The position numbers and the translations under genes were made by a program. From a virus (taxonomy: Duplodnaviria; Caudoviricetes), in the IMG/VR virus record IMGVR_UViG_2740892201_000001, positions 24,422-88,421 of that record: a stretch of DNA of 64,000 nucleotides. One strand, given 5' to 3'. Every line of letters starts with the position of its first letter. Positions within the stretch are counted from its first letter, which is position 1. The notes beneath the pieces were generated by a model, which saw only the letters and a program-made list of their open reading frames with translations, made no database searches and had not been told where the DNA came from. Shown piece by piece: positions 1 through 64,000 of the stretch.

Positions 1-15
1 AAGGAACCATAACCG

Positions 16-1014
16 ATGGCTATTATTGGTAACACGGCCCTTACCCTGGCCGACTGGGCTAAGCGTCAGGACCCCGACCTGAAACAGGCTCGCATCATTG
101 AGATGCTGAACCAGAAGAACCCTATCCTGCTGGATATGCCGTTCATCGAATCCAACGCACCTACTCACCACCGCACCACCGTCCGCACCTCGCTGCCCGC
201 CGCTCAGTGGCGTCGCATCAACAAGGGTGTGAGCAAAGGCAAATCGACCACAGCGCAGGTCGATGAAGCTGTTGCGATCATGGAAACCTACTCCGAGGTA
301 GACAAAGAGCTGGCTGACCTGAACGGCAACACCGGTGCATTCCGCCTGTCTGAAGCACAGGCATTTTTGGAAGGTATGAACCAGCAGATGGCTTCGACCC
401 TTTTCTATGGTGACAAGTCTCAAGACCCCGCGTCGTTCGATGGTTTTGCTACGCGCTATAGTGAGCTTGATGCGCAGAACGGCAAAAACATCCTCAATGC
501 AGGCGGCACCGGCGACAACCTGACCTCAATCTACATTGTTGGATGGGGTGATCAGACTGTCCACGGGCTCTATCCAAAAGGCTCGCGAGCTGGGTTGTTC
601 CACAAAGACCTGGGCGAACAAACCCTGAAGGATGAAGACGGCGGACAGTATCAGGGCTATCGCGATCACTTCCAGTGGAAAACCGGCCTTGCTGTCCGTG
701 ACTGGCGCTATGTGGTGCGCATCGCAAATATCGACGTGACCAAAATGCTGGATGAAAAATCAAACGGAAAGTTCGCTACAGACCTGGTGCGCCTGATGAT
801 TGCAGCGACGCACATCCTGCCAGACCGCAGTGCACGCATGGGTATCTACATGAACCGCACGCTGGGTGGCTTCTTTGACATGCAGGCGGTGGAGAAACCA
901 TCTCTCGGCCTGAACATCATCAAAGACACCGAAGGCCGTCCATGGACTGATTTCCGTGGCATGCCGTTCCGCGAAACCGATGCCATTATCGATGGCGAAA
1001 CTGCTGTAGCGTAA
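16..1014 (+). CDS. Major capsid protein (BPP-1 Bbp17 / epsilon15 gp7-like)
   Basis: 332 aa; TLADWAKR..IIEMLNQ.N.IL.D..H.TTVR..LP...WR..N.GV pattern typical of this capsid family; AAGGA RBS. Confidence 0.9.
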   Translation: MAIIGNTALTLADWAKRQDPDLKQARIIEMLNQKNPILLDMPFIESNAPTHHRTTVRTSLPAAQWRRINKGVSKGKSTTAQVDEAVAIMETYSEVDKELADLNGNTGAFRLSEAQAFLEGMNQQMASTLFYGDKSQDPASFDGFATRYSELDAQNGKNILNAGGTGDNLTSIYIVGWGDQTVHGLYPKGSRAGLFHKDLGEQTLKDEDGGQYQGYRDHFQWKTGLAVRDWRYVVRIANIDVTKMLDEKSNGKFATDLVRLMIAATHILPDRSARMGIYMNRTLGGFFDMQAVEKPSLGLNIIKDTEGRPWTDFRGMPFRETDAIIDGETAVA

Positions 1015-1025
1015 GGAGCTAAGCA

Positions 1026-1727
1026 ATGGCAATTCTTGATAATGAGCTGACGTTCTCGAACGCTCAGGCGGTCACTGCGACCGCCGTATCAACCAACGTG
1101 GTTGACCTCGGTGTCGACCGCGATATCGGTATCGGTGAGCCGGTTTATCTGGCTGTGCAGGTTGGTGCAGCATTTGCTGGACTGACTTCACTCACCGTTA
1201 CGCTGCAAACCAGCCCGGATAACAGCGCATGGTCAACCCTGTATCAGTCTGCGGCGATCCCCGTAGCCGACCTGACTGCAGGTGCACAGCCAGTTCGTGT
1301 TGTTGTTCCGTCACGCACTGAGCGCTATCTGCGCGTCAACTATACCGTGGCAGGTACCGGCACCGCTGGCACCGTTACAGCATCGCTGCTGCTCGGTCCG
1401 GATGGCTATCGGGCTTACCCGGCTGGCTCTCCGACGCCAGACTTCTCAGCGGTCACTAACGTTTCTGTTACCGGCGTAAGCGTCAGCCCGACGACGGCAA
1501 GCGTGGCTGTAGGTGCGAACGTGACCCTGACAGCCAGCGTGTCGCCTTCTGACGCGAGCAACCCGGCGATTTCTGCAACCTCATCTAACACCGCAGTGGC
1601 AACCGTGACTCGTTCCGGCAATACCATCACGGTGAAAGGTGTTGCAGCAGGCACGGCAACTATCACCGTCACCACCGCAGACGGCGGCCACACTGCGACC
1701 AGCACCATCACGGTTACTGCATCGTAA
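1026..1727 (+). CDS. Capsid cement/decoration protein (Bbp16-like) fused to a C-terminal Ig-like (Big_2) domain
   Basis: N-terminal ~135 aa (QAVTATAVSTNVVDLG...RYLRVNYTVAG) resembles Bbp16. The C-terminus VTGVSVSPTTASVAVG...SSNTAVATV...GTATITVTT is a Big_2 signature. Confidence 0.85.
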   Translation: MAILDNELTFSNAQAVTATAVSTNVVDLGVDRDIGIGEPVYLAVQVGAAFAGLTSLTVTLQTSPDNSAWSTLYQSAAIPVADLTAGAQPVRVVVPSRTERYLRVNYTVAGTGTAGTVTASLLLGPDGYRAYPAGSPTPDFSAVTNVSVTGVSVSPTTASVAVGANVTLTASVSPSDASNPAISATSSNTAVATVTRSGNTITVKGVAAGTATITVTTADGGHTATSTITVTAS

Positions 1728-1745
1728 CTCTGGTGTATCAGACTC

Positions 1746-1768
1746 AGCCCTCTTCGGAGGGCTTTTTT
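1746..1768 (+). terminator. Intrinsic terminator after the capsid genes
   Basis: AGCCCTC-TTCG-GAGGGCT followed by a T run. Confidence 0.85.
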
Positions 1769-1779
1769 AATGGTGAGAT

Positions 1780-2382
1780 ATGACTACCAAGATAATCGTC
1801 ATAAACCGCGCTTTAGTGAAGCTGGGCGAAGAGCGCCTGATGAGCGAGACGGACAACAACAAAGCTTCCAGAACGATCGAGGCGATTTATGACGGTTTGC
1901 TTGAAAGCCTGCTGCGTGACTATCGCTGGGCGTTCTCCATCAGGCGGGCAAAGCTTGCGGCCCTCAGTGATTCTCCAGCTTATGGATACTCGCACCAGTA
2001 TCAGCTTCCCTCTGATTTCCTCCGGATGGATGAGGTGCTTAATAGCGCGCTGATGAGTCCGCTATGTGGTGCTATTGACCAGCTTCGTGATTCACCCTGG
2101 CAGATTGAAGGCCGGAAGATACTGACCGACATCGAGGCCCCGCTGCACCTCCGTTACGGCGCTAAAGTCACAGACCCGTCGCAGTGGGATAGCTCATTCG
2201 CTGAAGCTTTCGCCTGTCTGCTTGCTTATGAGATGTGCGAATCCATCACGCAGTCCTCAACCAAAAAGCAGGCGGCCGGACAGGACTTCGAAACGGCGAT
2301 CAAGGCAGCACGCGCTGCCAGCGCTATTGAGCGCCCCCGCATTAAGCAGCAGGAAACATCCTGGTTAACATCGAGGTTATAA
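1780..2382 (+). CDS. Tail tubular protein A / head-tail adaptor
   Basis: 200 aa; INRALVKLGE...Y.W.F...Y.Y.LP.D.LR pattern; position after the capsid genes. Confidence 0.8.
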   Translation: MTTKIIVINRALVKLGEERLMSETDNNKASRTIEAIYDGLLESLLRDYRWAFSIRRAKLAALSDSPAYGYSHQYQLPSDFLRMDEVLNSALMSPLCGAIDQLRDSPWQIEGRKILTDIEAPLHLRYGAKVTDPSQWDSSFAEAFACLLAYEMCESITQSSTKKQAAGQDFETAIKAARAASAIERPRIKQQETSWLTSRL

Positions 2383-4692
2383 ATGCCATCAGCTTCCCCA
2401 TCACTCAATAGCTTCAATGCCGGTGAGTTTTCCCCGCTGATGATGGGGCAGACCAACTTTGAAAAGTGGTCATCCGGCGTTAAGTCGATGCTGAATTTCA
2501 TCCCTCGCTCTCAGGGTCCTGCAGAGCGCCGCGGCGGCACCTACTTCGTTTCTGAAGTGAAAAACTCAGGACAGCGAGTATGGCTGGCTAAGTTCGAGTT
2601 CAACACTACGCAGGCGTTTATTCTTGAGTTTGGCCCTCAGTACATCCGATTCTATTCCGACCATGGCGTAGCGCTTAACTCAGACGGCGGAACCCTGGAG
2701 GTAGAGACTCCATTTGTCGCTGGCGAACTGACTAACAGTGATGGCGGGTTTGGCCTTTCGATGGTTCAGAGCGGCGATGTCATCTACATCTGCACGCATA
2801 CCGGCAACCTGCCTCCGTACAAACTGTCGCGGGAGTCCAATACAAACTGGACGATTGAGCCTTTCGATTACTCCGGAGCGCACGGACCGTTTCGCGATAT
2901 CAACTCAGACCGCACCATCACAGTTCACACAGACCAGTTCCGCATCTGGTCGGCCAATGGAGCAACGCGCCCGGATGGTACACCTACAACAACCACTCAA
3001 TGCACCATCTCTGCAAACTCAGCCATTTTCGATTCGAGACATGTGGGCGGGCTCTTCTACATTGAATCGAGCACTGATGCCGTAACTGATGGTACCGGCA
3101 AGGGCGGCTATATTCCGGCTTGGGAGGCAGGGACCACATCAACATTTGCCGTAGGCATGTTTTGCAGAAGTGATGGCAAATACTACGAAGATTTGGACGG
3201 TTCGCAGACTGGCGCAACTCAGCCTACGTGGACGGCAGGTGCTCATCGTGACGGGCCATCAAACGCATCACTCTGGCGGTATTCGAACGGCGGCTGGGGA
3301 ATCATTCAGATCACCTCTGTCGTCAGCAGCACACAGGCCGTAGGCAAAATCCTGACAGAGCTTCCTCCGAGCGTTCGTGAGTCAACCGGCAATACTTATA
3401 AATGGGCGTTTGGTGAGTGGTCTCCCAAATACGGCTTCCCAACAAAGGTGGCTTTCTATAAGAACCGCCTCCTGTTCGCGGCTCGTGGCAAGCTGTGGTT
3501 CTCCGTAGCTTCCGACTATGAGAACTTCACCACCATGACGAATGGGTATGAGGTTCAGTCTGACGATGCAATTAACGTTCAGATTGAAGCTGATTCAACC
3601 AACACCATTCAATGGCTGGCGCCCGGTTCATCTCTGTTGGTTGGCACCGCGGGTGGAGAGCATACATGCTCACCTTCAACCACAACGGCTGCATTCGGGC
3701 CTGACAACATTCAGATAACCAAAGAGTCATCCTATGGCTCAAAAGGCGTCAACGCAGAGCAGGTTGGCGCTACGTCAATGTTTGTTCAGCGCGCCGGATG
3801 CAAAGTCAGGGCAGTCCTGTCTGACTTAGAGAGCGGCTCATACAGTACCAGCGACGTGACAATCCTCGCGGAGCACATAACCCGTGCCGGCATTGTCGAT
3901 ATGGCCTGGCAGCAGGAGCCGGACTATGTGCTTTGGGTCGTACTCGCTGATGGCTCGCTGGTCGCAATGACCTACAACGATGAGCAGAAAGTTACCGCGT
4001 GGCATCGTCACGATTTGAATGGCGATGTGGAGGCTGTCTCCTGCATCCCGGACCCTGACGGTATAAGGGATGACCTGTGGGTCGTGGTGAAGCGAATCGT
4101 CAACGGGGAAACAAAGCGCTATGTCGAGTACCTGAGGGCGGCCTGGGACGCCTCTACTGAATCGCTATCAGAAGCGTTCTATGTTGACTGCGGCCTTAGC
4201 TATCGTGGCGAGCCAACCAAAAGCATCTCAGGCCTGTCGCATCTTGAAGGTGAAAAAGTATCAGTGGTCACTGACGGAGCGGTGCATACAGAGGCTGTTG
4301 TTACCGGTGGTGGTATCTCCCTTGAAACATCGGCATCAGTCGTTCACGTAGGCCTGCCATATCGTTCTGAGCTTGTCACCCTGCCACTGGAGGCAGGCGG
4401 CACGGCCGGCACCTCGCAGGGTAAAACCAAGCGTATCAGCAAGCTGACACTCAGATTCGTTAATACGCTGGGTGGAAAGGCAGGCCAGTTGGGCGGCAAA
4501 TATCTGGACACCATAGAGAGCCGCGACTACTCAGACCTCATGGATAACCCGCCTGCTGCCTTTACTGATGACCGGGATATCGATTTCGCCGGAGGTTATG
4601 ACACTCAGGGGTGCATCAGGGTGGTTCAGGACCAGCCCTTGCCGATGACACTGGTTGCTATCTATCCACGCTCATGGACAACTGGCGAATGA
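2383..4692 (+). CDS. Tail tubular protein B / nozzle
   Basis: 769 aa starting SFNAGEFSP...RRGGT; typical podoviral nozzle. Confidence 0.85.
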   Translation: MPSASPSLNSFNAGEFSPLMMGQTNFEKWSSGVKSMLNFIPRSQGPAERRGGTYFVSEVKNSGQRVWLAKFEFNTTQAFILEFGPQYIRFYSDHGVALNSDGGTLEVETPFVAGELTNSDGGFGLSMVQSGDVIYICTHTGNLPPYKLSRESNTNWTIEPFDYSGAHGPFRDINSDRTITVHTDQFRIWSANGATRPDGTPTTTTQCTISANSAIFDSRHVGGLFYIESSTDAVTDGTGKGGYIPAWEAGTTSTFAVGMFCRSDGKYYEDLDGSQTGATQPTWTAGAHRDGPSNASLWRYSNGGWGIIQITSVVSSTQAVGKILTELPPSVRESTGNTYKWAFGEWSPKYGFPTKVAFYKNRLLFAARGKLWFSVASDYENFTTMTNGYEVQSDDAINVQIEADSTNTIQWLAPGSSLLVGTAGGEHTCSPSTTTAAFGPDNIQITKESSYGSKGVNAEQVGATSMFVQRAGCKVRAVLSDLESGSYSTSDVTILAEHITRAGIVDMAWQQEPDYVLWVVLADGSLVAMTYNDEQKVTAWHRHDLNGDVEAVSCIPDPDGIRDDLWVVVKRIVNGETKRYVEYLRAAWDASTESLSEAFYVDCGLSYRGEPTKSISGLSHLEGEKVSVVTDGAVHTEAVVTGGGISLETSASVVHVGLPYRSELVTLPLEAGGTAGTSQGKTKRISKLTLRFVNTLGGKAGQLGGKYLDTIESRDYSDLMDNPPAAFTDDRDIDFAGGYDTQGCIRVVQDQPLPMTLVAIYPRSWTTGE

Positions 4693-5132
4693 AAATAATC
4701 CCCTATGAACCTCAACACCTGCTGGAAATCACCCCTCAGAAAAGCCAGTCATCACTGGAAAGAACGCCAGAGCGTGCTCATCAGTTAGCCAGCTATCACA
4801 GTTTCACTGGTGTGATTGATGATCGCGTTGTCGCTATCGGGGGGCTGGTTGAGCTTAACCCTATCCGGGCGTATCTGTACCTGATTGTCACAGAAGACAT
4901 CCCACACCAGTGGACTCAGCTGTACCGGGCGGCAAGGCGGCTTATTGATGCGGGTCTGAATGACTATGTCAGGCTCGAAACCATGTCCTCCTTTCCGGAG
5001 GCAGAAAGGTGGCTTGAGCTGATCGGCTTTGAGTATGAGGGAACCATGCGCCGTGCAGGGCCAGATGGTGAGGACGCCAAAATGTACAGCATAGTGAGGT
5101 CTGGTGATGCAATTTACACAGGCAGTAAATAA
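4689..5132 (+). CDS. GNAT-like virion assembly protein
   Basis: Start overlaps the nozzle stop (ATGA); A.RWLELIGF.YEG motif; usual position before ejection proteins. Confidence 0.65.
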   Translation: MKIIPYEPQHLLEITPQKSQSSLERTPERAHQLASYHSFTGVIDDRVVAIGGLVELNPIRAYLYLIVTEDIPHQWTQLYRAARRLIDAGLNDYVRLETMSSFPEAERWLELIGFEYEGTMRRAGPDGEDAKMYSIVRSGDAIYTGSK

Positions 5133-5586
5133 CAACCCAGCCGCATGGTCATCCGTTGCCTCATCGGGTCTGAGCAGCGTAAGCACAATGGCTCAGGGCT
5201 ACACGGCATCACGCAACAGCAACTACAACGCGTCACTGCTTGATCAGCAGGCGCGTACTGTTGCGCTACAGACCGGCTCGCAAACTGCGCAGATTCGCAG
5301 GCAGGGGAGTCAGGCTCTTGCGGGTCAGTCCGCTGCGTTTGCTGATAATGGCACCGGGAGCGGAGGGAGTAACGCACTCATTCAGCGCTCAACTGCGATC
5401 GACACTGAGATGGACGCGGCAACTGCTGACTATAACGGCAGAATGCAGATGGCTGAGCTGCAGAATCAGGCGTCCGCACAGCGGGCTCAGGCAAAAGCAC
5501 AGCGTCCCGGTCTGGTCAGTCTGCTGGGTGGCATCAGTGGCGCGGCAGGAAGTTACTACAGCACTTCGGCAATGACAAAACGGTAG
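5104..5586 (+). CDS. Internal virion (ejection) protein, small
   Basis: A/Q/S/G-rich, 160 aa, expected position. Confidence 0.7.
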   Translation: MMQFTQAVNNNPAAWSSVASSGLSSVSTMAQGYTASRNSNYNASLLDQQARTVALQTGSQTAQIRRQGSQALAGQSAAFADNGTGSGGSNALIQRSTAIDTEMDAATADYNGRMQMAELQNQASAQRAQAKAQRPGLVSLLGGISGAAGSYYSTSAMTKR

Positions 5587-5593
5587 GTTAATA

Positions 5594-8200
5594 ATGGCAC
5601 GAATTCCGGTATACGATCGTCAGGTAGGGTTACGCGCTGGCGGCCCATCTCCGGTTAGCCTGCCGTCGCAGTCAACTGATACTCAGATGCTCCAGCAGGG
5701 CGTCAACTCCTTTGCCGATGCGGCCGTCAGATTGCAGCAGCAGCAGAACTCAGTTCGCGGCACGCAGTACATGACTGACTTTGTTAACTCTCAGTCATCA
5801 CTAGGCAAGGCGCTGAATGACGCTCAGCAGCAATCGAAAGACGGCATCGACTACATCCCGGCTGCACAGCAACTGATTAAGCAACACCAGGAAGATTTCT
5901 TCTCCCAGCACCCCGGCATGAGCGACACCGAAAAGCAGGACTACACCCTTCGCTGGGCGCAGTCACGCGGCCAGCTTGAGAATCAGGCGATTAACTGGGG
6001 CCAGAATCAGGCTAAGCAGATTTCAGTCGCTAACCTGAATGACAGCGCGGCTGCGGTTGGGAATGCGATTCTGCAGGACCCTAACACAGCCAAAGCGCTT
6101 GCCGTTGCCCACCTGCAGGCGATAGACCAGAGCGATCTGGACCCGGCAACGAAGACTGAGATTGCCAGCCGCTCCCGAAACATGTGGGCGCTGTCTGCAG
6201 CGCAGTACGGCATCCAGAAAGATGCTCAACATGTAATCGACCAGCACGGTGCATTTCAGGCAGCTCAGACCGTTGGTGCCGGTGATGGCGCATCAATGCC
6301 ATCAGGCTCGCCTTCCACTCTGGCTACCCGAAATAACAACCCGCTGAATATCCGCTTCAGCAATACGAATAATTGGGCGGGAAAGGGCGGCGATAACGGC
6401 ACTGGCTTTGAGCAGTTTGACACGCCTGACCACGGATTCCGTGCGGGCCTCAAGCTGATGCGTAACCACATCAACAATGGCAGCGATACCCTCTCCAGTT
6501 TAATCAGTAAGTGGGCGCCGGCAGGAGACAACAACAACCCTGTCCAGTATGCGCAGTCAGTGAGCCAGCAAACCGGCATTCCTGTCGACGCAAAACTTAA
6601 CCCTAATGACCCGCAGCAAATGACGGCTGTCGCCAAAGCAATGGCGCGTCAGGAAGGATATGGCGCTCCGGTGAGCGACTCTCAACTGAGCCGGGCATGG
6701 TCATCACAGAGAGATCCGAATCAGCTTGCCCCTGGCGTTCCATGGGGTCAGCTAACCCCTCAGCAGACAAATGGGATCATTAATCAGGCGCAGGCAAAGG
6801 TTGATCAGCAGAATACGCAGCGCCGCCTGCTGATGCAGGACCAGATGCGCAACGACACCGCCCTGATTGAGTCTGGCAATCCGGTCGCAAACCCGATCAG
6901 CCGCGAGCAGTGGATGAGCACAGCACCGCATGACGCCACACCTGAGCAGCTGACTATTCTGGATAAGCAGTTCCAGCAGTACGCACTGCTGAATCAGCTG
7001 CAGCCCATCTACTCCGACATCAATACGAAGTCGGCGGGTGAGGGGCTGGCGTCAGTGCAAGGCATCAGGCCAACGGGAAGCGAGGACGATTTTGCTTTCC
7101 GCCAGCAGCGTTACCAGCAGGCTATCCAGAAATATCAGCAAGTAATCGGCGCTCGTGAAAAAGACCCGGGCGGCTGGCTGGCCCAGAACTCCCCTGAAGT
7201 GAAGGCGGCTTACCAGACCTACCAGCAGGACCCGTCTCAGGGTGCGTTGCTGGCTCAGGCTATTCTGGTGGACAAGTCCCGGCTTGGAATAAAGAGCAAG
7301 GACGTTCTTCCGGATGCGCTGGCTGATGGCATTCTGCAGCAGATTGACACCAGCAAGGAGCAGAGCGTGGCTGCGATTCAGAATATCGCCGGTCAGTTCG
7401 GCCCCTATGCAGATCAGGTTATGCAGCAGGTGCAGAAGAAAGCGGGTCCCGTTCTTCAGGTCGTGATGGCAACGGATAACCCGCGTTCGGCGAATACCTT
7501 GTGGCAGAACCGCAACGTGAAGACCGGCGATATCAAAGACGCAATCAATACGGATAACAAGGGTGCATCTGACTCTGCAGACAGTGAGTGGGCCAGCCAG
7601 TCAAAGGACTTTGCAACCACGATGGTTAATCAGCCTGGTGGCGTTGGCGTCTGGAATAACTTCAACGAACAGGGCCGCCGTCTGACCTACCTCAACATTC
7701 AGAAAGGTATGAGCCCGGGCGATGCAGCAAAGCAGGCCTATCAGGATGTTCTCGGTTCGCAGTATCAGACGCAGGGCTCATGGCGGCTGCCGGTTAAGTA
7801 CGGACTGGATTTGAGTGATGTAAGAGATGGCGCAAATCATTATCTGGAAAACCTGAAGGCAGACCAGATTATGCCGTTGCAGGGTGACCCGCGGCTGGGT
7901 GATGAAATAAACCGGCAGCAAAGCCTTTCTCGAATTCGTGATAATGCAGAGTGGGTAACCAACGCTGATGAAACCGGCCTGATTCTAACGCTGAATGGTC
8001 TGGTGGTTAACGGCAGCAACGGAACGCCTATCACCGCCAACTTCAATGACCTGTCTAAAGCGGGCCAGCAGAATCGAGGGCTGATCAACAGCATCGGCAA
8101 GTTCTTCTCATCGCCAACCAAGTTTGACGCGAAGAAAGGCGGCATGACGCCGGAGCGCGCATTGTTCGGTGATAACTTCCAGCAAGGAGTACAGCGTTGA
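5594..8200 (+). CDS. Internal virion (ejection) protein with lysozyme-like domain
   Basis: 868 aa Q-rich; internal RNNNPLNIR...F.QF.TP..G.RA...I.KWAP..DNNN...Y motif. Confidence 0.75.
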   Translation: MARIPVYDRQVGLRAGGPSPVSLPSQSTDTQMLQQGVNSFADAAVRLQQQQNSVRGTQYMTDFVNSQSSLGKALNDAQQQSKDGIDYIPAAQQLIKQHQEDFFSQHPGMSDTEKQDYTLRWAQSRGQLENQAINWGQNQAKQISVANLNDSAAAVGNAILQDPNTAKALAVAHLQAIDQSDLDPATKTEIASRSRNMWALSAAQYGIQKDAQHVIDQHGAFQAAQTVGAGDGASMPSGSPSTLATRNNNPLNIRFSNTNNWAGKGGDNGTGFEQFDTPDHGFRAGLKLMRNHINNGSDTLSSLISKWAPAGDNNNPVQYAQSVSQQTGIPVDAKLNPNDPQQMTAVAKAMARQEGYGAPVSDSQLSRAWSSQRDPNQLAPGVPWGQLTPQQTNGIINQAQAKVDQQNTQRRLLMQDQMRNDTALIESGNPVANPISREQWMSTAPHDATPEQLTILDKQFQQYALLNQLQPIYSDINTKSAGEGLASVQGIRPTGSEDDFAFRQQRYQQAIQKYQQVIGAREKDPGGWLAQNSPEVKAAYQTYQQDPSQGALLAQAILVDKSRLGIKSKDVLPDALADGILQQIDTSKEQSVAAIQNIAGQFGPYADQVMQQVQKKAGPVLQVVMATDNPRSANTLWQNRNVKTGDIKDAINTDNKGASDSADSEWASQSKDFATTMVNQPGGVGVWNNFNEQGRRLTYLNIQKGMSPGDAAKQAYQDVLGSQYQTQGSWRLPVKYGLDLSDVRDGANHYLENLKADQIMPLQGDPRLGDEINRQQSLSRIRDNAEWVTNADETGLILTLNGLVVNGSNGTPITANFNDLSKAGQQNRGLINSIGKFFSSPTKFDAKKGGMTPERALFGDNFQQGVQR

Positions 8201-9867
8201 CGATTTACACACAAGACCCGGGTCAGGGTATTAACCAGCCAATCGGCAATGCCGCGTCAGGTCTTGGTGAATCGCTTGCTGCTACTTTCGAGCAGGGGTT
8301 TGAAGAAGGACCGTTTAACTCTGCATTGCGCCTTAACCGCGCTTACGGACAGTTAAATGATACCTCATCAGCGATGGTGCCGAAGGCACAGGCTGACGCG
8401 ACGCTGAAGCAGTACGGTGTCAAAAGCATCAACATCCCGGATGAGGGCGTTACCCAGACATATCTGGATAATGTGGTATCGAACCGAAAGGACACGCTGG
8501 CGAAGCAGCAGATCGCCGCTGCAGCTCCATCTGGCTTTGTTGCCACGCCTCTTAACGTGATGGCAAACCTCGCTGGCGCAATGGCAGACCCGGGCAACCT
8601 TGCTTTGGCTCTGGTGCCGTTCGCTGGCGAGGCGCGCGCAGCGACATTGCTTGGGCGTGCCGGAGAGAGATTTCTGCAGGGCGCAGCAATGGGCGGACTC
8701 CAGACCGGCGCAACTCTTCCGACCATGGCAATGGCATCGGCGGCGGAGGGTGATGATTTCACGCTGGGAAGCGCCATGGAGAACCTTTTCTATGGCACGG
8801 TCGGCGGCGGCCTGCTTCATGCCGGTGGCGGAGTAATTGCCGATTTGGTTAGGGGGCGCCGGCCCACCGTCACCAGTGAGTCGCCACTTGAAACAACAGC
8901 GCGTGTTGAGCCTGTTTCTGAGCCGGTATCGCCGAGTCGCGTATCAGCAGGTGAGCCTGATAATGCATCGCCGTTACTTGACCAGACCATTTCACGTGAG
9001 GCTGACAATTACGCCTACAGCCGCGCATATGATGACGTGATCCCTGAGTATCAGCAGTCGCTTCAGAACCTGCAGCAGGGCCGAATCGATAACGTAGCTG
9101 ACCTGCGGGCGGAGATGGCCGCAAATGAGCATGCAGCCAGTCGGCTGGATGCAACGCTTAAATCGCGGACTGAACAATATCAGCAACAGCGTATTAAGTA
9201 TCGCGATGCACGTCAGCGAGCGCTGGCCGATATTGAAAGTGAAAAGCAGGCTCTCTCTTCACGTAACGACGAAATAAATCAGGCTCTGGAAGGTAATGCC
9301 GCGGCAGAGAAAGCCTCAGGGGAGCTAAGCGCAATCGGTCGCGGAGAAATCCCTGACGGACTGGCAGGAAGAATCAGCGATCGTGCCGGTCAGATAAAGT
9401 CCGGGCTGCAGCGCACCTCTCTTGCTGAGGGGGTTCGAACAGCCGCGCAGAGAATCGACGAAGCCCACTGGACTCAGCGACAGAATGCTTTTAGAGCAGG
9501 ACTGTCGCACATGATGCAGGGTAAAGCGCCAGACGTTGAGCCTTTCTTCGATATGACCGCGCCCGAACTGCGGGAGCCATCAATCGAGCAAATCAGAAAA
9601 GGCCCGCGCAGCGATACCGAGCCATCTACAGTGAACGCCAGCAGGGATGCAGAAGCAGACTACCAGCGAGCAAGTCGTGATGATGCTGACCTGCTGAATG
9701 CTCAGGAAGATTTTGAATCTGAGCTGGCGCTGGCTAAAAGCCGTGTCGATGAGCTGGACTCGCCGGAACTGCGTGAGGCGCTGGGTGAAATTCAGAAGCA
9801 AGCCAGTGACGAAAGTCTGGTCAAAGGGTATCAGGAATATGCAGCCTGTATGCTCAGGAGAATGTAA
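8197..9867 (+). CDS. Internal virion (ejection) protein
   Basis: 556 aa, TTG start overlapping the previous stop, helical composition. Confidence 0.7.
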   Translation: MTIYTQDPGQGINQPIGNAASGLGESLAATFEQGFEEGPFNSALRLNRAYGQLNDTSSAMVPKAQADATLKQYGVKSINIPDEGVTQTYLDNVVSNRKDTLAKQQIAAAAPSGFVATPLNVMANLAGAMADPGNLALALVPFAGEARAATLLGRAGERFLQGAAMGGLQTGATLPTMAMASAAEGDDFTLGSAMENLFYGTVGGGLLHAGGGVIADLVRGRRPTVTSESPLETTARVEPVSEPVSPSRVSAGEPDNASPLLDQTISREADNYAYSRAYDDVIPEYQQSLQNLQQGRIDNVADLRAEMAANEHAASRLDATLKSRTEQYQQQRIKYRDARQRALADIESEKQALSSRNDEINQALEGNAAAEKASGELSAIGRGEIPDGLAGRISDRAGQIKSGLQRTSLAEGVRTAAQRIDEAHWTQRQNAFRAGLSHMMQGKAPDVEPFFDMTAPELREPSIEQIRKGPRSDTEPSTVNASRDAEADYQRASRDDADLLNAQEDFESELALAKSRVDELDSPELREALGEIQKQASDESLVKGYQEYAACMLRRM

Positions 9868-12407
9868 TGGCTAATCAGTTTCTGACGCAGTGCGAGCAGG
9901 CAGTCAACAAGGCAGCCGGGCGTGAACTGTCTGAGCAGGAAATGGAAACGCTGGTGCGCGACATGGAAAATACCGTGAAGCGTATCCGGGCTGAGAATGA
10001 GGGAATTTCACTGCAGGATGCGGCGCTACGTGCAGCGGAAGAGTTAGGTAATCAGGAAAAGCTGGCAAACGTCATTGAGGCGCGTAACAAGGCAATCAAT
10101 ACCCGGGTGGCAGCTGAGCGACTGGCATTTCTGCGAGACAGCTTCCCGGATCGGCCAGACATTGGGCTGTCAGCTATTCTTGTTGGTCGCAACGAGGCTC
10201 GAACCGGTAGCCGATCATCTGCTTCATCAGAGCAGTTTCAGTTGCGCTCTAAATACCTTTCATGCCTGAACCATGACCTCGAACAGGCTGACGTGCTGAA
10301 GTTCCTTGCGGCCGGCACAAATGATGCTGAGGTTGCGGATGCGATGTGGCGACTGGGTAAGGGTGAGTCTACTACTGGCCTGCGGGCTGAGTCAGTGAAG
10401 ATTGCGGAGATTATCACCAAGTGGCAGGAAGCAGCTCGCATTGACGCGAACAAGGCTGGCGCATGGATTCGCAAAATGCCTGGCTACATTGCCCGTCAGG
10501 GGCATGACATGATGAAAATCCGCGCCGCGGGCTTTGATGCGTGGAAGCAGTCAATCCTGCCACGGCTGGACAATGCCACTTTTGAGGGTGTTACAGACAC
10601 TGATGCTTTTCTGCGAAACGTATATGACGGTCTGGCATCTGGTGTCCATCTGTCCTCCGAAAAGCCTGACTGGATGAAAGGCTTCAAAGGCTCGCAGAAC
10701 GTAGCACGACGTGCCAGTCAGGAGCGCGTGCTGCACTTTAAAGACGGTATTGCATGGCACGAGTACAATCAGCAATACGGTGTTGGCAGCCTGCGTGAGG
10801 CGATATTTGGCGGCCTTGAATCCTCAGCCCGCAACACTGGTCTGATGCGCGTCCTGGGTACAAACCCGGAGAACATGCTTAACTATCTGGCCGACACGGT
10901 TTCTAACGATCTGCGCGGCAATGAAAAAGGCATGCGCGCCTTCACGGATGCGCGCCGAAGCCAGATTAAAAGCCAGATGGCAGAGGTGACCGGCGCAACA
11001 AACATCCCAGGCTCAACTGCGCTTGCCCGCTTTGGCTCAACCACCCGCGCCGTGGATTCAATGATTAAGCTTGGCGGCGCGCTGATTTCATCCTTCAACG
11101 ACCTTGCCAGTAACGCGCTGGAACTCCGCTATCAGGGGAAGAGTTTCCCGCAGGCGCTGACTGAGTCTATTCAGGGGCGACTTAAGCGATACTCTGCACC
11201 TGAGCAGAAGCAGATTCTCAGCTCACTTGGCGTTTACGCCGACTCAATGCGTGATGAAATCCTGCAGCGCTTCTCAGGCGACGTTACTCTTCCCGGCAAG
11301 GTTTCCCGTCTACAGCGCCAGTTCTTCAAGCTCAACGGCCTTAACTGGTGGACAGATGCTTCACGTAACACGACGGCCACGATGATTTCTCACTGGCTGG
11401 CTGACAACGCCGGTTCCGTACACGCATCGCTGAACGGCGATTTAAAGCGCGCCCTTGACCTGCACGGCATTGGTGAGGCTGAGTGGAACGTCTATCGCCA
11501 GATGGATTTGAAAGGCTCTGAAGGCCGCAAATTCATGACGCCTGACGGAATTGATTCAATCCCCGACGACGTCATCGCGAAGTATGTTTCCGATCGCAAT
11601 GTTAACGTGAACGAGAAAAGCCTTCAGGCAGGCCGTGAGCAACTGGCTGATAAGTTACGTGGATATGTGCTCGATCGCGTCATGGTAGCAATGACAGAGC
11701 CTACGGCACGAACCCGCGCACTGATGAAGCAGGGGACGCAACCGGGAACGGTAGAAGGTGAACTGCTTCGCTTTATCGGACAGTACAAATCCTTTACCGC
11801 ATCTTTCATGCAGCAGGCGCTGGGTCGTGAAGTGTTTGGTCGCGGCTACACACCTGCACCGCTGGGTCAGGGGCGATGGGGTAGCGTGCAGAACGCACTG
11901 TTTAAAAGCGGGAAGGGTGAGATGGTTGGGCTGGCTCAGCTTTTCCTGTGGATGACCACGTTCGGATATCTATCCATGCAGACAAAGCTGATGCTGAAGG
12001 GGCAGACGCCACGACCGGCAGATAGCAAAACATTGCTGGCAGCAGCGGCGCAGGGTGGCGGGCTGGGGATATTCGGAGACTTCCTTTTCGGCGAAGCAAA
12101 CCGATTTGGTAATGGTCCGGTAACCTCTCTGGCAGGTCCAGTCGCCGGTAACCTTGATGAGATCGTGACGCTTTTTCAGAAAGCCAGAGCAGGTGACGCT
12201 AAGGCGGGGGATGCCTTCAGATTTAGTGTAGACCACACGCCATTCATCAACCTTTTCTGGGCGCGGCCGGTAATGAACTACCTCATCCTTAATCAGCTGC
12301 AGGAGTCTTTATCTCCCGGCTCCCTGCATCGTTATGAGCAGAACATCAGGAAAAATCAGGGCAACGATTTTCTTGTGCCGCCGTCTCAATTCATGCTCGG
12401 CCGATAA
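9867..12407 (+). CDS. Large internal virion (ejection) protein
   Basis: 846 aa; C-terminal QYKSF...QGGGLGIFGDFLFGE motif typical of epsilon15/BPP-1-type injection proteins. Confidence 0.75.
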   Translation: MANQFLTQCEQAVNKAAGRELSEQEMETLVRDMENTVKRIRAENEGISLQDAALRAAEELGNQEKLANVIEARNKAINTRVAAERLAFLRDSFPDRPDIGLSAILVGRNEARTGSRSSASSEQFQLRSKYLSCLNHDLEQADVLKFLAAGTNDAEVADAMWRLGKGESTTGLRAESVKIAEIITKWQEAARIDANKAGAWIRKMPGYIARQGHDMMKIRAAGFDAWKQSILPRLDNATFEGVTDTDAFLRNVYDGLASGVHLSSEKPDWMKGFKGSQNVARRASQERVLHFKDGIAWHEYNQQYGVGSLREAIFGGLESSARNTGLMRVLGTNPENMLNYLADTVSNDLRGNEKGMRAFTDARRSQIKSQMAEVTGATNIPGSTALARFGSTTRAVDSMIKLGGALISSFNDLASNALELRYQGKSFPQALTESIQGRLKRYSAPEQKQILSSLGVYADSMRDEILQRFSGDVTLPGKVSRLQRQFFKLNGLNWWTDASRNTTATMISHWLADNAGSVHASLNGDLKRALDLHGIGEAEWNVYRQMDLKGSEGRKFMTPDGIDSIPDDVIAKYVSDRNVNVNEKSLQAGREQLADKLRGYVLDRVMVAMTEPTARTRALMKQGTQPGTVEGELLRFIGQYKSFTASFMQQALGREVFGRGYTPAPLGQGRWGSVQNALFKSGKGEMVGLAQLFLWMTTFGYLSMQTKLMLKGQTPRPADSKTLLAAAAQGGGLGIFGDFLFGEANRFGNGPVTSLAGPVAGNLDEIVTLFQKARAGDAKAGDAFRFSVDHTPFINLFWARPVMNYLILNQLQESLSPGSLHRYEQNIRKNQGNDFLVPPSQFMLGR

Positions 12408-12591
12408 GCCTTTTGAAAGCTTCACCAACCCAAACCACAAAAGCCATTGAGTAATAGGCCCATGCGAACATCAGTACCATCGCCGGGCCCACCAGAAACC
12501 CCCACCAGTCCAGATAAGGGATGGAGATAATAGATAGCACCGCCGCCGCAATGGCGGTCATTTCAATGTCGCTTGTCTGAATGTTTCGCAT
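12391..12591 (-). CDS. Small membrane protein (moron), antisense within the structural operon
   Basis: Two hydrophobic segments; GAGGG RBS before ATG; fills the only gap in the late operon. Confidence 0.5.
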   Translation of the reverse strand: MRNIQTSDIEMTAIAAAVLSIISIPYLDWWGFLVGPAMVLMFAWAYYSMAFVVWVGEAFKRLIGRA

Positions 12592-12648
12592 CAACCCTCT
12601 TACCGCAGGATTTACCTGTGGGGATTACACACGCCCGGAGAAAGGCAG

Positions 12649-13494
12649 ATGACAGTCTCATCCACCCAAAGTTACGTGGAGTATAACGCTGACGGGGTCA
12701 CGGCGACATTCACCATTCCCTTTTACTTCCTGCTGAACAGCGACATCTCGGTGATGATTGCAGACTCGGCGGGGAATATCAGCGAGCCGGTTAATGGCAC
12801 TGACTTCACCGTCACTGGCGCGGGAGATAGCGGAGGTGGATCCCTCACTTTCGGCGCTGTCACCGCGACAGAAAACACTATCCTTATTTACCGGAATCCA
12901 CCGGTAACACAGGAAACAAAGTACTACGAGAACGGCAAGTTCCCCGCCTCATCTCATGAGGCTGCACTGGATAAGCTGACAATGCTCATTCAGGAGTTCG
13001 GCTGGCGCTTCGACTCGTTAACCCTGAAGAAACCCAGCTTCTTCGCCGGCTATTACGACGCTCTAAATAACCGCATCAGCAACCTTGCAGACCCCGCTGC
13101 AGAGACAGACGCGGTGCCAAAGCGCTATGTCGACAGCTCTGTCTCAGACTTCAAGAAATACGTAGACGATGAAGTTTCAGCAGAGGCTGCAATCCGTGCT
13201 GCCGCTGATTTGGCTGAAGCTAATGCGCGTGCTGCTGCCGACGCCAATATTCAGGAGCAGCTAACTGGAAACGTTCCTCTCGAATCCAGCGCGTTCTCTC
13301 CTATCTCCTGGCATAAGCAGACGATAGACAACAGCGTAAATATTCCTGCTGGCATGAATGCATGGTCATTCGGGCCCGACATGACCATCTCAGATGGTCA
13401 GCAGGTAGTCATACCTGAAGGCAGCCACTGGACCATTGCAGATGGACAACTGGTTACTGCATCAGCCTCCAACGTCGATTATGGCGAACTCTAA
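12649..13494 (+). CDS. Tail fiber / adaptor with T7 gp17-like N-terminal anchor
   Basis: Y.ADGVT.TF.IPFYFL...E.ALDKLTML.Q N-terminal domain; short (281 aa). Confidence 0.8.
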   Translation: MTVSSTQSYVEYNADGVTATFTIPFYFLLNSDISVMIADSAGNISEPVNGTDFTVTGAGDSGGGSLTFGAVTATENTILIYRNPPVTQETKYYENGKFPASSHEAALDKLTMLIQEFGWRFDSLTLKKPSFFAGYYDALNNRISNLADPAAETDAVPKRYVDSSVSDFKKYVDDEVSAEAAIRAAADLAEANARAAADANIQEQLTGNVPLESSAFSPISWHKQTIDNSVNIPAGMNAWSFGPDMTISDGQQVVIPEGSHWTIADGQLVTASASNVDYGEL

Positions 13495-13503
13495 GGAAAC
13501 CTC

Positions 13504-13788
13504 ATGGCAGCATCACTGCAGTTAAAAGGCGGCACAGCCGCAAAGGTCGCCGCGTATACGCCATTGGCGCGTGAAGTCGTAATCGACACCGACAACTGGC
13601 TGCTGGTTATAGGCGACGGCACCACGGCAGGTGGCAAGCCTCTTACGGTAGCCTCCGCGGCGAAATGGACTACTGGACGGACGTTCTCATTTACAGGTGC
13701 AGCAACTGGATCAGCAACGGGAGTCGATGGTTCAGCGAACGTATCAATTGCGCTGACGCTCGGCGCTGTCGACCTCGGCACCCTGTAA
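13504..13788 (+). CDS. Mtd N-terminal-domain protein (short)
   Basis: LQLKGGTAA..AAYT...REVVIDTD...LVIGDGTTAGGKPL matches the BPP-1 Mtd N-terminus pattern. Confidence 0.75.
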   Translation: MAASLQLKGGTAAKVAAYTPLAREVVIDTDNWLLVIGDGTTAGGKPLTVASAAKWTTGRTFSFTGAATGSATGVDGSANVSIALTLGAVDLGTL

Positions 13789-13797
13789 GGAGGATGA

Positions 13798-14355
13798 ATG
13801 GCAGCCTCTATTCAGGTTAAGCGCGGTACAACCGCAAAGGTCGCAGCATACACGCCACTTGAGGGAGAGCTGGTGCTGGACCTCACAACCAAGAAACTTT
13901 ATGTGGGTGACGGTAGCACGGCGGGAGGAAATCAGATTGTTGCAAGTAAGAAGGGCGTGACTGACGCAACGAGCGCAGCAACAGGTGAAGTTGGTGAAGT
14001 GCTTACAGCCACGACATCAAATACCGCTGTAACGACCGCCACCGCACTAAACGCAACCTCGCTGGTGCTTACTCCTGGTGACTGGGATGTCAGTGGCGTC
14101 ATCCGCTTTGACACAACAATAGCGGCGCTTACTTCGCTGATCGGCGGGTTAAACACCACGTCAGCGACGCAGCCTTCTTTCCCAAACTGCTATCAACTGA
14201 TGAGTACGCTTAACACGGCCACCCAGCAATTTGCGGTTCCTACGCAGCGCATCAACGTATCAGCAAACACAACAATCTATCTGGTGGCATACACCAGCTT
14301 CACTTCGGGAACCGTTACTGTTAACGGGCACATCCGCGCACGCAGGGCGAGGTAA
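13798..14355 (+). CDS. Mtd N-terminal-domain tail protein with C-terminal beta domain
   Basis: IQVKRGTTA..AAYTP.EGELVLD...KLYVGDG.TAGG; paralogous to the upstream ORF. Confidence 0.75.
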   Translation: MAASIQVKRGTTAKVAAYTPLEGELVLDLTTKKLYVGDGSTAGGNQIVASKKGVTDATSAATGEVGEVLTATTSNTAVTTATALNATSLVLTPGDWDVSGVIRFDTTIAALTSLIGGLNTTSATQPSFPNCYQLMSTLNTATQQFAVPTQRINVSANTTIYLVAYTSFTSGTVTVNGHIRARRAR

Positions 14356-14357
14356 TA

Positions 14358-15998
14358 ATGAGTAACTTGCACGTAAACACCTTATGGCCGACTGACAATT
14401 CCTTGTCCGTTGATGTCAAAGACCTCGCTGGACGAATTAAGCGCAGTGTCAACGTTCTGACATATGGCGCCGACCCAACCGGCACATATGACAGCACTGC
14501 AGCTTTCAACCGCGCAGCTGCTGCTTCCGGTGGCGATCTCGTCGAAGTAAGCCCTGATGGCAATGGTAATGCCACTTATAAGGTGCTGAGCGCTACGAAT
14601 TCTGCTGTATGGTCAATTCACCCAGGCGTAACAATTACCGGTAAAAGCAATGCTGGTTCAGCAGGCGGTGGTGTGCCTGACTTTTCCAATCTTACTGGCC
14701 GGGCATTCAACATGTCCCCGGGCGGGCAAATGGGATTGCGTCTTGGCAGCACATCACCATGGCTGACGGCCAGCTTTCGTGACCCAATCGAGTATATTTC
14801 GGAAACTGTGTCAGTTGCCAAATCTGGCGGCTATGGCTTAGTAGGCGCAAGCCGTGCAAGTGATGACCCGGCAGCCAACATGAATACGATCGGCGTCGGC
14901 GCATTCGGTTACAACGACTACGCGACAGCACCTAACCCTGTATGGGCATCGTATATGGAAGGGCGCAGGAACGCCGGGACGGGGCCGCTTTTCGGTCTTG
15001 AGATGGACTTTGTGAACCTGGGTACAGATTTCAAAGAGACGACCGTCAACACCATCGACCCGTACAGTGCAAATTCGCCAGTGATTGGCCTTCGCCTAAG
15101 TGCTGGCGGCGGCGTTGGTGGGAATCCTTGCTCAACAGGCATGGACTTCAGTCCAAACGGAACAACGTGGAATAATGGCATTATGTTCCGCGCTGGCAGC
15201 CTGACTGATGGCAAAGCCATCGGTATGCCTGCCGACTATGCAATTAACTATTACGACGCCACTGGTGCGATCATCGGCGTACGCAATGGCTATGGCAGCT
15301 TCCTGACAGACATCGGTGACGCCAACACAACCTGCGTGACCGACCAGGTTATCCGAAACCGAACCACTGGCAAGACGGCGGATGGAGATTATCTTTATCT
15401 TCTGCAGGCGCGCTATTACCCTGCAAGTGCGTCGGCAATCTCTAACCAGCTGGTCTTCAAGCAGGTCTCCACTTATCGCACCTCTGCAATCCTGACTGCT
15501 AACAACGATACAGCTGTAGCGGTAGGCATCGCGATCAATGAGTTTTCCAACAACAGCGTTGCGCCAAACATTGATGCGTCCCTTTCACTCGGTACAGCGG
15601 CTTATCGGTGGGGGCAGATTTACTCATCCACATCGACTATCAGCACATCGGACGGGAATCTGAAAACTGATATTCGCGACCTGACGGATGTGGAAAAGCG
15701 TGTTGCTTCAAAAGTAAAAGGCCTGATAAAGATGTTCCGCTTTAAGGAAGACAAGGAACAGAAAGGTGAGGACGCCCGAATTCATACCGGCGTAATTGCT
15801 CAGGATGTTATCGCAGCGTTTGAAGGGGAAGGTCTTGATCCTTTCCGGTATGGCATCGTTTGTCTGGATAAGTGGGATGCTATTCCAGAGCAAAGAGACG
15901 ACAAGACCGGAAAGGTAATCAGAGAGGCGAAGGCCGCAGGCGAGCGCTACGGCATTCGTTATGAAGAGCTGATGTGCTTTGTTATTTGCTCGATCTGA
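14358..15998 (+). CDS. Tailspike / receptor-binding protein with C-terminal S74 intramolecular chaperone
   Basis: NVLTYGADPTG.YDSTAAF spike head; TSDGNLKTDI...H.GVIAQDV...YGIRYEEL chaperone. Confidence 0.85.
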   Translation: MSNLHVNTLWPTDNSLSVDVKDLAGRIKRSVNVLTYGADPTGTYDSTAAFNRAAAASGGDLVEVSPDGNGNATYKVLSATNSAVWSIHPGVTITGKSNAGSAGGGVPDFSNLTGRAFNMSPGGQMGLRLGSTSPWLTASFRDPIEYISETVSVAKSGGYGLVGASRASDDPAANMNTIGVGAFGYNDYATAPNPVWASYMEGRRNAGTGPLFGLEMDFVNLGTDFKETTVNTIDPYSANSPVIGLRLSAGGGVGGNPCSTGMDFSPNGTTWNNGIMFRAGSLTDGKAIGMPADYAINYYDATGAIIGVRNGYGSFLTDIGDANTTCVTDQVIRNRTTGKTADGDYLYLLQARYYPASASAISNQLVFKQVSTYRTSAILTANNDTAVAVGIAINEFSNNSVAPNIDASLSLGTAAYRWGQIYSSTSTISTSDGNLKTDIRDLTDVEKRVASKVKGLIKMFRFKEDKEQKGEDARIHTGVIAQDVIAAFEGEGLDPFRYGIVCLDKWDAIPEQRDDKTGKVIREAKAAGERYGIRYEELMCFVICSI

Positions 15999-17250
15999 TA
16001 TCTGGGGAGGCACTGCCTCCCTTTCTATGCAAAATCTCGTTATGCACAGCGCTACATAATGCTATTACAGCGCATATGTGAAGCAAGTATGCAACCCGAA
16101 AATATGAAGCATAAACTGTTGGTGAGAAGCCGATCATTACTACACTGGCCATCCCGCAAGAAATAGCTATTAGCGGAACGGTAGTTCTGTCCAGCCCTCT
16201 AATCAGCAGTGCAGAATTGAACATAATGCATACAGAATAAATCATTGTAAACAACATGTTAGCCCATCCAGAAAGAGATGAGAATTTTTCAGGCCACGGA
16301 TAGAGCAAATCAGGGGAAAGCCAATTAAAGAAAAATCTTGAGAGTCCATGACCAGATAGACTCGTAATCAAAGATAATACCATGTATGTAAATATGACAA
16401 AGCATGAAGCTAAGTGGAGGAATCCTAGTTTCCTGCCCCTGTTTAAATAAATCAGAACTGCAGACAGGCAAAATATTGGTATGTTATATGGCATGCTGTA
16501 AGTGCTGCCAAGCCGGTCAATTCCAAACATAACTTTGGTCAGGATGCTGTATTCTCCGAATCCAGGCATCCATGTAGCTGATTCAGCTGCAAATCGCAAT
16601 GAGTTCCCAGGAGCACTGAACATTATAAGAGAGCATATTGCCAGAACCGATATGTAAATAATTGAATACCAAGAGGGTCTTACTTTTTTCAAAACCAGCA
16701 TCAAGATTGATATTAGCAAAAGAAAAATCGCTGACTGCTCAGAAAAAGATGCGATTAATAATGCTAGTATTGAAAGTGTGGAGTTAATCACTCCTCTCTT
16801 CATGCTGGAGAAAACGCTAAGTGAATATATTGCAAGAGAAAAAGGTATAATATAATTATAGGCGCCAGTTACCCAAAAAAAAGAATCTTCATTGATCATT
16901 CTTGGTGTTAGCAACAAAATCACTGCAGCAGCTATAGTGGTATAAAACCCTACACTATTAGTTGCGAGCTTACTTATAGAGCAAACTAAAACAATGAAAG
17001 ATGTCGGAATGATAATTTTCCAAAAGGTTTCAATTCCTATTGTAGCAGTCAGTAACCCCTCTAAAGTTACTCGTCCGCTCCATGTGTCATATCTATATAA
17101 AAGGAAATCTACCAACCCCCTTGATTCAAGCGCTTTTGAGAAAAACACATCATCATTAGCACCCCTGAGAGAAAGATGCTGGAACATAATCGCGTAGAAA
17201 ATGCAGGCCATTGCAATGACACATAGTAACTTTATTTTACTTGCATTCAT
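15982..17250 (-). CDS. GtrC-like polytopic membrane glycosyltransferase (serotype conversion)
   Basis: Low GC, many hydrophobic segments, NDD..F...RY..WSGR motif; last gene of the gtrAB operon. Confidence 0.75.
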   Translation of the reverse strand: MNASKIKLLCVIAMACIFYAIMFQHLSLRGANDDVFFSKALESRGLVDFLLYRYDTWSGRVTLEGLLTATIGIETFWKIIIPTSFIVLVCSISKLATNSVGFYTTIAAAVILLLTPRMINEDSFFWVTGAYNYIIPFSLAIYSLSVFSSMKRGVINSTLSILALLIASFSEQSAIFLLLISILMLVLKKVRPSWYSIIYISVLAICSLIMFSAPGNSLRFAAESATWMPGFGEYSILTKVMFGIDRLGSTYSMPYNIPIFCLSAVLIYLNRGRKLGFLHLASCFVIFTYMVLSLITSLSGHGLSRFFFNWLSPDLLYPWPEKFSSLSGWANMLFTMIYSVCIMFNSALLIRGLDRTTVPLIAISCGMASVVMIGFSPTVYASYFRVAYLLHICAVIALCSAVHNEILHRKGGSASPDIRSSK

Positions 17251-17683
17251 ACCTGATCCCTCTTGCCTTGACTTTATCTTCATTGATAATCACAGCTATC
17301 TCTCCAGAAAGGCCGCCCAGAAGGCTTATGTTCCTGATTGATGCTTCAAATCCCGATCTGTCATAAACAGAATTGACCTTAAAAAACCTGCTAACATCAG
17401 GCCTGCTCACAATAGAGGATTTTACAACGACCCACTCATCAGATTTATTTTTTCTCGCATATATGACAGCATGATTGTTAGGGTGCTCAGGATTTAAAGC
17501 CCATCCTTTTACCGTCATGAATTTTTCGTTAAAATAGCAGCTATCAATTGATGTGAAATCTTTATTGTCATCAAAGCTTGGAACTTCTACCGTTTTGTAA
17601 CTGTTCCAAGATAGAAATAATAGCGACGATACCATCACGCAGGCTGAAATTAAAAGGGCAAAAGAAATTTTCAGAGCATTCAT
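17237..17683 (-). CDS. Membrane-anchored periplasmic beta-sandwich protein within the gtr operon
   Basis: N-terminal TM segment; V.GWA...RPDV...SGF motif; overlaps gtrB and gtrC. Confidence 0.7.
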
Positions 17684-18600
17684 TTTTCGTCCCTCTTTAT
17701 AACATACCGGGGTCTTTGTTTCGTCTCGACATAGATTCTTCCGATATACTCGCCAAGAACTCCAATGCCTATGAGTTGCACCCCGCCAAGAAACAGAATA
17801 GATACCAGAATCGAAGGATAACCAGCGACGGGATTCCCCCAGATCAGCTTGTCAGCAATCATCCACACGCCATAAAGAAAAGACAGGGCGGCAACGAAAA
17901 ATCCGATATAGGTCCACATGCGCAGTGGGAAAGTTGAGAAAGAGGTTATCCCCTCTAAGGCCAGGTTCCAAAGTTTCCAGCCATTGAATTTTGTGCTGCC
18001 TGCAACGCGTTCTGCACGGGCATATTCAACGATATCGGTTTTTCCGCCAACCCATGACAGAATTCCCTTCATAAAAAGGTTTCGCTCAGGCAAAAGCTTG
18101 ATGCTCTCAACCACATCGCGTGACATCAGGCGGAAGTCGCCAACGTTCTCTTCAATTTTTGGCGAGCTAATTTTGTTGTGCAGCCTGTAGAACCACTCCG
18201 CAGTCTTGCGCTTCATGTGTCCATCAGTGCTTCTGTCAATCCGCTTAGCCAGGACCATATCGGCCCCTGCCTGCCAGCGCTCAATCAGCTTAGGTATGAC
18301 TTCCAGCGGGTCCTGCAAATCAACGTCAATTGGGATAATGGCATCACCAGTGGCATTTTCGATTCCTGCAAATAGAGCTGCTTCCTTGCCGAAGTTTCTT
18401 GTAAAGAATACGTTTCGGACCAGTGGATCTTCCTCCTGCATATCCTTCATCAGCTGCGCCGTGAAATCGGTGCTGCCGTCATCTACGAAGACAATTTCTA
18501 TTTCATATGGCTTCAGGAATTCTTTATGTCTGACTGCGCTGTAAAAGAACCTTATTGCGTCTTCTTCATTGTAGACAGGAACGACTAACGAAATTTTCAT
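17680..18600 (-). CDS. gtrB: Bactoprenol glucosyltransferase
   Basis: [13 protein letters not shown]...DDGSTD...RNFGKEAAL...DVDLQDP; two C-terminal TM segments. Confidence 0.95.
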
Positions 18601-18956
18601 TGTTTCTCTCTAAATATTACATATTTCGAATAAAGGAAGCCGCATACAAGACTGATCCCCGAGAATAACACTAACGTTACGATCGGATTTATTTTCAGTT
18701 TATCGCCATATCCACCTACGAGCGTAGCAACCATGCCCATAAAGAATACGTACATCATGTATCGAAAGGTTGTGGCCTCAGCGCTGAAAGTCCATCTAGC
18801 GTTAGCGAAAAAGGAAAACGTGACAGCAACGCAGAATGCGATGAAATTTGACAGAGATTGGGTTTGTCCGTTCTTGATGCAGATAGCAAACACGACCCAA
18901 TGAATCAGCGTGTTGAGAACTCCAATCGTCATGTAGCGGGCAAATAATTTAGCCAT
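18597..18956 (-). CDS. gtrA: Bactoprenol-linked glucose flippase
   Basis: [20 protein letters not shown]...[16 protein letters not shown]; 119 aa. Confidence 0.95.
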
Positions 18957-19037
18957 GTTGACACCTGAAAATTTTGATACGGGATTTTGTCATTGAGATA
19001 GGTGATGATCAAGGAATCGATCATTTGCGTGAGGCAA

Positions 19038-19102
19038 TAAAAAAGCCCGGCGACCGGGCAATGACTCAACCGCGCCTCTCTGAGCAGGCTACGGGGTGGG
19101 TT
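19038..19102 (-). ncRNA. Putative sRNA unit A1 (sigmaS-like promoter)
   Basis: CTACCCT -10 at 19108-19114; terminator GCCCGG-TCG-CCGGGC-T6; homolog at 60652 with compensatory changes. Confidence 0.65.
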
Positions 19103-19146
19103 TTGTCAGGGTAGGTCATCATCACAACAGGAGCCAGGCGGGAGGC

Positions 19147-19300
19147 AAAAAATTACCCACCCCCGAGGCGGGTGGCGGGCATAATTTGTGGTGGAGCCAG
19201 TGACACTCTTTTGAGGCATCTCATGATTGTGACGAGGTTTAAGGCGAGCCAGCCATGCGCCTCTTCAGCCAGCGGTAGGAGCGCGGGCCTGTACACAACA
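19147..19300 (-). ncRNA. Putative ~150-nt sRNA unit B1
   Basis: TTGTAA-16-TACCAT promoter (19328-19333, 19306-19311); GC hairpin plus U tract; 100 bp identical to 61131-61230. Confidence 0.55.
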
Positions 19301-19364
19301 GTCATATGGTAGGGGGCTGAGCTGGTATTACAAGCGTAAGCGGTAACTAATTTGGGGGATGCGC

Positions 19365-19431
19365 AAAAAAAAGCCCACCAGAGGCGGGCAACCATAAATT
19401 TATCAACACATATCAGTGAGGAGAACCTCAC
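19365..19431 (-). ncRNA. Putative sigma28-dependent sRNA unit C1
   Basis: TAAAGTTT-N11-GGCGATAC (19463-19437); 5' hairpin GUGAGG/CCUCAC; AU-rich linker; terminator with U8. Confidence 0.7.
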
Positions 19432-19512
19432 AGCAAGTATCGCCAACCCGAAGAAAAACTTTAGCCTTACGTCTCGTTTTTAATGGTTATCTACTCACCG
19501 ATTTCAGAGCGC

Positions 19513-19583
19513 AAAAAAGCCCGCGTTACGCAGGCATCAATTGGGACAAAAAGGAAAAATCTCAGTATCAGCATCCGCTGACA
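19513..19583 (-). ncRNA. Putative sRNA unit D1
   Basis: TATGGT -10 at 19589-19594; 5' hairpin UGUCAGC/GCUGAUA; pyrimidine-rich linker; terminator; near-identical copy at 61607. Confidence 0.6.
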
Positions 19584-19771
19584 GTCGCACCATACAGGGT
19601 TCCGGGCCAATAGATAGTGATGAATCTGGCAATAGCGAAACGTGAGCAAGTTATGTATTTTCGTCATGCAAAACTATGCAGCGCTCGGGCTATAGAGCAT
19701 AAATTCAGCACCAGCTGCAGCTTTACAATTTTGCTACTCGCTTCGCCTTGATCAAATCCACCGATCGATAT

Positions 19772-19791
19772 TACTGTTTATTCATACAGTA
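19772..19791 (+). promoter_or_regulatory. LexA (SOS) box
   Basis: TACTGTTTATTCATACAGTA = CTG-N10-CAG, downstream of TTGATC -35. Confidence 0.85.
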
Positions 19792-19812
19792 TTTATCAGA
19801 GGAGGATTACTG

Positions 19813-20052
19813 ATGGCGCGAGACTACGAGATAAAGCCTGCATTCGTACAGGCGATCACATTGGACCGACTAGGGCGTCAGATAGTGACGACCAGCGCAT
19901 TCCAGGCGAAGCTGGAGGCCGTAAACCATCACTGGACGCTGCAGCAGTGCAACCAGTGGATACGACGCGAACAGAATATGTTCATGGAGCTGGCGACAGA
20001 AAACGGTGACAACCGCACCTACGCCCTGCGTAATATGGGATATGTGAGGTAG
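19813..20052 (+). CDS. SOS-regulated small protein (function unknown)
   Basis: GGAGGA RBS; 79 aa; near-identical copy at 61908. Confidence 0.8.
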   Translation: MARDYEIKPAFVQAITLDRLGRQIVTTSAFQAKLEAVNHHWTLQQCNQWIRREQNMFMELATENGDNRTYALRNMGYVR

Positions 20053-20054
20053 TC

Positions 20055-20377
20055 ATGGGATTTCAGTCACCGGCGCAGGATTACGTCGAGAGCCGTCTCG
20101 ATCTCAACAGGCTGTTTGCACCTCACCCAAACCACATGCTCCGGATAGAGACGCCAGGCGGATTCGCTCTGATAGACCGATCGCTTCAGGCGAAGCCGGG
20201 CGACACGGTCGCATTCCAGTTCGACGATTACCCGCAACTGGGGAAACTATTCAGCACAGGCATCATCACTCAGGATGGAGAGACGTTAGAAGGGAATGGG
20301 CTTGAGGGGGTCGTGGTGCTTGGGAAGGTGACTGCCGAGGTTCTGACTCTATACGAGCCTTACCGACCGACAATCTG
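20055..20377 (+). CDS. UmuD'-like (HumD-type) protein lacking the protease motif
   Basis: Starts MGFQSPAQDYVE like cleaved UmuD'; no GDSM catalytic motif. Confidence 0.75.
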
Positions 20378-20389
20378 AGGCGAAAGGGG

Positions 20390-21562
20390 CTATGCCCCTT
20401 TACCATCCAGCCAGTCAGCCCAATGTTGCATCATCTCAATACGGTTATTAAGATACTGGGCATGGTTATAAATTCCTCGCGTACCTTGCGAGTTCACGTG
20501 CGCCAGCTGGGCCTCAATAGCATCACTGTTCCAGTGAAGTTCGTTCATGACGGTGCTGAACTGGTGACGGAATCCGTGCCCACTGGTTTGCCCCTCATAT
20601 CCAATCCTTCTTATCACACCGAGCACGGTATTCTCGCTGATAGGCTTCTTCTGGTCAGTACGGCCCGGGAAGCAGAGCAGGTACTGGCCGGTGACCTTTT
20701 TCAGGAAAGTCAGCAGTTCGACTACCTGATCAGACATAGGCACTATGTGTATACGCCGACCCTTCATTACTTCGGCGTCAATCGTGATAAGTCTATTTTC
20801 AAAGTCGACGTTCGCCCATGCCATCGAGCGTAACTCTTTTGTACGCAGAGCGGTGTAGTGAAGAACCTGCGCCGCAATCTTTGCAATCACGCTTCCACCA
20901 TACCCTTCAAGCGCCCTGTGGAACTCCCGTATACGGTTAATTGGAAGGAAAGGGTAGTTCTCCTTTCTGTATCCTCGCAGGGCATCGACAAGGTCTGGCG
21001 CGGGGTTGTACTTAGCTCGCCCGGTTACGATCGCATACCGGAAAACCTCGCCACACCTCCTCCTGGCCTTATCCGCTCTCTCCATCGCGCCACGTTCTTC
21101 GAAAAGCCTGATGACCTTCAGCAGAACCATTGGCTCAACCTCTTCCATTTTCAGGTGACCGATGATCGGCAAAATGTCGTCTGTGAACATCCGGTGTAGC
21201 TCATCCGCATAACCCGGGGACCAGACTTTAGACTTGTGGGCATACCATTCCCCGAAGATATCGCCAAAGGTGTCAGCATTAGCCTCTTTCTCTTTCTTCT
21301 TCAGCGACTGCTTCTGCTCGGCAGGATCAACGCCAGCAAGCAGCTTCATCTTGGCCTCAGACTGGCGGGCCCGGGCTTCTGTAAGCGATATCTCAGGATA
21401 GGGCCCAATTACTAGCGTCTTTTCTTTCCCGTCAAACCGGTAACGCAGCCGCCAGACCTTTTTGCCGGTAGGGGGAACGAAAAGGAACAGACCGCCAGAA
21501 TCGGCCAGGCGATATGACTTTTCCTTAGGGCGTGCAGCATCAATCTGCTTGACGGTCAGCAT
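20390..21562 (-). CDS. int: Tyrosine integrase, P4/IntS-like (prophage 1)
   Basis: MLTVKQIDAA.PKEK.YRL.D.GGL arm-binding domain; catalytic LRT.E, HGFR, LAH, Y residues. Confidence 0.93.
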   Translation of the reverse strand: MLTVKQIDAARPKEKSYRLADSGGLFLFVPPTGKKVWRLRYRFDGKEKTLVIGPYPEISLTEARARQSEAKMKLLAGVDPAEQKQSLKKKEKEANADTFGDIFGEWYAHKSKVWSPGYADELHRMFTDDILPIIGHLKMEEVEPMVLLKVIRLFEERGAMERADKARRRCGEVFRYAIVTGRAKYNPAPDLVDALRGYRKENYPFLPINRIREFHRALEGYGGSVIAKIAAQVLHYTALRTKELRSMAWANVDFENRLITIDAEVMKGRRIHIVPMSDQVVELLTFLKKVTGQYLLCFPGRTDQKKPISENTVLGVIRRIGYEGQTSGHGFRHQFSTVMNELHWNSDAIEAQLAHVNSQGTRGIYNHAQYLNNRIEMMQHWADWLDGKGA

Positions 21563-21725
21563 GTGGGCATAATTCCGGGCATAGTTTTTGGTGTGCCCAC
21601 AATATGCCCGCAAAAAGTCGGCGTAGTCAATTCATGTCGGTTCGCGTCGGTTGTATATGATTTGCGGTAAAGGGTGTTTCTGAAGGGGTTTTGTTCGTGT
21701 CGGTGGAGGCGGGTTCTGTAGAATG

Positions 21726-21800
21726 TGGTGTCCCCTGCAGGAATCGAACCTGCAACTAGCCCTTAGGAGGGGCTCGTTATATCCATTTAACTAAGGGGAC
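21726..21800 (-). tRNA. argW: tRNA-Arg(CCT), argW-like
   Basis: Reverse complement GTCCCCTTAGTTAAATGGATATAACGAGCCCCTCCTAAGGGCTAGTTGCAGGTTCGATTCCTGCAGGGGACACCA; 75 nt, CCT anticodon, encoded CCA. Confidence 0.97.
21777..21800 (+). repeat. att core of prophage 2 (copy in the intact tRNA)
   Basis: TTATATCCATTTAACTAAGGGGAC, exactly repeated at 63756-63779. Confidence 0.92.
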
Positions 21801-21940
21801 TTCGTTTGCGGAAGTTTTGAAGTTGTTCCGACGGTTCGCATCCTATCGTAAAACCTCAGATTTTTACAAGCCTTGCATTCTACTTTGTTTCGCTCGGTTT
21901 CCCTTACTTCTCCTTTAACATCGCCTCGTTCACTTGCCAA

Positions 21941-21983
21941 TGAGTACACATTGAGTACAGAATGCCTTTAGGAATTGTGTACA
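21941..21983 (+). repeat. Probable integrase arm-binding sites
   Basis: TGAGTACA x2 and TGTGTACA; matching TGCGTACA/TGAGTACA at 63677-63696 near the other att. Confidence 0.65.
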
Positions 21984-21993
21984 GGACATCATT

Positions 21994-23163
21994 GTGGCGC
22001 TGAGTGATACCAAATTAAGAAGCATCAATGGCAAAGCTTACAACGGACCAGCGGAACTAACCGATGGTGACGGGCTGAGCGTTCGCATCACTCCATCTGG
22101 CACGATTACATTTCAGCACCGCTACCGCTGGAATGGAAAGCCTGTGCGTCTCACTGTCGGTCGCTACCCTTCAACATCGCTGAAAGATGCCCGCATTGCC
22201 GTAGGTGAGATGCGTGGATTGTACACGAAGGGGGTTAACCCAAAAACCTATTTTGCCGGAAGCACTGGTGTACTGACTCTTAAGGAGTGCCTGGATAACT
22301 GGTGGGAAAAATATGTTAAAGACCTAAAGCACAATACACAGGTGCTGTACAAATCAGTTGTGTACAACACCATGTACAACGAATTCGAAGATGTGCCTGT
22401 TGCCAACATCCCTGTATCAGCCTGGGTCCAGTTCTTTGATAAACAGGAAAACCTGAATAAGAAGAAAGCCCGCGTTCTGTTGCTTCAACTCCGCTCAGTC
22501 ATTCACTGGTGCATCAGCCGGCAGCTGATACCTTCATGTGAGATCACAAAACTGAGCGTCAAAAATATTGGCAAGAAGCCAGACGTTGGTGATCGAGTTC
22601 TGACCTATAGCGAGTTAGCAAAAATATGGGTGGCGCTTGAGAACAGCAAGATCGTCACTTCCAACAGGTTGCTTCATCAGATGCTATTGCTGTGGGGCGC
22701 TCGCTTGTCTGAGCTTCGCCTGGCTAACGCTGCTGAGTTTAATACCACCGATTGGATATGGACCACACCATCCGAACATTCAAAGATGGGCAACATCATC
22801 AGGCGTCCTATCTTTGAGCAAATGAAGCCCATGGTGGAGCGCCTGCTAAATAGCGGGAATAAGGTTTTGTTTCCGGGGCAAGAACTCGACAAAGCTATTG
22901 ATCGCTCTTCATCGAATTTGTACATGCGGAAACTGAGAGAGGCTATTGATATTCCTGAATGGCGCACCCACGACTTCCGCCGTTCATTGGTGACTAACTT
23001 ATCAAGTGAGGGAGTCATGCCCCATGTCACTGAGAAAATGCTGGGGCATGAACTTGGTGGTGTCATGGCTGTGTACAACAAACACGACTGGCTGGAAGAT
23101 CAAAGAAAGGCATATGAGTTGTATGCAGATAAAATATTCTGGCACGTCAAACAGCTCGGTTAA
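21994..23163 (+). CDS. int: Tyrosine integrase (prophage 2)
   Basis: DGDGLSVRI arm domain; GAR.SE, HDFRRS, LGH and YN catalytic motifs. Confidence 0.93.
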   Translation: MALSDTKLRSINGKAYNGPAELTDGDGLSVRITPSGTITFQHRYRWNGKPVRLTVGRYPSTSLKDARIAVGEMRGLYTKGVNPKTYFAGSTGVLTLKECLDNWWEKYVKDLKHNTQVLYKSVVYNTMYNEFEDVPVANIPVSAWVQFFDKQENLNKKKARVLLLQLRSVIHWCISRQLIPSCEITKLSVKNIGKKPDVGDRVLTYSELAKIWVALENSKIVTSNRLLHQMLLLWGARLSELRLANAAEFNTTDWIWTTPSEHSKMGNIIRRPIFEQMKPMVERLLNSGNKVLFPGQELDKAIDRSSSNLYMRKLREAIDIPEWRTHDFRRSLVTNLSSEGVMPHVTEKMLGHELGGVMAVYNKHDWLEDQRKAYELYADKIFWHVKQLG

Positions 23164-23329
23164 TCCCTCCATCACAAATCCATTTCTCAACCGCTCTGCG
23201 GCTATACCGCGCCGGATGTGTTAGCACTGGCGCTGGAAATCCATGCTGTTTGCGCAGCCGCCAGAGTGCCGTTCTCGCTTTACCAATTTCGTCCAAAACT
23301 TCTTTTTCACTCATAAAGTCGTGGTGCAT
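23147..23329 (-). CDS. Excisionase / AlpA-like recombination directionality factor
   Basis: EVL..IG..RTALWRL....GFPAP...RY.R..VE.W winged helix, convergent with int. Confidence 0.8.
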   Translation of the reverse strand: MHHDFMSEKEVLDEIGKARTALWRLRKQHGFPAPVLTHPARYSRRAVEKWICDGGINRAV

Positions 23330-23379
23330 ATTCTTCTCCACACATTCCTGCTGCATCAGGTTTGTTTAGCCGTGACACG

Positions 23380-23727
23380 TCACGGCGTATTGATATTCAA
23401 CTTCAGTTCATGCCAGCCGCTGGTGGCCCAGCACGCTGCTTCACCCTGGCAAGGGCATGACTGCACCGGCAGCTGCTCTTTGCACTTCCCGCACTGCTGG
23501 TGGGACAGCACTTCCAGCTGCTGCATCAGCTCAGCAGCATCCTTCCGAATTAACAGCGCTATGTACTCGTTCAGCTCATATGGTTCACGACCGAAGCGGC
23601 GTGTGGCGCAGTTCTGCGCCAGCATCACCAGTTCCTGACTATCCAGCGCCAGCTCCAGTTTTTTACCACCGGCAGCGGCCTGTCTGGCACGCTGCGCGGC
23701 TTTGCGTTCGGCGGGGGATTTAGGCAT
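23380..23727 (-). CDS. Conserved lambdoid hypothetical protein with Cys-rich C-terminus
   Basis: MPKSPAERKAAQRARQ start; CxxC...CPC...C. Confidence 0.7.
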   Translation of the reverse strand: MPKSPAERKAAQRARQAAAGGKKLELALDSQELVMLAQNCATRRFGREPYELNEYIALLIRKDAAELMQQLEVLSHQQCGKCKEQLPVQSCPCQGEAACWATSGWHELKLNINTP

Positions 23728-23856
23728 TTGTCACCGCCGCTTTAACGGCTTGCCACACAATTTCAAGTATCGATGACCAGGCCAGATATGTATGAATACC
23801 CGCCACAAATCCAAACCCAACAACCATGGCATACAGTAAAGCGTTGCACTTAGACA

Positions 23857-24516
23857 TCACTCCACCTCCACGCGCTTAAACTCAATGACCCACACCCACG
23901 GGTTAGCCAGCCAGCTGTCATCGCCGTAGATAGACTTCCATAACGTAACGAAGGAACCGCGTGCGCTCAGCTGGTGCTGAGTCCAGCCGGGCTGATAATG
24001 ACGCCAGAAACCGCCCCGTAACTGCTCCACGCCTTCCGCGCGTGCATCGACTTCACTGATATCGTACATCCGCTCCACACGAACGCCGGTAATCTCCAGC
24101 GTTATGCGGGAAGCCCAGCGCGGCATGTGGATGGATGGGCGCCAGCGGCCTTCTTTCGGCCAATCGTCTGGAATAGTTGCGCGGTAAGCCATGTCGTGGC
24201 TGTATTGGTCAATGTTGTATCTTGCCCACGTCTCACGCACCCACAAGCGATCACCAATTGCACCAAAAGGACAGGTGTAGCCCTCATCATCGCTGGCCAC
24301 ACCAAAAACTTTTTTCTTGGCTGGCTGAAGGTAGCCATCTTTATCGACCATGCCGGGCGTATACCAGCGCGCGTTAAAGTCCGTTTTCAGTTCCATATTC
24401 ATCGGACAGAAATCGGCAGAAGGCTGCACCCGCATGATCCGGCGCGTCTGAGTCTTTCTGCCGTCGAGAACTGCACGAACCATGTCGGCGTTAAAGATGA
24501 CTGGACGCTCTTTCAT
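23857..24516 (-). CDS. ASCH/PUA-like phage protein
   Basis: FN..MVRA.LDGRKTQTRR...GDRLWVRETW...W.PSIHMPRWASRI...W.ANPWVWVIEF. Confidence 0.8.
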   Translation of the reverse strand: MKERPVIFNADMVRAVLDGRKTQTRRIMRVQPSADFCPMNMELKTDFNARWYTPGMVDKDGYLQPAKKKVFGVASDDEGYTCPFGAIGDRLWVRETWARYNIDQYSHDMAYRATIPDDWPKEGRWRPSIHMPRWASRITLEITGVRVERMYDISEVDARAEGVEQLRGGFWRHYQPGWTQHQLSARGSFVTLWKSIYGDDSWLANPWVWVIEFKRVEVE

Positions 24517-25094
24517 TTCGCCTCCTCAATGTTGCGCAGGATGGCGGCGCGGCACAAGTTGAATCCTTCAGCTCTTGACTCAAGGGCTTTCTGAGCATCA
24601 ACCGGCCTGCTGAAAGGTTCAACAACCATTTCATCTGGCACCAGCCCCGCCAGGCTGACGGCGGGCGCGGGGCGGGTGAATAGATTGATAATCCGCCGGG
24701 GGGCTGCGTTAGACGTTACTGGGTCTACAGTGAACAAATATCCGCAACCGTGATTTTTAACGTCCCGCAATTCCTGCTCGTCTGTCCACGCCACAGGCTG
24801 CTGCTTCTCCAGCTCTGCCAGCTTCGCCCGCATCACACTGCGCTCAGCATCAAGGTTATCAATCGCACGCTCAGCCGTTGCCAGCTTCGCCTCTGCTGCT
24901 TCTGCGCGCTGCTGCCAAGCAAGAGCGCCTTCAAGGTTCTTCTGCACTTCCTGTTCCAGCGCCCGGAATGCTTCGGCAATAGCTGCAGCAGACTCGTCGA
25001 TTGCTTTCCGGCGAGTGGTGACATCAACGTCACGCGAACCCGGCGCACCATATTTCGGATACAGCGCTTCAACTAACTCATTCAGCTTTTCCAT
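24513..25094 (-). CDS. Ead/Ea22-like coiled-coil protein
   Basis: Coiled coil followed by QPVAW and GFN.CRAAIL motifs. Confidence 0.6.
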   Translation of the reverse strand: MEKLNELVEALYPKYGAPGSRDVDVTTRRKAIDESAAAIAEAFRALEQEVQKNLEGALAWQQRAEAAEAKLATAERAIDNLDAERSVMRAKLAELEKQQPVAWTDEQELRDVKNHGCGYLFTVDPVTSNAAPRRIINLFTRPAPAVSLAGLVPDEMVVEPFSRPVDAQKALESRAEGFNLCRAAILRNIEEAK

Positions 25095-25106
25095 TACTCA
25101 CCATCC

Positions 25107-25511
25107 TTAACCCATGCATTCCAGATACAGCCCGCTGGCAATCAGACGGGCGCGGCGTTTTGCTGCTTCTCGGTGGCGCTTCTTTGCCTCTTCAGAGCAG
25201 TCATTCCTGTAGTTGATCACCATTGGCTTACATGGTGGGGAGGCAACACGACGTGGATTTCTGACCAGGGTGTAAGTGCGGTCAATATAGCCGCCGCCAA
25301 GGCTGATTTGATTAGAGGCTTCAACCTGCAGCGTTTCGCCTCCTCTGCGTAATATGTGAATAACTAAACGGTTGAACTCACTGAGGGTCATACCGAGACG
25401 TTCTGCCAACTCCCGGCCCGTTGCCGGGCCCTTTGATAACTGCCAGGCTAACTTTTCACTGAATCCGGCATTCGCCCCATTGCTGCGCCGGAATTGGGCG
25501 ACCTTTTTCAT
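25107..25511 (-). CDS. Hypothetical HTH protein
   Basis: GPATGRELAERLGMT winged-HTH-like segment; in the early left operon. Confidence 0.6.
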   Translation of the reverse strand: MKKVAQFRRSNGANAGFSEKLAWQLSKGPATGRELAERLGMTLSEFNRLVIHILRRGGETLQVEASNQISLGGGYIDRTYTLVRNPRRVASPPCKPMVINYRNDCSEEAKKRHREAAKRRARLIASGLYLECMG

Positions 25512-25951
25512 GACACCACCTTCAGGGTTACCGTGCGTGAGCGGAGTAAATCCATTTCCATTTGGGAAATGATGTTGATCGCATGTGAAATACCCGGTTG
25601 CTGGTGGTTACCCAGTGTTGTTACAGCGCGGCGGGCTTCCCCAAGTGCTTCACCACGCAATGTTCGAATCCACTGATTACAGGCTGGAGTGGCAAGCGCT
25701 GCATTCAGATCGTCAATCAGGGTCATATCAGCCCCGGCAATCTGAAGCGCCGCGATGGTATCAGGCAGGACGCTGTTGATACGCAGCACCTCTCCAGCCA
25801 TGAGATTGGCGCGAACGGTGGCCACGTCGAGACGTGATGCCAGTTCAGTTACCATCTTCGCCATGTCCATAAGAGAGGTTTCTTTGCCGATGTTCTTAGC
25901 GAACTGGTGGCCGGCAGCGACGACTTCTTTGTTCGATTTAAAATGATGCAT
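25508..25951 (-). CDS. Hypothetical early-left protein
   Basis: GAGGG RBS before MHHFKSNKE; overlaps the next gene. Confidence 0.6.
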   Translation of the reverse strand: MHHFKSNKEVVAAGHQFAKNIGKETSLMDMAKMVTELASRLDVATVRANLMAGEVLRINSVLPDTIAALQIAGADMTLIDDLNAALATPACNQWIRTLRGEALGEARRAVTTLGNHQQPGISHAINIISQMEMDLLRSRTVTLKVVS

Positions 25952-25961
25952 GTCATCGCCC

Positions 25962-26126
25962 TCAGTGAATGGTGATGTTGATGGTTTTATTAAGCCGCTC
26001 AGCTTCACGCTGCGCCTTAATGGGATTACTGATTACCGACCCGTCAGGCATAACCCAGCCGTTGAGGATATGGCTGTAGGGCAGGGTGATAATGCCTACG
26101 GTGATATGGTCGTTTGGCTTTTCCAT
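25962..26126 (-). CDS. DUF1317-like small protein
   Basis: D.ITVG.ITLPYSHILNGW..PDG.VI.NP.KAQR.AE; GGAGAG RBS. Confidence 0.7.
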   Translation of the reverse strand: MEKPNDHITVGIITLPYSHILNGWVMPDGSVISNPIKAQREAERLNKTINITIH

Positions 26127-26268
26127 GAAACTCTCCACACACGATTTTTGGTTGCATGAATCCCTTGCCAGTGACGGCAATAAAAAACTTTTGGGATTCG
26201 CTTAAGTTGGCTGGTGGGTTACTGCAATAACCCACAGCCCGATTACTCCACACACTTGAAAGGTTGCT

Positions 26269-26382
26269 GCGGTGCCGGGTGCCTCCCGGTGCTCTGGTCA
26301 GACTGACAGACACCAGAGCGGAGACTCTTAGACTGTATGCAATCTTTGTCAGTCTTCCGCGTGCGCTGGCCGCATTCACCAC
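26269..26382 (-). ncRNA. Structured RNA element (sRNA-Xcc1-like motif), early left operon
   Basis: GTGGTGAAT...CACCGGGAGGCACCCGGCACCGC with terminal pairing; second copy at 35233. Confidence 0.55.
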
Positions 26383-26515
26383 AACGATAAGGACACTTAC
26401 TCCACGTCTCTAAAGCGTTCGAAAACACCCGCTTTGCAAATGTCCTTGTCGTTGTGAAAAAGGGCGGTTAAACCAAACCATCATGAGTAACCGCCAACAC
26501 AGCAATTCAGTACTC

Positions 26516-26665
26516 TTAAAACGCTGGTCCGCGAACCACGTTTTCTAATTCACACTTCACACTCACCACACCGGCATCACCGCAACAGACAACATCAGCA
26601 TCTGGAAAGAGCCTCAAAAAAGTAATCAGGTCCCGGAGCGTTGTGTTCGACATGTTTTTAATCAT
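26516..26665 (-). CDS. 49-aa first ORF of the PL operon (not in ORF track)
   Basis: MIKNMSNTTLRDLITFLRLFPDADVVCCGDAGVVSVKCELENVVRGPAF; GAGGG/GGAG upstream. Confidence 0.5.
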   Translation of the reverse strand: MIKNMSNTTLRDLITFLRLFPDADVVCCGDAGVVSVKCELENVVRGPAF

Positions 26666-26778
26666 CTCCACAGTACTGCCCTCACACCACTGCAACTGCT
26701 TTAGCGAATCATCCCGATCTTCTTACGCCTCGGGCGGCTACTTCGTGGGCGTCCTGCCTATTCGCTGTTGATAGATTC

Positions 26779-26841
26779 ATTATTGCCGGAAGTGATAAAT
26801 CAGTCAACACCGCCGGAGATATTATATATCCTGCGGTGTTT
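26779..26841 (-). promoter_or_regulatory. PL promoter and OL operators
   Basis: TTGACT-17-AATAAT; operator CAACACCGCCGGAGATA resembles lambda OL2, flanked by two similar 17-mers. Confidence 0.85.
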
Positions 26842-26945
26842 ATGTCATTGATTGAAATGATATTAAAAATTTTCTGCACGCATAATCATCAGATTGAGCA
26901 TTTAGTAATGTATGTTTTGAGTGTTTTTTGATCGATGGGAGCACC

Positions 26946-27148
26946 ATGAGCAAGCAATCAGAAGAACTTTATGATGAGATGTGCAGGGTGGTCGGAGACG
27001 TGGTTCTTACGCTTCATGATTACGGAGTTGAATCGAAACAAATGTGATAGCAGATGCACTTAGAACGGCGCTGGCATCGAAGAATCCCGCCCAGTCTGAG
27101 CTACTGGTCAAAGCAATGGAAGCTGCGGTAAAAGTACTGGAGCGTTAG
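26946..27148 (+). pseudogene. fumD: FumD/YdhZ (DUF2767)-like gene with a 1-bp frameshift
   Basis: MSKQSEELYDEMCRVVGDVV...KQ, then in a shifted frame VIADALRTALA...AMEAAVKVLER; span is 203 bp. Confidence 0.7.
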
Positions 27149-27151
27149 GCA

Positions 27152-27222
27152 TAAAAAAGCCCGCGCTAGACGGGCATAAACTCGTTCAATTGGGGCAAAC
27201 CATCTGTCAGCATAAGCTGACG
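27152..27222 (-). ncRNA. Putative sRNA unit I (immunity region)
   Basis: TATCAT -10; 5' hairpin GUCAGC-UUAU-GCUGAC; terminator GCCCG..CGGGC-U6; shares the hairpin and CCAAUUGA with unit D. Confidence 0.6.
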
Positions 27223-27303
27223 ATAATAATGATACTTACGATGTGAAAATTAGGAAATAGATGCTCCACAATTTGTTAAGCACCGCAAATTTTGTGCGAA
27301 AAC

Positions 27304-27378
27304 AAAAAGGCCCGCCGGACGCGGGCTAGCAGTATCAAAGCATTCAAAAGAGAAGTTTTGAGCATCAGTTGAGCTCAT
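27304..27378 (-). ncRNA. Putative sigma28-dependent sRNA unit J (immunity region)
   Basis: TAAAGATT-N11-GACGATAA (27410-27384); 5' hairpin; terminator GCCCGC..GCGGGC plus U tract. Confidence 0.7.
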
Positions 27379-27407
27379 TCAGATTATCGTCAAATACTGA
27401 GAAATCT

Positions 27408-28121
27408 TTATTGAAATGTCTCTTCAGGCCATTGAGCTTTCACCACCTTACCTATGATCCGGCAACTATGATCACAGTCTAAAATCCGATAAGCAGGATT
27501 GAGCGGCACAAGATAGCTTACACCCGCATCCTTCTCATACTTTTTGAAAGTCACTTCTGAGTCAGCATTCGCAGACGCCACGCAGAAGTCGCCAGTCTCA
27601 ACCGGTTCTGCCGGGTCGATGAGGATCAGCATACCCTCTGGGAAACTTGGACGAACGCCCTGCGGCGCGGTCATTGAGTGACCCTTCACTTCAAGCCAGA
27701 ACGCTTTATCGCTGGCTTTCTTAGTTGTAGGGACCCATGCCTTTGCATCTCTGGAGGTAAAACTACCCACCTCAGAAAAATCACCAGCCTGGACATAAGT
27801 GAACAGGGGGTATTCATAGTGATTTGACCTAATGTTTTCTTCACCAATCGACTGATACATGTCAGCGATCTCAGCAGCAATTTTAGGACTAAATTCTCCA
27901 ACACTTACCTTCAAGAATTTGGCTAATGCTGAGGCATTGCTGGGATTCAGAGCATTTACTCCATTCAGCAAAGATGCGACAGCTGATTGACCTACGCCCA
28001 GTGCGTCCGCCACAGACTCTTGGGAAATACCCAACTCAGCTTTTTTGCGCTCATAGATTGATTTCAGTCTCTGCGCGTCTTCGATTTGCTCGTTAGTGAG
28101 CGGCTTTTTCTTTGCATTCAT
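27408..28121 (-). CDS. cI: Lambda-type CI repressor (HTH plus S24 autoprotease)
   Basis: KKKPLT.EQ.EDA.RLK.IYE.KK.ELG.SQESVAD...GQS; VQAG cleavage site; FWLEV.G.SMTAP.G..PSFP; TFKK. Confidence 0.95.
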
Positions 28122-28131
28122 ATGTGAAATT

Positions 28132-28197
28132 TATCACCGCACGGGATAAATAACTAACACCGCGCGTGTTGACTATTTTACCTCTGGCGGTGATAAT
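28132..28197 (+). promoter_or_regulatory. OR3-OR2-OR1 operators with PR and PRM
   Basis: TATCACCGCACGGGATA, TAACACCGCGCGTGTTG, TACCTCTGGCGGTGATA; TTGACT-17-GATAAT. Confidence 0.95.
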
Positions 28198-28216
28198 TAA
28201 GCCTATACATTAGGAG

Positions 28217-28444
28217 ATGATTATGAGCCAGAGAATAAAACTCAAAGATTATGTAGAGCAGTTTGGCCAGACGAAAGCAGCTACCGATTTAGGCGTTTAC
28301 CAGAGCGCAATCTTTAAAGCGATTTCACTCAAACGTGACATCACCGTGATCCTCCATGAAGACGGGACGATTTCAGCGGAAGAAGTGAAACCGTTCCCTG
28401 CAAATCGTAAGTGTGATCACAAGTCTATATCGACAGCTTTCTAA
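28217..28444 (+). CDS. cro: Lambda-type Cro
   Basis: QRI.LKDY...[18 protein letters not shown]...AEEVKPFP. Confidence 0.95.
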
Positions 28445-28472
28445 TTTTAACCACAGTTTAGAGGGCTTAACC

Positions 28473-29021
28473 GTGGATCAGAAGCACTGGCAAGTTGAAA
28501 AGCAGCCGGCATGGCTGGTGGTAGCAATAAAGAAGACGATTTCAAGTCTTCCGGGTGGGTACTTAGAAGCAGCTGAATGGCTGGGTGTAACCGAGGATGC
28601 GCTATTTAACCGCCTGCGCACCAATGGCGATCAAATTTTCCCAATGGGTTGGGCAATGGTTCTGCAGCAGGCAAGCGGCACAAAGCACATCGCTAATGCC
28701 GTGTCCCGTCAATCGAACAGCGTCAACGTACCGCTGGTGGACATTGAGGATGTTGATAACGCGGATATCAATCAGCGCCTGATGGAGTCGGTTGAGTGGA
28801 TTGGCAAGCATTCTGCTTACATTCGCAAGGCAACCGCTGATGGCGTGATTGATGCGGCTGAGCGTGAGCAGATTGAAGAGAACAGCTATCAGGTAATGGC
28901 GAAGTGGCAGGAGCATCTGACGCTGCTGTATCGCGTTTTTTGCGCTCCAGAAAAGGTGAACGCCGCTGGATTGCAGTCCGCGGCGTTCGATGCGACTAAA
29001 TCAACGTGTGTGGAGAACTAA
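28473..29021 (+). CDS. YmfL/CII-position regulatory protein
   Basis: LPGGY.EAAEWLGVTE.ALFNRLR..GDQ.FP.GWAM.LQ; GTG start with GAGGG RBS. Confidence 0.75.
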   Translation: MDQKHWQVEKQPAWLVVAIKKTISSLPGGYLEAAEWLGVTEDALFNRLRTNGDQIFPMGWAMVLQQASGTKHIANAVSRQSNSVNVPLVDIEDVDNADINQRLMESVEWIGKHSAYIRKATADGVIDAAEREQIEENSYQVMAKWQEHLTLLYRVFCAPEKVNAAGLQSAAFDATKSTCVEN

Positions 29022-29207
29022 TCGCGTGATCAATTTAACCAGAAAATCAGGATTACCGCAATTCCGTTGCCTTCCCTCTGCTGGTGGCCGCTTCAGCAAT
29101 GAGCCGCTGCGGTATGTGCTTAATGTACCAGGCGTCAGCGAAGAAGTTAACCACGGCTTTGTTGAGTGGGCTGTGGGTGATGCTAACCAGCGAATGAGGG
29201 CGATCAC

Positions 29208-29390
29208 ATGCGAGAACTCGACCGTATTTTTCGAGACAAGCGCGGCATCCCTGTGCGGGTCATCCGCTGGGAGCCAGAAAACGACCGCGTTATCTACCTG
29301 CGTGACAAGTACGAACATGGTGAGTGCTTCAGCTCTCTCGAACGGTTCAAGCAATATTTCAGAGAGGTTGGGGTAAATCATGAGCGTTAA
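29208..29390 (+). CDS. DUF4222-like small protein
   Basis: D.RG.PV.VI.......VIY.R..Y..GEC...L..F...F.EV. Confidence 0.65.
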   Translation: MRELDRIFRDKRGIPVRVIRWEPENDRVIYLRDKYEHGECFSSLERFKQYFREVGVNHER

Positions 29391-30273
29391 ATTATCTGCA
29401 TTCGTCTGGGACGGCTGCGCATCATCCGGCATGAAGATCACTATGGTAGCCATCATGGCACGCCTGGCTGACTTCTCAAGCGACGAAGGCGTTTGCTGGC
29501 CTTCAATCGCCACCATCGCCCGTCAGATAGGCGCTGGTCCGAGTACTGTTCGTACTTCGATCCGTAAGCTGGAAAGTGATGGCTGGCTGACCAGCACTTC
29601 ACGTCGCAAAGGTAACCGCAACAACTCCAACATGTATCAGCTGAACGTCAAAAAACTGCGCGAATCAGCTGCTGCTCACCTGTCAGAATCTGAGGCGTCA
29701 GAATCTGACACATCAAAATTTGACGCATCAAAATCTGATGCACCGAATTTTGACGCGTCAAATTTTCACCCGTCAGAATCCAGCAAAAATAACAGTTTTG
29801 ACCCGCCAGAATCTGGCGACGATCCGTCAGTAAAATCAAAACATGATCCATCAGATAAAAAACCCTTTTGTCAGGTTGCGTCGCAACCAGACGATGAGTG
29901 GTCAATTATCAATCGCTCCCGTCAGGTTTTACGTCACCTGAACAAAACTAGCGGCGCAAAACACACCGAGGCGCAGTCGTCGATGGGGCACATCAAATCC
30001 CGCCTGAAAGACAAGTTCACGGTGGAAGAGCTTTGTCTGGTGGTGGATTACAAGCACGCACACTGGGAAGGCACTGAGGAATACCAGTACATGCGTCCCA
30101 AAACGCTATTCATCCCCGGCAATCTGCCTGGTTACCTCCAGTCAGCCACCAAATGGGATAAGGCCGGTCGCCCGCCGCGCTCTGAGTGGAGCGCCCTGAA
30201 GCGCAACATGCAGCGCGATATCACGGTCATTCCAAAGCCTGACAGCTCAGTGCCTCACGGCTTTCGCGGTTAA
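29380..30273 (+). CDS. Replication initiator (HTH plus phage C-terminal domain) with probable internal origin
   Basis: LADFSSDEG.CWPS..TIARQ; Y.RP.TLF; internal TCAGAATCTG/TCAAAATTTG iteron-like repeats at ~29680-29820. Confidence 0.85.
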   Translation: MSVKLSAFVWDGCASSGMKITMVAIMARLADFSSDEGVCWPSIATIARQIGAGPSTVRTSIRKLESDGWLTSTSRRKGNRNNSNMYQLNVKKLRESAAAHLSESEASESDTSKFDASKSDAPNFDASNFHPSESSKNNSFDPPESGDDPSVKSKHDPSDKKPFCQVASQPDDEWSIINRSRQVLRHLNKTSGAKHTEAQSSMGHIKSRLKDKFTVEELCLVVDYKHAHWEGTEEYQYMRPKTLFIPGNLPGYLQSATKWDKAGRPPRSEWSALKRNMQRDITVIPKPDSSVPHGFRG

Positions 30274-30285
30274 CGGGAGAAAATC

Positions 30286-30720
30286 ATGATCAACCACGAA
30301 TCAAAAATTCTTGAACTGATTACCCGTAATGGTCCGCTGAAGGTCCGCGAACTCTGCAAGCTCATGGGTCTGCATGAGACCTCCGTGAAGCGCTTTATCA
30401 AACCGCTGTTCACTAAGGGGCTGCTGAAGCGGGCAAGCGACTGGAGCTACTCAATCAACACTGACCCCTTGCCGGTTGAAAGCGAGAAATTCGCCCGCCT
30501 GGCGAAGCAGGCCAGCGAACTTGAGGCGAAAGGGTTCTGCCTGCGAGCTGCACAGGTATGGCGTGAAGCGATGATGGTGGCGAAGTTCGATGCATCTCGC
30601 AATGAAGCCAAAGAGAACTGCGACCGCTGCGCCGTTAAGGGCTCACTCAACTGTGGCAGCTACGGCGGACTCGACACCGGCCGCATCATTTCAGCCAGTG
30701 TGAACAGGGATTTGTTATGA
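30286..30720 (+). CDS. HTH plus PerC-like regulator
   Basis: N-terminal wHTH; A.ELEAKGF..RAA.VW PerC-like motif. Confidence 0.7.
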   Translation: MINHESKILELITRNGPLKVRELCKLMGLHETSVKRFIKPLFTKGLLKRASDWSYSINTDPLPVESEKFARLAKQASELEAKGFCLRAAQVWREAMMVAKFDASRNEAKENCDRCAVKGSLNCGSYGGLDTGRIISASVNRDLL

Positions 30721-30835
30721 GAACGCACCTGAAGAGCCACTACGAATGCAACGAGATTTTCTACCGGGCCATTCCCACTGCAGTAGTGATGATTGCCGCC
30801 CTGATTTTTGTCCTGACATGGGAGCTGACCACAGC

Positions 30836-32299
30836 ATGAGCACGTTATCTCAGTACTACAAACAGAAAGAGCAAAATGGCACCGGCACCACCGTCAAAAA
30901 AACTTTCATGGTACCGTTCGAAGAACTCTACACAGTGGAAGGTGAGCAGGGGCGTCCACTGAATAAAGAACACGCTGAAAAAATGTGTGAGCTTTGGATG
31001 TCAGGTACAGACTTGCCAGCGCTTCTCGTTGAAGTAACTGAACGGGGTGTGAAGATCATTGATGGTCAGCATCGTCATTATGGCGCTTATCTGGCAAGAG
31101 AAAAGGGGCATCAGATACCCCGAATCGAATGTAAGGATTTTATCGGTACGCCGCTTGAGAAACTGGCAATCCAGACCGGTAGCAGCGAAGGCCTGCAGAT
31201 AACGCCAATTGAACGTGCCATCAATTATAACAAGGCAAAAAATCAGGGTCACAGCATCCACGAGATCGCTAAGGCTTTTCATCGATCAGTAACTGACGTA
31301 GAGAATCACCTCCAGCTGCTGTCTTCAGGTGACACACTGCTGGATATGGTGAGCTCAGGAGAAGTATCAGCAACAACAGCTATGGAGTTGAGCAAGAAGC
31401 ACGGACCAGCAGCGGGTCGCATTGCAACTGAGCAGCTTGAAAAAGTTAAGGCCTCTGGCAAGAAGAAGCTGACTCGTTCAGCAGCCATCGTTTCACCGGC
31501 AAAACTGCGTGAAAAAATCCGCGCAGAGCATGCAGCATGGTCGCAGGAAACGTTCGGCGATGTAGGTCCGGTTGGTCCTCTGAAGCACCTGGCAAAAGAG
31601 GCGATGGAAGCTGCTGAAGCACCTGATGACCTGTCTGAATGGGCTGACCTTCAGTTTCTGCTGTGGGATGCCATGCGCCGCGCCGGTATTACTGAAGAAG
31701 AGCTCAATTCCGCCATGGAATTGAAACTCAGCGTCAACAAGGCCCGCAACTGGCCCGAACCCAAAGACGGTGAGCCGCGCGAACACCTGAATGCTGATAG
31801 TGAGGAACCCGTTCAGTCTGAAAAAGACTATGGCGATGACCTGCCATTGCTGAAGCACGAAATTCTTGAGAAGAGCGGTGTTGACGTGTGGGCCTGCGTT
31901 CAGGCCGCATTCAAGATGAAAGCTGAGTACACCTACAGCGAATCCAAATGGGCGCATACCTGGGCGGCAGACTCTGTTGAGAATCCTACCTGTGTGACAG
32001 TTCCGGCAGAGACGATTGCCAGTGCAGTACGCCTCATCAAGCAGCACCAGGATGAACAGGCGATCAAAAAGTGGCTATCAGAGCAGCATGATGACCCTGA
32101 ACTGGTGACAGAGCAGCTGAACCGCTTCACAGGGACGCTCACTGACTTACGTCAGGATCATCCGTGTACTGCTCAGGATTTCATAAAGCTGGTGGAGCAG
32201 GTAAATCGGGATTGCTGGTCCAATTACCGCATGCTGCGTCAGGCAGTCCGTGAGGTGGCTGGGCAGATGACAATTCCGGGTATTGGGGAGACTGCATGA
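30836..32299 (+). CDS. ParB-like protein fused to a DUF550 (dNTP pyrophosphohydrolase-like) domain
   Basis: IIDGQHRH ParB motif plus HTH; WS..TFG.VGP.GPLKHL.KEA.EA...PDDLSEWAD.QFLLWDA.RRAG segment. Confidence 0.75.
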   Translation: MSTLSQYYKQKEQNGTGTTVKKTFMVPFEELYTVEGEQGRPLNKEHAEKMCELWMSGTDLPALLVEVTERGVKIIDGQHRHYGAYLAREKGHQIPRIECKDFIGTPLEKLAIQTGSSEGLQITPIERAINYNKAKNQGHSIHEIAKAFHRSVTDVENHLQLLSSGDTLLDMVSSGEVSATTAMELSKKHGPAAGRIATEQLEKVKASGKKKLTRSAAIVSPAKLREKIRAEHAAWSQETFGDVGPVGPLKHLAKEAMEAAEAPDDLSEWADLQFLLWDAMRRAGITEEELNSAMELKLSVNKARNWPEPKDGEPREHLNADSEEPVQSEKDYGDDLPLLKHEILEKSGVDVWACVQAAFKMKAEYTYSESKWAHTWAADSVENPTCVTVPAETIASAVRLIKQHQDEQAIKKWLSEQHDDPELVTEQLNRFTGTLTDLRQDHPCTAQDFIKLVEQVNRDCWSNYRMLRQAVREVAGQMTIPGIGETA

Positions 32300-32661
32300 A
32301 GTTAACCCTCCCGTTCCCGCCAAGCGTTAACACGTACTGGCGTAACACCAGAAAGGGAGTATTGATCAGCGCCTCCGGGCGCTGTTTCCGCTCCAACGCA
32401 TTTGCCGCCATTCTTCAGCAGCTCAAACGCCGACCACAGCCGATTACAGTGAACGTGCAGGTTACCGTGCTGCTGTTTCCTCCAGACAAGCGCCAGCGTG
32501 ACCTTGATAACTACCTCAAAGCCCTGTTTGACAGCCTCACGCATGCCGGTATATGGGGCGATGACAGGCAGATTAAGCGATTCACTGTAGAGTGGGGACC
32601 TGTAACCAAAGGCGGTAAGTCTGAGGTGGTAATCAGCGAGTTTCAGCCGGTAGCGGCATAG
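32296..32661 (+). CDS. rusA: RusA Holliday junction resolvase
   Basis: LPFPPSVNTYWR...PPDKR.RDLDN..KAL.D.L..AG...DD.QI. Confidence 0.92.
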   Translation: MKLTLPFPPSVNTYWRNTRKGVLISASGRCFRSNAFAAILQQLKRRPQPITVNVQVTVLLFPPDKRQRDLDNYLKALFDSLTHAGIWGDDRQIKRFTVEWGPVTKGGKSEVVISEFQPVAA

Positions 32662-32811
32662 GTCCGCAACTGGTTACATGACCAGTGAAATTGGGTATAG
32701 TGTGTGCTGTACTGGTGATTGCAGTTGCCGTACCAAGGTTGGTCCCGTTCACTTGCAGGTGATGGGGCGGGGCCATTTAAAAATGTTGTTCCAGTGTGTG
32801 GAGAGGTCAAA

Positions 32812-33528
32812 ATGCTGAATCAATCAGCGGGTGCTATTGCGCCTGTAGTCAATGCTATTCAATCCCCGATCATGACCAGCCGTGAGATTGCCGAACTGAC
32901 CGGCAAAGAACACAAAAATGTCACTGTAGATATTCGCCGTATGCTGGATGACCTGGGAGAAGATGCGCTGAAATTCCAGCGTATCTATTTAGATACCATG
33001 AACCGACAGCGAACTGAGTATCACCTCGACCGTGAGCACACCGAATGCCTCATCACCGGCTATAGTGCCATTCTCCGCATGAAGGTGATTAAGCGGCTAC
33101 ATGAGCTGGAAGACAGCCAGCCAGTTAAAATCCCGCAAACCTTTGCTGAAGCGCTCCGCCTGGCCGCCGAAATGGAAGAGGAAAAAGAGCGCCTGCAGCT
33201 GCAGCTGAATGAAGCTGCACCAAAGGTTGCCTTCGTGGATCGCTATGTCACGGCCACCAGTTCAATGACTTTCCGCCAGGTGGCAAAACTTCTTGAGGCG
33301 AAAGAGCCTGAATTACGCCTGTTCCTGATTGAAAGCCGTGTTATGTACCGCCTGAATGGCGTCCTGACCCCCTACAGCCAGCACATTGAGGCCGGTCGTT
33401 TTGAGGTAAGGACCGGAACCACTACCGAATCAAATTACATGTTCAGTCAGTCCCGGTTTACCGCGAAGGGCGTTCAGTGGATAGGCGGGCTATGGACGGC
33501 GTACAAAGCCGCTGGTGGTGCTGAGTGA
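32812..33528 (+). CDS. Rha / KilA-C antirepressor
   Basis: MTSREIAELTGKEH.NV..DIR; PQTFAEALRLAA; APKV.F.D...FTAKG..W. Confidence 0.85.
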   Translation: MLNQSAGAIAPVVNAIQSPIMTSREIAELTGKEHKNVTVDIRRMLDDLGEDALKFQRIYLDTMNRQRTEYHLDREHTECLITGYSAILRMKVIKRLHELEDSQPVKIPQTFAEALRLAAEMEEEKERLQLQLNEAAPKVAFVDRYVTATSSMTFRQVAKLLEAKEPELRLFLIESRVMYRLNGVLTPYSQHIEAGRFEVRTGTTTESNYMFSQSRFTAKGVQWIGGLWTAYKAAGGAE

Positions 33529-34541
33529 GGGCATTGCTTACACCTGAAGTAGCGCCGCGCACAGGGATTGTGCTGCTGAAGCCGGGGCCGGAGCTCATGA
33601 GGCTATTTAGTGGCCGCGTGGTTATCAGCACACCTTCAATCGATATGGCAGATCTGCCATCAGGGCGGCTGAATGACGGCACACAGCCGCTGCTTGATGA
33701 ACCCTCACTGATTCCCTTCTTCAGTCATGAACGTGTGATAGCGGCTGCTGGTGGGCCTAGTGCGCTGGCATCTTTCGTCCAGTCATTTGGCTGCTGCCAG
33801 TGGGAGCAGTCCGGGACATGGCATCATCATGAGTTCACAGTGTCAGAAATCGAAAACGGCCTGGTTTCTCTGTGCTACAGCCACGATAATGAGTTCAGGG
33901 AAAACGGCGTACCCGGTAGCCTGGAGAATATTGCCAAAGGCAATACTGCGCTCTGGATCATCAGGGCCGCATGCAGCCAGATGGCATTACCATTCGATCA
34001 CAACCTGACCCTGCCCGAGCTTTGCTGGTGGGCCACTCTGAATGATGTTATTGACCTGATACCGGAGGCACCGGCCCGGCGCGTTCTGCGCATGCCAAAG
34101 GAGACTATCCAGAGCGGGGAGCTGAAAGAAGCCCGAATTGTTCCGGCTCGACCGGCCCGCGAGGTGATTCAGGATGCTGCACAGGTCGTCAAAAAGATTA
34201 TCAGCCTGCACGCGGACCCTGAATCACCGGAATCCTTCATGAAGCGTCCCAAGCGCAAGCGCTGGGAGAGTGAGAAGTACACGCGGTGGGTTAAGTCACA
34301 GAGCTGTGCATGTTGCGGCATGCAGGCTGACGATCCTCATCACATCATCGGGCATGGTCAGGGAGGCATAGGGACAAAGGCCCATGATTTATTCGTGATA
34401 CCGCTTTGCAGGGCGCATCACGACGAATTACACCGCGACCCAAAACTTTTTGAGTCAAAATACGGCAGTCAGGTTGAGCTGCTATTCAGGTTCCTGGATT
34501 TCGCGATTGCAGTCGGCATTATCGGGACAGATAAAAAATAA
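33525..34541 (+). CDS. DUF968 (YdfU-like) protein
   Basis: MRALLTPE; C-terminal KYTRWVK.Q.C.CCG..ADDPHH.IGHG.GG.GTKAHD.F..PLCR.HH. Confidence 0.85.
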   Translation: MRALLTPEVAPRTGIVLLKPGPELMRLFSGRVVISTPSIDMADLPSGRLNDGTQPLLDEPSLIPFFSHERVIAAAGGPSALASFVQSFGCCQWEQSGTWHHHEFTVSEIENGLVSLCYSHDNEFRENGVPGSLENIAKGNTALWIIRAACSQMALPFDHNLTLPELCWWATLNDVIDLIPEAPARRVLRMPKETIQSGELKEARIVPARPAREVIQDAAQVVKKIISLHADPESPESFMKRPKRKRWESEKYTRWVKSQSCACCGMQADDPHHIIGHGQGGIGTKAHDLFVIPLCRAHHDELHRDPKLFESKYGSQVELLFRFLDFAIAVGIIGTDKK

Positions 34542-34562
34542 AATGTGTGGAGAGGATTAAAT

Positions 34563-34949
34563 ATGCGTGACATGTCACAGGTATTAGAGCGCTGGGCGGG
34601 ATGGGCTAAATCAGAAAGTAGCGGTGTTGATTACTCAGCAATTGCGGCTGGATTCAAAGGCCTGTTGGCGCAGGATTCAAAATTAACACTCACCTGCAGC
34701 GATAATGATGGATTAGTCATTGAGGGCTGTCTGGCGCGGCTTAAAGAAAAGCGCCCGGATGAGCATGCGATCATTGTGCTTCATTACTTTTTCAATATCT
34801 CAAAGCGCAACCTTGCTAAACAGGCCAGGCGCGATGAAAAAATAGTGAGAATTGAAATTCAGATGGCTGAGGGTTTCATTGAAGGTTGTCTGGCAATGCT
34901 GGATGTGCGGCTGGATATGGATGCCGAACTGACGCCGAAAAAATATTGA
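34563..34949 (+). CDS. Q: Antiterminator Q
   Basis: MRD...VLERW..WA.....VDYS.IAAGFKGL...C.D.DGL...Q.AEGFI.GCL. Confidence 0.9.
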   Translation: MRDMSQVLERWAGWAKSESSGVDYSAIAAGFKGLLAQDSKLTLTCSDNDGLVIEGCLARLKEKRPDEHAIIVLHYFFNISKRNLAKQARRDEKIVRIEIQMAEGFIEGCLAMLDVRLDMDAELTPKKY

Positions 34950-35052
34950 AAAAACCTCTCACGCGGTCCGCATTTTCCTTAGTAATCTGATAAGGTCAAT
35001 TACAAGCAGTGCAGCTTATCTGCTAAAAGTCAGTTCTAAACGTGGATGTCAA

Positions 35053-35090
35053 GGCGCCTCTGGCCTCACCAGCCTGGAGGCGTTTTTATT
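35053..35090 (+). terminator. tR'-like terminator after the late promoter
   Basis: GGCGCCTC..GAGGCGTT hairpin followed by TTTATT, downstream of Q. Confidence 0.65.
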
Positions 35091-35232
35091 GTAAACATCC
35101 CTGCAAGGGATGGTGAAAAGATTATCCACACTGAGGGATAGAAAAATTAACCCTGTTGCCGACGGGCAAGGCAGTTACCGCTTTAGCGTCAGGGTTTCTA
35201 AATGCCCGACTCTGCACTAAGATGACTTCACT

Positions 35233-35332
35233 GCGGTGAATCCCATCTAAGCGATGGGGCGTGATGGCAAATGTTATGCGGAACGCGAGCCTGAAGCCAT
35301 AACAGGGCTCACCGGGAGGCACCCGGCACCGC
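35233..35332 (+). ncRNA. Structured RNA element (sRNA-Xcc1-like motif), late leader
   Basis: GCGGTGAAT...CACCGGGAGGCACCCGGCACCGC; 25 nt identical to the copy at 26267-26291. Confidence 0.55.
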
Positions 35333-35484
35333 AGACCATCCAATTTTCTAAATTCAAAGGCTCACTTCGGTGGGCCTTTTCGTTTTTGCGCACGCCAATC
35401 AGCCTCCACACACATTTTGACGCCGTGGCGTTGCGCAATTTCCTTCTGACTACCGACAGCACCTGCCAATTAACGGAGGTGAGG

Positions 35485-35847
35485 ATGAAACGCATGCCGG
35501 ACAAAGACGTTGGGTTCTGGGCAAGCCTGATTGCCTGGCTTTACGCCCACAAAAACGAAACCGGCTATGCGGGTCTGGCCGGAGTCATGGCGATTCTCAG
35601 AGCCACTTACGTTGGCAAAGACGCATGGTCACGCCGCCTGCTTGATGCAGCGATGTGCAGTGTCTTCGCCTTCTTCCTGCAGCCAAGCCTGCAGGTAATT
35701 GGTTCGGTGTTTAACTGGCACTTCAGTGAAGACATTACGCGGGTTGCTGCGGTCTTTCTTGGGTTCCTCGGTGTTGACTACGTGTCAACGAAGATACGCC
35801 GCCAGATAGATAAGCGACTGGGGGACAGTAATGCTGACAGCCAATAG
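35485..35847 (+). CDS. Lambda-family holin with dual-start motif
   Basis: MKRMPDK start; three hydrophobic segments; GFLGVD; basic C-terminus. Confidence 0.85.
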   Translation: MKRMPDKDVGFWASLIAWLYAHKNETGYAGLAGVMAILRATYVGKDAWSRRLLDAAMCSVFAFFLQPSLQVIGSVFNWHFSEDITRVAAVFLGFLGVDYVSTKIRRQIDKRLGDSNADSQ

Positions 35848-36463
35848 TTTTCAGCTCGCGACCGGCGTTAGCAATGCGCTGCGTGATGCCTGGTTTCCTC
35901 ACATAGCGGCAAGCCTCTCAGCGTTCCAGATAAGCACGCCATTACGGCAGGCTCACTTTCTGGCGCAGACAGGTCATGAATCAGCCGGGTTCCTGAAGGT
36001 AGAAGAGGGACTGAATTACAGTGAGAACGCGCTGACTGCCATGTTTGGCAAGCGCATTACTGCTGAGCAGGCCCGCGCCTATGGTCGTAATGCGATGCAT
36101 GCGGCTAACCAGAAGATGATCGCCAGCATCATTTACGCAAACCGTAACGGGAATGGTGATGTTGTTTCGGGGGATGGGTACCGCTATCGCGGTCGCGGCC
36201 TGATTCAGATTACCGGCAAAGCCAACTATGCAGCACTGGTGAAACAGCTTGGCGCTGATGTGGTGGCTAATCCTGATTTATTGCTGGGCTATCGCTTTGC
36301 TGCGATGTCTGCGGCGGCATGGTGGAAGAATAACGGCCTGAACGAGCTGGCTGATTCTGATGATGTTATCCGCATCACCAGAATCATTAACGGTGGCACC
36401 AATGGTCTGGACGACCGGAAATCCCGCTTATCAAAATCTAAGGGAATTCTATGTTCAACGTAA
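35831..36463 (+). CDS. GH19 endolysin
   Basis: AHFLAQ.GHES...DGYRYRGRGLIQITGK.NY...INGG.NGL.DR. Confidence 0.92.
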   Translation: MLTANSFQLATGVSNALRDAWFPHIAASLSAFQISTPLRQAHFLAQTGHESAGFLKVEEGLNYSENALTAMFGKRITAEQARAYGRNAMHAANQKMIASIIYANRNGNGDVVSGDGYRYRGRGLIQITGKANYAALVKQLGADVVANPDLLLGYRFAAMSAAAWWKNNGLNELADSDDVIRITRIINGGTNGLDDRKSRLSKSKGILCST

Positions 36464-36906
36464 TCGGCTTTATCCGAAACAATTCAGGTCTGGTCATCAT
36501 CGGTCTTATCTGCGTGGCGCTGTGGGGGCTGAACGCCAGTAATTCACAGCTGAAGGCAACGAACGACAGACTTGAGAAGCTGGCAAACAGCAAAGACGAG
36601 CAGATTAACGACCTGCGCTCCAAGAACGATGGCCTCGCATCGAGCGTCACTGAGCTGGTAACAGCTGTTAAGCAACAAAACGATGTGATGAGTCAGGTCG
36701 CAGAGCAGCGTGCCGTAACAGCCCAGCAGAACCGGAAACTACAGAATGAAATCAAGCGTTACCTTGCGGCGGACAAGTGTGCTGTTGCTCCTGTTCCCCC
36801 TGATGCTGCTGACAGGCTGCGCGACGCAGCAAAAGCCGCTGGTGGAGTACCGGGCAATCAAAGAACCACGGTTAAGCCTGCCAGCGGAACTGACCACGCC
36901 GATTGA
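36451..36906 (+). CDS. i-spanin (Rz-like)
   Basis: N-terminal TM segment plus coiled coil, after the endolysin. Confidence 0.8.
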   Translation: MFNVIGFIRNNSGLVIIGLICVALWGLNASNSQLKATNDRLEKLANSKDEQINDLRSKNDGLASSVTELVTAVKQQNDVMSQVAEQRAVTAQQNRKLQNEIKRYLAADKCAVAPVPPDAADRLRDAAKAAGGVPGNQRTTVKPASGTDHAD

Positions 36907-37030
36907 GGTGCCGGCCGTTCCTGATGCCATGAGCTTTGGTGACAGCGTTGGGCTTAATGCAGTGCTTTATGGCGCGCTCGGTCAGTGCAATATCGACCGT
37001 GCAGCCATAAGGGCACTGGAGCAGAAATAG
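36746..37030 (+). CDS. o-spanin (Rz1-like lipoprotein), overlapping Rz
   Basis: Lipobox LLTGC; Pro-rich; C-terminal L.QCN.DRAAIR. Confidence 0.8.
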   Translation: MKSSVTLRRTSVLLLLFPLMLLTGCATQQKPLVEYRAIKEPRLSLPAELTTPIEVPAVPDAMSFGDSVGLNAVLYGALGQCNIDRAAIRALEQK

Positions 37031-37106
37031 CCGATTTGCAGCAATACATTAGATGCAGCGTCTTTAATAAATGTTAAAGAAGCCCATCTAAGGATGGGCT
37101 AGTAGT

Positions 37107-37445
37107 TTACTCATCCATGAATTTTTGACGGCGATAGTCATCATAATCACTTTGTTCACGGCAGTCTTCACAGACTATCCCATCATGCTCCCAAATGTGG
37201 TCATAAGCCTCTATCAACTCAGCCCCTTCAAGCACCTTGTTGCAATCATTGTGGTGCTCACCCGGGTCCGTATAGCCTTCACAAGCATGGCTCATGAAGG
37301 GTGTCAAGACTGACTTTTGGGCAGGGGATAGTGTTGAAAAGCCTCTATCTACCGCAAGTTTTGCTATGCCTGCTACCTTACTATCTTCGTTGTGGAAGGC
37401 GTCATGTTTTAAAAGCGTTTCGAGCAGATTTTCTTCAATGCCCAT
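37107..37445 (-). CDS. Moron: 112-aa acidic protein with possible Cys/His metal site
   Basis: AGGAGG RBS; own promoter and flanking hairpin; C..C and CxxC residues. Confidence 0.75.
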   Translation of the reverse strand: MGIEENLLETLLKHDAFHNEDSKVAGIAKLAVDRGFSTLSPAQKSVLTPFMSHACEGYTDPGEHHNDCNKVLEGAELIEAYDHIWEHDGIVCEDCREQSDYDDYRRQKFMDE

Positions 37446-37473
37446 ACATCCTCCTTTTATGAATGCTTCATCA

Positions 37474-37500
37474 TTATCGGCTTAACATTAGTTTTATTTA
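37474..37500 (-). promoter_or_regulatory. sigma28 promoter of the 112-aa moron
   Basis: TAAA-N15-GCCGATAA, perfect -10 element. Confidence 0.75.
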
Positions 37501-37623
37501 AAGTTGATTGACAAAGGATAACGGTTAGCCACTCTGTGAAGCGTTGCGAAGCTGTGCTTATTATTTGCTTCCGTAGGATTAATCTTAAGGATAAATTGTA
37601 CCCTCCATTAATAAGGAGGTTTT

Positions 37624-37839
37624 ATGCTTGATAACTATTTAAAGTCTGCTGGCGGAGCTACTTCACCAGAGAAGCAAAGAGTCATTGCTTTAAATGCTGC
37701 GTTAGAACTTGCAAAGGCAGCGTTAGGAGCTTCCTCAGCAAATACAAACTCAACCCGCGTAGCTGACTCTCTCAATGGCGTAGCTCGAAATATTGAAGCT
37801 TTAGCCGATGCAATCCAGGCAGCAGCAAAAGTTAAGTAG
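37624..37839 (+). CDS. Moron: 71-aa Ala-rich helical protein
   Basis: TAAGGAGGT RBS; terminator AGCCG..CGGCT-T run follows. Confidence 0.75.
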   Translation: MLDNYLKSAGGATSPEKQRVIALNAALELAKAALGASSANTNSTRVADSLNGVARNIEALADAIQAAAKVK

Positions 37840-37986
37840 TTACACAGCCGCTCAAGGGCGGCTTTTTATTTTGTGCTGAAAACTGCATTTACCGAGTTCA
37901 ATTTTCAGCATAAACATACTGAATCATCGGCTGGTGGTTTCACCATTGCCGAGAGTTAAACACAAAAATCCAGCAGGAAACTCTAA

Positions 37987-39444
37987 ATGGAAGTGATGAT
38001 TGATGGCATTCGCTATGCGCCGATAACTGAACGGCCATCGAATATCGGTATCGCCATCAGCACCCATAATCGCCATGACGTCATTTCCCGCTCACTGGAT
38101 CACCAACTAAAGTTTCTGCCAGCCGGTGCGCTGGTGGTCGTTATTGATGATGGTTCAGCAATACCAGTGACAGCGCCTGAAGGTGTAAAGGTCATTCGGC
38201 ATGACGCATCTCGCGGCATTGTGGCCGCTAAGAACGCGAGCCTTGAGGCGCTGATTGATTCCGGTTGTGAGCATCTCTTTCTGTGGGACGATGATGCCTG
38301 GCCGATTGCTGGTGGCTGGGAGCGCCCCTACATCGAATCACCTGAGCCGCATCTGGCTTACCAGTTTCAGGACTTTGCCACAGGTCAGAAACTGAATGAT
38401 ATTGCGGTGCTTTATCGTGATGACCGGCATGTAGCCTATACCGGCCAGCGCGGCGTGATGCTCTATTACCACCGCAGCGCGATAGAGAAGGTTGGCGGGT
38501 TCGATTCCATCTATCAGCGCGGCATGTACGAGCACTCAGATTTAGCGCTGCGCATCCACAATGCCGGGTTAACGAGCTGGGCGTTCGCTGATGTGACTGG
38601 TTCAGGCAAGCTGATTTATTCGCTTGATGAACATCAGGCTGTAGAACGTTCAGTACCAAAGCCTGACCGTGAAGCGCAGGTGAAGCGCAACGTCACGATT
38701 CACAATGAGCGCAGGAACAGCGGTTACACCGGTTACGCAGACTACCGGCAGCAGCGCAACGTGGTAATTACCACACTGCTGACCAGCCAGCCGGACCCGC
38801 AGCGCGGCACCAGAATCACGCCATCGCCTGACCTGCTGGCTGAATGGGCGGCATCGGTAAAAGGTGGTGACGCTGTGGTGCTGGCCGATGAGCTGACTAC
38901 TGCACCTGCAGGCGCATCGCTGGTAGCCGTCCCTGATGTGAAGATGAACGTCTACTTCAGGCGCTGGCTGCATATCTGGCAGCACCTGCGCGATCATCCT
39001 GAATATCATTACGTCTGGTGTACCGATGTTACTGACGTTGAGATGCTGCGTGAACCGTGGCAAGGGATGGAGCAGGGCAAAATTTACGCTGGTTCCGAAC
39101 CTAAAACCTACGCAGACGCATGGGCGAAGCAGCAGCATCCTGAAGGTGTCTATCAGGCATTTCTCTCTGAACACCAGAATGAAGTGATGCTGAATGCAGG
39201 CCTTCTCGGTGGCAGTCGTGCAGACGTAATGGCAATAGCGCACGGTATTATCCGGCTGTATTACCACCTCGAATCGCTGCGCTTCTGGAGTCAGGAAGTA
39301 AGTGCAGCGGCTGTTGGCGACATGATTGCCTTTGGCATAGTGGCTCATCGCTACAGCGACAGGCTGGTGACCGGCCCATATGTGCACACAGTATTTAAGT
39401 CAGAAGGCATCGGTAAGGAGTTCGCCTGGTGGAAGCACAAATAA
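37987..39444 (+). CDS. GT2-family glycosyltransferase with a second GT-A-like domain
   Basis: IAISTHNR..VVIDDGS..G...AKN..LFLWDDD; second domain with W.TDVTDV and LNAGLLGG. Confidence 0.85.
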   Translation: MEVMIDGIRYAPITERPSNIGIAISTHNRHDVISRSLDHQLKFLPAGALVVVIDDGSAIPVTAPEGVKVIRHDASRGIVAAKNASLEALIDSGCEHLFLWDDDAWPIAGGWERPYIESPEPHLAYQFQDFATGQKLNDIAVLYRDDRHVAYTGQRGVMLYYHRSAIEKVGGFDSIYQRGMYEHSDLALRIHNAGLTSWAFADVTGSGKLIYSLDEHQAVERSVPKPDREAQVKRNVTIHNERRNSGYTGYADYRQQRNVVITTLLTSQPDPQRGTRITPSPDLLAEWAASVKGGDAVVLADELTTAPAGASLVAVPDVKMNVYFRRWLHIWQHLRDHPEYHYVWCTDVTDVEMLREPWQGMEQGKIYAGSEPKTYADAWAKQQHPEGVYQAFLSEHQNEVMLNAGLLGGSRADVMAIAHGIIRLYYHLESLRFWSQEVSAAAVGDMIAFGIVAHRYSDRLVTGPYVHTVFKSEGIGKEFAWWKHK

Positions 39445-40043
39445 GTTTTGTGGTTGTGGGCCATCACTCACGCAGGCATCAGGCAGAACGCCTTGCACAG
39501 CTGCTTAACGCTCACCTGCTGATTGATGAGGATCATCATGGCGCGAACTGGAACCATCGCCGCGCCATCGATTGGGCCAGCCAGCAGGATAGCCGGGTAG
39601 TGATACTGGAAGACGACGCACTGCCGGTATCTGGCTTCGCGCAAAAGGTGGCTGAGTGGCTGTCGCGCTTTCCAGACGACCTGCTGAGCTTCTATCTCGG
39701 TACCGGCAGACCGCCGCAGTACCAGCCCGAGATAGCGACAAAGCTTATTGATACAGACCGGCAACAGGCAGATTACATCACACTCAACCGGCTGATTCAT
39801 GGCGTCTGCTACAGCGTCCCTCAGCCAAAACTTAATCAGGTTATCAGCCGCTGGAATCATGGCTCGCCTGCTGATTACGCCGTGGGTGACGCATGTGGTG
39901 GTGCAGTGGTGTACCCATGCTACTCACTGGTTGATCACGCAGACGCGGCGACGGTTGAGCGCCACCCTGACAACACACTACGAACTGAACGCCGCAGGGC
40001 GTGGAGACTGGATGCCGCAACGAATACCCAGAGCGTGCCGTAA
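39429..40043 (+). CDS. GT25-like glycosyltransferase
   Basis: GA..NH.RA...VVILEDDA...SLVDH.D motif. Confidence 0.65.
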   Translation: MEAQISFVVVGHHSRRHQAERLAQLLNAHLLIDEDHHGANWNHRRAIDWASQQDSRVVILEDDALPVSGFAQKVAEWLSRFPDDLLSFYLGTGRPPQYQPEIATKLIDTDRQQADYITLNRLIHGVCYSVPQPKLNQVISRWNHGSPADYAVGDACGGAVVYPCYSLVDHADAATVERHPDNTLRTERRRAWRLDAATNTQSVP

Positions 40044-40362
40044 GCACGGCTGCGCTAAGACCACCACAGACCGCTCTGGCTATTGCGAAGATCACCTCAA
40101 TGAAGGGTGGCAGCAGCATCAGAACGGACTGAGCAGGCACCAGCGCGGCTACGGCAGTGAATGGGATGTGCGGCGAGCTCGTATACTGAAGCGCGACAAA
40201 CATCTGTGCCAGAACTGCAGACGCAATGGCAGGGCGGCAGCAGCAAAGACCGTTGACCATATTAAGCCAAAGGCACATGGAGGTACCGATGAGGATTCAA
40301 ACCTTGAGGCCCTCTGCTGGCCATGCCACAAGAGCAAAACCGCGCGCGAACGTCTCAAATGA
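40012..40362 (+). CDS. HNH endonuclease (terminase-associated)
   Basis: RGYG..W...R..IL.RD..LC..C...VDHI.P...GG.D...NL..LC..CH..KT. Confidence 0.9.
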   Translation: MPQRIPRACRKHGCAKTTTDRSGYCEDHLNEGWQQHQNGLSRHQRGYGSEWDVRRARILKRDKHLCQNCRRNGRAAAAKTVDHIKPKAHGGTDEDSNLEALCWPCHKSKTARERLK

Positions 40363-40474
40363 TAATCAATATCAATAAATTAGTTGCAAATGCAACTATA
40401 TCGATGTGAATGAGAATGGTTATCATCAGGCGGGGAGGGCGGGTCGAAAGTTCAGGGCTTTGCGTCTGTAGGAC

Positions 40475-40484
40475 CGCCGCCAAA
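40475..40484 (+). other. Candidate cos site
   Basis: CGCCGCCAAA between HNH and terS; recalled as resembling HK97/HK022-type cohesive ends, unverified. Confidence 0.45.
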
Positions 40485-40560
40485 CCTTTTTTCACACCGC
40501 CGCAGGTTAGAAAACTTTTTTTGGGGTCCCCCAACCAGTTATTAATAGGAGTTTTCGATT

Positions 40561-41034
40561 ATGCCTGGACCACCGAAAACCCCGACACATCTGGCTTTGG
40601 TGAAGGGGAACCCATCAAAACGGGCAGTAAACAAAAAAGAGCCAAAACCGCCTTCAGGGGTACCCCCAGTTCCGAAGCATCTGGACAAGATGGGGAAGTA
40701 CTGGTTCAAGCGAATCGGCGAAGAACTTGATGCTGTCGGAGTGATGACCACTCTCGACGGTAAAGCGCTTGAGTTGCTGATCGAGGCTTACACCGAGTAC
40801 CGGCAACATTGCGATGTTCTTACTGAAGAGGGCTACACCTATAAAACGGTGTCAGCTACTGGTGAGGATATTGTTAAAGCACATCCGGCAGCAGTGATGA
40901 AGTCCGATGCGTGGAAGCGCATCCGGGCAATGCTCTCTGAATTTGGCATGACCCCGGCCAGCCGTTCCAAGGTTGGCGCATCCGGGCCAGCCGAAGCCGA
41001 TCCTCTGGAAGAGTTTCTTAAAAAGCGCAAATGA
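40561..41034 (+). CDS. Terminase small subunit (P27 family)
   Basis: PT.L....GNPSKR...HPA...EFGMTPASR. Confidence 0.92.
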   Translation: MPGPPKTPTHLALVKGNPSKRAVNKKEPKPPSGVPPVPKHLDKMGKYWFKRIGEELDAVGVMTTLDGKALELLIEAYTEYRQHCDVLTEEGYTYKTVSATGEDIVKAHPAAVMKSDAWKRIRAMLSEFGMTPASRSKVGASGPAEADPLEEFLKKRK

Positions 41035-41037
41035 TGA

Positions 41038-42768
41038 ATGGCAACTGTTCAGGCTGGTATTCAGTACGCAGAAAGCGTGCTGGCTGGCGAGATCGTTGCT
41101 GGCGAACTGGTGCGCCTGGCGTGCCAGAGATTCCTCAATGATTTAGAACACGGGCCGGAACGCGGTATCTACTTCAGTGAGGACCGCGCCCAGCACATTC
41201 TCGACTTCTATAACTTCGTTCCGCATGTGAAAGGTGCTCTGGCGGGCAAGCCGATTGAGCTGATGCCCTGGCACATCTTCATCCTGATAAACCTTTTTGG
41301 ATTCACCATTCCGCTGATTGATGAAATGAGCGGCAAACAGGTTATGGATGATGATGGCGATCCGGTAATGGTTCGCCGGTTCCGTACCGCTTATAACGAA
41401 GTGGCACGTAAAAATGCCAAATCAACAGTTTCGTCGGGTATCGGGCTTTATATGACCGGTGCTGACGGTGAGGGCGGCGCAGAGGTTTACTCAGCGGCCA
41501 CAACCCGCGATCAGGCCCGTATTGTATTTGATGATGCCAAGAACATGATCAAGAAAGCGCCCCGCACCTTAGGGCGTCTCTTTGGTCACGTTAAGCTGAA
41601 CATCCATCAGGAACGCTCAGCATCAAAATTTGAGCCACTGTCCAGTGACGCTAACAACCTCGACGGCCTCAACATCCATTGCGGCATAGTTGATGAGCTC
41701 CACGCTCACCGGACCCGCGATGTCTGGGATGTTCTTGAGACTGCCACGGGTGCGCGACTTCAGTCTCTGTTGTTCGCCATCACTACAGCAGGGTCAAATA
41801 AAGAAGGCATCTGTTTTGAGCAGCGTGATTACGCCATCAAGGTGCTACGCGGCGTGGTCGAGGATGACACTTACTTTGCTGTCATTTACACCCTGGATGA
41901 AGAAGACGATCCCTTTGATGAGGCTAACTGGCCTAAGGCTAACCCCGGTCTCGGTGTCTGCAAGCGCTGGGACGATATGCGCCGCCTGGCGAAAAAGGCA
42001 AAGGAGCAGGTAGCTGCGCGGCCTAACTTCTTCACTAAACATCTGAACATCTGGGTTACAGCTGAAAGTGCCTGGATGGATATGGATCGCTGGTCGAAGA
42101 TGTTGCCAACTGCTGATGAGGCCAAAAGAAAAGGCTGGCCACTTTGGGTAGGTGTTGACCTGGCGAACAAAATCGATATCTGCGCGGCTGTAAAAACATG
42201 GCGTGACCCGACAGGTGAAACGCATATGGAACCCCGGTTCTGGTTGCCTGAGGGACGTATCGAAACGGCGCCTAATCATATTGCCGAGCTTTACCGAAAA
42301 TGGGCGGATGCCGGACACCTTGAGCTGACGGACGGGGATGTAATCGATCATGGGGTTATCAAGGCTGAAATAGTTGAGTGGGTCAAGGGTGAGAATATTA
42401 AAGAAATCGCATTCGACCCATGGAGTGCATTGCAGTTCAGCCTGGCACTGGCTGAAGAAGGTCTGCCGCTGGTTGAGGTCCCCCAGACGGTAAAAAACCT
42501 GTCTGAGTCCATGAAGTCAGTTCAGGCGGAGATATACGGCAACAAGTTCCATCATGACGGAAACCCCGTTATGACCTGGATGATGTCGAACATCACCGTT
42601 AAGCCTGACAAAAACGACAATATCTTTCCGAACAAATCCACGCCGGAAAACAAAATTGACGGGCCGGTTGCATTATTCACAGCTAAAAGCCGACTTCTGG
42701 TCAATGGCGGCGGTGATGTGCAGGACCTGAGCGGCTTCTTTGAAAACCCGATAATGATAGGTTTCTGA
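41038..42768 (+). CDS. Terminase large subunit
   Basis: VARKNAKS Walker A; IVDELH Walker B; ITTAG; GVDLA; KIDG. Confidence 0.95.
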   Translation: MATVQAGIQYAESVLAGEIVAGELVRLACQRFLNDLEHGPERGIYFSEDRAQHILDFYNFVPHVKGALAGKPIELMPWHIFILINLFGFTIPLIDEMSGKQVMDDDGDPVMVRRFRTAYNEVARKNAKSTVSSGIGLYMTGADGEGGAEVYSAATTRDQARIVFDDAKNMIKKAPRTLGRLFGHVKLNIHQERSASKFEPLSSDANNLDGLNIHCGIVDELHAHRTRDVWDVLETATGARLQSLLFAITTAGSNKEGICFEQRDYAIKVLRGVVEDDTYFAVIYTLDEEDDPFDEANWPKANPGLGVCKRWDDMRRLAKKAKEQVAARPNFFTKHLNIWVTAESAWMDMDRWSKMLPTADEAKRKGWPLWVGVDLANKIDICAAVKTWRDPTGETHMEPRFWLPEGRIETAPNHIAELYRKWADAGHLELTDGDVIDHGVIKAEIVEWVKGENIKEIAFDPWSALQFSLALAEEGLPLVEVPQTVKNLSESMKSVQAEIYGNKFHHDGNPVMTWMMSNITVKPDKNDNIFPNKSTPENKIDGPVALFTAKSRLLVNGGGDVQDLSGFFENPIMIGF

Positions 42769-44072
42769 TGAAAAAAAATAAGCAGCCCGGCAAAGTTAAA
42801 AGCGCTTTGCTCAACTGGCTCGGGGTCCCCATTAGCCTGACGACCGGCACGTTCTGGGAGGAATGGTGGGGGAAAAGCAGTAGCGGCAAGACGGTATCTG
42901 CAGACAAGGCGATGCGATTATCAGCCGTCTGGGCATGCACCCGCCTGCTGAGCGAGTCAGTTTCAACACTTCCACTCAAGATTTACCAGCGCCAGCCTGA
43001 TGGATCGCGTGTGCTGGCGCTGGATAATCCGGTTTATCAGGTGCTATGTCGCCGTCCGAATCTTGAAATGACGCCTTCGCGCTTCATGTTGTCGGTGGTG
43101 GCGTCAGTCTGCCTGCGCGGTAACGCCTTTATCGAAAAAAAGATGATCGGCAAAAAGCTGGTGGCTCTGGTGCCGCTTCTTCCGCAGAACATGGTGGTTA
43201 AGCGCATGGATAATGGCAGTCTTCAGTACACATACACGGAAGTTAAGACGAAGCGCGAAATTCCGGTTCAGAACATCATGCACATTCGGGGCTTTGGTCT
43301 GGACGGTGTATGCGGGATGATGCCGATGATGACCGGTCGTGATGTTATCGGCGCGGCAATGTCGGTTGAAGAGTCAGCAGCAAAAATATTTGAAAACGGC
43401 CTGCAGAGCTCAGGCTTTCTTTCCTCCGATGTCGCCATGGACGATAAGCAGCGGGAAAGGCTGCGGGGCTATCTTGAGCGCTTTATTGGCTCGAAAAATG
43501 CCGGAAAGGTAATGGTCCTTGAAGCAGGGATGAAGTATCAGGGCGTAACAATTAACCCTGAGGCTGCTCAGATGCTGGAATCGCGGTCATTCAGTATTGA
43601 GGAAATCTGCCGATGGTTCCGCGTGCCGCCCTTTATGGTTGGACATACCACCAAACAAAGCAGCTGGGCATCAAGCGTTGAGGGGATGAATCTGCTGTTT
43701 CTGACCAACACCCTGCGTCCGCTACTGGTTAATATCGAGCAGGAAATATCACGCTGTCTGCTTGATGGCAGCGACGATGTATTTGCTGAGTTTTCAGTTG
43801 AAGGTCTGCTTCGTGCAGACACCGCAGGCCGATCAGCTTACTACACCACAGCCCTTCAGAACGGGTGGATGTCGCGTAACGATGTGCGCAGGCTGGAAAA
43901 TCTGCCGCCGATTGCGGGTGGTGATATCTATACAGTTCAGCTGAATCTCACACCACTGGATCAGCTCCGTGAGAACAACGCTGGCGCACAGGCCAGTAAC
44001 ATGATGAAGCTCCACGCTTTCCTTTTCCCGGATATTCCACCGGAACATTCACCGCTTAAAAAAGCGGCTTAG
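42768..44072 (+). CDS. HK97-family portal protein
   Basis: SAV.AC...LSE.VS.LP; L.GNA; HIRG; EEICRWFRVPP. Confidence 0.95.
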   Translation: MKKNKQPGKVKSALLNWLGVPISLTTGTFWEEWWGKSSSGKTVSADKAMRLSAVWACTRLLSESVSTLPLKIYQRQPDGSRVLALDNPVYQVLCRRPNLEMTPSRFMLSVVASVCLRGNAFIEKKMIGKKLVALVPLLPQNMVVKRMDNGSLQYTYTEVKTKREIPVQNIMHIRGFGLDGVCGMMPMMTGRDVIGAAMSVEESAAKIFENGLQSSGFLSSDVAMDDKQRERLRGYLERFIGSKNAGKVMVLEAGMKYQGVTINPEAAQMLESRSFSIEEICRWFRVPPFMVGHTTKQSSWASSVEGMNLLFLTNTLRPLLVNIEQEISRCLLDGSDDVFAEFSVEGLLRADTAGRSAYYTTALQNGWMSRNDVRRLENLPPIAGGDIYTVQLNLTPLDQLRENNAGAQASNMMKLHAFLFPDIPPEHSPLKKAA

Positions 44073-44082
44073 GAGACCCCTG

Positions 44083-44931
44083 ATGACCATTAAAACGCTT
44101 CCGGTTGCACCGGAGGGGCGTCCTTTTGCACGTCAGAATACTGAGCTTCCCTCTGCTGCCTTTGAGCGCTGGGACGGCGGAATTCGTGCGGCGGGCCAGT
44201 CTGGTGACAACACGATCTCCATTCTGGACACCATCGGAGGGGACTGGTACGGCGAAGGCGTTACAGCCAGCCGAATTTCCGGCGCACTGAGAAGCATTGG
44301 TGGCGGTGATGTGACGGTGAATATCAACTCGCCTGGCGGTGATATGTGGGAAGGGCTGGCTATTTATAACCTTCTTGTTGCCTATGAAGGCAAAGTGACC
44401 GTCAAAATTCTGGGCATTGCCGCCTCAGCAGCGTCAATTATTGCGATGGCCGGTGATGATATTCAGATGGGGCGCGGGGCGTTCCTGATGATACACAACT
44501 GCTGGACCATTGCCGCAGGTAACCGCAACGACTTCCGCGACTATGCGGATTCGCTGGAGCCGTTTGATAAGGCCATGGCCGATATTTATGCCGCACGCTC
44601 AGGGCTAAAGCTGAGCGAGGTGCAAACCCTTATGGATAACGAATCATTTATCTCCGGCAGCGAGGCTATAGAAAAAGGCTTTGCTGAATCTCTGCTGTCC
44701 GCAGATGAAATCAGCAGCGACGATGAAAGCCCCGCCGCCGCACTGAGAAAAATTGATGCTTTCCTGGCTAAAGGCGGTATGCCCCGTTCCGAGCGCCGGA
44801 AACACCTCAAGGCTTTAGGTGGCAAGCCGGGCGCTGTCACCGAAAAGAACGACAAGCCGGGCGCTGTCGATGAAATAAACCCTGAAGCACTTAACTCCCT
44901 CAAAAACGCGCTGGCTTCGCTCGGCGAATAA
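44083..44931 (+). CDS. ClpP-type prohead protease
   Basis: INSPGGD; G.AASAAS.IAMAGD; MIHN. Confidence 0.92.
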   Translation: MTIKTLPVAPEGRPFARQNTELPSAAFERWDGGIRAAGQSGDNTISILDTIGGDWYGEGVTASRISGALRSIGGGDVTVNINSPGGDMWEGLAIYNLLVAYEGKVTVKILGIAASAASIIAMAGDDIQMGRGAFLMIHNCWTIAAGNRNDFRDYADSLEPFDKAMADIYAARSGLKLSEVQTLMDNESFISGSEAIEKGFAESLLSADEISSDDESPAAALRKIDAFLAKGGMPRSERRKHLKALGGKPGAVTEKNDKPGAVDEINPEALNSLKNALASLGE

Positions 44932-44940
44932 GGAAAACGC

Positions 44941-46152
44941 ATGTCTGATGTAAATGATCTGTTGACGAAAGTCTCCAACAAGCTGGAGAAAGTGTCTGCT
45001 GAGTTCAGCGAGAAAGCTGAAAAGGCGCTGAATGAAGCGAAAAATTCCGGCCAGCTTTCAACCGAAACCAAAGCGGCCGTGGATAAAATCGCAACTGAGC
45101 ATAACGCGCTCAATGAGGCGATGAAGACCCTCAAGACCTCGCTGGGTGATCTGGAGCAGCACGTCGCCGCTCAGATGCCGCTGAATGCTGCGCAGGAAGT
45201 GATCCAGTCTGTGGGACAGCAGTTTGTGTCTGCTGAAGTGATGAAAGATATTCGCTCAAGCCTTGAAGGTAATAAGCGTATTTCGGTACCTGTGAAAGCC
45301 GCGCTGACTACTGTTGATGTGCCGGGTCAGATTGTGGCACCTCAGCGCCTTCCCGGTATTGACACTGCGCCTAAACAGCGCCTGTTTATCCGCGATCTGA
45401 TTGCTCCGGGCCGCACGCAGTCCAACACGATTTACTACGTTCAGCAGACGGGCTTCACCAACAAGGCTTCAGTGGTGCCGGAAAATACCACCAAGCCTTA
45501 TAGCGATATCGAATTCGCCGAGAAGACCACTGCCGTGCGCACTATTGCTCACATGTTCAAGGCTTCAAAGCAGATTCTGGATGACTTTGCTCAGCTGCAG
45601 TCCACCGTAGATGCAGAGATGCGTTACGGTCTTTCCTACGTTGAAGAGCAGGAAATCCTGTTCGGTGACGGCACCGGCGCTCATCTGGCGGGCATCATTC
45701 CTCAGGCTAAGCCATTCAGCGCAGCATTTGCCGTGCAGAATGAGACGGGGATCGACATTTTGCGTCTGGCTATGTTGCAGGCGCAGCTTGCCCGCTTCCC
45801 TGCATCAGGCCATGTGCTGCATTTCACCGACTGGGCGAAAATCGAACTGAGCAAGGATACGCTGGGACGTTACATTCTGGCCAATCCTTCACAACTGACC
45901 ACGCCTACCCTGTGGGGCCTGCCGGTGGTGGCCACTGAAGCTGCTCAGTTCCTGGGTAAATTCCTGACGGGTGCGTTCAATTCCGGTGCGCAGATTTTTG
46001 ACCGCGAAGAAGCAAACGTTGTGGTTTCCAGCGAAAACGCCGACGACTTTGAGAAAAACATGATCTCAATCCGTTGTGAAGAGCGTCTGGCGCTGGCGGT
46101 GTATCGCCCTGAAGCGTTTGTGTATGGCTCTCTGACTGGCTCAGGCAGCTAA
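44941..46152 (+). CDS. Major capsid protein, HK97 fold
   Basis: N-terminal delta domain; IAH....S.Q.LDD..QL; F..N.I.IR.EERLAL.V.RPEAF. Confidence 0.95.
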   Translation: MSDVNDLLTKVSNKLEKVSAEFSEKAEKALNEAKNSGQLSTETKAAVDKIATEHNALNEAMKTLKTSLGDLEQHVAAQMPLNAAQEVIQSVGQQFVSAEVMKDIRSSLEGNKRISVPVKAALTTVDVPGQIVAPQRLPGIDTAPKQRLFIRDLIAPGRTQSNTIYYVQQTGFTNKASVVPENTTKPYSDIEFAEKTTAVRTIAHMFKASKQILDDFAQLQSTVDAEMRYGLSYVEEQEILFGDGTGAHLAGIIPQAKPFSAAFAVQNETGIDILRLAMLQAQLARFPASGHVLHFTDWAKIELSKDTLGRYILANPSQLTTPTLWGLPVVATEAAQFLGKFLTGAFNSGAQIFDREEANVVVSSENADDFEKNMISIRCEERLALAVYRPEAFVYGSLTGSGS

Positions 46153-46197
46153 TCATTAATCCAGCGGCCTTCGGGCCGCTTTCAGTGGTGTCAGCAA

Positions 46198-46529
46198 TGG
46201 CGATGATTGAATTAATTACTGTCAGGGCGCACTGCCGTATCGATGAGGATGATACCAGTGAAGATTCATTACTGAGTATCTATACCGGTGCCGCAAAGCG
46301 TTATGTCGAAACGTGGACCCGAAGAAAGCTGTATGAGACCAATGCCGAACCCGGTTTCGATACTGATGAAGACCGCCTTTTGCTGGATGATGACGTGCGA
46401 ACGGCGATGCTGCTGCTTGTCGGGCACTGGTACTCAAACCGGGAGGCAGTGAACATCGGTAATATTACCAGCGAGGTACCACTGGCGGTTGAGGCTCTGT
46501 TACAGCCATACCGAATTTACGGTTTGTAA
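46198..46529 (+). CDS. Head-tail connector (gp6-like)
   Basis: V..HCRID....D.LL..Y..AA...A.LLLVGHWY.NRE...ALLQPYR. Confidence 0.9.
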
Positions 46530-46538
46530 GGTGGGATC

Positions 46539-46877
46539 ATGCAGGCAGGAAGGCTGCGTCACAAAGTGACGATTCAGAATTTCACATCAACACGTCTGCC
46601 ATCAGGTCAGCCGCAAAACGTCTGGGTTGATGGCATGACGGTGTGGGCTGAAGTTAAAGGCATCAGCAGCCGGGAGCTCATGACCTCAGGCGCAGAAAAA
46701 CCCGAGGCAACAATACGCGTCTGGATTCGCTTCAGAACTGACGTTACAGCTGCTTCCCGGCTGAAGTGCGTTACGGGTCCGTTTAAGGGAATGATTCTGG
46801 ACGTGACCGGGGAGCCCATACCGGACGCTAAGACGACTCAGCTCGAAATTCTCTGTAAACAGGGGGTGAAGACGTGA
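46539..46877 (+). CDS. Head closure / head-tail adaptor
   Basis: MQAGRLRH..TIQ...VWAEV..IS.RE. Confidence 0.9.
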   Translation: MQAGRLRHKVTIQNFTSTRLPSGQPQNVWVDGMTVWAEVKGISSRELMTSGAEKPEATIRVWIRFRTDVTAASRLKCVTGPFKGMILDVTGEPIPDAKTTQLEILCKQGVKT

Positions 46878-47320
46878 TCGACACAAAGCTGGATTTTTCA
46901 GGGCTGCTGGATATTTCCGGCGATCTGGATGCGCTCAGTAAGGCTGAAAATGGCCGGGTACTGCGTAACGCAACCCGTTCAGCCGCTGCCGTGGTCAAAG
47001 ATGAAGCGGTGCGAAGAGCCCCCAGACGTACCGGTAAACTGGCGAAAAACATCGTGGTGCTGACGCAGCGTACGCGCAACGGTGATATTTCTTCAGGCGT
47101 ACACATTCGCGGTCGCAACCCCCGCACGGGTAACAGCGACAATAAGATGAAAACCAAGGACTCCCGTAACGCTTTTTACTGGCGCTTTGTGGAGCTGGGT
47201 ACCTCTGACATGGCCGCTATCCCGTTTATCCGGCCAGCATATGATGCCAGACAGGAGGAAGCGGTTAAGGTCGCGTTTGATACCGCGAACCGGGCCATTG
47301 ATGAGGCGCTGACCAGATGA
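46874..47320 (+). CDS. HK97 gp10-family tail completion protein
   Basis: AP.RTGKL..NI; FYWRFVELGT..M.A.PFIRPA. Confidence 0.9.
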   Translation: MIDTKLDFSGLLDISGDLDALSKAENGRVLRNATRSAAAVVKDEAVRRAPRRTGKLAKNIVVLTQRTRNGDISSGVHIRGRNPRTGNSDNKMKTKDSRNAFYWRFVELGTSDMAAIPFIRPAYDARQEEAVKVAFDTANRAIDEALTR

Positions 47321-47664
47321 CAGAGTCCTCAGTCTTCAGCCTGATTGGCAGTCTGGCCGGGGGGCAGGTATACCCCTATGTTGCACCATTAAATGCACAG
47401 GGTTCGCCATCCATCAGTCCGCCGTGGATCGTATTCATGGTGGTCAGTGAGGTATTCGGCGACACGCTATGTGGACCGGCTGAAGAAACCGGCTCGTTAC
47501 AGGTAGACGTGTACGCATCCTCCCCGGATGAAGCCCGCTCGCTGCGTGAGGAGGTGTCCGCGGCTCTATCGCCACTGAACTTTGCGCAGCTTAATAAAGC
47601 CAACGGTTACGAATCCGAAACCGGCCTTTTCCGTGCGACTCTGGAAATCCAGAGCATGCAGTAA
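47317..47664 (+). CDS. Tail terminator (DUF3168-like)
   Basis: G.VYP.VAP; QVDVYA; YE..TGL.R. Confidence 0.85.
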   Translation: MTESSVFSLIGSLAGGQVYPYVAPLNAQGSPSISPPWIVFMVVSEVFGDTLCGPAEETGSLQVDVYASSPDEARSLREEVSAALSPLNFAQLNKANGYESETGLFRATLEIQSMQ

Positions 47665-47724
47665 TCGCTCGTCTGAACACAATCACAGCCACCTCAGGGT
47701 GGTTTTTTTTCGCCTGGAGAAAAC

Positions 47725-48192
47725 ATGACCAGCAAATATGAGAAAACGCAGGGGATGACGATTGGCGTTTCATCCGCCCCGGTTACTGCGGATGCTTTTA
47801 ACGCCAGCGGCTTTCCGAATGGCATCACGTTCCTTGATGCGGAGTGTGCGACCAAAGAGGTCACCTACACTGGCGGACAGAAAAGCGATATCGACGTGAC
47901 AACGCTTTGCTCTACTGAGCAGGAGCAGACAAACGGCCTTGCCGCGCCCGCTGAAATGGCGCTGACCCGTAACTGGGTAGGCGATGAAGAGGCGCGTCAG
48001 GCGCTGCAGCAGGCTTATGACAATGACGAACTGCGCGTTCTGAAAGTCGTATTCCCGTCCGGCAACGGCTATTACGCGCTGATTGAGGTGCGCCAGAGTT
48101 CATGGTCTGCCGGCACATCAGCGGTGGTTTCGTCTACCTATTCACTGCGCGTCCGGGGCAAGCCGAAGCCGATTGTTGCAGCGGGATCATAA
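47725..48192 (+). CDS. Tail tube (major tail) protein
   Basis: GGQKSDIDVTTLCSTEQE..NGL; V.FPSG.G. Confidence 0.88.
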   Translation: MTSKYEKTQGMTIGVSSAPVTADAFNASGFPNGITFLDAECATKEVTYTGGQKSDIDVTTLCSTEQEQTNGLAAPAEMALTRNWVGDEEARQALQQAYDNDELRVLKVVFPSGNGYYALIEVRQSSWSAGTSAVVSSTYSLRVRGKPKPIVAAGS

Positions 48193-48261
48193 TCCTCAGC
48201 TATTCCCTGAGCCACTTAGTGTGGCTCTTTATTCCCATTACCTGAACGCAGAGAAAATGAA

Positions 48262-48675
48262 ATGTCGTCAACCAAACAAACCGAAACATCACCGGCTTCA
48301 CTTCGTGCACTGGCGCTTGCTGCATCATCCGGCTTTCGCTCAAAGGTAATAGAGGTGCCGGAATGGAACGGCGCTAAGGTCATGCTGCGCGAACCGTCCG
48401 GTGAAGCCTGGGTGAAATTCCGTGAGATCATGACGCCACCTGAGCCTGAGGAAGGCCATGAGACGCCAAAGCTGAGTATCCAGGAAGAATACCTGCGCAA
48501 CAAACAGGCTGACGTCGTGATGTTTATCGATGTACTGCTGGATGAGAGCGGCAACCGCGTTTTCAGCGAAGGCGACGAACAGACCGTGTCTGAAATCTAC
48601 GGTCCGGTTCACTCCCGACTGCTCTCTCAGGCTATTGGCCTGGGCATGTCACAGGAAACAGCAGAGGCAAAGTAA
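48262..48675 (+). CDS. Tail assembly chaperone (gpG-like)
   Basis: VPEW.G..V.LREPS; ends in slippery G GCA AAG TAA. Confidence 0.85.
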   Translation: MSSTKQTETSPASLRALALAASSGFRSKVIEVPEWNGAKVMLREPSGEAWVKFREIMTPPEPEEGHETPKLSIQEEYLRNKQADVVMFIDVLLDESGNRVFSEGDEQTVSEIYGPVHSRLLSQAIGLGMSQETAEAK

Positions 48676-48962
48676 AAGAGCCGCTGACTTTCTTTCTGAT
48701 GACCCTTGCGCTCCGTCTGGGGCGCACAGTGAACGAACTGCGTAAGTCGCTTACTGCCAGTGAGCTAAAAATGTGGATTGCCTATGACCGGCTGAGTCCG
48801 ATTGGTGACTGGCGTGGCGATGTTCAGGCAGCGCAGGTATCGACGGCAATTATCAATGCTCAGGGTGGAAAAGCCACTATTGATGAGATGCTGCTCAAAT
48901 GGGGCAAAGCTGAGGAAGAGGAAGAAATCAGCGGCTTTGAAGAATGGATGAGTGCTCTTTAA
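48669..48962 (+). CDS. Tail assembly chaperone gpT part (probable -1 frameshift fusion)
   Basis: FLMTLALRLGRT..EL...W.A.DR.SPIGD; frame is -1 relative to gpG at GGCAAAG (48666-48672). Confidence 0.75.
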   Translation, partial: KVKEPLTFFLMTLALRLGRTVNELRKSLTASELKMWIAYDRLSPIGDWRGDVQAAQVSTAIINAQGGKATIDEMLLKWGKAEEEEEISGFEEWMSAL

Positions 48963-48995
48963 TTTCCGCGCCAGCGCGGTTCAGACGGGTGAGAT

Positions 48996-51900
48996 ATGGC
49001 AACGCTGCGCGAGCTCATTATTAAAATTTCCGCGAACTCCAGTTCATTTCAGTCTGAGATTTCGCGCGCCTCCCGCATGGGGGCTGATTACTATAAAACG
49101 ATGGAGCAGGGCGGGCGGAAGGCTGCAGCGGCCACGCGGGAAACCCAGCGTTCTTTGTCTGACCTGAACTCCGAGCTGGCTACGGTAAAATCATCTGCAG
49201 CCGGGTTAGCGGGGGCGTGGGCTGGCGCGTTCGCAACGCATCAGCTTATTGAGTTTGCTGACACATGGAACCAGATGAATGGTCGCCTTAAGCTGGCCTC
49301 CACCTCTGCCGACGACTTCTCAACAGCCCAGCGCACACTGATGGAAATCAGCCAGCGTACCGGCACGTCACTGGAAGCTAACTCGGGCTTATACAGCCGT
49401 ATCGCTCAGTCACTCCGCGCGGCGGGTTATGCATCATCTGACGTGGCGAAAGTCACTGAAACAGTCGCAACATCGCTGAAGCTATCCGGAGCCAGCACAG
49501 AAGAAGCGAGCTCAGTTATCACGCAGCTCAGCCAGGCGCTGGGTTCAGGTGTACTGCGCGGCGAAGAGTTTAACGCCATCATGGAAAGCGGTGGACGCCT
49601 GGCAAAACTTCTTGCTGATGGTCTGGGTGTGACCGTTGGTGGCCTGCGAAACATGGCCAACAACGGCGAACTGACCACAGATAAAATCCTGCCGCTTCTG
49701 ACCAATGTTGAAATCCTGCGAAAGGAATTTGAGAGCCTTCCTGCTTCCGTGAGTGGATCGGCTCAGAAGGTCCAGAACGCCTTTCTGGCATGGGTGGGGG
49801 GTGCCGACAGTGCTGTTGGCGCATCTTCCTCGCTTGCTGGCGTGCTGGACGGCCTGGCTAGAAATATCGATACGGTAGCTAACACGGCTGGCGTGCTGGT
49901 CAGCGTCGGTCTGGCGCGTTATTTCGGCAACATGGTTGGCAGCGTTGCCCAGTCAACTGCGGCGGTGGTGTCGAATACTGCCGCTGAGGTAGGGCTGGCA
50001 CAGGCTCAGGTTCGTGGCGCTCAGGTCAGTGTGGCAGCAGCACGCCAGACGGTTTACCGGGCTCAGCAGGCCAGAGCAGCCGCCGTCTCGATTGAGGCAC
50101 AGATTGTCGCCGAACGTGCGCTGACAGCTGCGCAGTCCGGGCTTAACAGTGCCATCGCGGGCAGAACATCTGCCATCAGCAACCTGACCAATACTGCCTC
50201 TGTAATGTCGCGGCTTGGCGGCGGTGTGCTGAGTGTTCTGGGCGGCTGGCCGGGTGTGATTATCGGTGCCGGTGCTGCTATGTTCGGCTTGTACCAGCAC
50301 ACTCAGCAGGTTCACAAAGAGGCGGTAAGCTTCGCCAACAATCTCGATGAGATCAACAGCAAGCTTAAGCAGATGTCTGTGCTGGGCCTGAAGTCTACCG
50401 CTGCTGATGCCCGTACATCTCTTCAGGCGCAGAAGCAGGATTTGAATGACCTCGATACGCAGATCGCAAAAGTTAGAGACAGCCTGAGTGGCCTGGACCA
50501 GATTCAGCAGGATTACAACAGGCACCCCACGCTGACCTATATCAACACGTTCATGGATCAGGCCGACATCACGGCTAAGAATGTGGAGCTCACCGATAAG
50601 CTAAACCGGCTGGAGTATCAGCGAGAGCAGGCTGCAGCAAAAGTCGCCAGCACGCAAAAGCTGGTCAATGATGCGAGCGATCTTGCAACGCAGAAGGCCG
50701 TTGAGCAGGCTGGCGCTGTTTCGATTCTGAAGGGTGCCTATGATCTCCTGAACCGCTCAATGTCCGCCACTGCCGGGGCGAAACCGCCTCAGTATGCAGG
50801 TCCGGTTGTGAACGTTGCCAGCGCCACTCCGCAGCAGCAGACAGCGCTTGAAAAGGCCCGTCGCGATAACGAGCTTTCCAGCCTCAGCGGTTTGCAGAAG
50901 CTGCACGCGCAGCATCAGTACGAAGCTGATGACCTGAAACTGACCGGCGCACTCTATACCCAGTACGTTTACAACAAAGATCAGGCTGCAAAAAAAGATG
51001 CAGCCGCTGCAGAGGCAAAGAAAACCGGCACGGCCGCAACAAATGCACAGAACAAAGCTGAGCGGGAAGCCGCAACACAGGCTGAAAACTATGCCCGTAA
51101 AATGGCTGACCTCAGCGTTGCCATAGAGGTTCAGAAGGTTCGCGCCACCGAAGGTGAAAAAGCATCAGAGTTGTATGCCGCATCGCATCAGGCTGGCACC
51201 AAGTGGACAGAAGAGCAGCGCAAAGCCATTCGCGACAACTCATCTGAGTTAGCCATATGGACACAACGGGCTGAGGCGAATGTAAAAAAACAGCGTGAGC
51301 AGGCTGAGGCGCTGAAGGATTTAACCGAAGCAGCGCGGAAATATCGCGATGATGCCACCCAGACCACGGCGACAGCGGGCCTCAGTGACCGTCAGCGCAG
51401 CCGTTATGAAGAAACGCAGCAGGTGGATCGCGTTTTCGATAAAACGGACAAAGGCGCGGCGGCGATTGCGGCGCGTCAGCAGGCTCTCGGCGATCTGGAC
51501 AGGAAATACCAGGCCATAGCCGCAACAGAGGCAGACTGGCTTAGCGGGGCGTCGAAGGGATATCAGAACTGGCTTGAAAGCGCCAGTAATGTGTCCGGGG
51601 CCGTTGCCTCCGGCGTGATCTCTACTCTCGACAGCGCAATGGATAACATGTCTTCCATGCTGGCAGGCAGTAAAGCAGACTGGAAAAGCTGGGGCCTTTC
51701 GATCCTGCAGACCATCGCAAAAATTGCGCTTCAGATGGCTGTCGTCAATACGCTGAAAGCTTCTTCTTCATCATGGGGAAGTATTCTGGGCTCAGTTGCC
51801 AGCAGTGTCGGCGGCGCTGTTGCAGGCGGTGCTGCAGGCGGCTCGACCGGATCAACCGGCGCAATGGGGCTGTCAACCAGCTACAGCGCCTATGACAGTG

Positions 51901-52280
51901 GTGGTTTTACCGGTGCAGGCGGTAAATATGATCCGGCCGGCATTGTGCATAAAGGGGAATTCGTCTTCACCAAAGAGGCAACAGACCGCATCGGTGTGTC
52001 AAACCTCTATTCACTGATGAAAGGCTATGCGGATGGCGGGGTTGTATCACCCGGGGCCGCTGTTTATTCCTCCGGTGTTAACCGCGCTTCCGGCAACGGG
52101 AATACGGTTTTTAACATCAGCGCCCCGGTCACCATAAGTCAGGGAGGGGCGGCGGGTGAAACCTCTGCCAGCGGTACGGCAGACACGGCCAGACAGCTTA
52201 AATCTATTGTCGAAATGACGCTAACAGAGCGGCTCAGGAAGGAGATTTCTCCGGGCGGACTGCTGTACCGGACTTCGTGA
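48996..52280 (+). CDS. Tape measure protein
   Basis: 1094 aa Ala-rich; QLSQAL.SGVLRGEEFN; GG.TG.GGKY.PAGIVHKGEFV. Confidence 0.95.
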   Translation: MATLRELIIKISANSSSFQSEISRASRMGADYYKTMEQGGRKAAAATRETQRSLSDLNSELATVKSSAAGLAGAWAGAFATHQLIEFADTWNQMNGRLKLASTSADDFSTAQRTLMEISQRTGTSLEANSGLYSRIAQSLRAAGYASSDVAKVTETVATSLKLSGASTEEASSVITQLSQALGSGVLRGEEFNAIMESGGRLAKLLADGLGVTVGGLRNMANNGELTTDKILPLLTNVEILRKEFESLPASVSGSAQKVQNAFLAWVGGADSAVGASSSLAGVLDGLARNIDTVANTAGVLVSVGLARYFGNMVGSVAQSTAAVVSNTAAEVGLAQAQVRGAQVSVAAARQTVYRAQQARAAAVSIEAQIVAERALTAAQSGLNSAIAGRTSAISNLTNTASVMSRLGGGVLSVLGGWPGVIIGAGAAMFGLYQHTQQVHKEAVSFANNLDEINSKLKQMSVLGLKSTAADARTSLQAQKQDLNDLDTQIAKVRDSLSGLDQIQQDYNRHPTLTYINTFMDQADITAKNVELTDKLNRLEYQREQAAAKVASTQKLVNDASDLATQKAVEQAGAVSILKGAYDLLNRSMSATAGAKPPQYAGPVVNVASATPQQQTALEKARRDNELSSLSGLQKLHAQHQYEADDLKLTGALYTQYVYNKDQAAKKDAAAAEAKKTGTAATNAQNKAEREAATQAENYARKMADLSVAIEVQKVRATEGEKASELYAASHQAGTKWTEEQRKAIRDNSSELAIWTQRAEANVKKQREQAEALKDLTEAARKYRDDATQTTATAGLSDRQRSRYEETQQVDRVFDKTDKGAAAIAARQQALGDLDRKYQAIAATEADWLSGASKGYQNWLESASNVSGAVASGVISTLDSAMDNMSSMLAGSKADWKSWGLSILQTIAKIALQMAVVNTLKASSSSWGSILGSVASSVGGAVAGGAAGGSTGSTGAMGLSTSYSAYDSGGFTGAGGKYDPAGIVHKGEFVFTKEATDRIGVSNLYSLMKGYADGGVVSPGAAVYSSGVNRASGNGNTVFNISAPVTISQGGAAGETSASGTADTARQLKSIVEMTLTERLRKEISPGGLLYRTS

Positions 52281-52288
52281 GGTTACAA

Positions 52289-52630
52289 ATGGCGATTGAT
52301 ACTTTTAGCTGGTGCGTCAGAACGGGGGCGACGGAAGAGGTTAATGTTGCCACGCTTCAGGCCCAGTTCGGTGATGGCTATAAGCAGGTGGCCGGTGTCG
52401 GGATTAACGATCAGCGCGAGTCCTGGCCGGTTACCTGCAGCGGCAGTAAAACTGAGATGGCGACCGTGAGGGCTTTTCTCAAAGCGCACGTCACCACCTC
52501 CTGCTGGTGGGTCAATCCGTGGGGAGAGAAAAAGCTTTACCGCGTTAAATCTGATTCAATCCGGCCCGCCTTCATCAACGGTAATTTCGTGGAAATCAGC
52601 TTTACCTTTGAGCAGGCTTTCGCACCGTGA
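52289..52630 (+). CDS. Minor tail protein (gpM-like)
   Basis: QFGDGY.Q...GIN; TFEQAFAP. Confidence 0.88.
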   Translation: MAIDTFSWCVRTGATEEVNVATLQAQFGDGYKQVAGVGINDQRESWPVTCSGSKTEMATVRAFLKAHVTTSCWWVNPWGEKKLYRVKSDSIRPAFINGNFVEISFTFEQAFAP

Positions 52631-52682
52631 CATGTCACGATAACAACAGGGCGCTGATGCGCCCTTTTTTATTGGGTGAAAA

Positions 52683-53420
52683 ATGAGTTTCAACCAGGAC
52701 ATTCAGGCGCTGGAGCCGGGGAGTCTGGTCCAGCTGATAGAGATTGACGGTACAGCCTTCGGGCTGGATACCGTGCTGCGCTTCCATGCGTATAACCTTC
52801 CGACCGAGGGCTGGAAGTCTTTTGCAGCGGAAAACCTGCCATCCATCATCTGGCAGGGTAATGTGTACGATCCTCATCCGTATGAGCTGACCGGCATGGA
52901 GATGAGCAGCACCGGTTCCCAGCCGACACCAAAGCTTTCTGTCGGCAACGTGGGTAACTATGTGACTGCGCTCTGCCTGCAGTTTGACGACATGGTAAAG
53001 GCGAAGGTGCGCATCCACACCACGCTGGCAAAGTATCTCGATGCGGCAAACTGGACGGCGGGCAACCCAAACGCCAATCCGCAGGAAGAGCGCGTTCAGC
53101 TGTTTTACGTGAATGCGAAGACTTCCGAGACGCGTGCTCAGGTGGATTTTGAACTCTGCTCCCCCTTTGATATCCAGAGCCTGCAGCTTCCATCGCGCCA
53201 GATTACGCCGGTCTGTACCTGGTGCATGCGTGGCTGGTACCGCACCGGCACAGGGTGCGATTACGCAGGCAATCGGTATTTTACCAAGGACGGCACGGCG
53301 ACCAGTGACCCGTCAAAAGATGTCTGCGGCGGGCGTATGGTTGACTGCAAAGCACGCTTTGGCGATGACCAGCCACTGCCGTTCGGCGGGTTCCCGGCTG
53401 CTAACCTGCAGGGGAAATAA
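52683..53420 (+). CDS. Minor tail protein L
   Basis: IWQG..Y.P.P; KYLDA.N; C.W...G.YR...C.Y; C..RFG...LPFGGFP. Confidence 0.92.
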   Translation: MSFNQDIQALEPGSLVQLIEIDGTAFGLDTVLRFHAYNLPTEGWKSFAAENLPSIIWQGNVYDPHPYELTGMEMSSTGSQPTPKLSVGNVGNYVTALCLQFDDMVKAKVRIHTTLAKYLDAANWTAGNPNANPQEERVQLFYVNAKTSETRAQVDFELCSPFDIQSLQLPSRQITPVCTWCMRGWYRTGTGCDYAGNRYFTKDGTATSDPSKDVCGGRMVDCKARFGDDQPLPFGGFPAANLQGK

Positions 53421-53422
53421 CG

Positions 53423-54142
53423 ATGCGCAAAAAGATTCTTGAGGCGATACGCGAGCACGTCGCCGCCGAATACCCGAAAGAGGCGTGTGGCCTGGTCATC
53501 CAGTCAGGCCGGAGCCAGAACTATATCCCCTGCCGGAATATCGCTGACGCGCCGACCGGGCACTTTACGCTGTCGCCGGAGGATAAGCGGGCAGCGGAAG
53601 CGCAGGGCGAAATTCTGATGGTTATCCATTCGCACCCGGACGTGCCGCAGCTCATCCCGTCAGAGCATGACCGGGTACAGTGCGACTTCTCCGGCGTGGA
53701 GTGGGGGATCATGTCGTGGCCGGACGGCGACTTCTGCACCATCAGCCCGCGCACTGACCGCGACTACACCGGCCGCCCCTGGCTGATTGGCGGTAATGAC
53801 TGCTGGTCGCTCATCATGGACTGGTACCAGCGTGAGCACGGCATCACCCTGAAGAACTGGTCCGTAGACTATGAATGGTGGGTGGATGGCAAAGAAAACC
53901 TGTATGACGACAACTGGCAGTCAGAGGGGTTTGTAGAGGTTGAGCCAGCGGAGATGCGTGAGGGCGACATGATCATGATGCGCATCAGCGCCCCGGTAAC
54001 AAACCACGCCGCAATCTACCTGGGCAACAATATCATTCTTCATCATAACGCCGGAAGCCTGTCTACACGGGTGCCTTATGGCGAATACTGGCGTAACCGT
54101 ACTGTGCGCATTGTGCGCCGAAAGGAGCTGATGGATGCTTAA
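53423..54142 (+). CDS. Tail assembly protein K (JAB plus NlpC/P60)
   Basis: YP.EACG; HSHPD; DCW.L; NHAAIYLG; LHH. Confidence 0.92.
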   Translation: MRKKILEAIREHVAAEYPKEACGLVIQSGRSQNYIPCRNIADAPTGHFTLSPEDKRAAEAQGEILMVIHSHPDVPQLIPSEHDRVQCDFSGVEWGIMSWPDGDFCTISPRTDRDYTGRPWLIGGNDCWSLIMDWYQREHGITLKNWSVDYEWWVDGKENLYDDNWQSEGFVEVEPAEMREGDMIMMRISAPVTNHAAIYLGNNIILHHNAGSLSTRVPYGEYWRNRTVRIVRRKELMDA

Positions 54143-54758
54143 AACCATGCGACTCAAAGGCCGGATGGCAAAAATGTTTGGTCCGGTTCACCAGTTCCAC
54201 GTGGCGGATTTGCGGGAGCTGCTGCGTGCGATATGCTCACAGGTGCCAGGCTTCAAAAAGTTCGTGTCAAACGCCCACCTCAACGGCATCCGGTTCGCCT
54301 TCTTCAGCGGCAAAGACAACATCGGCCTGCAGGAATTCGATATGTCCTCAGCCGCAACTGAGTTTCAGATGGAGCCGGTTCTGGAGGGTTCAAAGCGCGG
54401 CGGTACGCTGCAGATTATCATCGGTGCCGTCGCGATTGTGGCGGCGTTCTTCACCGCAGGCGGCTCGCTGGCACTCTATGGCGCAGCGCTGGGTACCACC
54501 ACTGCAACGGGTCTGGCCGTAACCGCGCTTACCAGTATGGGTATCAGTATGCTTCTGGGGGGAGTCGTGCAGATGCTGACGCCTCAGCCCAAGCTTAACG
54601 TGGGGGCCTCATCCAGTACTGACAACAAGCCGAACTACGCGTTCGGTGCACCGGTCAACACAGTCGCGATGGGCTATCCGGTGCCGGTGCTTTACGGGAA
54701 ACGGGAAATCGGCGGCGCGGTCATCAGTGCAGGCAGCTTTACCAGCGATCAGCAGTAA
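54135..54758 (+). CDS. Tail assembly protein I
   Basis: GSK.GG.LQ.I.G; GGV.QML.PQ; YAFG.PVNT.A.G.PVP.LYG. Confidence 0.9.
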   Translation: MLKTMRLKGRMAKMFGPVHQFHVADLRELLRAICSQVPGFKKFVSNAHLNGIRFAFFSGKDNIGLQEFDMSSAATEFQMEPVLEGSKRGGTLQIIIGAVAIVAAFFTAGGSLALYGAALGTTTATGLAVTALTSMGISMLLGGVVQMLTPQPKLNVGASSSTDNKPNYAFGAPVNTVAMGYPVPVLYGKREIGGAVISAGSFTSDQQ

Positions 54759-54814
54759 TCCATTCGGGACTAATTTTCAGGCCACCTTCGGGTGGCTTTT
54801 TTTATGGGTGAAAT

Positions 54815-57800
54815 ATGCGACTTCTTGAGGGTGCTGTGATTCAGGGCAGTAAAGGTGGTGGCGGGAGCGCACATACGCCGGTAGAGCAGGCAGACGATCT
54901 TCTGTCTATCGCCAAACTGAAAATGCTGCTGGCTATCTCTGAAGGTGAGATTCAGGGCGACTTAACCGCACAGCAGATTTACCTGAACGATACACAGCTG
55001 GCGAATGAAGACGGCACCTATAACTTTACCGGCGTCGTGTGGGACTGGCGCAGGGGAACGCAGGACCAGACCTACATTCAGGGTATGCCGGAGGTCGATA
55101 ACGAACTGTCAGTGGGCGTTGCCGTCACGCAGTCTGTCGCCTGGACGCGCCAGTTCACCAACCTGACACTCGATGCTGTTCGCATCAAGGTGAGCCTGCC
55201 GGTGCAGTATCAGTATAAAGATAATGGCGACATGGTTGGCACCGTCACGCAGTACGCTATTGACCTGTCTACGGATGGCGGTTCATGGGTGACGGTTGTT
55301 GACGGCAGATTTAACGGCAAGACCACGTCTGAATATCAGCGTGATCACCGCATTGATTTGCCCAAAGCAACATCCGGCTGGTCAATCCGGGTACGCCGCA
55401 TCACAGCTGATTCGACATCCTCAAAGCTGATAAACGCCTTCAAGGTATTCTCATTTGCAGAGGTCATCGACAGCAAGCTTCGTTATCCCAACACCGCACT
55501 GCTGTATATCGAGGTTGATGCCAGCCAGTTCAGCGGTCAGGCACCAAAAGTCACCTGCAAGCCAAAAGGGCGGCTGGTCCGCGTCCCGACGACCTATGAT
55601 CCGGTTTCACGCACGTATGCCGGTACATGGCAGGGTGATTTCAAATTCGCCTATACCGATAACCCGGCATGGATTTTCTATGACCTGGTGCTGGATAAAA
55701 TCTTCGGCATGGGGACCCGCGTTGATGCCACCATGATCGACAAGTGGGAGCTCTACAGCATTTCGCAGTACTGCGATCAGATGGTGTCAGACGGCGCAGG
55801 CGGCACAGAGCCACGCTTTACCTGTAACGTGTTCATCCAGAGCCAGCAGGATGCTTACACTGTACTGAAGGACATTGCGGCAATATTCCGTGGCATCACG
55901 TTCTGGGGTAACAGCCAGATTTTCGTCAATGCTGACGTGCCACAGGTCGATTCAGACGGAAATGTTGACGTTGATTTCGTTTACCACGCGGCGAACGTCA
56001 TTGACGGTCTGTTCACGTATGCAGGTGGCAGCTACAAGAACCGCTATTCATCCTGTCAGGTGAGCTGGTCCGATCCGATTAACCACTATTCTGACACTGT
56101 TGAAGGCGTCTACGACTCCGACCTGGTGCAGCGCTACGATGTGCGCGAGATGAGCCTGACAGCCATTGGCTGCACGTCTCAGAGCGAGGCGCACCGGCGC
56201 GGACGATGGGCCATTCTGTCTAATGCCAAAGATGGCACCGTTTCATTCGGCGTCGGCCTGGACGGTTACATTCCGATCCCTGCTGAGATTATTGGTGTAG
56301 CGGACCCGTTCCGCAGCGGTAAACAGAACGGTGGCCGCATCAGTTCGGTTAATGGCCTGCGCATCACGCTCGACCGCGCTGTTGATTACGCTGCAGGTGA
56401 CAGACTGGTTGTAAACCTGCCGGACGGTACCGCACAGACCCGAACAATCGGCAGCATCAGCGCCGATAAGAAAACGGTCAGCGTGAATACCTCTTTCCGT
56501 ACCACGCCGGTGACGGGTGCAGTCTGGGCTATCGACAGCGATAATCTGGCAATTCAGTATTTCCGCGTCACCTCAGTAGCCGGGAATGATGACGGCACGT
56601 TTACCATTACCGGTGTGCAGCACGACCCCAACAAGTACCGCTACATTGATGACGGCGTGCGCATTGAGCCGGCACCAATCACAGTCACGCCCATCAGCGT
56701 GCTTAAGGCACCGGCCAACATCAAAATCAGCGAAGTCAGCTTTGTTGAGCAGGGATTGTCTGTTTCATCAATGCAGGTCACGTGGGACCGTGTTGAGGGG
56801 GCAATCAGCTACGTGGCTCAGTGGCGCAAGGACAAAGGGGACTGGATTAACGTCGCAGTCACCAGCGCACAGGGCTTCAGCATTCAGGGTATTTACACCG
56901 GTGTTTATGATGTCCGGGTGCGTGCTGTTAACGCGGCAGAAGTCTCTTCTCCGTGGGGCTATGCTGACTCGACCTCACTCAGCGGCAAAGCCGGTAAGCC
57001 GGGTACACCGGTAAACCTCCGCGCCACTGACAACGTGGTGTGGGCGATTGACGTGACGTGGGCGTTTCCTGATGGTTCCGGTGATACCTCTTACACAGAG
57101 ATTCAGGTGGCCACAACGGCAGACGGGCAGAATCCGCAGTTTCTGGCCTATGTTCCGTATCCTGGCGTGAGCTACCAGCACGGACCGATGCCCGCTGGCG
57201 TTCGCCGCTGGTACCGCGCCCGGCTGGTGGATCGCATAGGCAATACTGGCGACTGGACGAAGTTTGTTGAAGGGGCAAGCAGTGTTGATGCCACTGCGTT
57301 GCTGGGCGACATTACCGAACAGGTTCTCAAGACGGATGCCGGTAAGCAGCTCATTGCCAAAGTAGATACCAACATTGATGCGATGCTGCAGAATGCGCTT
57401 AACCTCGATGCAACGGTTGACCACCAGATGGCGGAAGCTGGTAAAAACCGCGCTGACATCCTGACAGTGAAGCAAACCATCGCAACTAACGATCAGGCTT
57501 ATGCGCAGAAGTTTGAGCAGGTACAGGCCACTGTAGACCAGAACACGGCGGCAGTTCAGCAAACCTCCACAGCGCTGGCGGATACGAACGGAAAGCTATC
57601 CGCGCAATACTCAGTAAAAGTGGCGGTAGACAGTAATGGTCGTCAGTACGCGGCTGGTATGGGAATTGGCGTTGAAAATTCCCCAGCAGGAATGCAGACG
57701 CAGGTGCTGTTCCTGGCTGATCGATTTGCCGTAATGTCGCAGGTAGGCGCTACGCCGAAAACCTTCTTTGCCATTCAGAACGGGCAGACCATCATCAATC

Positions 57801-58024
57801 AGGCATTCATAGGTGATGCGACTATCACAAGCGCAATGATCGCGGCATATATTGAGTCTACGAATTACGTTGCAGGAGCTACAGGATGGAGGCTCAGCAA
57901 AGACGGTACCTTTGAAAATAATGGTTATGAGCCCGGCAATGGTCGTATGGTGCAAACCAACAACCAAATATCAGTATATGACGGTAATGGTGTTCTGCGC
58001 GTGAGAATGGGGAAACTCAGCTGA
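54815..58024 (+). CDS. Central tail tip protein J
   Basis: G.KGGGG..HTPVE..D.L.S; YPNTAL; NPAW..YD; LRVRMG.L; FN3 segments. Confidence 0.95.
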   Translation: MRLLEGAVIQGSKGGGGSAHTPVEQADDLLSIAKLKMLLAISEGEIQGDLTAQQIYLNDTQLANEDGTYNFTGVVWDWRRGTQDQTYIQGMPEVDNELSVGVAVTQSVAWTRQFTNLTLDAVRIKVSLPVQYQYKDNGDMVGTVTQYAIDLSTDGGSWVTVVDGRFNGKTTSEYQRDHRIDLPKATSGWSIRVRRITADSTSSKLINAFKVFSFAEVIDSKLRYPNTALLYIEVDASQFSGQAPKVTCKPKGRLVRVPTTYDPVSRTYAGTWQGDFKFAYTDNPAWIFYDLVLDKIFGMGTRVDATMIDKWELYSISQYCDQMVSDGAGGTEPRFTCNVFIQSQQDAYTVLKDIAAIFRGITFWGNSQIFVNADVPQVDSDGNVDVDFVYHAANVIDGLFTYAGGSYKNRYSSCQVSWSDPINHYSDTVEGVYDSDLVQRYDVREMSLTAIGCTSQSEAHRRGRWAILSNAKDGTVSFGVGLDGYIPIPAEIIGVADPFRSGKQNGGRISSVNGLRITLDRAVDYAAGDRLVVNLPDGTAQTRTIGSISADKKTVSVNTSFRTTPVTGAVWAIDSDNLAIQYFRVTSVAGNDDGTFTITGVQHDPNKYRYIDDGVRIEPAPITVTPISVLKAPANIKISEVSFVEQGLSVSSMQVTWDRVEGAISYVAQWRKDKGDWINVAVTSAQGFSIQGIYTGVYDVRVRAVNAAEVSSPWGYADSTSLSGKAGKPGTPVNLRATDNVVWAIDVTWAFPDGSGDTSYTEIQVATTADGQNPQFLAYVPYPGVSYQHGPMPAGVRRWYRARLVDRIGNTGDWTKFVEGASSVDATALLGDITEQVLKTDAGKQLIAKVDTNIDAMLQNALNLDATVDHQMAEAGKNRADILTVKQTIATNDQAYAQKFEQVQATVDQNTAAVQQTSTALADTNGKLSAQYSVKVAVDSNGRQYAAGMGIGVENSPAGMQTQVLFLADRFAVMSQVGATPKTFFAIQNGQTIINQAFIGDATITSAMIAAYIESTNYVAGATGWRLSKDGTFENNGYEPGNGRMVQTNNQISVYDGNGVLRVRMGKLS

Positions 58025-58326
58025 TGGCATATGGTTTTGGAACCTGGGACGCCAATAGTGTCGATAATAACACTGGGCTCGTTAAAATTAATGCGCTCGG
58101 CGTTATGTCGATTGATGCTACCAGTAATTACAATCAGTCATTCGCACTGCCTACCGGTTATTCTCTCGATTATCTTTTTCAGGCCAGTGGCGACAGGAAT
58201 GGCAATGGCAGAAAGAAGATTTACGTCAGCGGCTCTAACGTCTTAGTGAGTCAGGTATCAGGCTCAGACTATTCTGTGGGAACTTTTCCTAACGTTCCGG
58301 GAAACATACTGGTATTCGTGAGGTGA
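58024..58326 (+). CDS. Small tail-tip protein
   Basis: MAYG..TWDA; coupled to J. Confidence 0.7.
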   Translation: MAYGFGTWDANSVDNNTGLVKINALGVMSIDATSNYNQSFALPTGYSLDYLFQASGDRNGNGRKKIYVSGSNVLVSQVSGSDYSVGTFPNVPGNILVFVR

Positions 58327-58327
58327 T

Positions 58328-59008
58328 ATGTCCTATGGAGCAATGCTGACAGACTCAGCAGGAGTACCATTTTACATTGGCGACACAATGCCATTAACCC
58401 TTCTTGAAAAGCGCGTGCTTAATGTGCCTTCTGTGTCCGGAAGCGGCACTGTCATTAACCTGTTTAATAATGACAATGTCATCAGGTTTGTGTTTGTTAA
58501 CAGTAATGGCGCTCAAGGGAATCGTTCAAGCACGTGTGAGGCCCTAGAATTATCCGGAGGGGTTTGGGGTTTACGCTGTGCTGGCGAGGCAAGAACAGTT
58601 AACGTTTACATTTTTGGCTATCAGTTCCAGCCTGTTCCCGCCTGGGGGATTCAAATCAATGACTCTCAGGGGCGATGTATACTGACAAACGAAACCAAAG
58701 TATTGCGTGATGTCCAGAAGCTGGGAGATGAGGGCTCGGATTCAGGATCGGGGTTAAACGCTAATTTCTCTATCTCAGGGGAGTGGGCCGTTGCACCGGC
58801 TTATACCGGGAATTACTCAGGAACAGTGAGTCAGGGTGGGCAGGTTTATCCGGTTGTTGCCCAGTATGCGAGCAGTGCAAGGTTCAATGGCAGCACGACA
58901 CAGATCACCAGTGGATATATCGGCAACCTCAATACCGGGGGCGGAGGTACAGGTACATTAACTAACTACCGAAACCGTCTTGTAGCGGTTAACGTTCAGA
59001 GGTATTAA
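58328..59008 (+). CDS. Tail-associated protein
   Basis: WGIQI.D.QG.CILTNETKVL motif; position after J. Confidence 0.7.
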   Translation: MSYGAMLTDSAGVPFYIGDTMPLTLLEKRVLNVPSVSGSGTVINLFNNDNVIRFVFVNSNGAQGNRSSTCEALELSGGVWGLRCAGEARTVNVYIFGYQFQPVPAWGIQINDSQGRCILTNETKVLRDVQKLGDEGSDSGSGLNANFSISGEWAVAPAYTGNYSGTVSQGGQVYPVVAQYASSARFNGSTTQITSGYIGNLNTGGGGTGTLTNYRNRLVAVNVQRY

Positions 59009-59094
59009 TAAAATCGATCCTTGAAATCCATCAATTTAATTGATGAGTTGAGGCTTTAAAGGTATAAAGCATCAAACTAAACAAGGATGATTAA

Positions 59095-59319
59095 ATGATG
59101 AAGATTCTTTTGCTGATGGCTCTTACCTCACTGGCCGGATGTCAGGCTCTACCTCCTGTGAAATGCACGGCGATTGCCAGAATTGGCGGGCAGGATGTCA
59201 ATGTGCCAATCTACGATGTTAAAACTGAGGCGAACCAGACTAAATATTTCGCAGGCAATCCCTTCGGATGGAAGTGGGTATCAAAGTCAAACTTCACCGA
59301 GAGCACCTGCCAGAAATAG
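59095..59319 (+). CDS. cor: Cor superinfection-exclusion lipoprotein
   Basis: Lipobox LAGC; C.A.A.IGGQ...V.IY.V.....QT.Y.AG.PF.W.WV...NF...TC. Confidence 0.85.
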   Translation: MMKILLLMALTSLAGCQALPPVKCTAIARIGGQDVNVPIYDVKTEANQTKYFAGNPFGWKWVSKSNFTESTCQK

Positions 59320-59381
59320 TAAATAACTCAAATCAATAAACCCGGCCACCGTGCCGGGTTTTTTATTGCCCGGAGAAAGCT

Positions 59382-60653
59382 ATGCCAGCAGGCACTATCG
59401 CATTAACGAATAACTCAACGGCTGTGACAGGCTCAGGAACATCATTTACAGCTGAGCTTAAAGCGAACGACTTCATCGTTGCTATAGTAGGTGGTGTCAC
59501 CTATACGCTCGGAGTGCAGTCGGTGAACTCGGCTACCGGCGTGACACTGACTACAGCATATAACGGCCCGACCGCATCAGGTATTGCGTGGACAGCTGTA
59601 CCTAATGCGGCCCTTGTCGGGATTACTGCGCAGGTAGCGGCTGATGTAGCCAGGGCTATTCGCGGGCTTAATCTTGATAAAGCTAACTGGCAGCAGATTT
59701 TCAGCGGCACCGGAAACGTGACAGTAACGCTTCCAGACGGCAGCCAGTACACAGGTCCGGCATGGGGTGGCTTAATTAAGCGAGATGGCTCTGTTGCCAT
59801 GACAGCTGCACTGACAACGCCAGCAATTGAGCTGACAGCTGCAACCCCCTTTATAGATTTTCATTATAACAATTCGACAGCCGATTATACGGCAAGGATC
59901 ATTCATACCGAAGCGCAGGCGATTGAAGTTAGCGCTGGTTCAGGAAATATATCTTTTCGCATCAATGGCGGTTTACGCGTCGGTGGTGCGTCTTATTCAG
60001 GAGGCATTAACTTATATCGAGGTAATGGCGATGCGAATGCGTTGTGGGGGTTAAACGCTTCAGATGGAAATCTAAATATTGCCAGGGGGACATCGACCGG
60101 AGGCATTATAACGATGGCTGATAGCATGCTGGATCAAGTGCGAGGGATAAGAGGAAAACAAGGTGCTTCCGGAGTTTATCAACCTAATACCTGGCAGTTT
60201 TACTGGAATTCTTCAGCCCAGCTTGAGGCATGGGTGGATACCAGTAAGGTCGGTAACGTTACGCTATCAAGTACATCAGATAAAGGGCTGAAGAAAGATA
60301 TCACCTACCGTGAAGACGCGAGTGAGGCTCTTGCGGAAGTTCTTAAGTGGCGCCCAGCTGATTTTAAAATGAAGGCTCGTGGCATTATTCCGGAGACAGC
60401 AGAACAGTTGGGTTTCATTGCTAATGACCTGGTTAAGGTATCTCCTGAATGTGTCAGCGGGAAAGGATTGCCGGATGATTATGATATTGAGGCCGATCCC
60501 AATAACGACACGGCATATTACCTTAACCACATCCCGATGATTGCTAAGCTGGCTCAGGCGCTACAGGCCCAGCAGAAAATCATCGACGCACAGTCCGAGA
60601 TTATTAAGGCAATGGGAGTCCGGTTGAAAGATCTTGACGGCTTGGATGGATAA
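59382..60653 (+). CDS. Side tail fiber with C-terminal S74 chaperone
   Basis: GTI.LTNNS..V.GSGT.F; P.IDFH....ADY..RI; TSD..LKK.I...GFIA.DL. Confidence 0.88.
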   Translation: MPAGTIALTNNSTAVTGSGTSFTAELKANDFIVAIVGGVTYTLGVQSVNSATGVTLTTAYNGPTASGIAWTAVPNAALVGITAQVAADVARAIRGLNLDKANWQQIFSGTGNVTVTLPDGSQYTGPAWGGLIKRDGSVAMTAALTTPAIELTAATPFIDFHYNNSTADYTARIIHTEAQAIEVSAGSGNISFRINGGLRVGGASYSGGINLYRGNGDANALWGLNASDGNLNIARGTSTGGIITMADSMLDQVRGIRGKQGASGVYQPNTWQFYWNSSAQLEAWVDTSKVGNVTLSSTSDKGLKKDITYREDASEALAEVLKWRPADFKMKARGIIPETAEQLGFIANDLVKVSPECVSGKGLPDDYDIEADPNNDTAYYLNHIPMIAKLAQALQAQQKIIDAQSEIIKAMGVRLKDLDGLDG

Positions 60654-60716
60654 AAAAGCCCGGCGACCGGGCAAGGTATGTTCCGCTCTCGTCTCAGCGA
60701 GTTTACGGGGTGGGTA
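60652..60716 (-). ncRNA. Putative sRNA unit A2 (sigmaS-like promoter)
   Basis: CTACGCT -10 at 60722-60728; same 5' ACCCACCCCGUA and terminator as A1. Confidence 0.65.
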
Positions 60717-60760
60717 TTGTCAGCGTAGGTTACTGTTTCAGCCAGAGCCAAGCGGCGGGC

Positions 60761-60839
60761 AAAAAAAGCCCGCAAAGCGCGGGCATAAAATTCGAGCGTT
60801 AGAAACTTCTTGTACGCAACACAGCTGCTGTGTGTTACC
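60761..60839 (-). ncRNA. Putative sRNA unit E2
   Basis: TATCAT -10 at 60845-60850; 5' hairpin GUAACACA/UGUGUUGC; terminator GCCCGC..GCGGGC-U7. Confidence 0.55.
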
Positions 60840-60922
60840 CATATATGATAACCCATAGTAATTATTTGTTTGTTAAGAAAGCGTAAATCCTATCAATAGG
60901 TGGAACTAACCTTTCGGGAAGC

Positions 60923-60999
60923 AAAAAAAACCGCTGTCCGGAACAGGGCAGCGGGAAAGGTGTACCCAGCTATTATTATGGTACCAGGGTAGATACCAG
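60923..60999 (-). ncRNA. Putative sRNA unit F2
   Basis: TATAAT -10 at 61005-61010; 5' hairpin, AUAAUAAUA tract, CCUUUCCC, terminator with U8. Confidence 0.6.
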
Positions 61000-61072
61000 C
61001 GGCAATTATATGCCATAAGTCAGATCACGCCTGTTTTTTTAACAAATAATTTACAGCAATAACATTGACCTG

Positions 61073-61226
61073 AAAAAAATGCCTGCCCCCGAGGCGGGTG
61101 GCAGGCATAAGTCGTGGTTGGGCTATTGATACTCTTTTGAGGCATCTCATGATTGTGACGAGGTTTAAGGCGAGCCAGCCATGCGCCTCTTCAGCCAGCG
61201 GTAGGAGCGCGGGCCTGTACACAACA
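61073..61226 (-). ncRNA. Putative ~150-nt sRNA unit B2
   Basis: TTGTCA-16-TACCAT promoter; homolog of B1; terminator with U7. Confidence 0.55.
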
Positions 61227-61290
61227 GTCACATGGTAGGGGAGTGAGCTAGTATGACAAGCGTAAGCGGGAAGTATTTTCAGGAGTTCAG

Positions 61291-61365
61291 AAAAATAAGC
61301 CCGCGTCAAGCGGGCTGACTCAAGCAGGGGTCACCAATAATCAGAGTTGAGAGCACTACTCTCAA
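61291..61365 (-). ncRNA. Putative sigma28-dependent sRNA unit G2
   Basis: TAAAGAAC-N11-ACCGATAC (61397-61371); 5' hairpin UUGAGAG/CUCUCAA; terminator AGCCCGC/GCGGGCU. Confidence 0.7.
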
Positions 61366-61445
61366 AAATGGTATCGGTCAGCCGGCCAGGTTCTTTAGGG
61401 TTGATTTCATCAGAGGGGGGGTTAACCGAACAGCACCGCGTGTGC

Positions 61446-61526
61446 AAAAAAAAGCCCGCATCTCACGGGCAAGTAACAGCGTATGTCTTTTGTTTTCTCA
61501 CTTCAGGTGAGGAGCTAAGCTCCACC
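61446..61526 (-). ncRNA. Putative sigma28-dependent sRNA unit H2
   Basis: TAAAGGTT-N11-GCCGTTAA (61557-61531); 5' hairpin; A-rich linker; terminator with U8. Confidence 0.7.
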
Positions 61527-61606
61527 ATTGTTAACGGCTCATTGTCGAAAACCTTTAGTAAAGTCAGCACTATTTTGAATAACCGAAGCGCTCAAAGCTT
61601 AAAGCC

Positions 61607-61678
61607 AAAAAAGCCCGCGTTACGCAGGCATCAATTGGTACAAAAAAGGAAAAATCTCAGTATCAGCATTCGCTGACA
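61607..61678 (-). ncRNA. Putative sRNA unit D2
   Basis: Near-identical to D1; TATGGT -10 at 61684-61689. Confidence 0.6.
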
Positions 61679-61866
61679 GGCGCACCATACAGTGTTCCTG
61701 GCCATTAGATAGTGATGAATATGGCAATAGTGAAACATGAGCACGTTATGTATGTTCGCCATGCAAAACTATGCAGCGCCCGGGCTATAGAGCATAAATT
61801 CAGCACCATCCGCAGCTTTACAATTTTGCTACTCGTTTCGCCTTGATCAAATCCACTGTTCGATAT

Positions 61867-61886
61867 TACTGTTTATCCATACAGTA
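61867..61886 (+). promoter_or_regulatory. LexA (SOS) box
   Basis: TACTGTTTATCCATACAGTA. Confidence 0.85.
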
Positions 61887-61907
61887 TTCATCGGAGGAGG
61901 ATTACTG

Positions 61908-62147
61908 ATGGCGCGAGACTACGAGATAAAGCCTGCATTCGTACAGGCGATAACGCTGGACCGGCTGGGGCGGCAGATAGTAACAACCAGCGCATTTCAG
62001 GCGAAGCTGGAGGCCGCAAACCATCACTGGACGCTGCATCAGTGCAACCAGTGGATACGTCGCGAACAGAATATGTTCATGGAACTGGCGACAGAGAACG
62101 GTGACAACCGCACCTACGCCCTGCGTAATATGGGATATGTGAGGTAG
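61908..62147 (+). CDS. SOS-regulated small protein, second copy
   Basis: Differs from 19813-20052 at only 2 aa, with several synonymous changes. Confidence 0.8.
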   Translation: MARDYEIKPAFVQAITLDRLGRQIVTTSAFQAKLEAANHHWTLHQCNQWIRREQNMFMELATENGDNRTYALRNMGYVR

Positions 62148-62149
62148 TC

Positions 62150-62473
62150 ATGGGATTTCAGTCACCGGCGCAGGATTACGTCGAGAGCCGTCTCGACCTC
62201 AACAGGCTGTTTGCTCCTCACCCGGACCATATGATCCGCATAGAAACGCCAGGTGGATTCGCTCTTATCGACCGATCGCTGCAGGCTCGCCCGGGCGACA
62301 CGGTCGCATTCCAGTTCGACGACTATCCGCAGCTGGGTAAATTGTTCAGTACGGGCATCATCACTCAGGATGGTGAGACGTTAGAAGGGAATGCGCTGGA
62401 GGGGATCGTGGTGTTGGGAAAGGTGACGACTGAGTTTGAATCGGCCTATGAAACTTACAGTGCCATTATTTGA
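62150..62473 (+). CDS. UmuD'-like protein, second copy
   Basis: MGFQSPAQDYVE start; diverges from the first copy in the last ~12 aa. Confidence 0.75.
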   Translation: MGFQSPAQDYVESRLDLNRLFAPHPDHMIRIETPGGFALIDRSLQARPGDTVAFQFDDYPQLGKLFSTGIITQDGETLEGNALEGIVVLGKVTTEFESAYETYSAII

Positions 62474-62574
62474 AGCAAGAGCAATCTGCTTTTTGCCGCA
62501 TTACATGCATCTATAGACACTCTGATAATCCGTCCGGAAGTTTATAATTATAAAACAAGCTCTTATAATAATGA

Positions 62575-62967
62575 CTACGTAAACATTTCGAGAGTAGGAA
62601 GCGTGAAGGGTGGGTGTGGTGACATATGAACTACTCTCACTACACCAAATTCATGGCGTGTGTAATGAAGCACGAACATGGAAGTTCTATCTCCAAATTT
62701 CGACTCCTCATCATAATGATGAATACCAATATGGTAATGCCACAAGCAGTGTTTGTTGACAAACCTAGCTTTGCTAACAAATTCAGGATCGTCATGGTCA
62801 ATGTCGTCTGAAAATTTGTTTCTTCCTTCAAGCCCGTCATAGCCATTCTTCATAAGATGCAGGATAAACGCACTTATTTTACGGCGATTTTTAGGAGGGA
62901 AACCCTGATAACGGGTCTTGAAGTGGTTAGTCAGCTTAGCGTCAACAACTACAGGCTCATGATCCAT
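62575..62967 (-). CDS. Putative RelE/YafO-like toxin
   Basis: 130 aa; F...Y..F....RKI..FI N-terminus; LWHYHIG and HPPF motifs; overlaps the upstream 81-aa ORF. Confidence 0.5.
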   Translation of the reverse strand: MDHEPVVVDAKLTNHFKTRYQGFPPKNRRKISAFILHLMKNGYDGLEGRNKFSDDIDHDDPEFVSKARFVNKHCLWHYHIGIHHYDEESKFGDRTSMFVLHYTRHEFGVVRVVHMSPHPPFTLPTLEMFT

Positions 62968-63194
62968 TCATCAATCTCATCAACAGTTTGCAGATGAGAA
63001 GGTATGGTGATATCACCAGAAGCCAAAGACGCGCTTATCTCATCCATAGGATAATTTCTAAAAGAATCACATCTAACGAAAGAAGTATGCTCGATGCTAC
63101 GGACTTTGTTGCTTCTGAAATCAACTGCTTCAATAGAGCTATGCACAGCAGTTGTAGAAAAAGTTGATACGAAACACGCGACTAAAGAAGTCAT
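62949..63194 (-). CDS. Putative antitoxin-like 81-aa protein
   Basis: AAGGGG RBS; acidic C-terminus (TVDEIDEWIMSL); coupled to the downstream ORF. Confidence 0.45.
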   Translation of the reverse strand: MTSLVACFVSTFSTTAVHSSIEAVDFRSNKVRSIEHTSFVRCDSFRNYPMDEISASLASGDITIPSHLQTVDEIDEWIMSL

Positions 63195-63197
63195 AAG

Positions 63198-63494
63198 TTA
63201 CCCCTTAAGATCTGGTGTATCTTTCAAGTTTGAAACGAGTGCATCGCGAAGAGCCACAGCTCTATCGTGAGACATTGTTACTGATGCAACCTTTTTAATC
63301 ACTACCTGTGATGCCACTGGCACACCGTTTTCGTCGGCATGCGATGTCACTCTGTTAGTAAGAAATGAGAGGTTAACGTAATGATTGTCATCGATGCGAT
63401 ACTCTGTCACGCCTGCAATTTCAGCATAAACATCTGTAAAATTAGCGTCGTTCTCAATGAGAGTTAACTTCGCTTCAGGTTCAATGTGCGACAT
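63198..63494 (-). CDS. 98-aa hypothetical protein (DUF3467-like pattern)
   Basis: YA......V.L.F...VASVTMS...A..L...L...L beta-plus-helix pattern. Confidence 0.5.
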   Translation of the reverse strand: MSHIEPEAKLTLIENDANFTDVYAEIAGVTEYRIDDNHYVNLSFLTNRVTSHADENGVPVASQVVIKKVASVTMSHDRAVALRDALVSNLKDTPDLKG

Positions 63495-63623
63495 GATGAA
63501 TTTTGTTTTCCATAAAGTGGATGAGAATCATACTCCAACTATGCTCCAAAGCAAGACAATCGAAACGAAATGATAAAGCCTTGAAACCCACATAAACAAA
63601 CTATAGGTCATTCGCAAAGAATG

Positions 63624-63650
63624 ATATCGGTAAACTTCTCAAAAACTTTA
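63624..63650 (-). promoter_or_regulatory. sigma28 promoter upstream of the three-gene moron
   Basis: TAAAGTTT-N11-ACCGATAT. Confidence 0.65.
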
Positions 63651-63755
63651 TAGCAAAGGTAAAGGTTTTAAAAATTTGCGTACATATATGAGTACATATG
63701 TAAGTGAATTTTATGATTTAAATTACTGTTTATATTGGATTAGATTCTTGTTTTT

Positions 63756-63779
63756 TTATATCCATTTAACTAAGGGGAC
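63756..63779 (+). repeat. att core of prophage 2 (displaced original tRNA 5' fragment)
   Basis: Exact 24-bp repeat of 21777-21800; host-like TATACT -10 and GC-rich discriminator at 63780-63795 on the minus strand. Confidence 0.92.
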
Positions 63780-64000
63780 AGCGGCACGCAGTATAGCGAA
63801 ACAGGCGATGAGATTCATCAGGTCGCCGCGCGTTTGCTCATTACGTCAGCAATGTCGCTGTTCAGCCTCTCTTTTGAGACCACTTTTTTCATGCAGGGGC
63901 CAGATAACACGTGCAGCGCAAATCCTTCTGCGCTGCACTTTTTTACCTGACGACAGTTATTCAGCACCTTCCTCTTTTTCTCCGCGCTCTTCACGCTCAC

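Follow-up and report, generated by a model that had tools for sequence, protein, structure and literature searches.

Two unrelated Pantoea prophages, both found in the 64,000-nucleotide stretch of DNA analyzed here (hereafter, the window), carry stacks of tiny RNA-gene units that adjoin the same DNA-damage-controlled operon. The reading that we consider probable is that each region is a stack of self-contained small RNA (sRNA) genes, or 'sRNA morons', carried by temperate Pantoea phages. A moron is an autonomous transcription unit lying between two phage genes that in related phages are direct neighbors. Computational comparison of related loci shows cassette-wise gain, loss and reordering of these units. 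The kind itself is already known, since it is that of prophage-encoded sRNAs, which are known one at a time and mostly from pathogenic E. coli and Salmonella; stacks swapped unit by unit are a new variation on it.

The array of locus 1 (19038-19740) lies on the minus strand and comprises four terminator-ending units, A1, B1, C1 and D1. That of locus 2 (60651-61835) comprises seven: A2, E2, F2, B2, G2, H2 and D2. Both are flanked by late or gtr genes on one side, and on the other by an operon with a perfect LexA box. An initial sequence-only reading had recognized the four units of locus 1 correctly and placed the end of the array at 19600, which must be moved to about 19740. The features are as follows (numbers preceded by L designate related loci).

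19038..19146, minus strand: unit A1; predicted RNA of ~64 nt (~19101 to 19038); terminator hairpin 19045-19059; -10 TACCCT 19113-19108 and -35 CTGGCT 19137-19132, both from a 36-sequence alignment
19147..19364, minus strand: unit B1; predicted structured RNA of ~155 nt (~19302 to 19147); terminator hairpin 19155-19175; -35 TTGTAA 19333-19328 and -10 TACCAT 19311-19306, with CCGCTTACGC conserved upstream
19365..19511, minus strand: unit C1; predicted RNA of ~66 nt (~19430 to 19365); terminator hairpin 19373-19389; sigma28-type promoter TAAAGTTT (19463-19456), N11, GGCGATAC (19444-19437), matching at 14/16 positions
19512..19656, minus strand: mobile core of unit D1; predicted RNA of ~93 nt (~19604 to 19512); terminator hairpin 19519-19535; weak candidate -10 TATCTA 19616-19611, ending in A, not T
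19657..19740, no strand assigned: linker between D core and operon promoter, common to both window loci, L051 and L023
19772..19791, plus strand: perfect LexA (SOS) box TACTGT-N8-ACAGTA, separated from the downstream 79-aa gene start by 21 nt
19813..20052, plus strand: gene of a 79-aa protein (phrog_3893, E 1e-26)
20055..20378, plus strand: gene of a UmuD'-like protein of 107 aa (phrog_3469 'UmuD-like', E 2.7e-22)
60651..60760, minus strand: unit A2; adjoins the tail-fibre stop codon at 60651-60653; terminator 60658-60672
60761..60925, minus strand: unit E2; terminator 60768-60784; no convincing promoter found
60926..61075, minus strand: unit F2; -10 TATAAT 61010-61005; predicted RNA of ~73 nt, folding z-score -2.22; terminator hairpin 60931-60954 (borders +/- 3 nt)
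61076..61290, minus strand: unit B2; -35 TTGTCA and -10 TACCAT within 61259-61232; predicted RNA ~61228 to 61073
61291..61445, minus strand: unit G2; predicted RNA of ~73 nt, folding z-score -2.21; terminator 61298-61316; weak sigma28-like promoter TAAAGAAC-N11-ACCGATAC starting at 61397 (11/16, near chance alone)
61446..61605, minus strand: unit H2; predicted RNA of ~78 nt; terminator 61454-61470; sigma28-type promoter TAAAGGTT-N11-GCCGTTAA starting at 61557 (14/16)
61606..61751, minus strand: core of unit D2; terminator 61613-61629
61867..61886, plus strand: second perfect LexA box
61908..62473, plus strand: second operon copy (79-aa gene 61908-62147, UmuD'-like gene 62150-62473)

Alignment of the two loci by BLAST gave three collinear blocks:

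19037-19152 against 60650-60766: block A, 76% identity
19147-19389 against 61073-61315: block B, 86%
19512-19812 against 61606-61907: block D and operon, 92.7%

Units A, B and D are thus homologous between the loci, with order kept (76%, 86% and 93% identity), as had been proposed from the sequence alone. The absence of E and F between A1 and B1 was equally evident, the ~306 nt of E2 and F2 between A2 and B2 being present in locus 2 only. In the slot between B and D, global identity of C1 with G2 or H2 was 57-58%, only slightly above that of shuffled sequences (49%, maximum 55%), and hence does not indicate real homology. The description of C1 as a different sigma28 unit is apt, because the sigma28-type promoter of H2 is strong, while that of G2 is weak. 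One proposal, a joint transfer of the array and the SOS operon in a single block, was not supported. Nucleotide identity between the loci is mosaic: 70-79% in A, 94% in the B body, 92.5% in D, 94% in the linker, 94% in the 79-aa gene (97% for the protein) and 85% in the UmuD'-like gene (87% for the protein), which argues for several exchanges. The spacer upstream of the B body is only 53% identical.

Co-oriented terminators are in excess over shuffles in both arrays. Between 18900 and 19900, six terminator-like sites were called against 0.9 +/- 0.9 in shuffles; one hairpin accounts for two overlapping calls, and another call falls within the 79-aa gene, so that the array has four distinct minus-strand terminators, at the hairpins given above. 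Between 60500 and 62000 there were seven against 1.6 +/- 1.3, of which five are distinct and belong to the array; F2 and B2 have terminators that are visible in folds only and not among the sites of the terminator scan. The units accordingly have a terminator of their own at the 3' end, as morons do. In the folds of C1, D1, F2, G2 and H2, an intrinsic terminator with a U tail follows an unpaired U- or A/U-rich stretch; the predicted C1 RNA, for example, consists of a 5' hairpin, 27 unpaired nucleotides and the terminator (folding z-score -2.83). Conserved unpaired stretches are likewise present in the alignments of A, B and D, the folding z-scores of which are unremarkable (-1.37 for A1, -0.55 to -0.73 for B and -0.83 for D).

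Promoter-like patterns of conservation were seen for A, B, C1, F2 and H2, and are weak for D and G2. When compared with the sigma28 form TAAAGTTT-N11-GCCGATAA, C1 matches at 8+6 and H2 at 7+7 of 16 positions. Four sites of at least 14/16 exist in the window, compared to 0.02 per shuffled window, and two of them are those of C1 and H2; the E. coli FliA promoters printed in the part of PMC4183435 available to us have the same form. L051 and L199 retain the C promoter, as does the remnant in L023. In the 36-sequence alignment of unit A, the pattern of which is sigma70-type, the -10 element begins with T and A and closes with T, all three invariant or nearly so; its fifth position is a nearly invariant C, the middle two positions are free to vary, and the -35 element contains TTGGC. 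Since the RNAalifold consensus for A was poor, its hairpin was drawn by hand and the pairs were then counted: its 8 pairs are formed in 90.3% of cases, compared to 30-62% with slid partners, and A2 has an inner stem CUCG/CGAG in place of GCCU/AGGC in A1.

Unit B, which is more heavily structured than C1, D1, F2, G2 and H2, is predicted to be a new structured RNA of ~155 nt with a conserved sigma70-type promoter pattern. An alignment of 11 sequences shows an invariant CCGCTTACGCTTG, then a variable spacer of 16 nt, TAnnnT and the conserved body. Of 429 cells in the 39 pairs of the structure, 95.8% are paired, compared to 37-44% with slid partners. Nine pairs are changed on both sides in a compensatory manner, a number reached by none of 500 shuffles, but this covariation comes largely from two subfamilies, and the shuffle control is inflated by their relatedness. 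Two loops, CUCCUAC and GCUGGCUCGCC, are invariant. One of the loops resembles an anticodon loop; a tRNA-like nature of B was discarded, as ARAGORN found no tRNA- or tmRNA-like element in it. The sole ARAGORN match was a tRNA-Arg(CCT) at 21726-21800. A covariance model of the family (R1) scores B1 at 177 bits and B2 at 183.8 bits, and recovers full-length relatives in 6 of 75 Pantoea genomes. Copies of B also occur in 9 stretches of a viral collection and 17 of a metagenome collection, some of which are the same contigs; the exact B pattern had no match in one genome-contig collection, and another contains a copy in genome G446. Rfam gave no match at the gathering threshold in either array or in nine related loci, and nothing credible at permissive thresholds (best sub-threshold score 24.4 bits, for a threshold of 60.8).

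For unit D, the alignment of 12 sequences and its consensus fold reveal a conserved 5' stretch GGAACNCTGTATGGTG, a stem-loop with a U-A to C-G compensation, a U-rich spacer and the terminator. The block of 144-147 nt recurs in other contexts. Within its 5' stretch is ACTGTATGG, 9 nt that are also found on the minus strand of the LexA operator. A duplex between D and the operon leader was dropped as evidence (best z-score -1.3, with 10% of shuffles as good). Operon leaders were the only targets tested, and gave no support for pairing overall (z-scores +1.1 to -1.3 against shuffles).

Perfect LexA boxes number two in the window, for 0.02 expected. The 79-aa protein has no Pfam match. Against solved structures, the UmuD'-like protein matches UmuD from residue 25 of the chain, and UmuD' from its first residue. 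Together with the LexA-box promoter and unit A, these two genes form a scaffold, which stands alone in two clades, in 60 of 80 viral loci of the first and in 21 of 64 of the second, A being then the immediate neighbor of the operon promoter. The flanks of the arrays are therefore adjacent in relatives devoid of the other units, as expected of a moron site; part of the linker (unit positions 183-229) is also joined to the promoter region in some of these minimal loci. All cassettes are oriented away from the LexA-controlled operon, toward tail-fibre or gtr genes.

Related loci displayed further variation in the presence, order and slot content of the units. The arrangement A-B-C-D was found in the window, L051, L222 and L223, A-E-F-B-C-D in L199 and L204, and A-B-H-D in L217. 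L087 has six units in another order, A-Y-X'-D-B-X, in which B and D are reversed. The slot between A and B is either empty or occupied by E-F, and that between B and D by C, G-H or H alone; four combinations were seen. E recurs at 90% identity in L199, L204 and L213, F at 77% in L199 with its TATAAT and 5' hairpin kept, and H at 91-94% in L217 and L215, between B and D; G2 is exactly absent from L217. B and D are also found alone and outside this operon locus. The same unit borders are seen in independent contexts, with breaks located in the A-run of the terminator; in L217, the crossover between B and H lies in the stretch TG(C/T)GC-A8-GCCC, common to the ends of C1 and H2. The view that homology breaks at unit borders, and that the unit is the heritable module in a conserved scaffold with variable slots, is thus well supported. 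An automatic census, based on distance to the nearest ORF of at least 90 codons, was confounded by spurious ORFs within arrays and gives a rough distribution only; its commonest count was a single minus-strand terminator (90 of 144 loci). Among 50,697 deposited phage records, none carries any of the units B to H, and matches were limited to Escherichia phage SaltyDalty (A and promoter region) and Pantoea phage AH07 (promoter region). A family-level sample of 401 genomes gave three matches, all to A or promoter parts.

A 231-nt metatranscriptome contig of depth 30.2 spans 19145-19372, and 2 nt separate its end from the 3' terminus predicted for B. It is a weak hint of expression, and the only one, as RNA libraries can hold DNA; moreover, such contigs show neither start, end, strand nor level of a transcript, and may break where assemblies branch at cassette borders. 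In RNA run X15, which is probably DNA, contigs join 19101 to 19704 or 19742 and represent natural A-only variants. Runs X17 and X18 contain contigs of relatives over 19035-19856 and none over gtr or int, and X20 has no contig on the rest of 17600-21700, although contig gaps prove nothing.

From the predicted promoters, terminators and structures, we infer that the units are functional sRNAs that are transcribed and have targets. Each cassette of 110-215 bp would be equipped with a promoter of its own, from which an RNA of 60-155 nt would be made, and with an intrinsic terminator. The arrays would occupy an insertion hot spot for morons, situated where the late region of temperate Pantoea phages ends. 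A lysogen would transcribe every unit independently, C1 and H2 presumably alongside the late flagellar genes. C1, D, F2, G2 and H2 may be base-pairing regulators of host or phage mRNAs of the Hfq type, as suggested by a layout in which a hairpin or seed at the 5' end is followed by an unpaired A/U-rich stretch and the terminator, and B would act via its invariant loops. Co-infecting or co-resident phages could exchange cassettes by recombination in GC-A(6-8)-GCCC, a short sequence common to all unit ends. A more far-reaching version is conceivable, and we put it forward tentatively: phages would keep a 'rack' of plug-in riboregulator cassettes with the terminator end as universal crossover site, and unrelated phages (podovirus-like, lambda-like) would trade single units into combinatorial sets. 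C1, H2 and the X/X' units of L087 would then be wired to FliA, their RNAs being made when the host is motile, and B would found a new family of structured RNAs. Integrons likewise assemble combinatorial sets of cassettes, but these encode proteins, whereas the rack would use homology at terminators.

The arrays could instead be debris of moron turnover, that is, functionless 3' ends, terminators and promoters left over from deleted protein-coding morons. Protein-coding genes do occur in the same slot, which is filled by minus-strand genes with their own terminators in 9 of the 11 expanded loci of the first clade and in L039 and L047; and decay products do exist, since in L023 the C promoter is fused directly to a terminator and in L219 D is truncated. 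Debris is nonetheless an unlikely explanation for units that recur whole, with the same borders, in unrelated contexts, that matched no coding gene in the loci examined, and in which promoter elements are kept while spacers vary, stems change in a compensatory manner, and the B body is far more conserved than the spacer next to it. This last contrast, which extends to RNA bodies and loops in general, also weighs against a role in cis, in which the RNA sequence would matter little: convergent promoters, antisense RNAs and the A terminator (T_A) would shield late or gtr genes from leftward transcription and, through transcriptional interference or antisense cleavage, dampen the late-operon transcription that reads into the LexA-controlled operon. 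Such a role would fit with the orientation of every array examined, which opposes that of the operon and, in loci with tail-fibre genes as upstream neighbors, also that of these genes, as well as with T_A, which is present in nearly all loci and in locus 2 abuts the stop codon of a tail-fibre gene followed by no plus-strand terminator. However, one terminator would suffice for insulation, B and D occur singly where no such operon exists, and in locus 1 the array is co-directional with its upstream neighbors gtrABC, all of which makes the cis explanation quite improbable.

Very small proteins or type I toxin-antitoxin pairs would be a third kind of product, and one in which we place hardly any belief. 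A plus-strand ORF of 29 codons with a GAGG motif does lie inside B in both window loci, but L087 and L025 lack its start codon, as read from the B alignment, and the bodies of B and D contain one-base indels. No other ORF of at least 8 codons with a Shine-Dalgarno-like motif is common to both arrays, and no conserved small ORF was found in them. The 58-codon minus-strand ORF of D crosses the terminator, and its changes, by reading, are mostly non-synonymous. We therefore retain the sRNA stack as the preferred reading.

Several known systems resemble the arrays in part. In IstR-1/tisB, an sRNA gene is divergent from a LexA-controlled gene; A is similarly divergent from the LexA-box promoter and accompanies it in most loci. 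Unlike in that system, A and D have no significant complementarity to the operon leader (z-scores for A and the 79-aa gene leader, +1.1 to -1.2 against shuffles), and the 79-aa protein, by its sequence, does not look like a small hydrophobic toxin. PrrF1/F2 and Qrr are tandem sibling sRNAs, paralogues of one RNA; here too several sRNA genes would stand side by side, but neighbors are unrelated, except for X and X' in L087. The sigma28-dependent, UTR-derived sRNAs of E. coli reportedly stem from core flagellar genes, and flxA lies in a cryptic prophage. In the parts available to us, PMC10578931 describes UTR-derived sRNAs of E. coli that depend on sigma28, and PMC4183435 describes FliA-dependent non-coding RNAs of the same species and lists flxA as FliA-dependent. 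As far as these excerpts go, the likeness is that of small RNAs behind promoters of the same sigma28 form, and the difference is that our units are free-standing, phage-carried cassettes with a predicted FliA dependence.

The moron concept is that of Juhala et al. 2000, as cited in the portion of PMC4104026 at our disposal. Like phage morons, the units have a terminator and a predicted promoter of their own, are present or absent at one position, and share their slot with protein-coding morons; they differ in that the cargo is non-coding, several are stacked, and their borders reuse the terminator as crossover site. The same portion describes AsxR, AgvB and EcOnc RNAs as Hfq-binding sRNAs at moron sites of lambdoid prophages in pathogenic E. 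coli, and Pas sRNAs and STnc100 are presented as prophage-encoded in the consulted part of a preprint (10.64898/2026.05.13.724894). As described there, these RNAs are, like our units, short terminator-ended RNAs on temperate phages where extra DNA is tolerated, and exist in related, non-identical versions whose copy number and presence vary between strains. They follow the Q-dependent late promoter and are either single or paired convergently, whereas the arrays hold up to seven unrelated units, all co-oriented head to tail, at the opposite end of the late region and next to a LexA-controlled operon; the latter reassort unit by unit, and have no sequence or Rfam relation to the former. The window has an STnc100 copy of its own elsewhere, at 35205-35388.

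At least three candidate RNA families absent from Rfam emerge from this analysis, A, B and D, of which B has covariation support. The LexA-box operon behind tail-fibre genes provides an easily found landmark for a site at which phages of a plant-associated genus gather whole sRNA genes and trade them. Provided that the units are expressed, lysogenic conversion would take place at the RNA level and be combinatorial, intrinsic terminators would double as recombination joints, and the prophage would read the flagellar program of its host via FliA-type promoters. Swapping of units would let phages give their hosts different sets of regulatory RNAs.

The window comes from an 88-kb provirus record, relatives of its genes being found in Pantoea genomes, and it holds two prophages, one on each side of a tRNA-Arg(CCT) gene (21726-21800). 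Prophage 1, on the left, encodes a major head protein, tail proteins and large internal virion proteins; since no tape-measure gene was found among the ORFs examined, it looks podovirus-like. Prophage 2, on the right, is lambda-like, given its tape measure and J-type central tail fibre. Two integrase genes, one per prophage, point apart around the tRNA gene (20390-23163), a tandem or double occupancy of a single tRNA-Arg(CCT) gene.

Features of the two prophages
15982-18956, minus strand: tailspike, gtrC, gtrB and gtrA of prophage 1, followed by array, operon and integrase
20390-21613: integrase of prophage 1, after the operon
From 21994: integrase, first gene of prophage 2
48996-52280: tape measure of prophage 2
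59382-60653: tail-fibre gene of prophage 2, followed by the second array and second operon at the prophage end

Prophage 2 also matches STnc100 (RF02076) at 35205-35388 on the plus strand (87 bits versus a gathering score of 47), so that the prophage bearing the second array has a known small RNA (sRNA) as well. The Pas sRNA preprint (10.64898/2026.05.13.724894) relates STnc100 to PasD and places PasD near the Q antiterminator gene.

Every terminator in both arrays lies on the minus strand. Locus 1 (units A1, B1, C1 and D1) has four, at 19045-59, 19155-75, 19373-89 and 19519-35, and the scan of this region gave 6 sites versus 0.9 +/- 0.9 in shuffles. Locus 2 (A2, E2, F2, B2, G2, H2 and D2) has seven, five of them from the scan (7 sites versus 1.6 +/- 1.3 in shuffles), while those of F2 and B2 were seen in folds. 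BLAST alignment of the two loci returned three collinear blocks, namely A (76% identity), B (86%) and D plus operon (92.7%). E2 and F2 are present between A2 and B2 only, and C1 is not alignable with G2 or H2 (57-58% identity; shuffles 49%, maximum 55%). The A/B and A/E homology breaks fall within the terminator A-run. The sequence-only reading of homologous arrays differing cassette by cassette is thus borne out by the collinear blocks and the unalignable slot; its right-hand limit of 19600 falls short, the array reaching about 19740. The cassette arrays are real; their sRNA function is putative.

Related loci outside the window show further unit variation, with borders recurring at unit ends, in line with the same reading's inference that the unit is what is inherited. 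Among 80 viral loci of clade 1 of the 79-aa operon gene, unit A lies directly beside the operon promoter in 60, the slot is longer in 11, there is no match to A in 8, and in 1 A is matched but the operon promoter is not. Nine of the longer slots hold minus-strand protein genes and two are non-coding stacks, A-B-C-D in L051 and the six-unit A-Y-X'-D-B-X in L087, where the order of B and D is reversed. In clade 2 (64 loci) the minimal form occurs in 21. By eye, the L039 slot (~2030-1850) contains a 60-aa lipoprotein-like ORF, and those of L047 and L069 an ORF of ~240-265 aa resembling a Bro-N/antirepressor protein.

An exact-pattern search with unit B recovered 9 stretches from the viral and 17 from the metagenome collection; to judge by identical lengths and match positions, several are apparently the same contigs in both. 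Arrays read A-B-C-D (L222, L223), A-E-F-B-C-D (L199, L204) or A-B-H-D (L217), with A-B-H up to the contig end in L215, A-B at a contig end in L196 and a truncated form in L219; in L197, L198, L201 and L202, B-like units accompanied by more tandem terminators lie in phage regions of another kind that lack the operon. The A|B slot is either empty or E-F and the B|D slot C, G-H or H, four combinations being seen. In L217, a complete H2 (160/160) stands between complete B and D units with G exactly absent, and the crossover lies in TG(C/T)GC-A8-GCCC, common to the C1 and H2 ends. Genes upstream of the arrays vary (gtrA, several tail-fibre and tail-fibre-assembly families, a methyltransferase).

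In 11 copies of unit B from at least 5 contexts, CCGCTTACGCTTG, which contains the -35, is invariant. The -35 itself is TTGTCA, B1 having TTGTAA and other copies TTGTTA or TTGCCA, and is followed by a freely varying 16-nt spacer, TAnnnT, 7-9 variable bases and the conserved body, as would be expected if this were a sigma70-type promoter. The predicted structure of the body comprises a closing helix, three hairpins and the terminator. Its 39 pairs are paired in 95.8% of 429 cells versus 37-44% with slid partners; 9 pairs changed on both sides, a number reached in 0/500 shuffles, a generous control because the copies form two main subfamilies. A covariance model of the B RNA matched only the two B copies in the window and, at full length, 6/75 Pantoea species genomes. 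The matches in five genomes are distant (L206-L210; 34-55 bits), single units of full model length that keep the closing helix; in the three alignments shown, the loop CUCCUAC is exact in one and has one change in two. One of the five adjoins a DNA-invertase-like ORF and small ORFs taken by eye for tail-fibre genes. Unit expression is only hinted at, by one 231-nt metatranscriptome contig (depth 30.2) covering 19145-19372, that is, unit B; contigs are no proof of transcript ends.

Across 36 copies of unit A, CTAnnCT is kept (T, A and the final T fixed, the middle two positions variable), with TTGGC 17-18 nt upstream; the predicted RNA begins CCCACCCCG, and its hairpin is 90.3% paired versus 30-62% with slid partners. 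A 'minimal'-type A promoter ending TAATCT is still beside the operon in L087 (2890-2830, minus strand), now reading into another unit, and A itself, with an 'expanded'-type promoter (CCGCTTGGCTC), is at the far end. This arrangement points to insertion of the stack at the start site of A.

In unit D (12 copies), a 5' stretch with almost no variation is followed by a stem-loop, a U-rich spacer and the terminator, a predicted layout typical of Hfq-binding sRNAs. The promoter of D is less well defined, TTCGCT-N17-TATCTA being the best candidate. D starts at unit position 1 or 2 in all 11 other loci with D, and ends at 144-147 in four independent contexts. A D-like unit with the same 144-nt borders (75-79% identity) occurs in three Pantoea species (L026, L027 and L028, ~1501-1644), preceded by a 46-aa membrane ORF and flanked by an ABC-permease-like gene and a 404-aa GGEEF-motif ORF, by eye a diguanylate cyclase; the setting looks chromosomal and non-phage.

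C1 and H2 have sigma28-type promoters matching the pattern at 14/16 positions, and the window holds four such sites versus 0.02 per shuffled window. They have the same form as the tar, tsr and flxA FliA promoters printed in PMC4183435. L051 and L199 retain the C promoter, while identity of the RNA body is down to 74-87%; read from the sequence, the 5' stem of the L199 C unit has GAGU/ACUC in place of GAGG/CCUC. Two further units with 14/16 sites occur in L087. The other two 14/16 sites of the window are both on the minus strand: that at 63650 (TAAAGTTT-N11-ACCGATAT) lies upstream of an AT-rich run of small minus-strand ORFs, the last of 130 aa (62575-62967; phrog_5954), and that at 27410 lies where a 237-aa early-region ORF of prophage 2 ends. 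The predicted C1, F2, G2 and H2 RNAs share a common plan of 5' hairpin, 22-31 unpaired nt and terminator (fold z-scores -1.7 to -2.8). No conserved small ORFs were found in the units.

Each operon begins 21 nt past a perfect LexA box, the only two such boxes in the window (0.02 expected). In both copies, gene 1 encodes a 79-aa protein of unknown function (phrog_3893) and gene 2 a 107-aa UmuD'-like protein (phrog_3469; 20055-20378 and 62150-62473). Alignment of this protein starts at chain residue 25 of solved UmuD and at the first residue of solved UmuD', the start point of the cleaved form. An Ala is aligned with the Ser of the UmuD G-D-S-M, the nucleophile. Because of this start and this substitution, the protein would need no self-cleavage and is probably incapable of it. 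In Escherichia phage SaltyDalty, a DinI gene lies 3' of the same UmuD'-like gene.

The proposal that array and SOS operon had moved together between the two phage types is unsupported as a single transfer, since identity between the two loci changes from part to part in a mosaic fashion (unit A 70-79%, body of B 94%, unit D 92.5%, 79-aa gene 94%, UmuD'-like gene 85%). In the mechanism we propose, each cassette would be transcribed independently in the lysogen, A accompanying the operon as a divergent neighbour and C1 and H2 following FliA; the RNAs may base-pair with host or phage mRNAs, B acting through its loops, and the terminator ends could provide short homologies for exchange. Pairing tests with A and D gave no support for the adjacent operon leader as a target.

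Prophage sRNAs at moron sites are already well known (PMC4104026; the Pas sRNA preprint; also DicF and IsrK). In a literature comparison that stopped short of the P. ananatis sRNA sequences (PMC6749038), we found no account of unrelated sRNA cassettes stacked in one orientation next to a LexA operon, nor of unit-wise reassortment of such stacks.

Follow-up and report, generated by a model that had tools for sequence, protein, structure and literature searches.

What does a Pantoea prophage encode in a stretch of about 1 kb that lies between a tail-fibre gene and an SOS operon and is crowded with transcription terminators? The stretch is part of a 64,000 nt sequence from virus record IMGVR_UViG_2740892201_000001 (positions 24,422 to 88,421), referred to here as the window. 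The original prediction divided its minus strand into seven terminator-ended units, each with its own promoter and most with a 5′ hairpin and a linker as in bacterial sRNAs. From the sequence, it most likely consists of seven promoter-to-terminator mini-genes, probable makers of small regulatory RNAs. The reading we favour, at a probability of about 0.65, is that this is a prophage site that collects independent small-RNA genes beside a LexA-box operon, the cassettes being made separately and acting in trans.

Anatomy and coding potential of the array

Seven compact intrinsic terminators occur within about 1 kb of the minus strand between nt 60650 and 61813, and the units that they close follow in the order A2, E2, F2, B2, G2, H2 and D2 (Table 1). 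A first terminator scan of nt 58000-64000 gave 13 terminator-like sites, against 5.6 ± 2.4 in shuffled sequences, and listed five of the seven array terminators; a fold-based scan found all seven, at -9.5 to -23.4 kcal/mol. A strict scan of the whole window returned 18 terminators on the minus strand, five of them within a 972 nt stretch of the array where about 0.27 would be expected (Poisson P about 1e-5 by our own arithmetic). All seven units have a Rho-independent terminator with a U tract of about six or more, and all seven predicted bodies fold as a 5′ hairpin, linker, terminator hairpin and U tract (z -1.7 to -2.7), confirming both the seven-unit array and its sRNA-like architecture. 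A cassette would accordingly be read as a promoter, a body of about 60-150 nt (a 5′ hairpin and an exposed, cassette-specific stretch) and a strong terminator with 6-8 U.

Table 1. The array and its borders in window coordinates; terminator positions are those of the stems, each of which is followed by 6-8 T
Feature	Position	Strand	Details
Tail-fibre gene	59382..60653	+	Peptidase_S74 chaperone domain; convergent with array; border of array
Cassette D2	60650..60760	-	-35 TTGGCT 60746-60751; -10 CTACGCT 60722-60728
D2 predicted RNA, ~62 nt	about 60715 to 60652	-	internal hairpin; terminator 60658-60672
D2 5′ end	60706-60714	-	CCCACCCCG; conserved, C-rich
Cassette H2	60761..60922	-	conserved upstream TTTACGC 60881-60887; -10-like TATCAT 60845-60850
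H2 predicted RNA, ~77 nt	60838 to 60762	-	5′ hairpin 60819-60833; terminator 60768-60784
Cassette G2	60923..61072	-	perfect TATAAT 61005-61010
G2 predicted RNA, ~78 nt	61001 to 60924	-	terminator 60931-60954
Cassette B2	61073..61290	-	-35 TTGTCA 61254-61259; -10 TACCAT 61232-61237
B2 predicted RNA, ~150 nt	about 61225 to 61074	-	terminator 61079-61108
Cassette F2	61291..61445	-	FliA-type boxes TAAAGAAC 61390-61397 and ACCGATAC 61371-61378, 11 nt apart
F2 predicted RNA, ~73 nt	61364 to 61292	-	5′ hairpin 61349-61363; terminator 61298-61316; z -2.30
Cassette E2	61446..61605	-	FliA-type boxes TAAAGGTT 61550-61557 and GCCGTTAA 61531-61538, 11 nt apart
E2 predicted RNA, ~78 nt	61524 to 61447	-	terminator 61454-61470
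Cassette A2	61606..61813	-	~125 nt cassette-specific upstream DNA; -10-like TATGGT 61684-61689
A2 predicted RNA, ~70 nt	61677 to 61607	-	z -2.74; terminator 61613-61629
A2 5′ hairpin	61663-61677	-	GTCAGC-N4-GCTGA; predicted fold
A2 conserved motif	61631-61638	-	CCAATTGA; kept in relatives
LexA (SOS) box	61867..61886		TACTGT-N8-ACAGTA; over promoter of divergent operon; fixed border of cassette site
Divergent two-gene operon	61908..62473	+	79-aa (phrog_3893, function unknown) and 107-aa UmuD-like (phrog_3469) genes

The open reading frames of at least 30 aa in the array run across the terminator hairpins, and the three longest (94, 100 and 109 aa) matched no Pfam family. Three of the 16 ORFs considered fall in E2 and F2, which have no homologues and so lie outside the conservation test. 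Among the 13 elsewhere, all with a homologue for testing, eight are broken in one or more homologues by loss of the start, a frameshift or a stop. Four of the five intact frames are short, with one or two near-identical homologues each for testing; the fifth, a 44-aa plus-strand frame and the best preserved of those checked, shows 7-8 nonsynonymous versus 2-3 synonymous codon changes and has no Shine-Dalgarno sequence. The claim that the stretch has no credible ORF stands, since the Pfam, frame-integrity and codon-change tests gave no coding signal for the 13 ORFs with homologues. It is very improbable that some of the units are mRNAs for very small proteins (micropeptide morons): several frames of 23-44 aa are present, a few of which remain open in near-identical relatives, but besides the disruptions described above, the ATGs of the small frames of B are missing in a 74% identical copy (L083), and the body of D has no start codon.

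Cassette turnover and the conserved units

Related loci (L005-L076) were collected through homologues of the 107-aa protein, and the arrays of related Pantoea prophages reach nine units. Alleles of the 79-aa gene sharing 96-100% identity stand beside D by itself (L005, L018), beside A-C-B-D (prophage 1, L017) and beside A-E-F-B-G-H-D (the array described here), while the related locus L020 carries A-C-B-G-H-D and further loci have two to nine units. E2 plus F2 here and C elsewhere form an exchanged block bounded by terminators, and the borders of cassette exchange lie within about 12 nt of a terminator T tract, an example of which in this array is TTATTTTT. The units behave as cassettes that are gained, lost and swapped whole, in agreement with the unit-wise gain and loss that had been predicted. 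Recombination between similar terminators of the form GCCCGC/GCGGGC-T(n) may drive this turnover. The sequence CCGCTT(ACGCTT)G was rejected as a general border motif of a recombination site; it was found only at B, two other families and array-embedded D (13 of 59 families, many inside terminators).

The individual cassettes differ in how far they can be followed. A2 is 91-94% identical to A1 and to its counterparts in L017, L020 and L021, and its homology with loci carrying D alone stops directly after TTGTAAAGC. Unit I (nt 27151-27301) is a paralogue of A2, the hairpin, CCAATTGA and the terminator being common to both. B2 shows 89-96% identity to B1, L017 and L020 and 74% to the Pantoea chromosome copy L083, which retains the -35 together with long stretches of the body; the consensus fold of B has 42 pairs, three of them with compensatory changes. 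G2 has 78% identity to L020/L021, where both TATAAT and the terminator are kept. The H family comprises seven instances, five of them distinct, and the H-D pair is seen again in L020/L021 and twice in L011. The C family has a hairpin in which GAGG/CCTC changes to GAGT/ACTC. For E2 and F2, neither the 72 related loci nor the 75 Pantoea species genomes (six candidates per genome scored in the cassette search) yielded a homologue, and for E2 there was none in phage records or E. coli genomes either. Exact 18- and 19-mers of E2 and F2 gave three chance matches in unrelated AT-rich phages and none, respectively, in IMG/VR, those of the E2 18-mer being chance matches only. As both are singletons, the case for them comes from their own sequence. 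In a 401-genome sample of the family (two candidates per genome scored) only D and short, terminator-sized pieces were matched; two phage records matched, and these only at the query end that holds the 79-aa gene.

Unit D is the most widespread, with 44 distinct copies and a presence in 27 of the 75 Pantoea species genomes. Across the 44 sequences the promoter is conserved as a -35 TTGGCn, an 18 nt spacer and a -10 TAnnnT. In the hairpin, 87.5% of cells are paired, compared with 28-43% in slid controls, four of nine pairs show compensatory changes, and none of 500 shuffles equalled its paired percentage or covariation score; these counts were made on a structure that we named ourselves, a choice that favours that structure, because the RNAalifold consensus was poor, the terminator having a one-base length variant. 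D2 is the most diverged allele, and its fold is unchanged (z -2.38). In 28 of the 44 distinct copies D lies 144-156 nt from the start codon of the 79-aa gene, even at about 40% protein identity, and in arrays it is displaced by 0.7-1.4 kb and not lost. These features make D a good candidate for a new RNA family. Besides D, units B and C also show conservation at the RNA level.

FliA-type promoters and other predicted promoter inputs

Both E2 and F2 match the promoter type of the flagellar sigma factor FliA (sigma28), TAAAG(TTT)-N11-(GC)CGATAA, at the right distance from the predicted transcript start, the -10 of E2 reading CGTTA rather than CGATA (T for the A of CGA). C1 and unit J have a promoter of the same type, and in all four copies of C the sigma28 boxes are unchanged while the spacer varies. 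The motif TAAAG-N16-CGWTA occurs six times in the window against 0.15 expected (40-fold), the pattern having been written after three of the six matches were seen; across 68 distinct related loci it occurs 16 times against 1.9 expected. Two host genomes hold 35 and 31 matches, versus 8 and 11 for a reversed control, and in Pantoea hosts the motif lies ahead of fliC (flagellin), flgM and five genes of chemoreceptor type, as judged from 10 ORFs selected by eye. The two predicted sigma28 promoters are thereby borne out at the motif level, and E2 and F2 are apparently switched on by the flagellar sigma factor of the host.

The remaining units would have other inputs. The -10 of D reads CTAnnCT in most copies, in keeping with the predicted label of a sigmaS-like (stationary-phase) unit. 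A, B, G and H would have ordinary sigma70-like promoters. A sigma70 scan flagged two sites in the array, with 10 sites in the region overall against 9.6 expected; the B2 promoter was flagged as sigma70-like, and a sigma70-like TTGAGA-17-GATTAT also lies inside F2. A sigma32-type promoter for B was dropped, the CCCC -10 being missing in the 74% identical copy. Each predicted body has a -10-like hexamer 6-8 nt upstream, and promoter conservation backs D, B, G and H here and C in prophage 1. For the proposal that every unit has its own promoter, the evidence is at the motif level: D and B have conserved -35 and -10 elements, E2 and F2 have FliA boxes, and the predicted promoters of A, G and H consist of a -10 hexamer only.

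Possible functions and relation to known small RNAs

If the favoured reading is correct, the seven RNAs would be made separately in the lysogen and would base-pair in trans with host or phage RNAs, in the manner of Hfq-type sRNAs or sponges, probably bound by an RNA chaperone. Two raw-read RIP-seq runs carrying the same species label (X22, X24) contained 0 reads of the stretch and are for that reason no test of its transcription; coverage in X17 was confined to the array flanks. An RNA library from a plant metagenome (X20) gave one contig of 1,123 nt that spans four terminators, consists of A, 157 other letters, B, 85 other letters and the D terminator, and ends 11 nt inside the predicted A RNA. 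The contig could stem from carried-over DNA and is at best a hint of transcription. The suggestion that the RNAs retune host mRNAs or sponge host sRNAs found no backing in duplex screens of D against the operon, of the D 5′ end and of flagellar mRNAs, where nothing rose above chance. Complements of the D 5′ end were at chance level in the window (12 found versus 11.4 expected) and in four host genomes, where several matches were the D genes themselves, and when each of 11 units was paired with each of seven translation-start regions of flagellar or chemotaxis genes, the most favourable z among the 77 duplex tests was -3.2, with nothing consistent.

On an unlikely alternative reading, terminators and the remains of decayed morons have piled up in the array, the hairpins would only insulate the tail-fibre gene and the SOS operon from read-through or antisense transcription, and the DNA between them would have no RNA function. 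The convergence of the array on the tail-fibre gene, whose stop codon is overlapped by the last terminator (that of D2), would fit this reading, as would the lack of relatives of E2 and F2, the weakness of most promoter calls and the fact that no transcript was seen (the RIP-seq runs having no bearing, and X20 offering one contig). However, a single terminator would suffice for insulation, D keeps its promoter, 5′ end and compensated hairpin over 44 distinct copies, B and C retain promoters and bodies, and the FliA boxes stand at the right distance from hairpin-terminator bodies, their motif being 40-fold enriched. It is also quite unlikely that D and perhaps the whole array are tied functionally to the LexA operon as an antitoxin- or antisense-like RNA restraining its product. 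In the SOS-linked type I toxin-antitoxin loci tisB/istR-1 and dinQ/agrAB, a divergent sRNA (istR-1, agrAB) restrains tisB or dinQ, and the likeness lies in a small RNA gene that points away from a LexA-box promoter and keeps a fixed, short distance to it, D being better conserved than the protein. The sequence CTGT-N8-ACAG occurs only twice in the window (61869-61884, 19774-19789), each time just upstream of a 79-aa gene. In contrast to those loci, D has no complementarity to the operon 5′ region (22 loci, mean z 0.10), it is retained when moved away in arrays, and the operon proteins, which matched no Pfam family and were assigned from PHROGs, are phrog_3893 and a UmuD-like protein, not short hydrophobic membrane toxins.

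A further, more tentative proposal, for which the odds are clearly below even, extends the favoured reading to an integron-like site by the SOS operon. Anchored by D, it would capture, shuffle and lose sRNA cassettes wired to different sigma factors (FliA for E2, F2, C and J, the stationary type for D and sigma70 for the rest), giving state-specific riboregulators, with FliA-type promoters also driving protein morons in the same phages. Depending on whether its host swims, grows or is in stationary phase, a lysogen would then express different riboregulators supplied by the phage, and the flagellar regulon would be a general entry for prophage cargo in Pantoea. As to the favoured reading itself, it is established for pathogenic E. 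coli that sRNAs from prophages alter host regulation, and they are described there as single genes or small one-family groups. In the Pantoea prophages the unit of inheritance is apparently the cassette: arrays of up to nine unrelated cassettes turn over among nearly identical phages of a genus associated with plants and insects, and some cassettes seem to be tied into the flagellar regulon. Provided that the RNAs are real, they offer a tractable system for the birth and exchange of new sRNAs and a testable way to connect motility with phage-directed control after transcription. D would then be a widespread new family, present in about one in three Pantoea species genomes, and its conserved, C-rich 5′ end would give a starting point for seeking its target.

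No Rfam family matched the array, the prophage 1 array or units I and J at the gathering score or at permissive thresholds; the best sub-threshold score was for STnc410 (21.2 bits versus a threshold of 50), and an identity of H2 with isrK was rejected (17.2 versus 50 bits). Rfam includes AgvB (RF02702) and AsxR (RF02703), according to a preprint. A blastn search with 11 nt words of the whole array against 5,426 complete E. coli genomes returned no match. In our literature search, neither sRNA arrays in prophages of Pantoea or Erwinia nor prophage sRNAs driven by sigma28 turned up in any paper, and the main text of an Hfq study of P. ananatis (PMC6749038) does not mention phage, though a D-like RNA could stand in its supplements. 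The expected novelty of a multi-sigma array should be toned down, as prophage sRNA clusters as such are already in print for EHEC O157 (EcOnc01-03, AgvB and AsxR; Tree et al. 2014, PMC4104026) and known for EPEC; what would be new is the heterologous, shuffled and partly sigma28-wired nature of the cassettes.

As described in PMC4104026, the EHEC genes lie in moron regions of lambdoid prophages, are very short with a variable 5′ part and a Rho-independent terminator, converge on adjacent phage genes, and form related, non-identical groups at conserved prophage positions. The hairpin, linker and terminator folds of the array agree with the predicted AgvB/AsxR-type architecture but, as no Rfam family matched, the comparison is one of architecture only. 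Unlike the EHEC genes, which lie downstream of PR′, the array sits between a tail fibre and an SOS operon and has seven unrelated cassettes in a row, with neither an Rfam match nor a match in E. coli genomes; Hfq binding and sponge action have been demonstrated for AgvB/AsxR (PMC4104026), whereas the array is known from sequence. PasB (EcOnc22-24) and other Pas sRNAs of EPEC and EHEC are likewise described beside tail genes of lambdoid prophages, with copy number and content varying among strains by horizontal acquisition (Zhu, Shabalina & Storz 2026, doi 10.64898/2026.05.13.724894). The host genus here is Pantoea, and the array showed no similarity to complete E. coli genomes by blastn. Small RNAs under the flagellar sigma factor are reported in E. 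coli (eLife 2023, PMC10578931), and E2, F2, C1 and J have the same promoter type, their FliA dependence being predicted from the motif. The E. coli RNAs derive from UTRs of flagellar genes (PMC10578931), whereas those predicted here come from free-standing prophage cassettes without similarity to host DNA.

Terminators, folds and reading frames

The array of predicted small RNA (sRNA) cassettes A2, E2, F2, B2, G2, H2 and D2 occupies a 1.25 kb gap, the minus strand of which carries seven compact hairpins, each followed by 6–8 T residues. A fold-based scan recovered all seven as terminators (-9.5 to -23.4 kcal/mol), and a tool scan found five of them. By a strict scan, the whole window contains 18 minus-strand terminators, and five lie within the 972 nt of the array, where about 0.27 would be expected (own arithmetic). 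On the plus strand, a T/A run precedes the hairpins rather than trailing them, which makes them one-way signals. Folding gave every predicted body a 5′ hairpin, a mostly open linker and the terminator (z-scores -1.7 to -2.7). The predicted 5′ ends of A2, E2, F2, B2, G2, H2 and D2 lie near 61677, 61524, 61364, 61225, 61001, 60838 and 60715. The scans and folds confirm the seven-terminator array of the original prediction. Its reading as a set of sRNA cassettes is partly supported. The anatomy of the units, their modularity and the presence of the sigma28 motif stand; expression and function remain at the level of prediction, as do the promoters of the units, which are assigned from motifs.

The stretch had also been described as lacking a credible ORF, which was upheld. 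ORFs of at least 30 aa pass through the terminator stems, without a Pfam match for the three longest. There are 16 frames in the array, three of them in E2/F2 without homologues for comparison; for eight of the 13 comparable frames, one or more homologues have lost the start or are interrupted by a frameshift or stop. One of the five staying open, a 44 aa plus-strand frame, shows 7–8 nonsynonymous and 2–3 synonymous codon changes and lacks a ribosome-binding site. For each of the remaining four, all short, comparison is limited to one or two near-identical homologues.

Features of the array, its surroundings and related loci (window coordinates unless a locus is named)
Feature	Coordinates	Strand	Remarks
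Partial second array, A1-C1-B1-D1	19037–19650		Neighbouring prophage (prophage 1), adjoining second SOS pair copy; downstream gene presumably gtrA
LexA-type box and SOS pair, prophage 1	19772–20378
Units I and J	27151–27410	-	Promoter-hairpin-terminator; after repressor-like gene
FliA-pattern site, unit J	27385–27410	-
STnc100 Rfam match	35205–35388	+	Full length; 87 bits (gathering score 47)
Tail-fibre gene	59382–60653	+	Peptidase_S74 domain; one border of array
LexA-type box and SOS pair, prophage 2	61867–62473	+ (SOS pair)
79 aa protein gene	61908–62147	+	phrog_3893; other border of array, first of SOS pair
FliA-pattern site inside 79 aa ORF	61927–61952	+	Also in loci L017, L018
107 aa UmuD-like protein gene	62150–62473	+	Second of SOS pair
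FliA-pattern site TAAAGTTT-N11-ACCGATAT	63625–63650	-	Ahead of three-gene moron operon
FliA-pattern sites in E2, F2 and C1
Unit order A-E-F-B-G-H-D			Array in window
Unit order D alone			Most loci
Unit order A-C-B-D			Prophage 1, L017
Unit order A-C-B-G-H-D	L020		C missed by terminator finder, recovered by unit comparison
Unit order D-x-x-H-D-x-H-D-x	L011:1336–3759		P. latae genome
Seven units	L073:1620–4000		Seven minus-strand terminators in ~2.4 kb, hardly any ORF

Cassette families and their turnover

Family D is the best-supported of the predicted RNAs. It was found at 47 places (44 distinct sequences), and is present in 27 of 75 Pantoea species genomes at no more than three copies each. 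In the alignment, a -35 element (TTGGCn), an 18 nt spacer, a -10 element (TAnnnT, mostly CTAnnCT) and 7 nt lead into ACCCACCCCG, which hardly varies, then a short hairpin and a linker that differs between copies. The 5′ end of D is C-rich and is the first candidate for a seed. The terminator has two length variants (GCCCGG/CCGGGC and GCCCCG/CGGGGC), with perfect pairing in both. Within the short hairpin, 87.5% of cells are paired and four of the nine pairs show changes on both sides; none of 500 shuffles matched it in paired percentage or covariation score, in a test that favours this structure since it had been named by the analyst from the same sequences. When the partner was slid by 1–3 columns, pairing fell to 28–43%. 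The most diverged allele, D2, has an inner stem of CUCG/CGAG instead of GCCU/AGGC and keeps the pairing. Of the 44 distinct copies of D, 28 lie 144–156 nt from the start codon of the 79 aa gene, even at ~40% protein identity.

Both sigma28 boxes of family C are unchanged in its four copies around a varying 11 nt spacer, and its hairpin is altered by a compensatory pair. Family B (~150 nt) has three compensatory pairs among 42; its -35 element and long body blocks are kept in a chromosomal copy (G446, 74% identity) that lacks B2's small ATG frames. Homologues retain a perfect TATAAT in G, and TATCAT, the upstream TTTACGC and the hairpin in H. Unit I is a paralogue of A, with the 5′ hairpin, CCAATTGA and terminator in common, and the predicted FliA-type promoter of unit J, TAAAGATT-N11-GACGATAA, begins at the preceding stop codon. 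Right at the -35 position, three otherwise unrelated families (B, F2 and F5) share CCGCTTACGCTTG (window 61254–61275; L033, L039, L011 and L074), and D copies embedded in arrays carry CCGCTTGGCT. These sequences may represent a shared promoter module or regulator site.

The anticipated unit-wise gain and loss was seen when units were compared among 72 loci around homologues of the 107 aa gene. Families A, B and C also occur in L017, L020 and L021, G and H in L020 and L021, and D in dozens of loci; E2 and F2 did not recur among the 72. Cutting the loci at minus-strand terminators and clustering the pieces gave 138 units in 59 families. Locus L011 has nine minus-strand terminators in 2.4 kb with the longest ORF at 76 aa or below, and in it the H-D pair is repeated twice and D is held three times. 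Alleles of the 79 aa protein that are 96–100% identical stand beside a solitary D (L005, L018) or beside arrays of four or seven units, which shows the turnover to be recent. Between A-type and D-solo loci, homology extends from the operon past the LexA box up to TTGTAAAGC, and ends there. The E2+F2 block stands in place of C, from the end of the A terminator to 11 nt inside the B unit.

Sigma28-type promoter motifs

The pattern TAAAG-N16-CGWTA, characteristic of the flagellar sigma factor FliA (sigma28), has six matches in the window, where 0.15 would be expected. It was written after three of the six sites had been seen, which leaves three as independent matches. The 68 distinct related loci contain 16 occurrences (1.9 ± 1.3 in shuffles), and two Pantoea genomes contain 35 and 31 (reversed control: 8 and 11). 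Downstream of the host sites, seven of ten ORFs picked by eye were of flagellin, FlgM or chemoreceptor type. Given this enrichment and the nature of the downstream genes, the pattern serves as a signature of FliA-type promoters in Pantoea. It is ~13 times as dense in the window as in the host genomes (own arithmetic). The two sigma28-type promoters, placed in E2 and F2, hold as predicted motifs, through enrichment in the window and the host contexts. Among E. coli cryptic prophages, the FliA-dependent gene flxA is a precedent.

The moron operon behind the 63625–63650 site encodes proteins of 98, 81 and 130 aa on the minus strand (63494 down to 62575), and only the 130 aa protein has a PHROG match (function unknown). 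The site inside the 79 aa ORF may have arisen by chance or may serve the UmuD-like gene as an internal promoter. Several related loci carry similar FliA-type motifs downstream of their SOS pairs.

Genomic site and known prophage sRNAs

The window is a portion of an 88 kb provirus record, and nine of the 12 genome loci encoding a relative of the 107 aa protein are labelled as Pantoea. The sequence CTGT-N8-ACAG occurs just twice in the window, each time directly upstream of an SOS pair copy, and the pair forms the same LexA-box operon in both prophages. The start of the 107 aa protein presumably lies near the start of cleaved UmuD′, and the ASGDSM serine motif seems to be absent. It might act as an SOS-induced decoy or antirepressor. 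The LexA-box operon and D travel together among unrelated phage types.

An Rfam check had been suggested for the units, and no family matched the array, the prophage 1 array or units I and J. Nothing similar to the array was found in phage records or E. coli genomes. Searches for targets of D in the neighbouring operon, the window and host genomes, and of the units among flagellar/chemotaxis mRNAs, found none.

Prophage sRNA groups of such a kind have already been described. Tree et al. (2014, PMC4104026) report a class of EHEC prophage sRNAs that are unusually short, lie convergently at the moron site following PR′ and form related groups; AgvB acts as an anti-sRNA. In a preprint (Zhu, Shabalina & Storz 2026, doi 10.64898/2026.05.13.724894), Pas sRNAs adjoin phage structural genes, repeated acquisition drives their copy number, and STnc100 is a prophage sRNA related to PasD. 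The Pantoea array differs from these groups in combining seven families that are unrelated to one another, not several copies of a single family, in the exchange of whole cassettes at a fixed site beside the SOS operon, and in the predicted FliA-type promoters of some cassettes. The literature search found no paper on such sRNA arrays in Pantoea/Erwinia phages, or on sigma28-driven prophage sRNAs. A 1,123 nt contig from the plant-metagenome RNA library X20, which may stem from DNA carry-over, carries an A-x-B-D-like array (window 60650–61666), and its end lies 11 nt inside the predicted A RNA.
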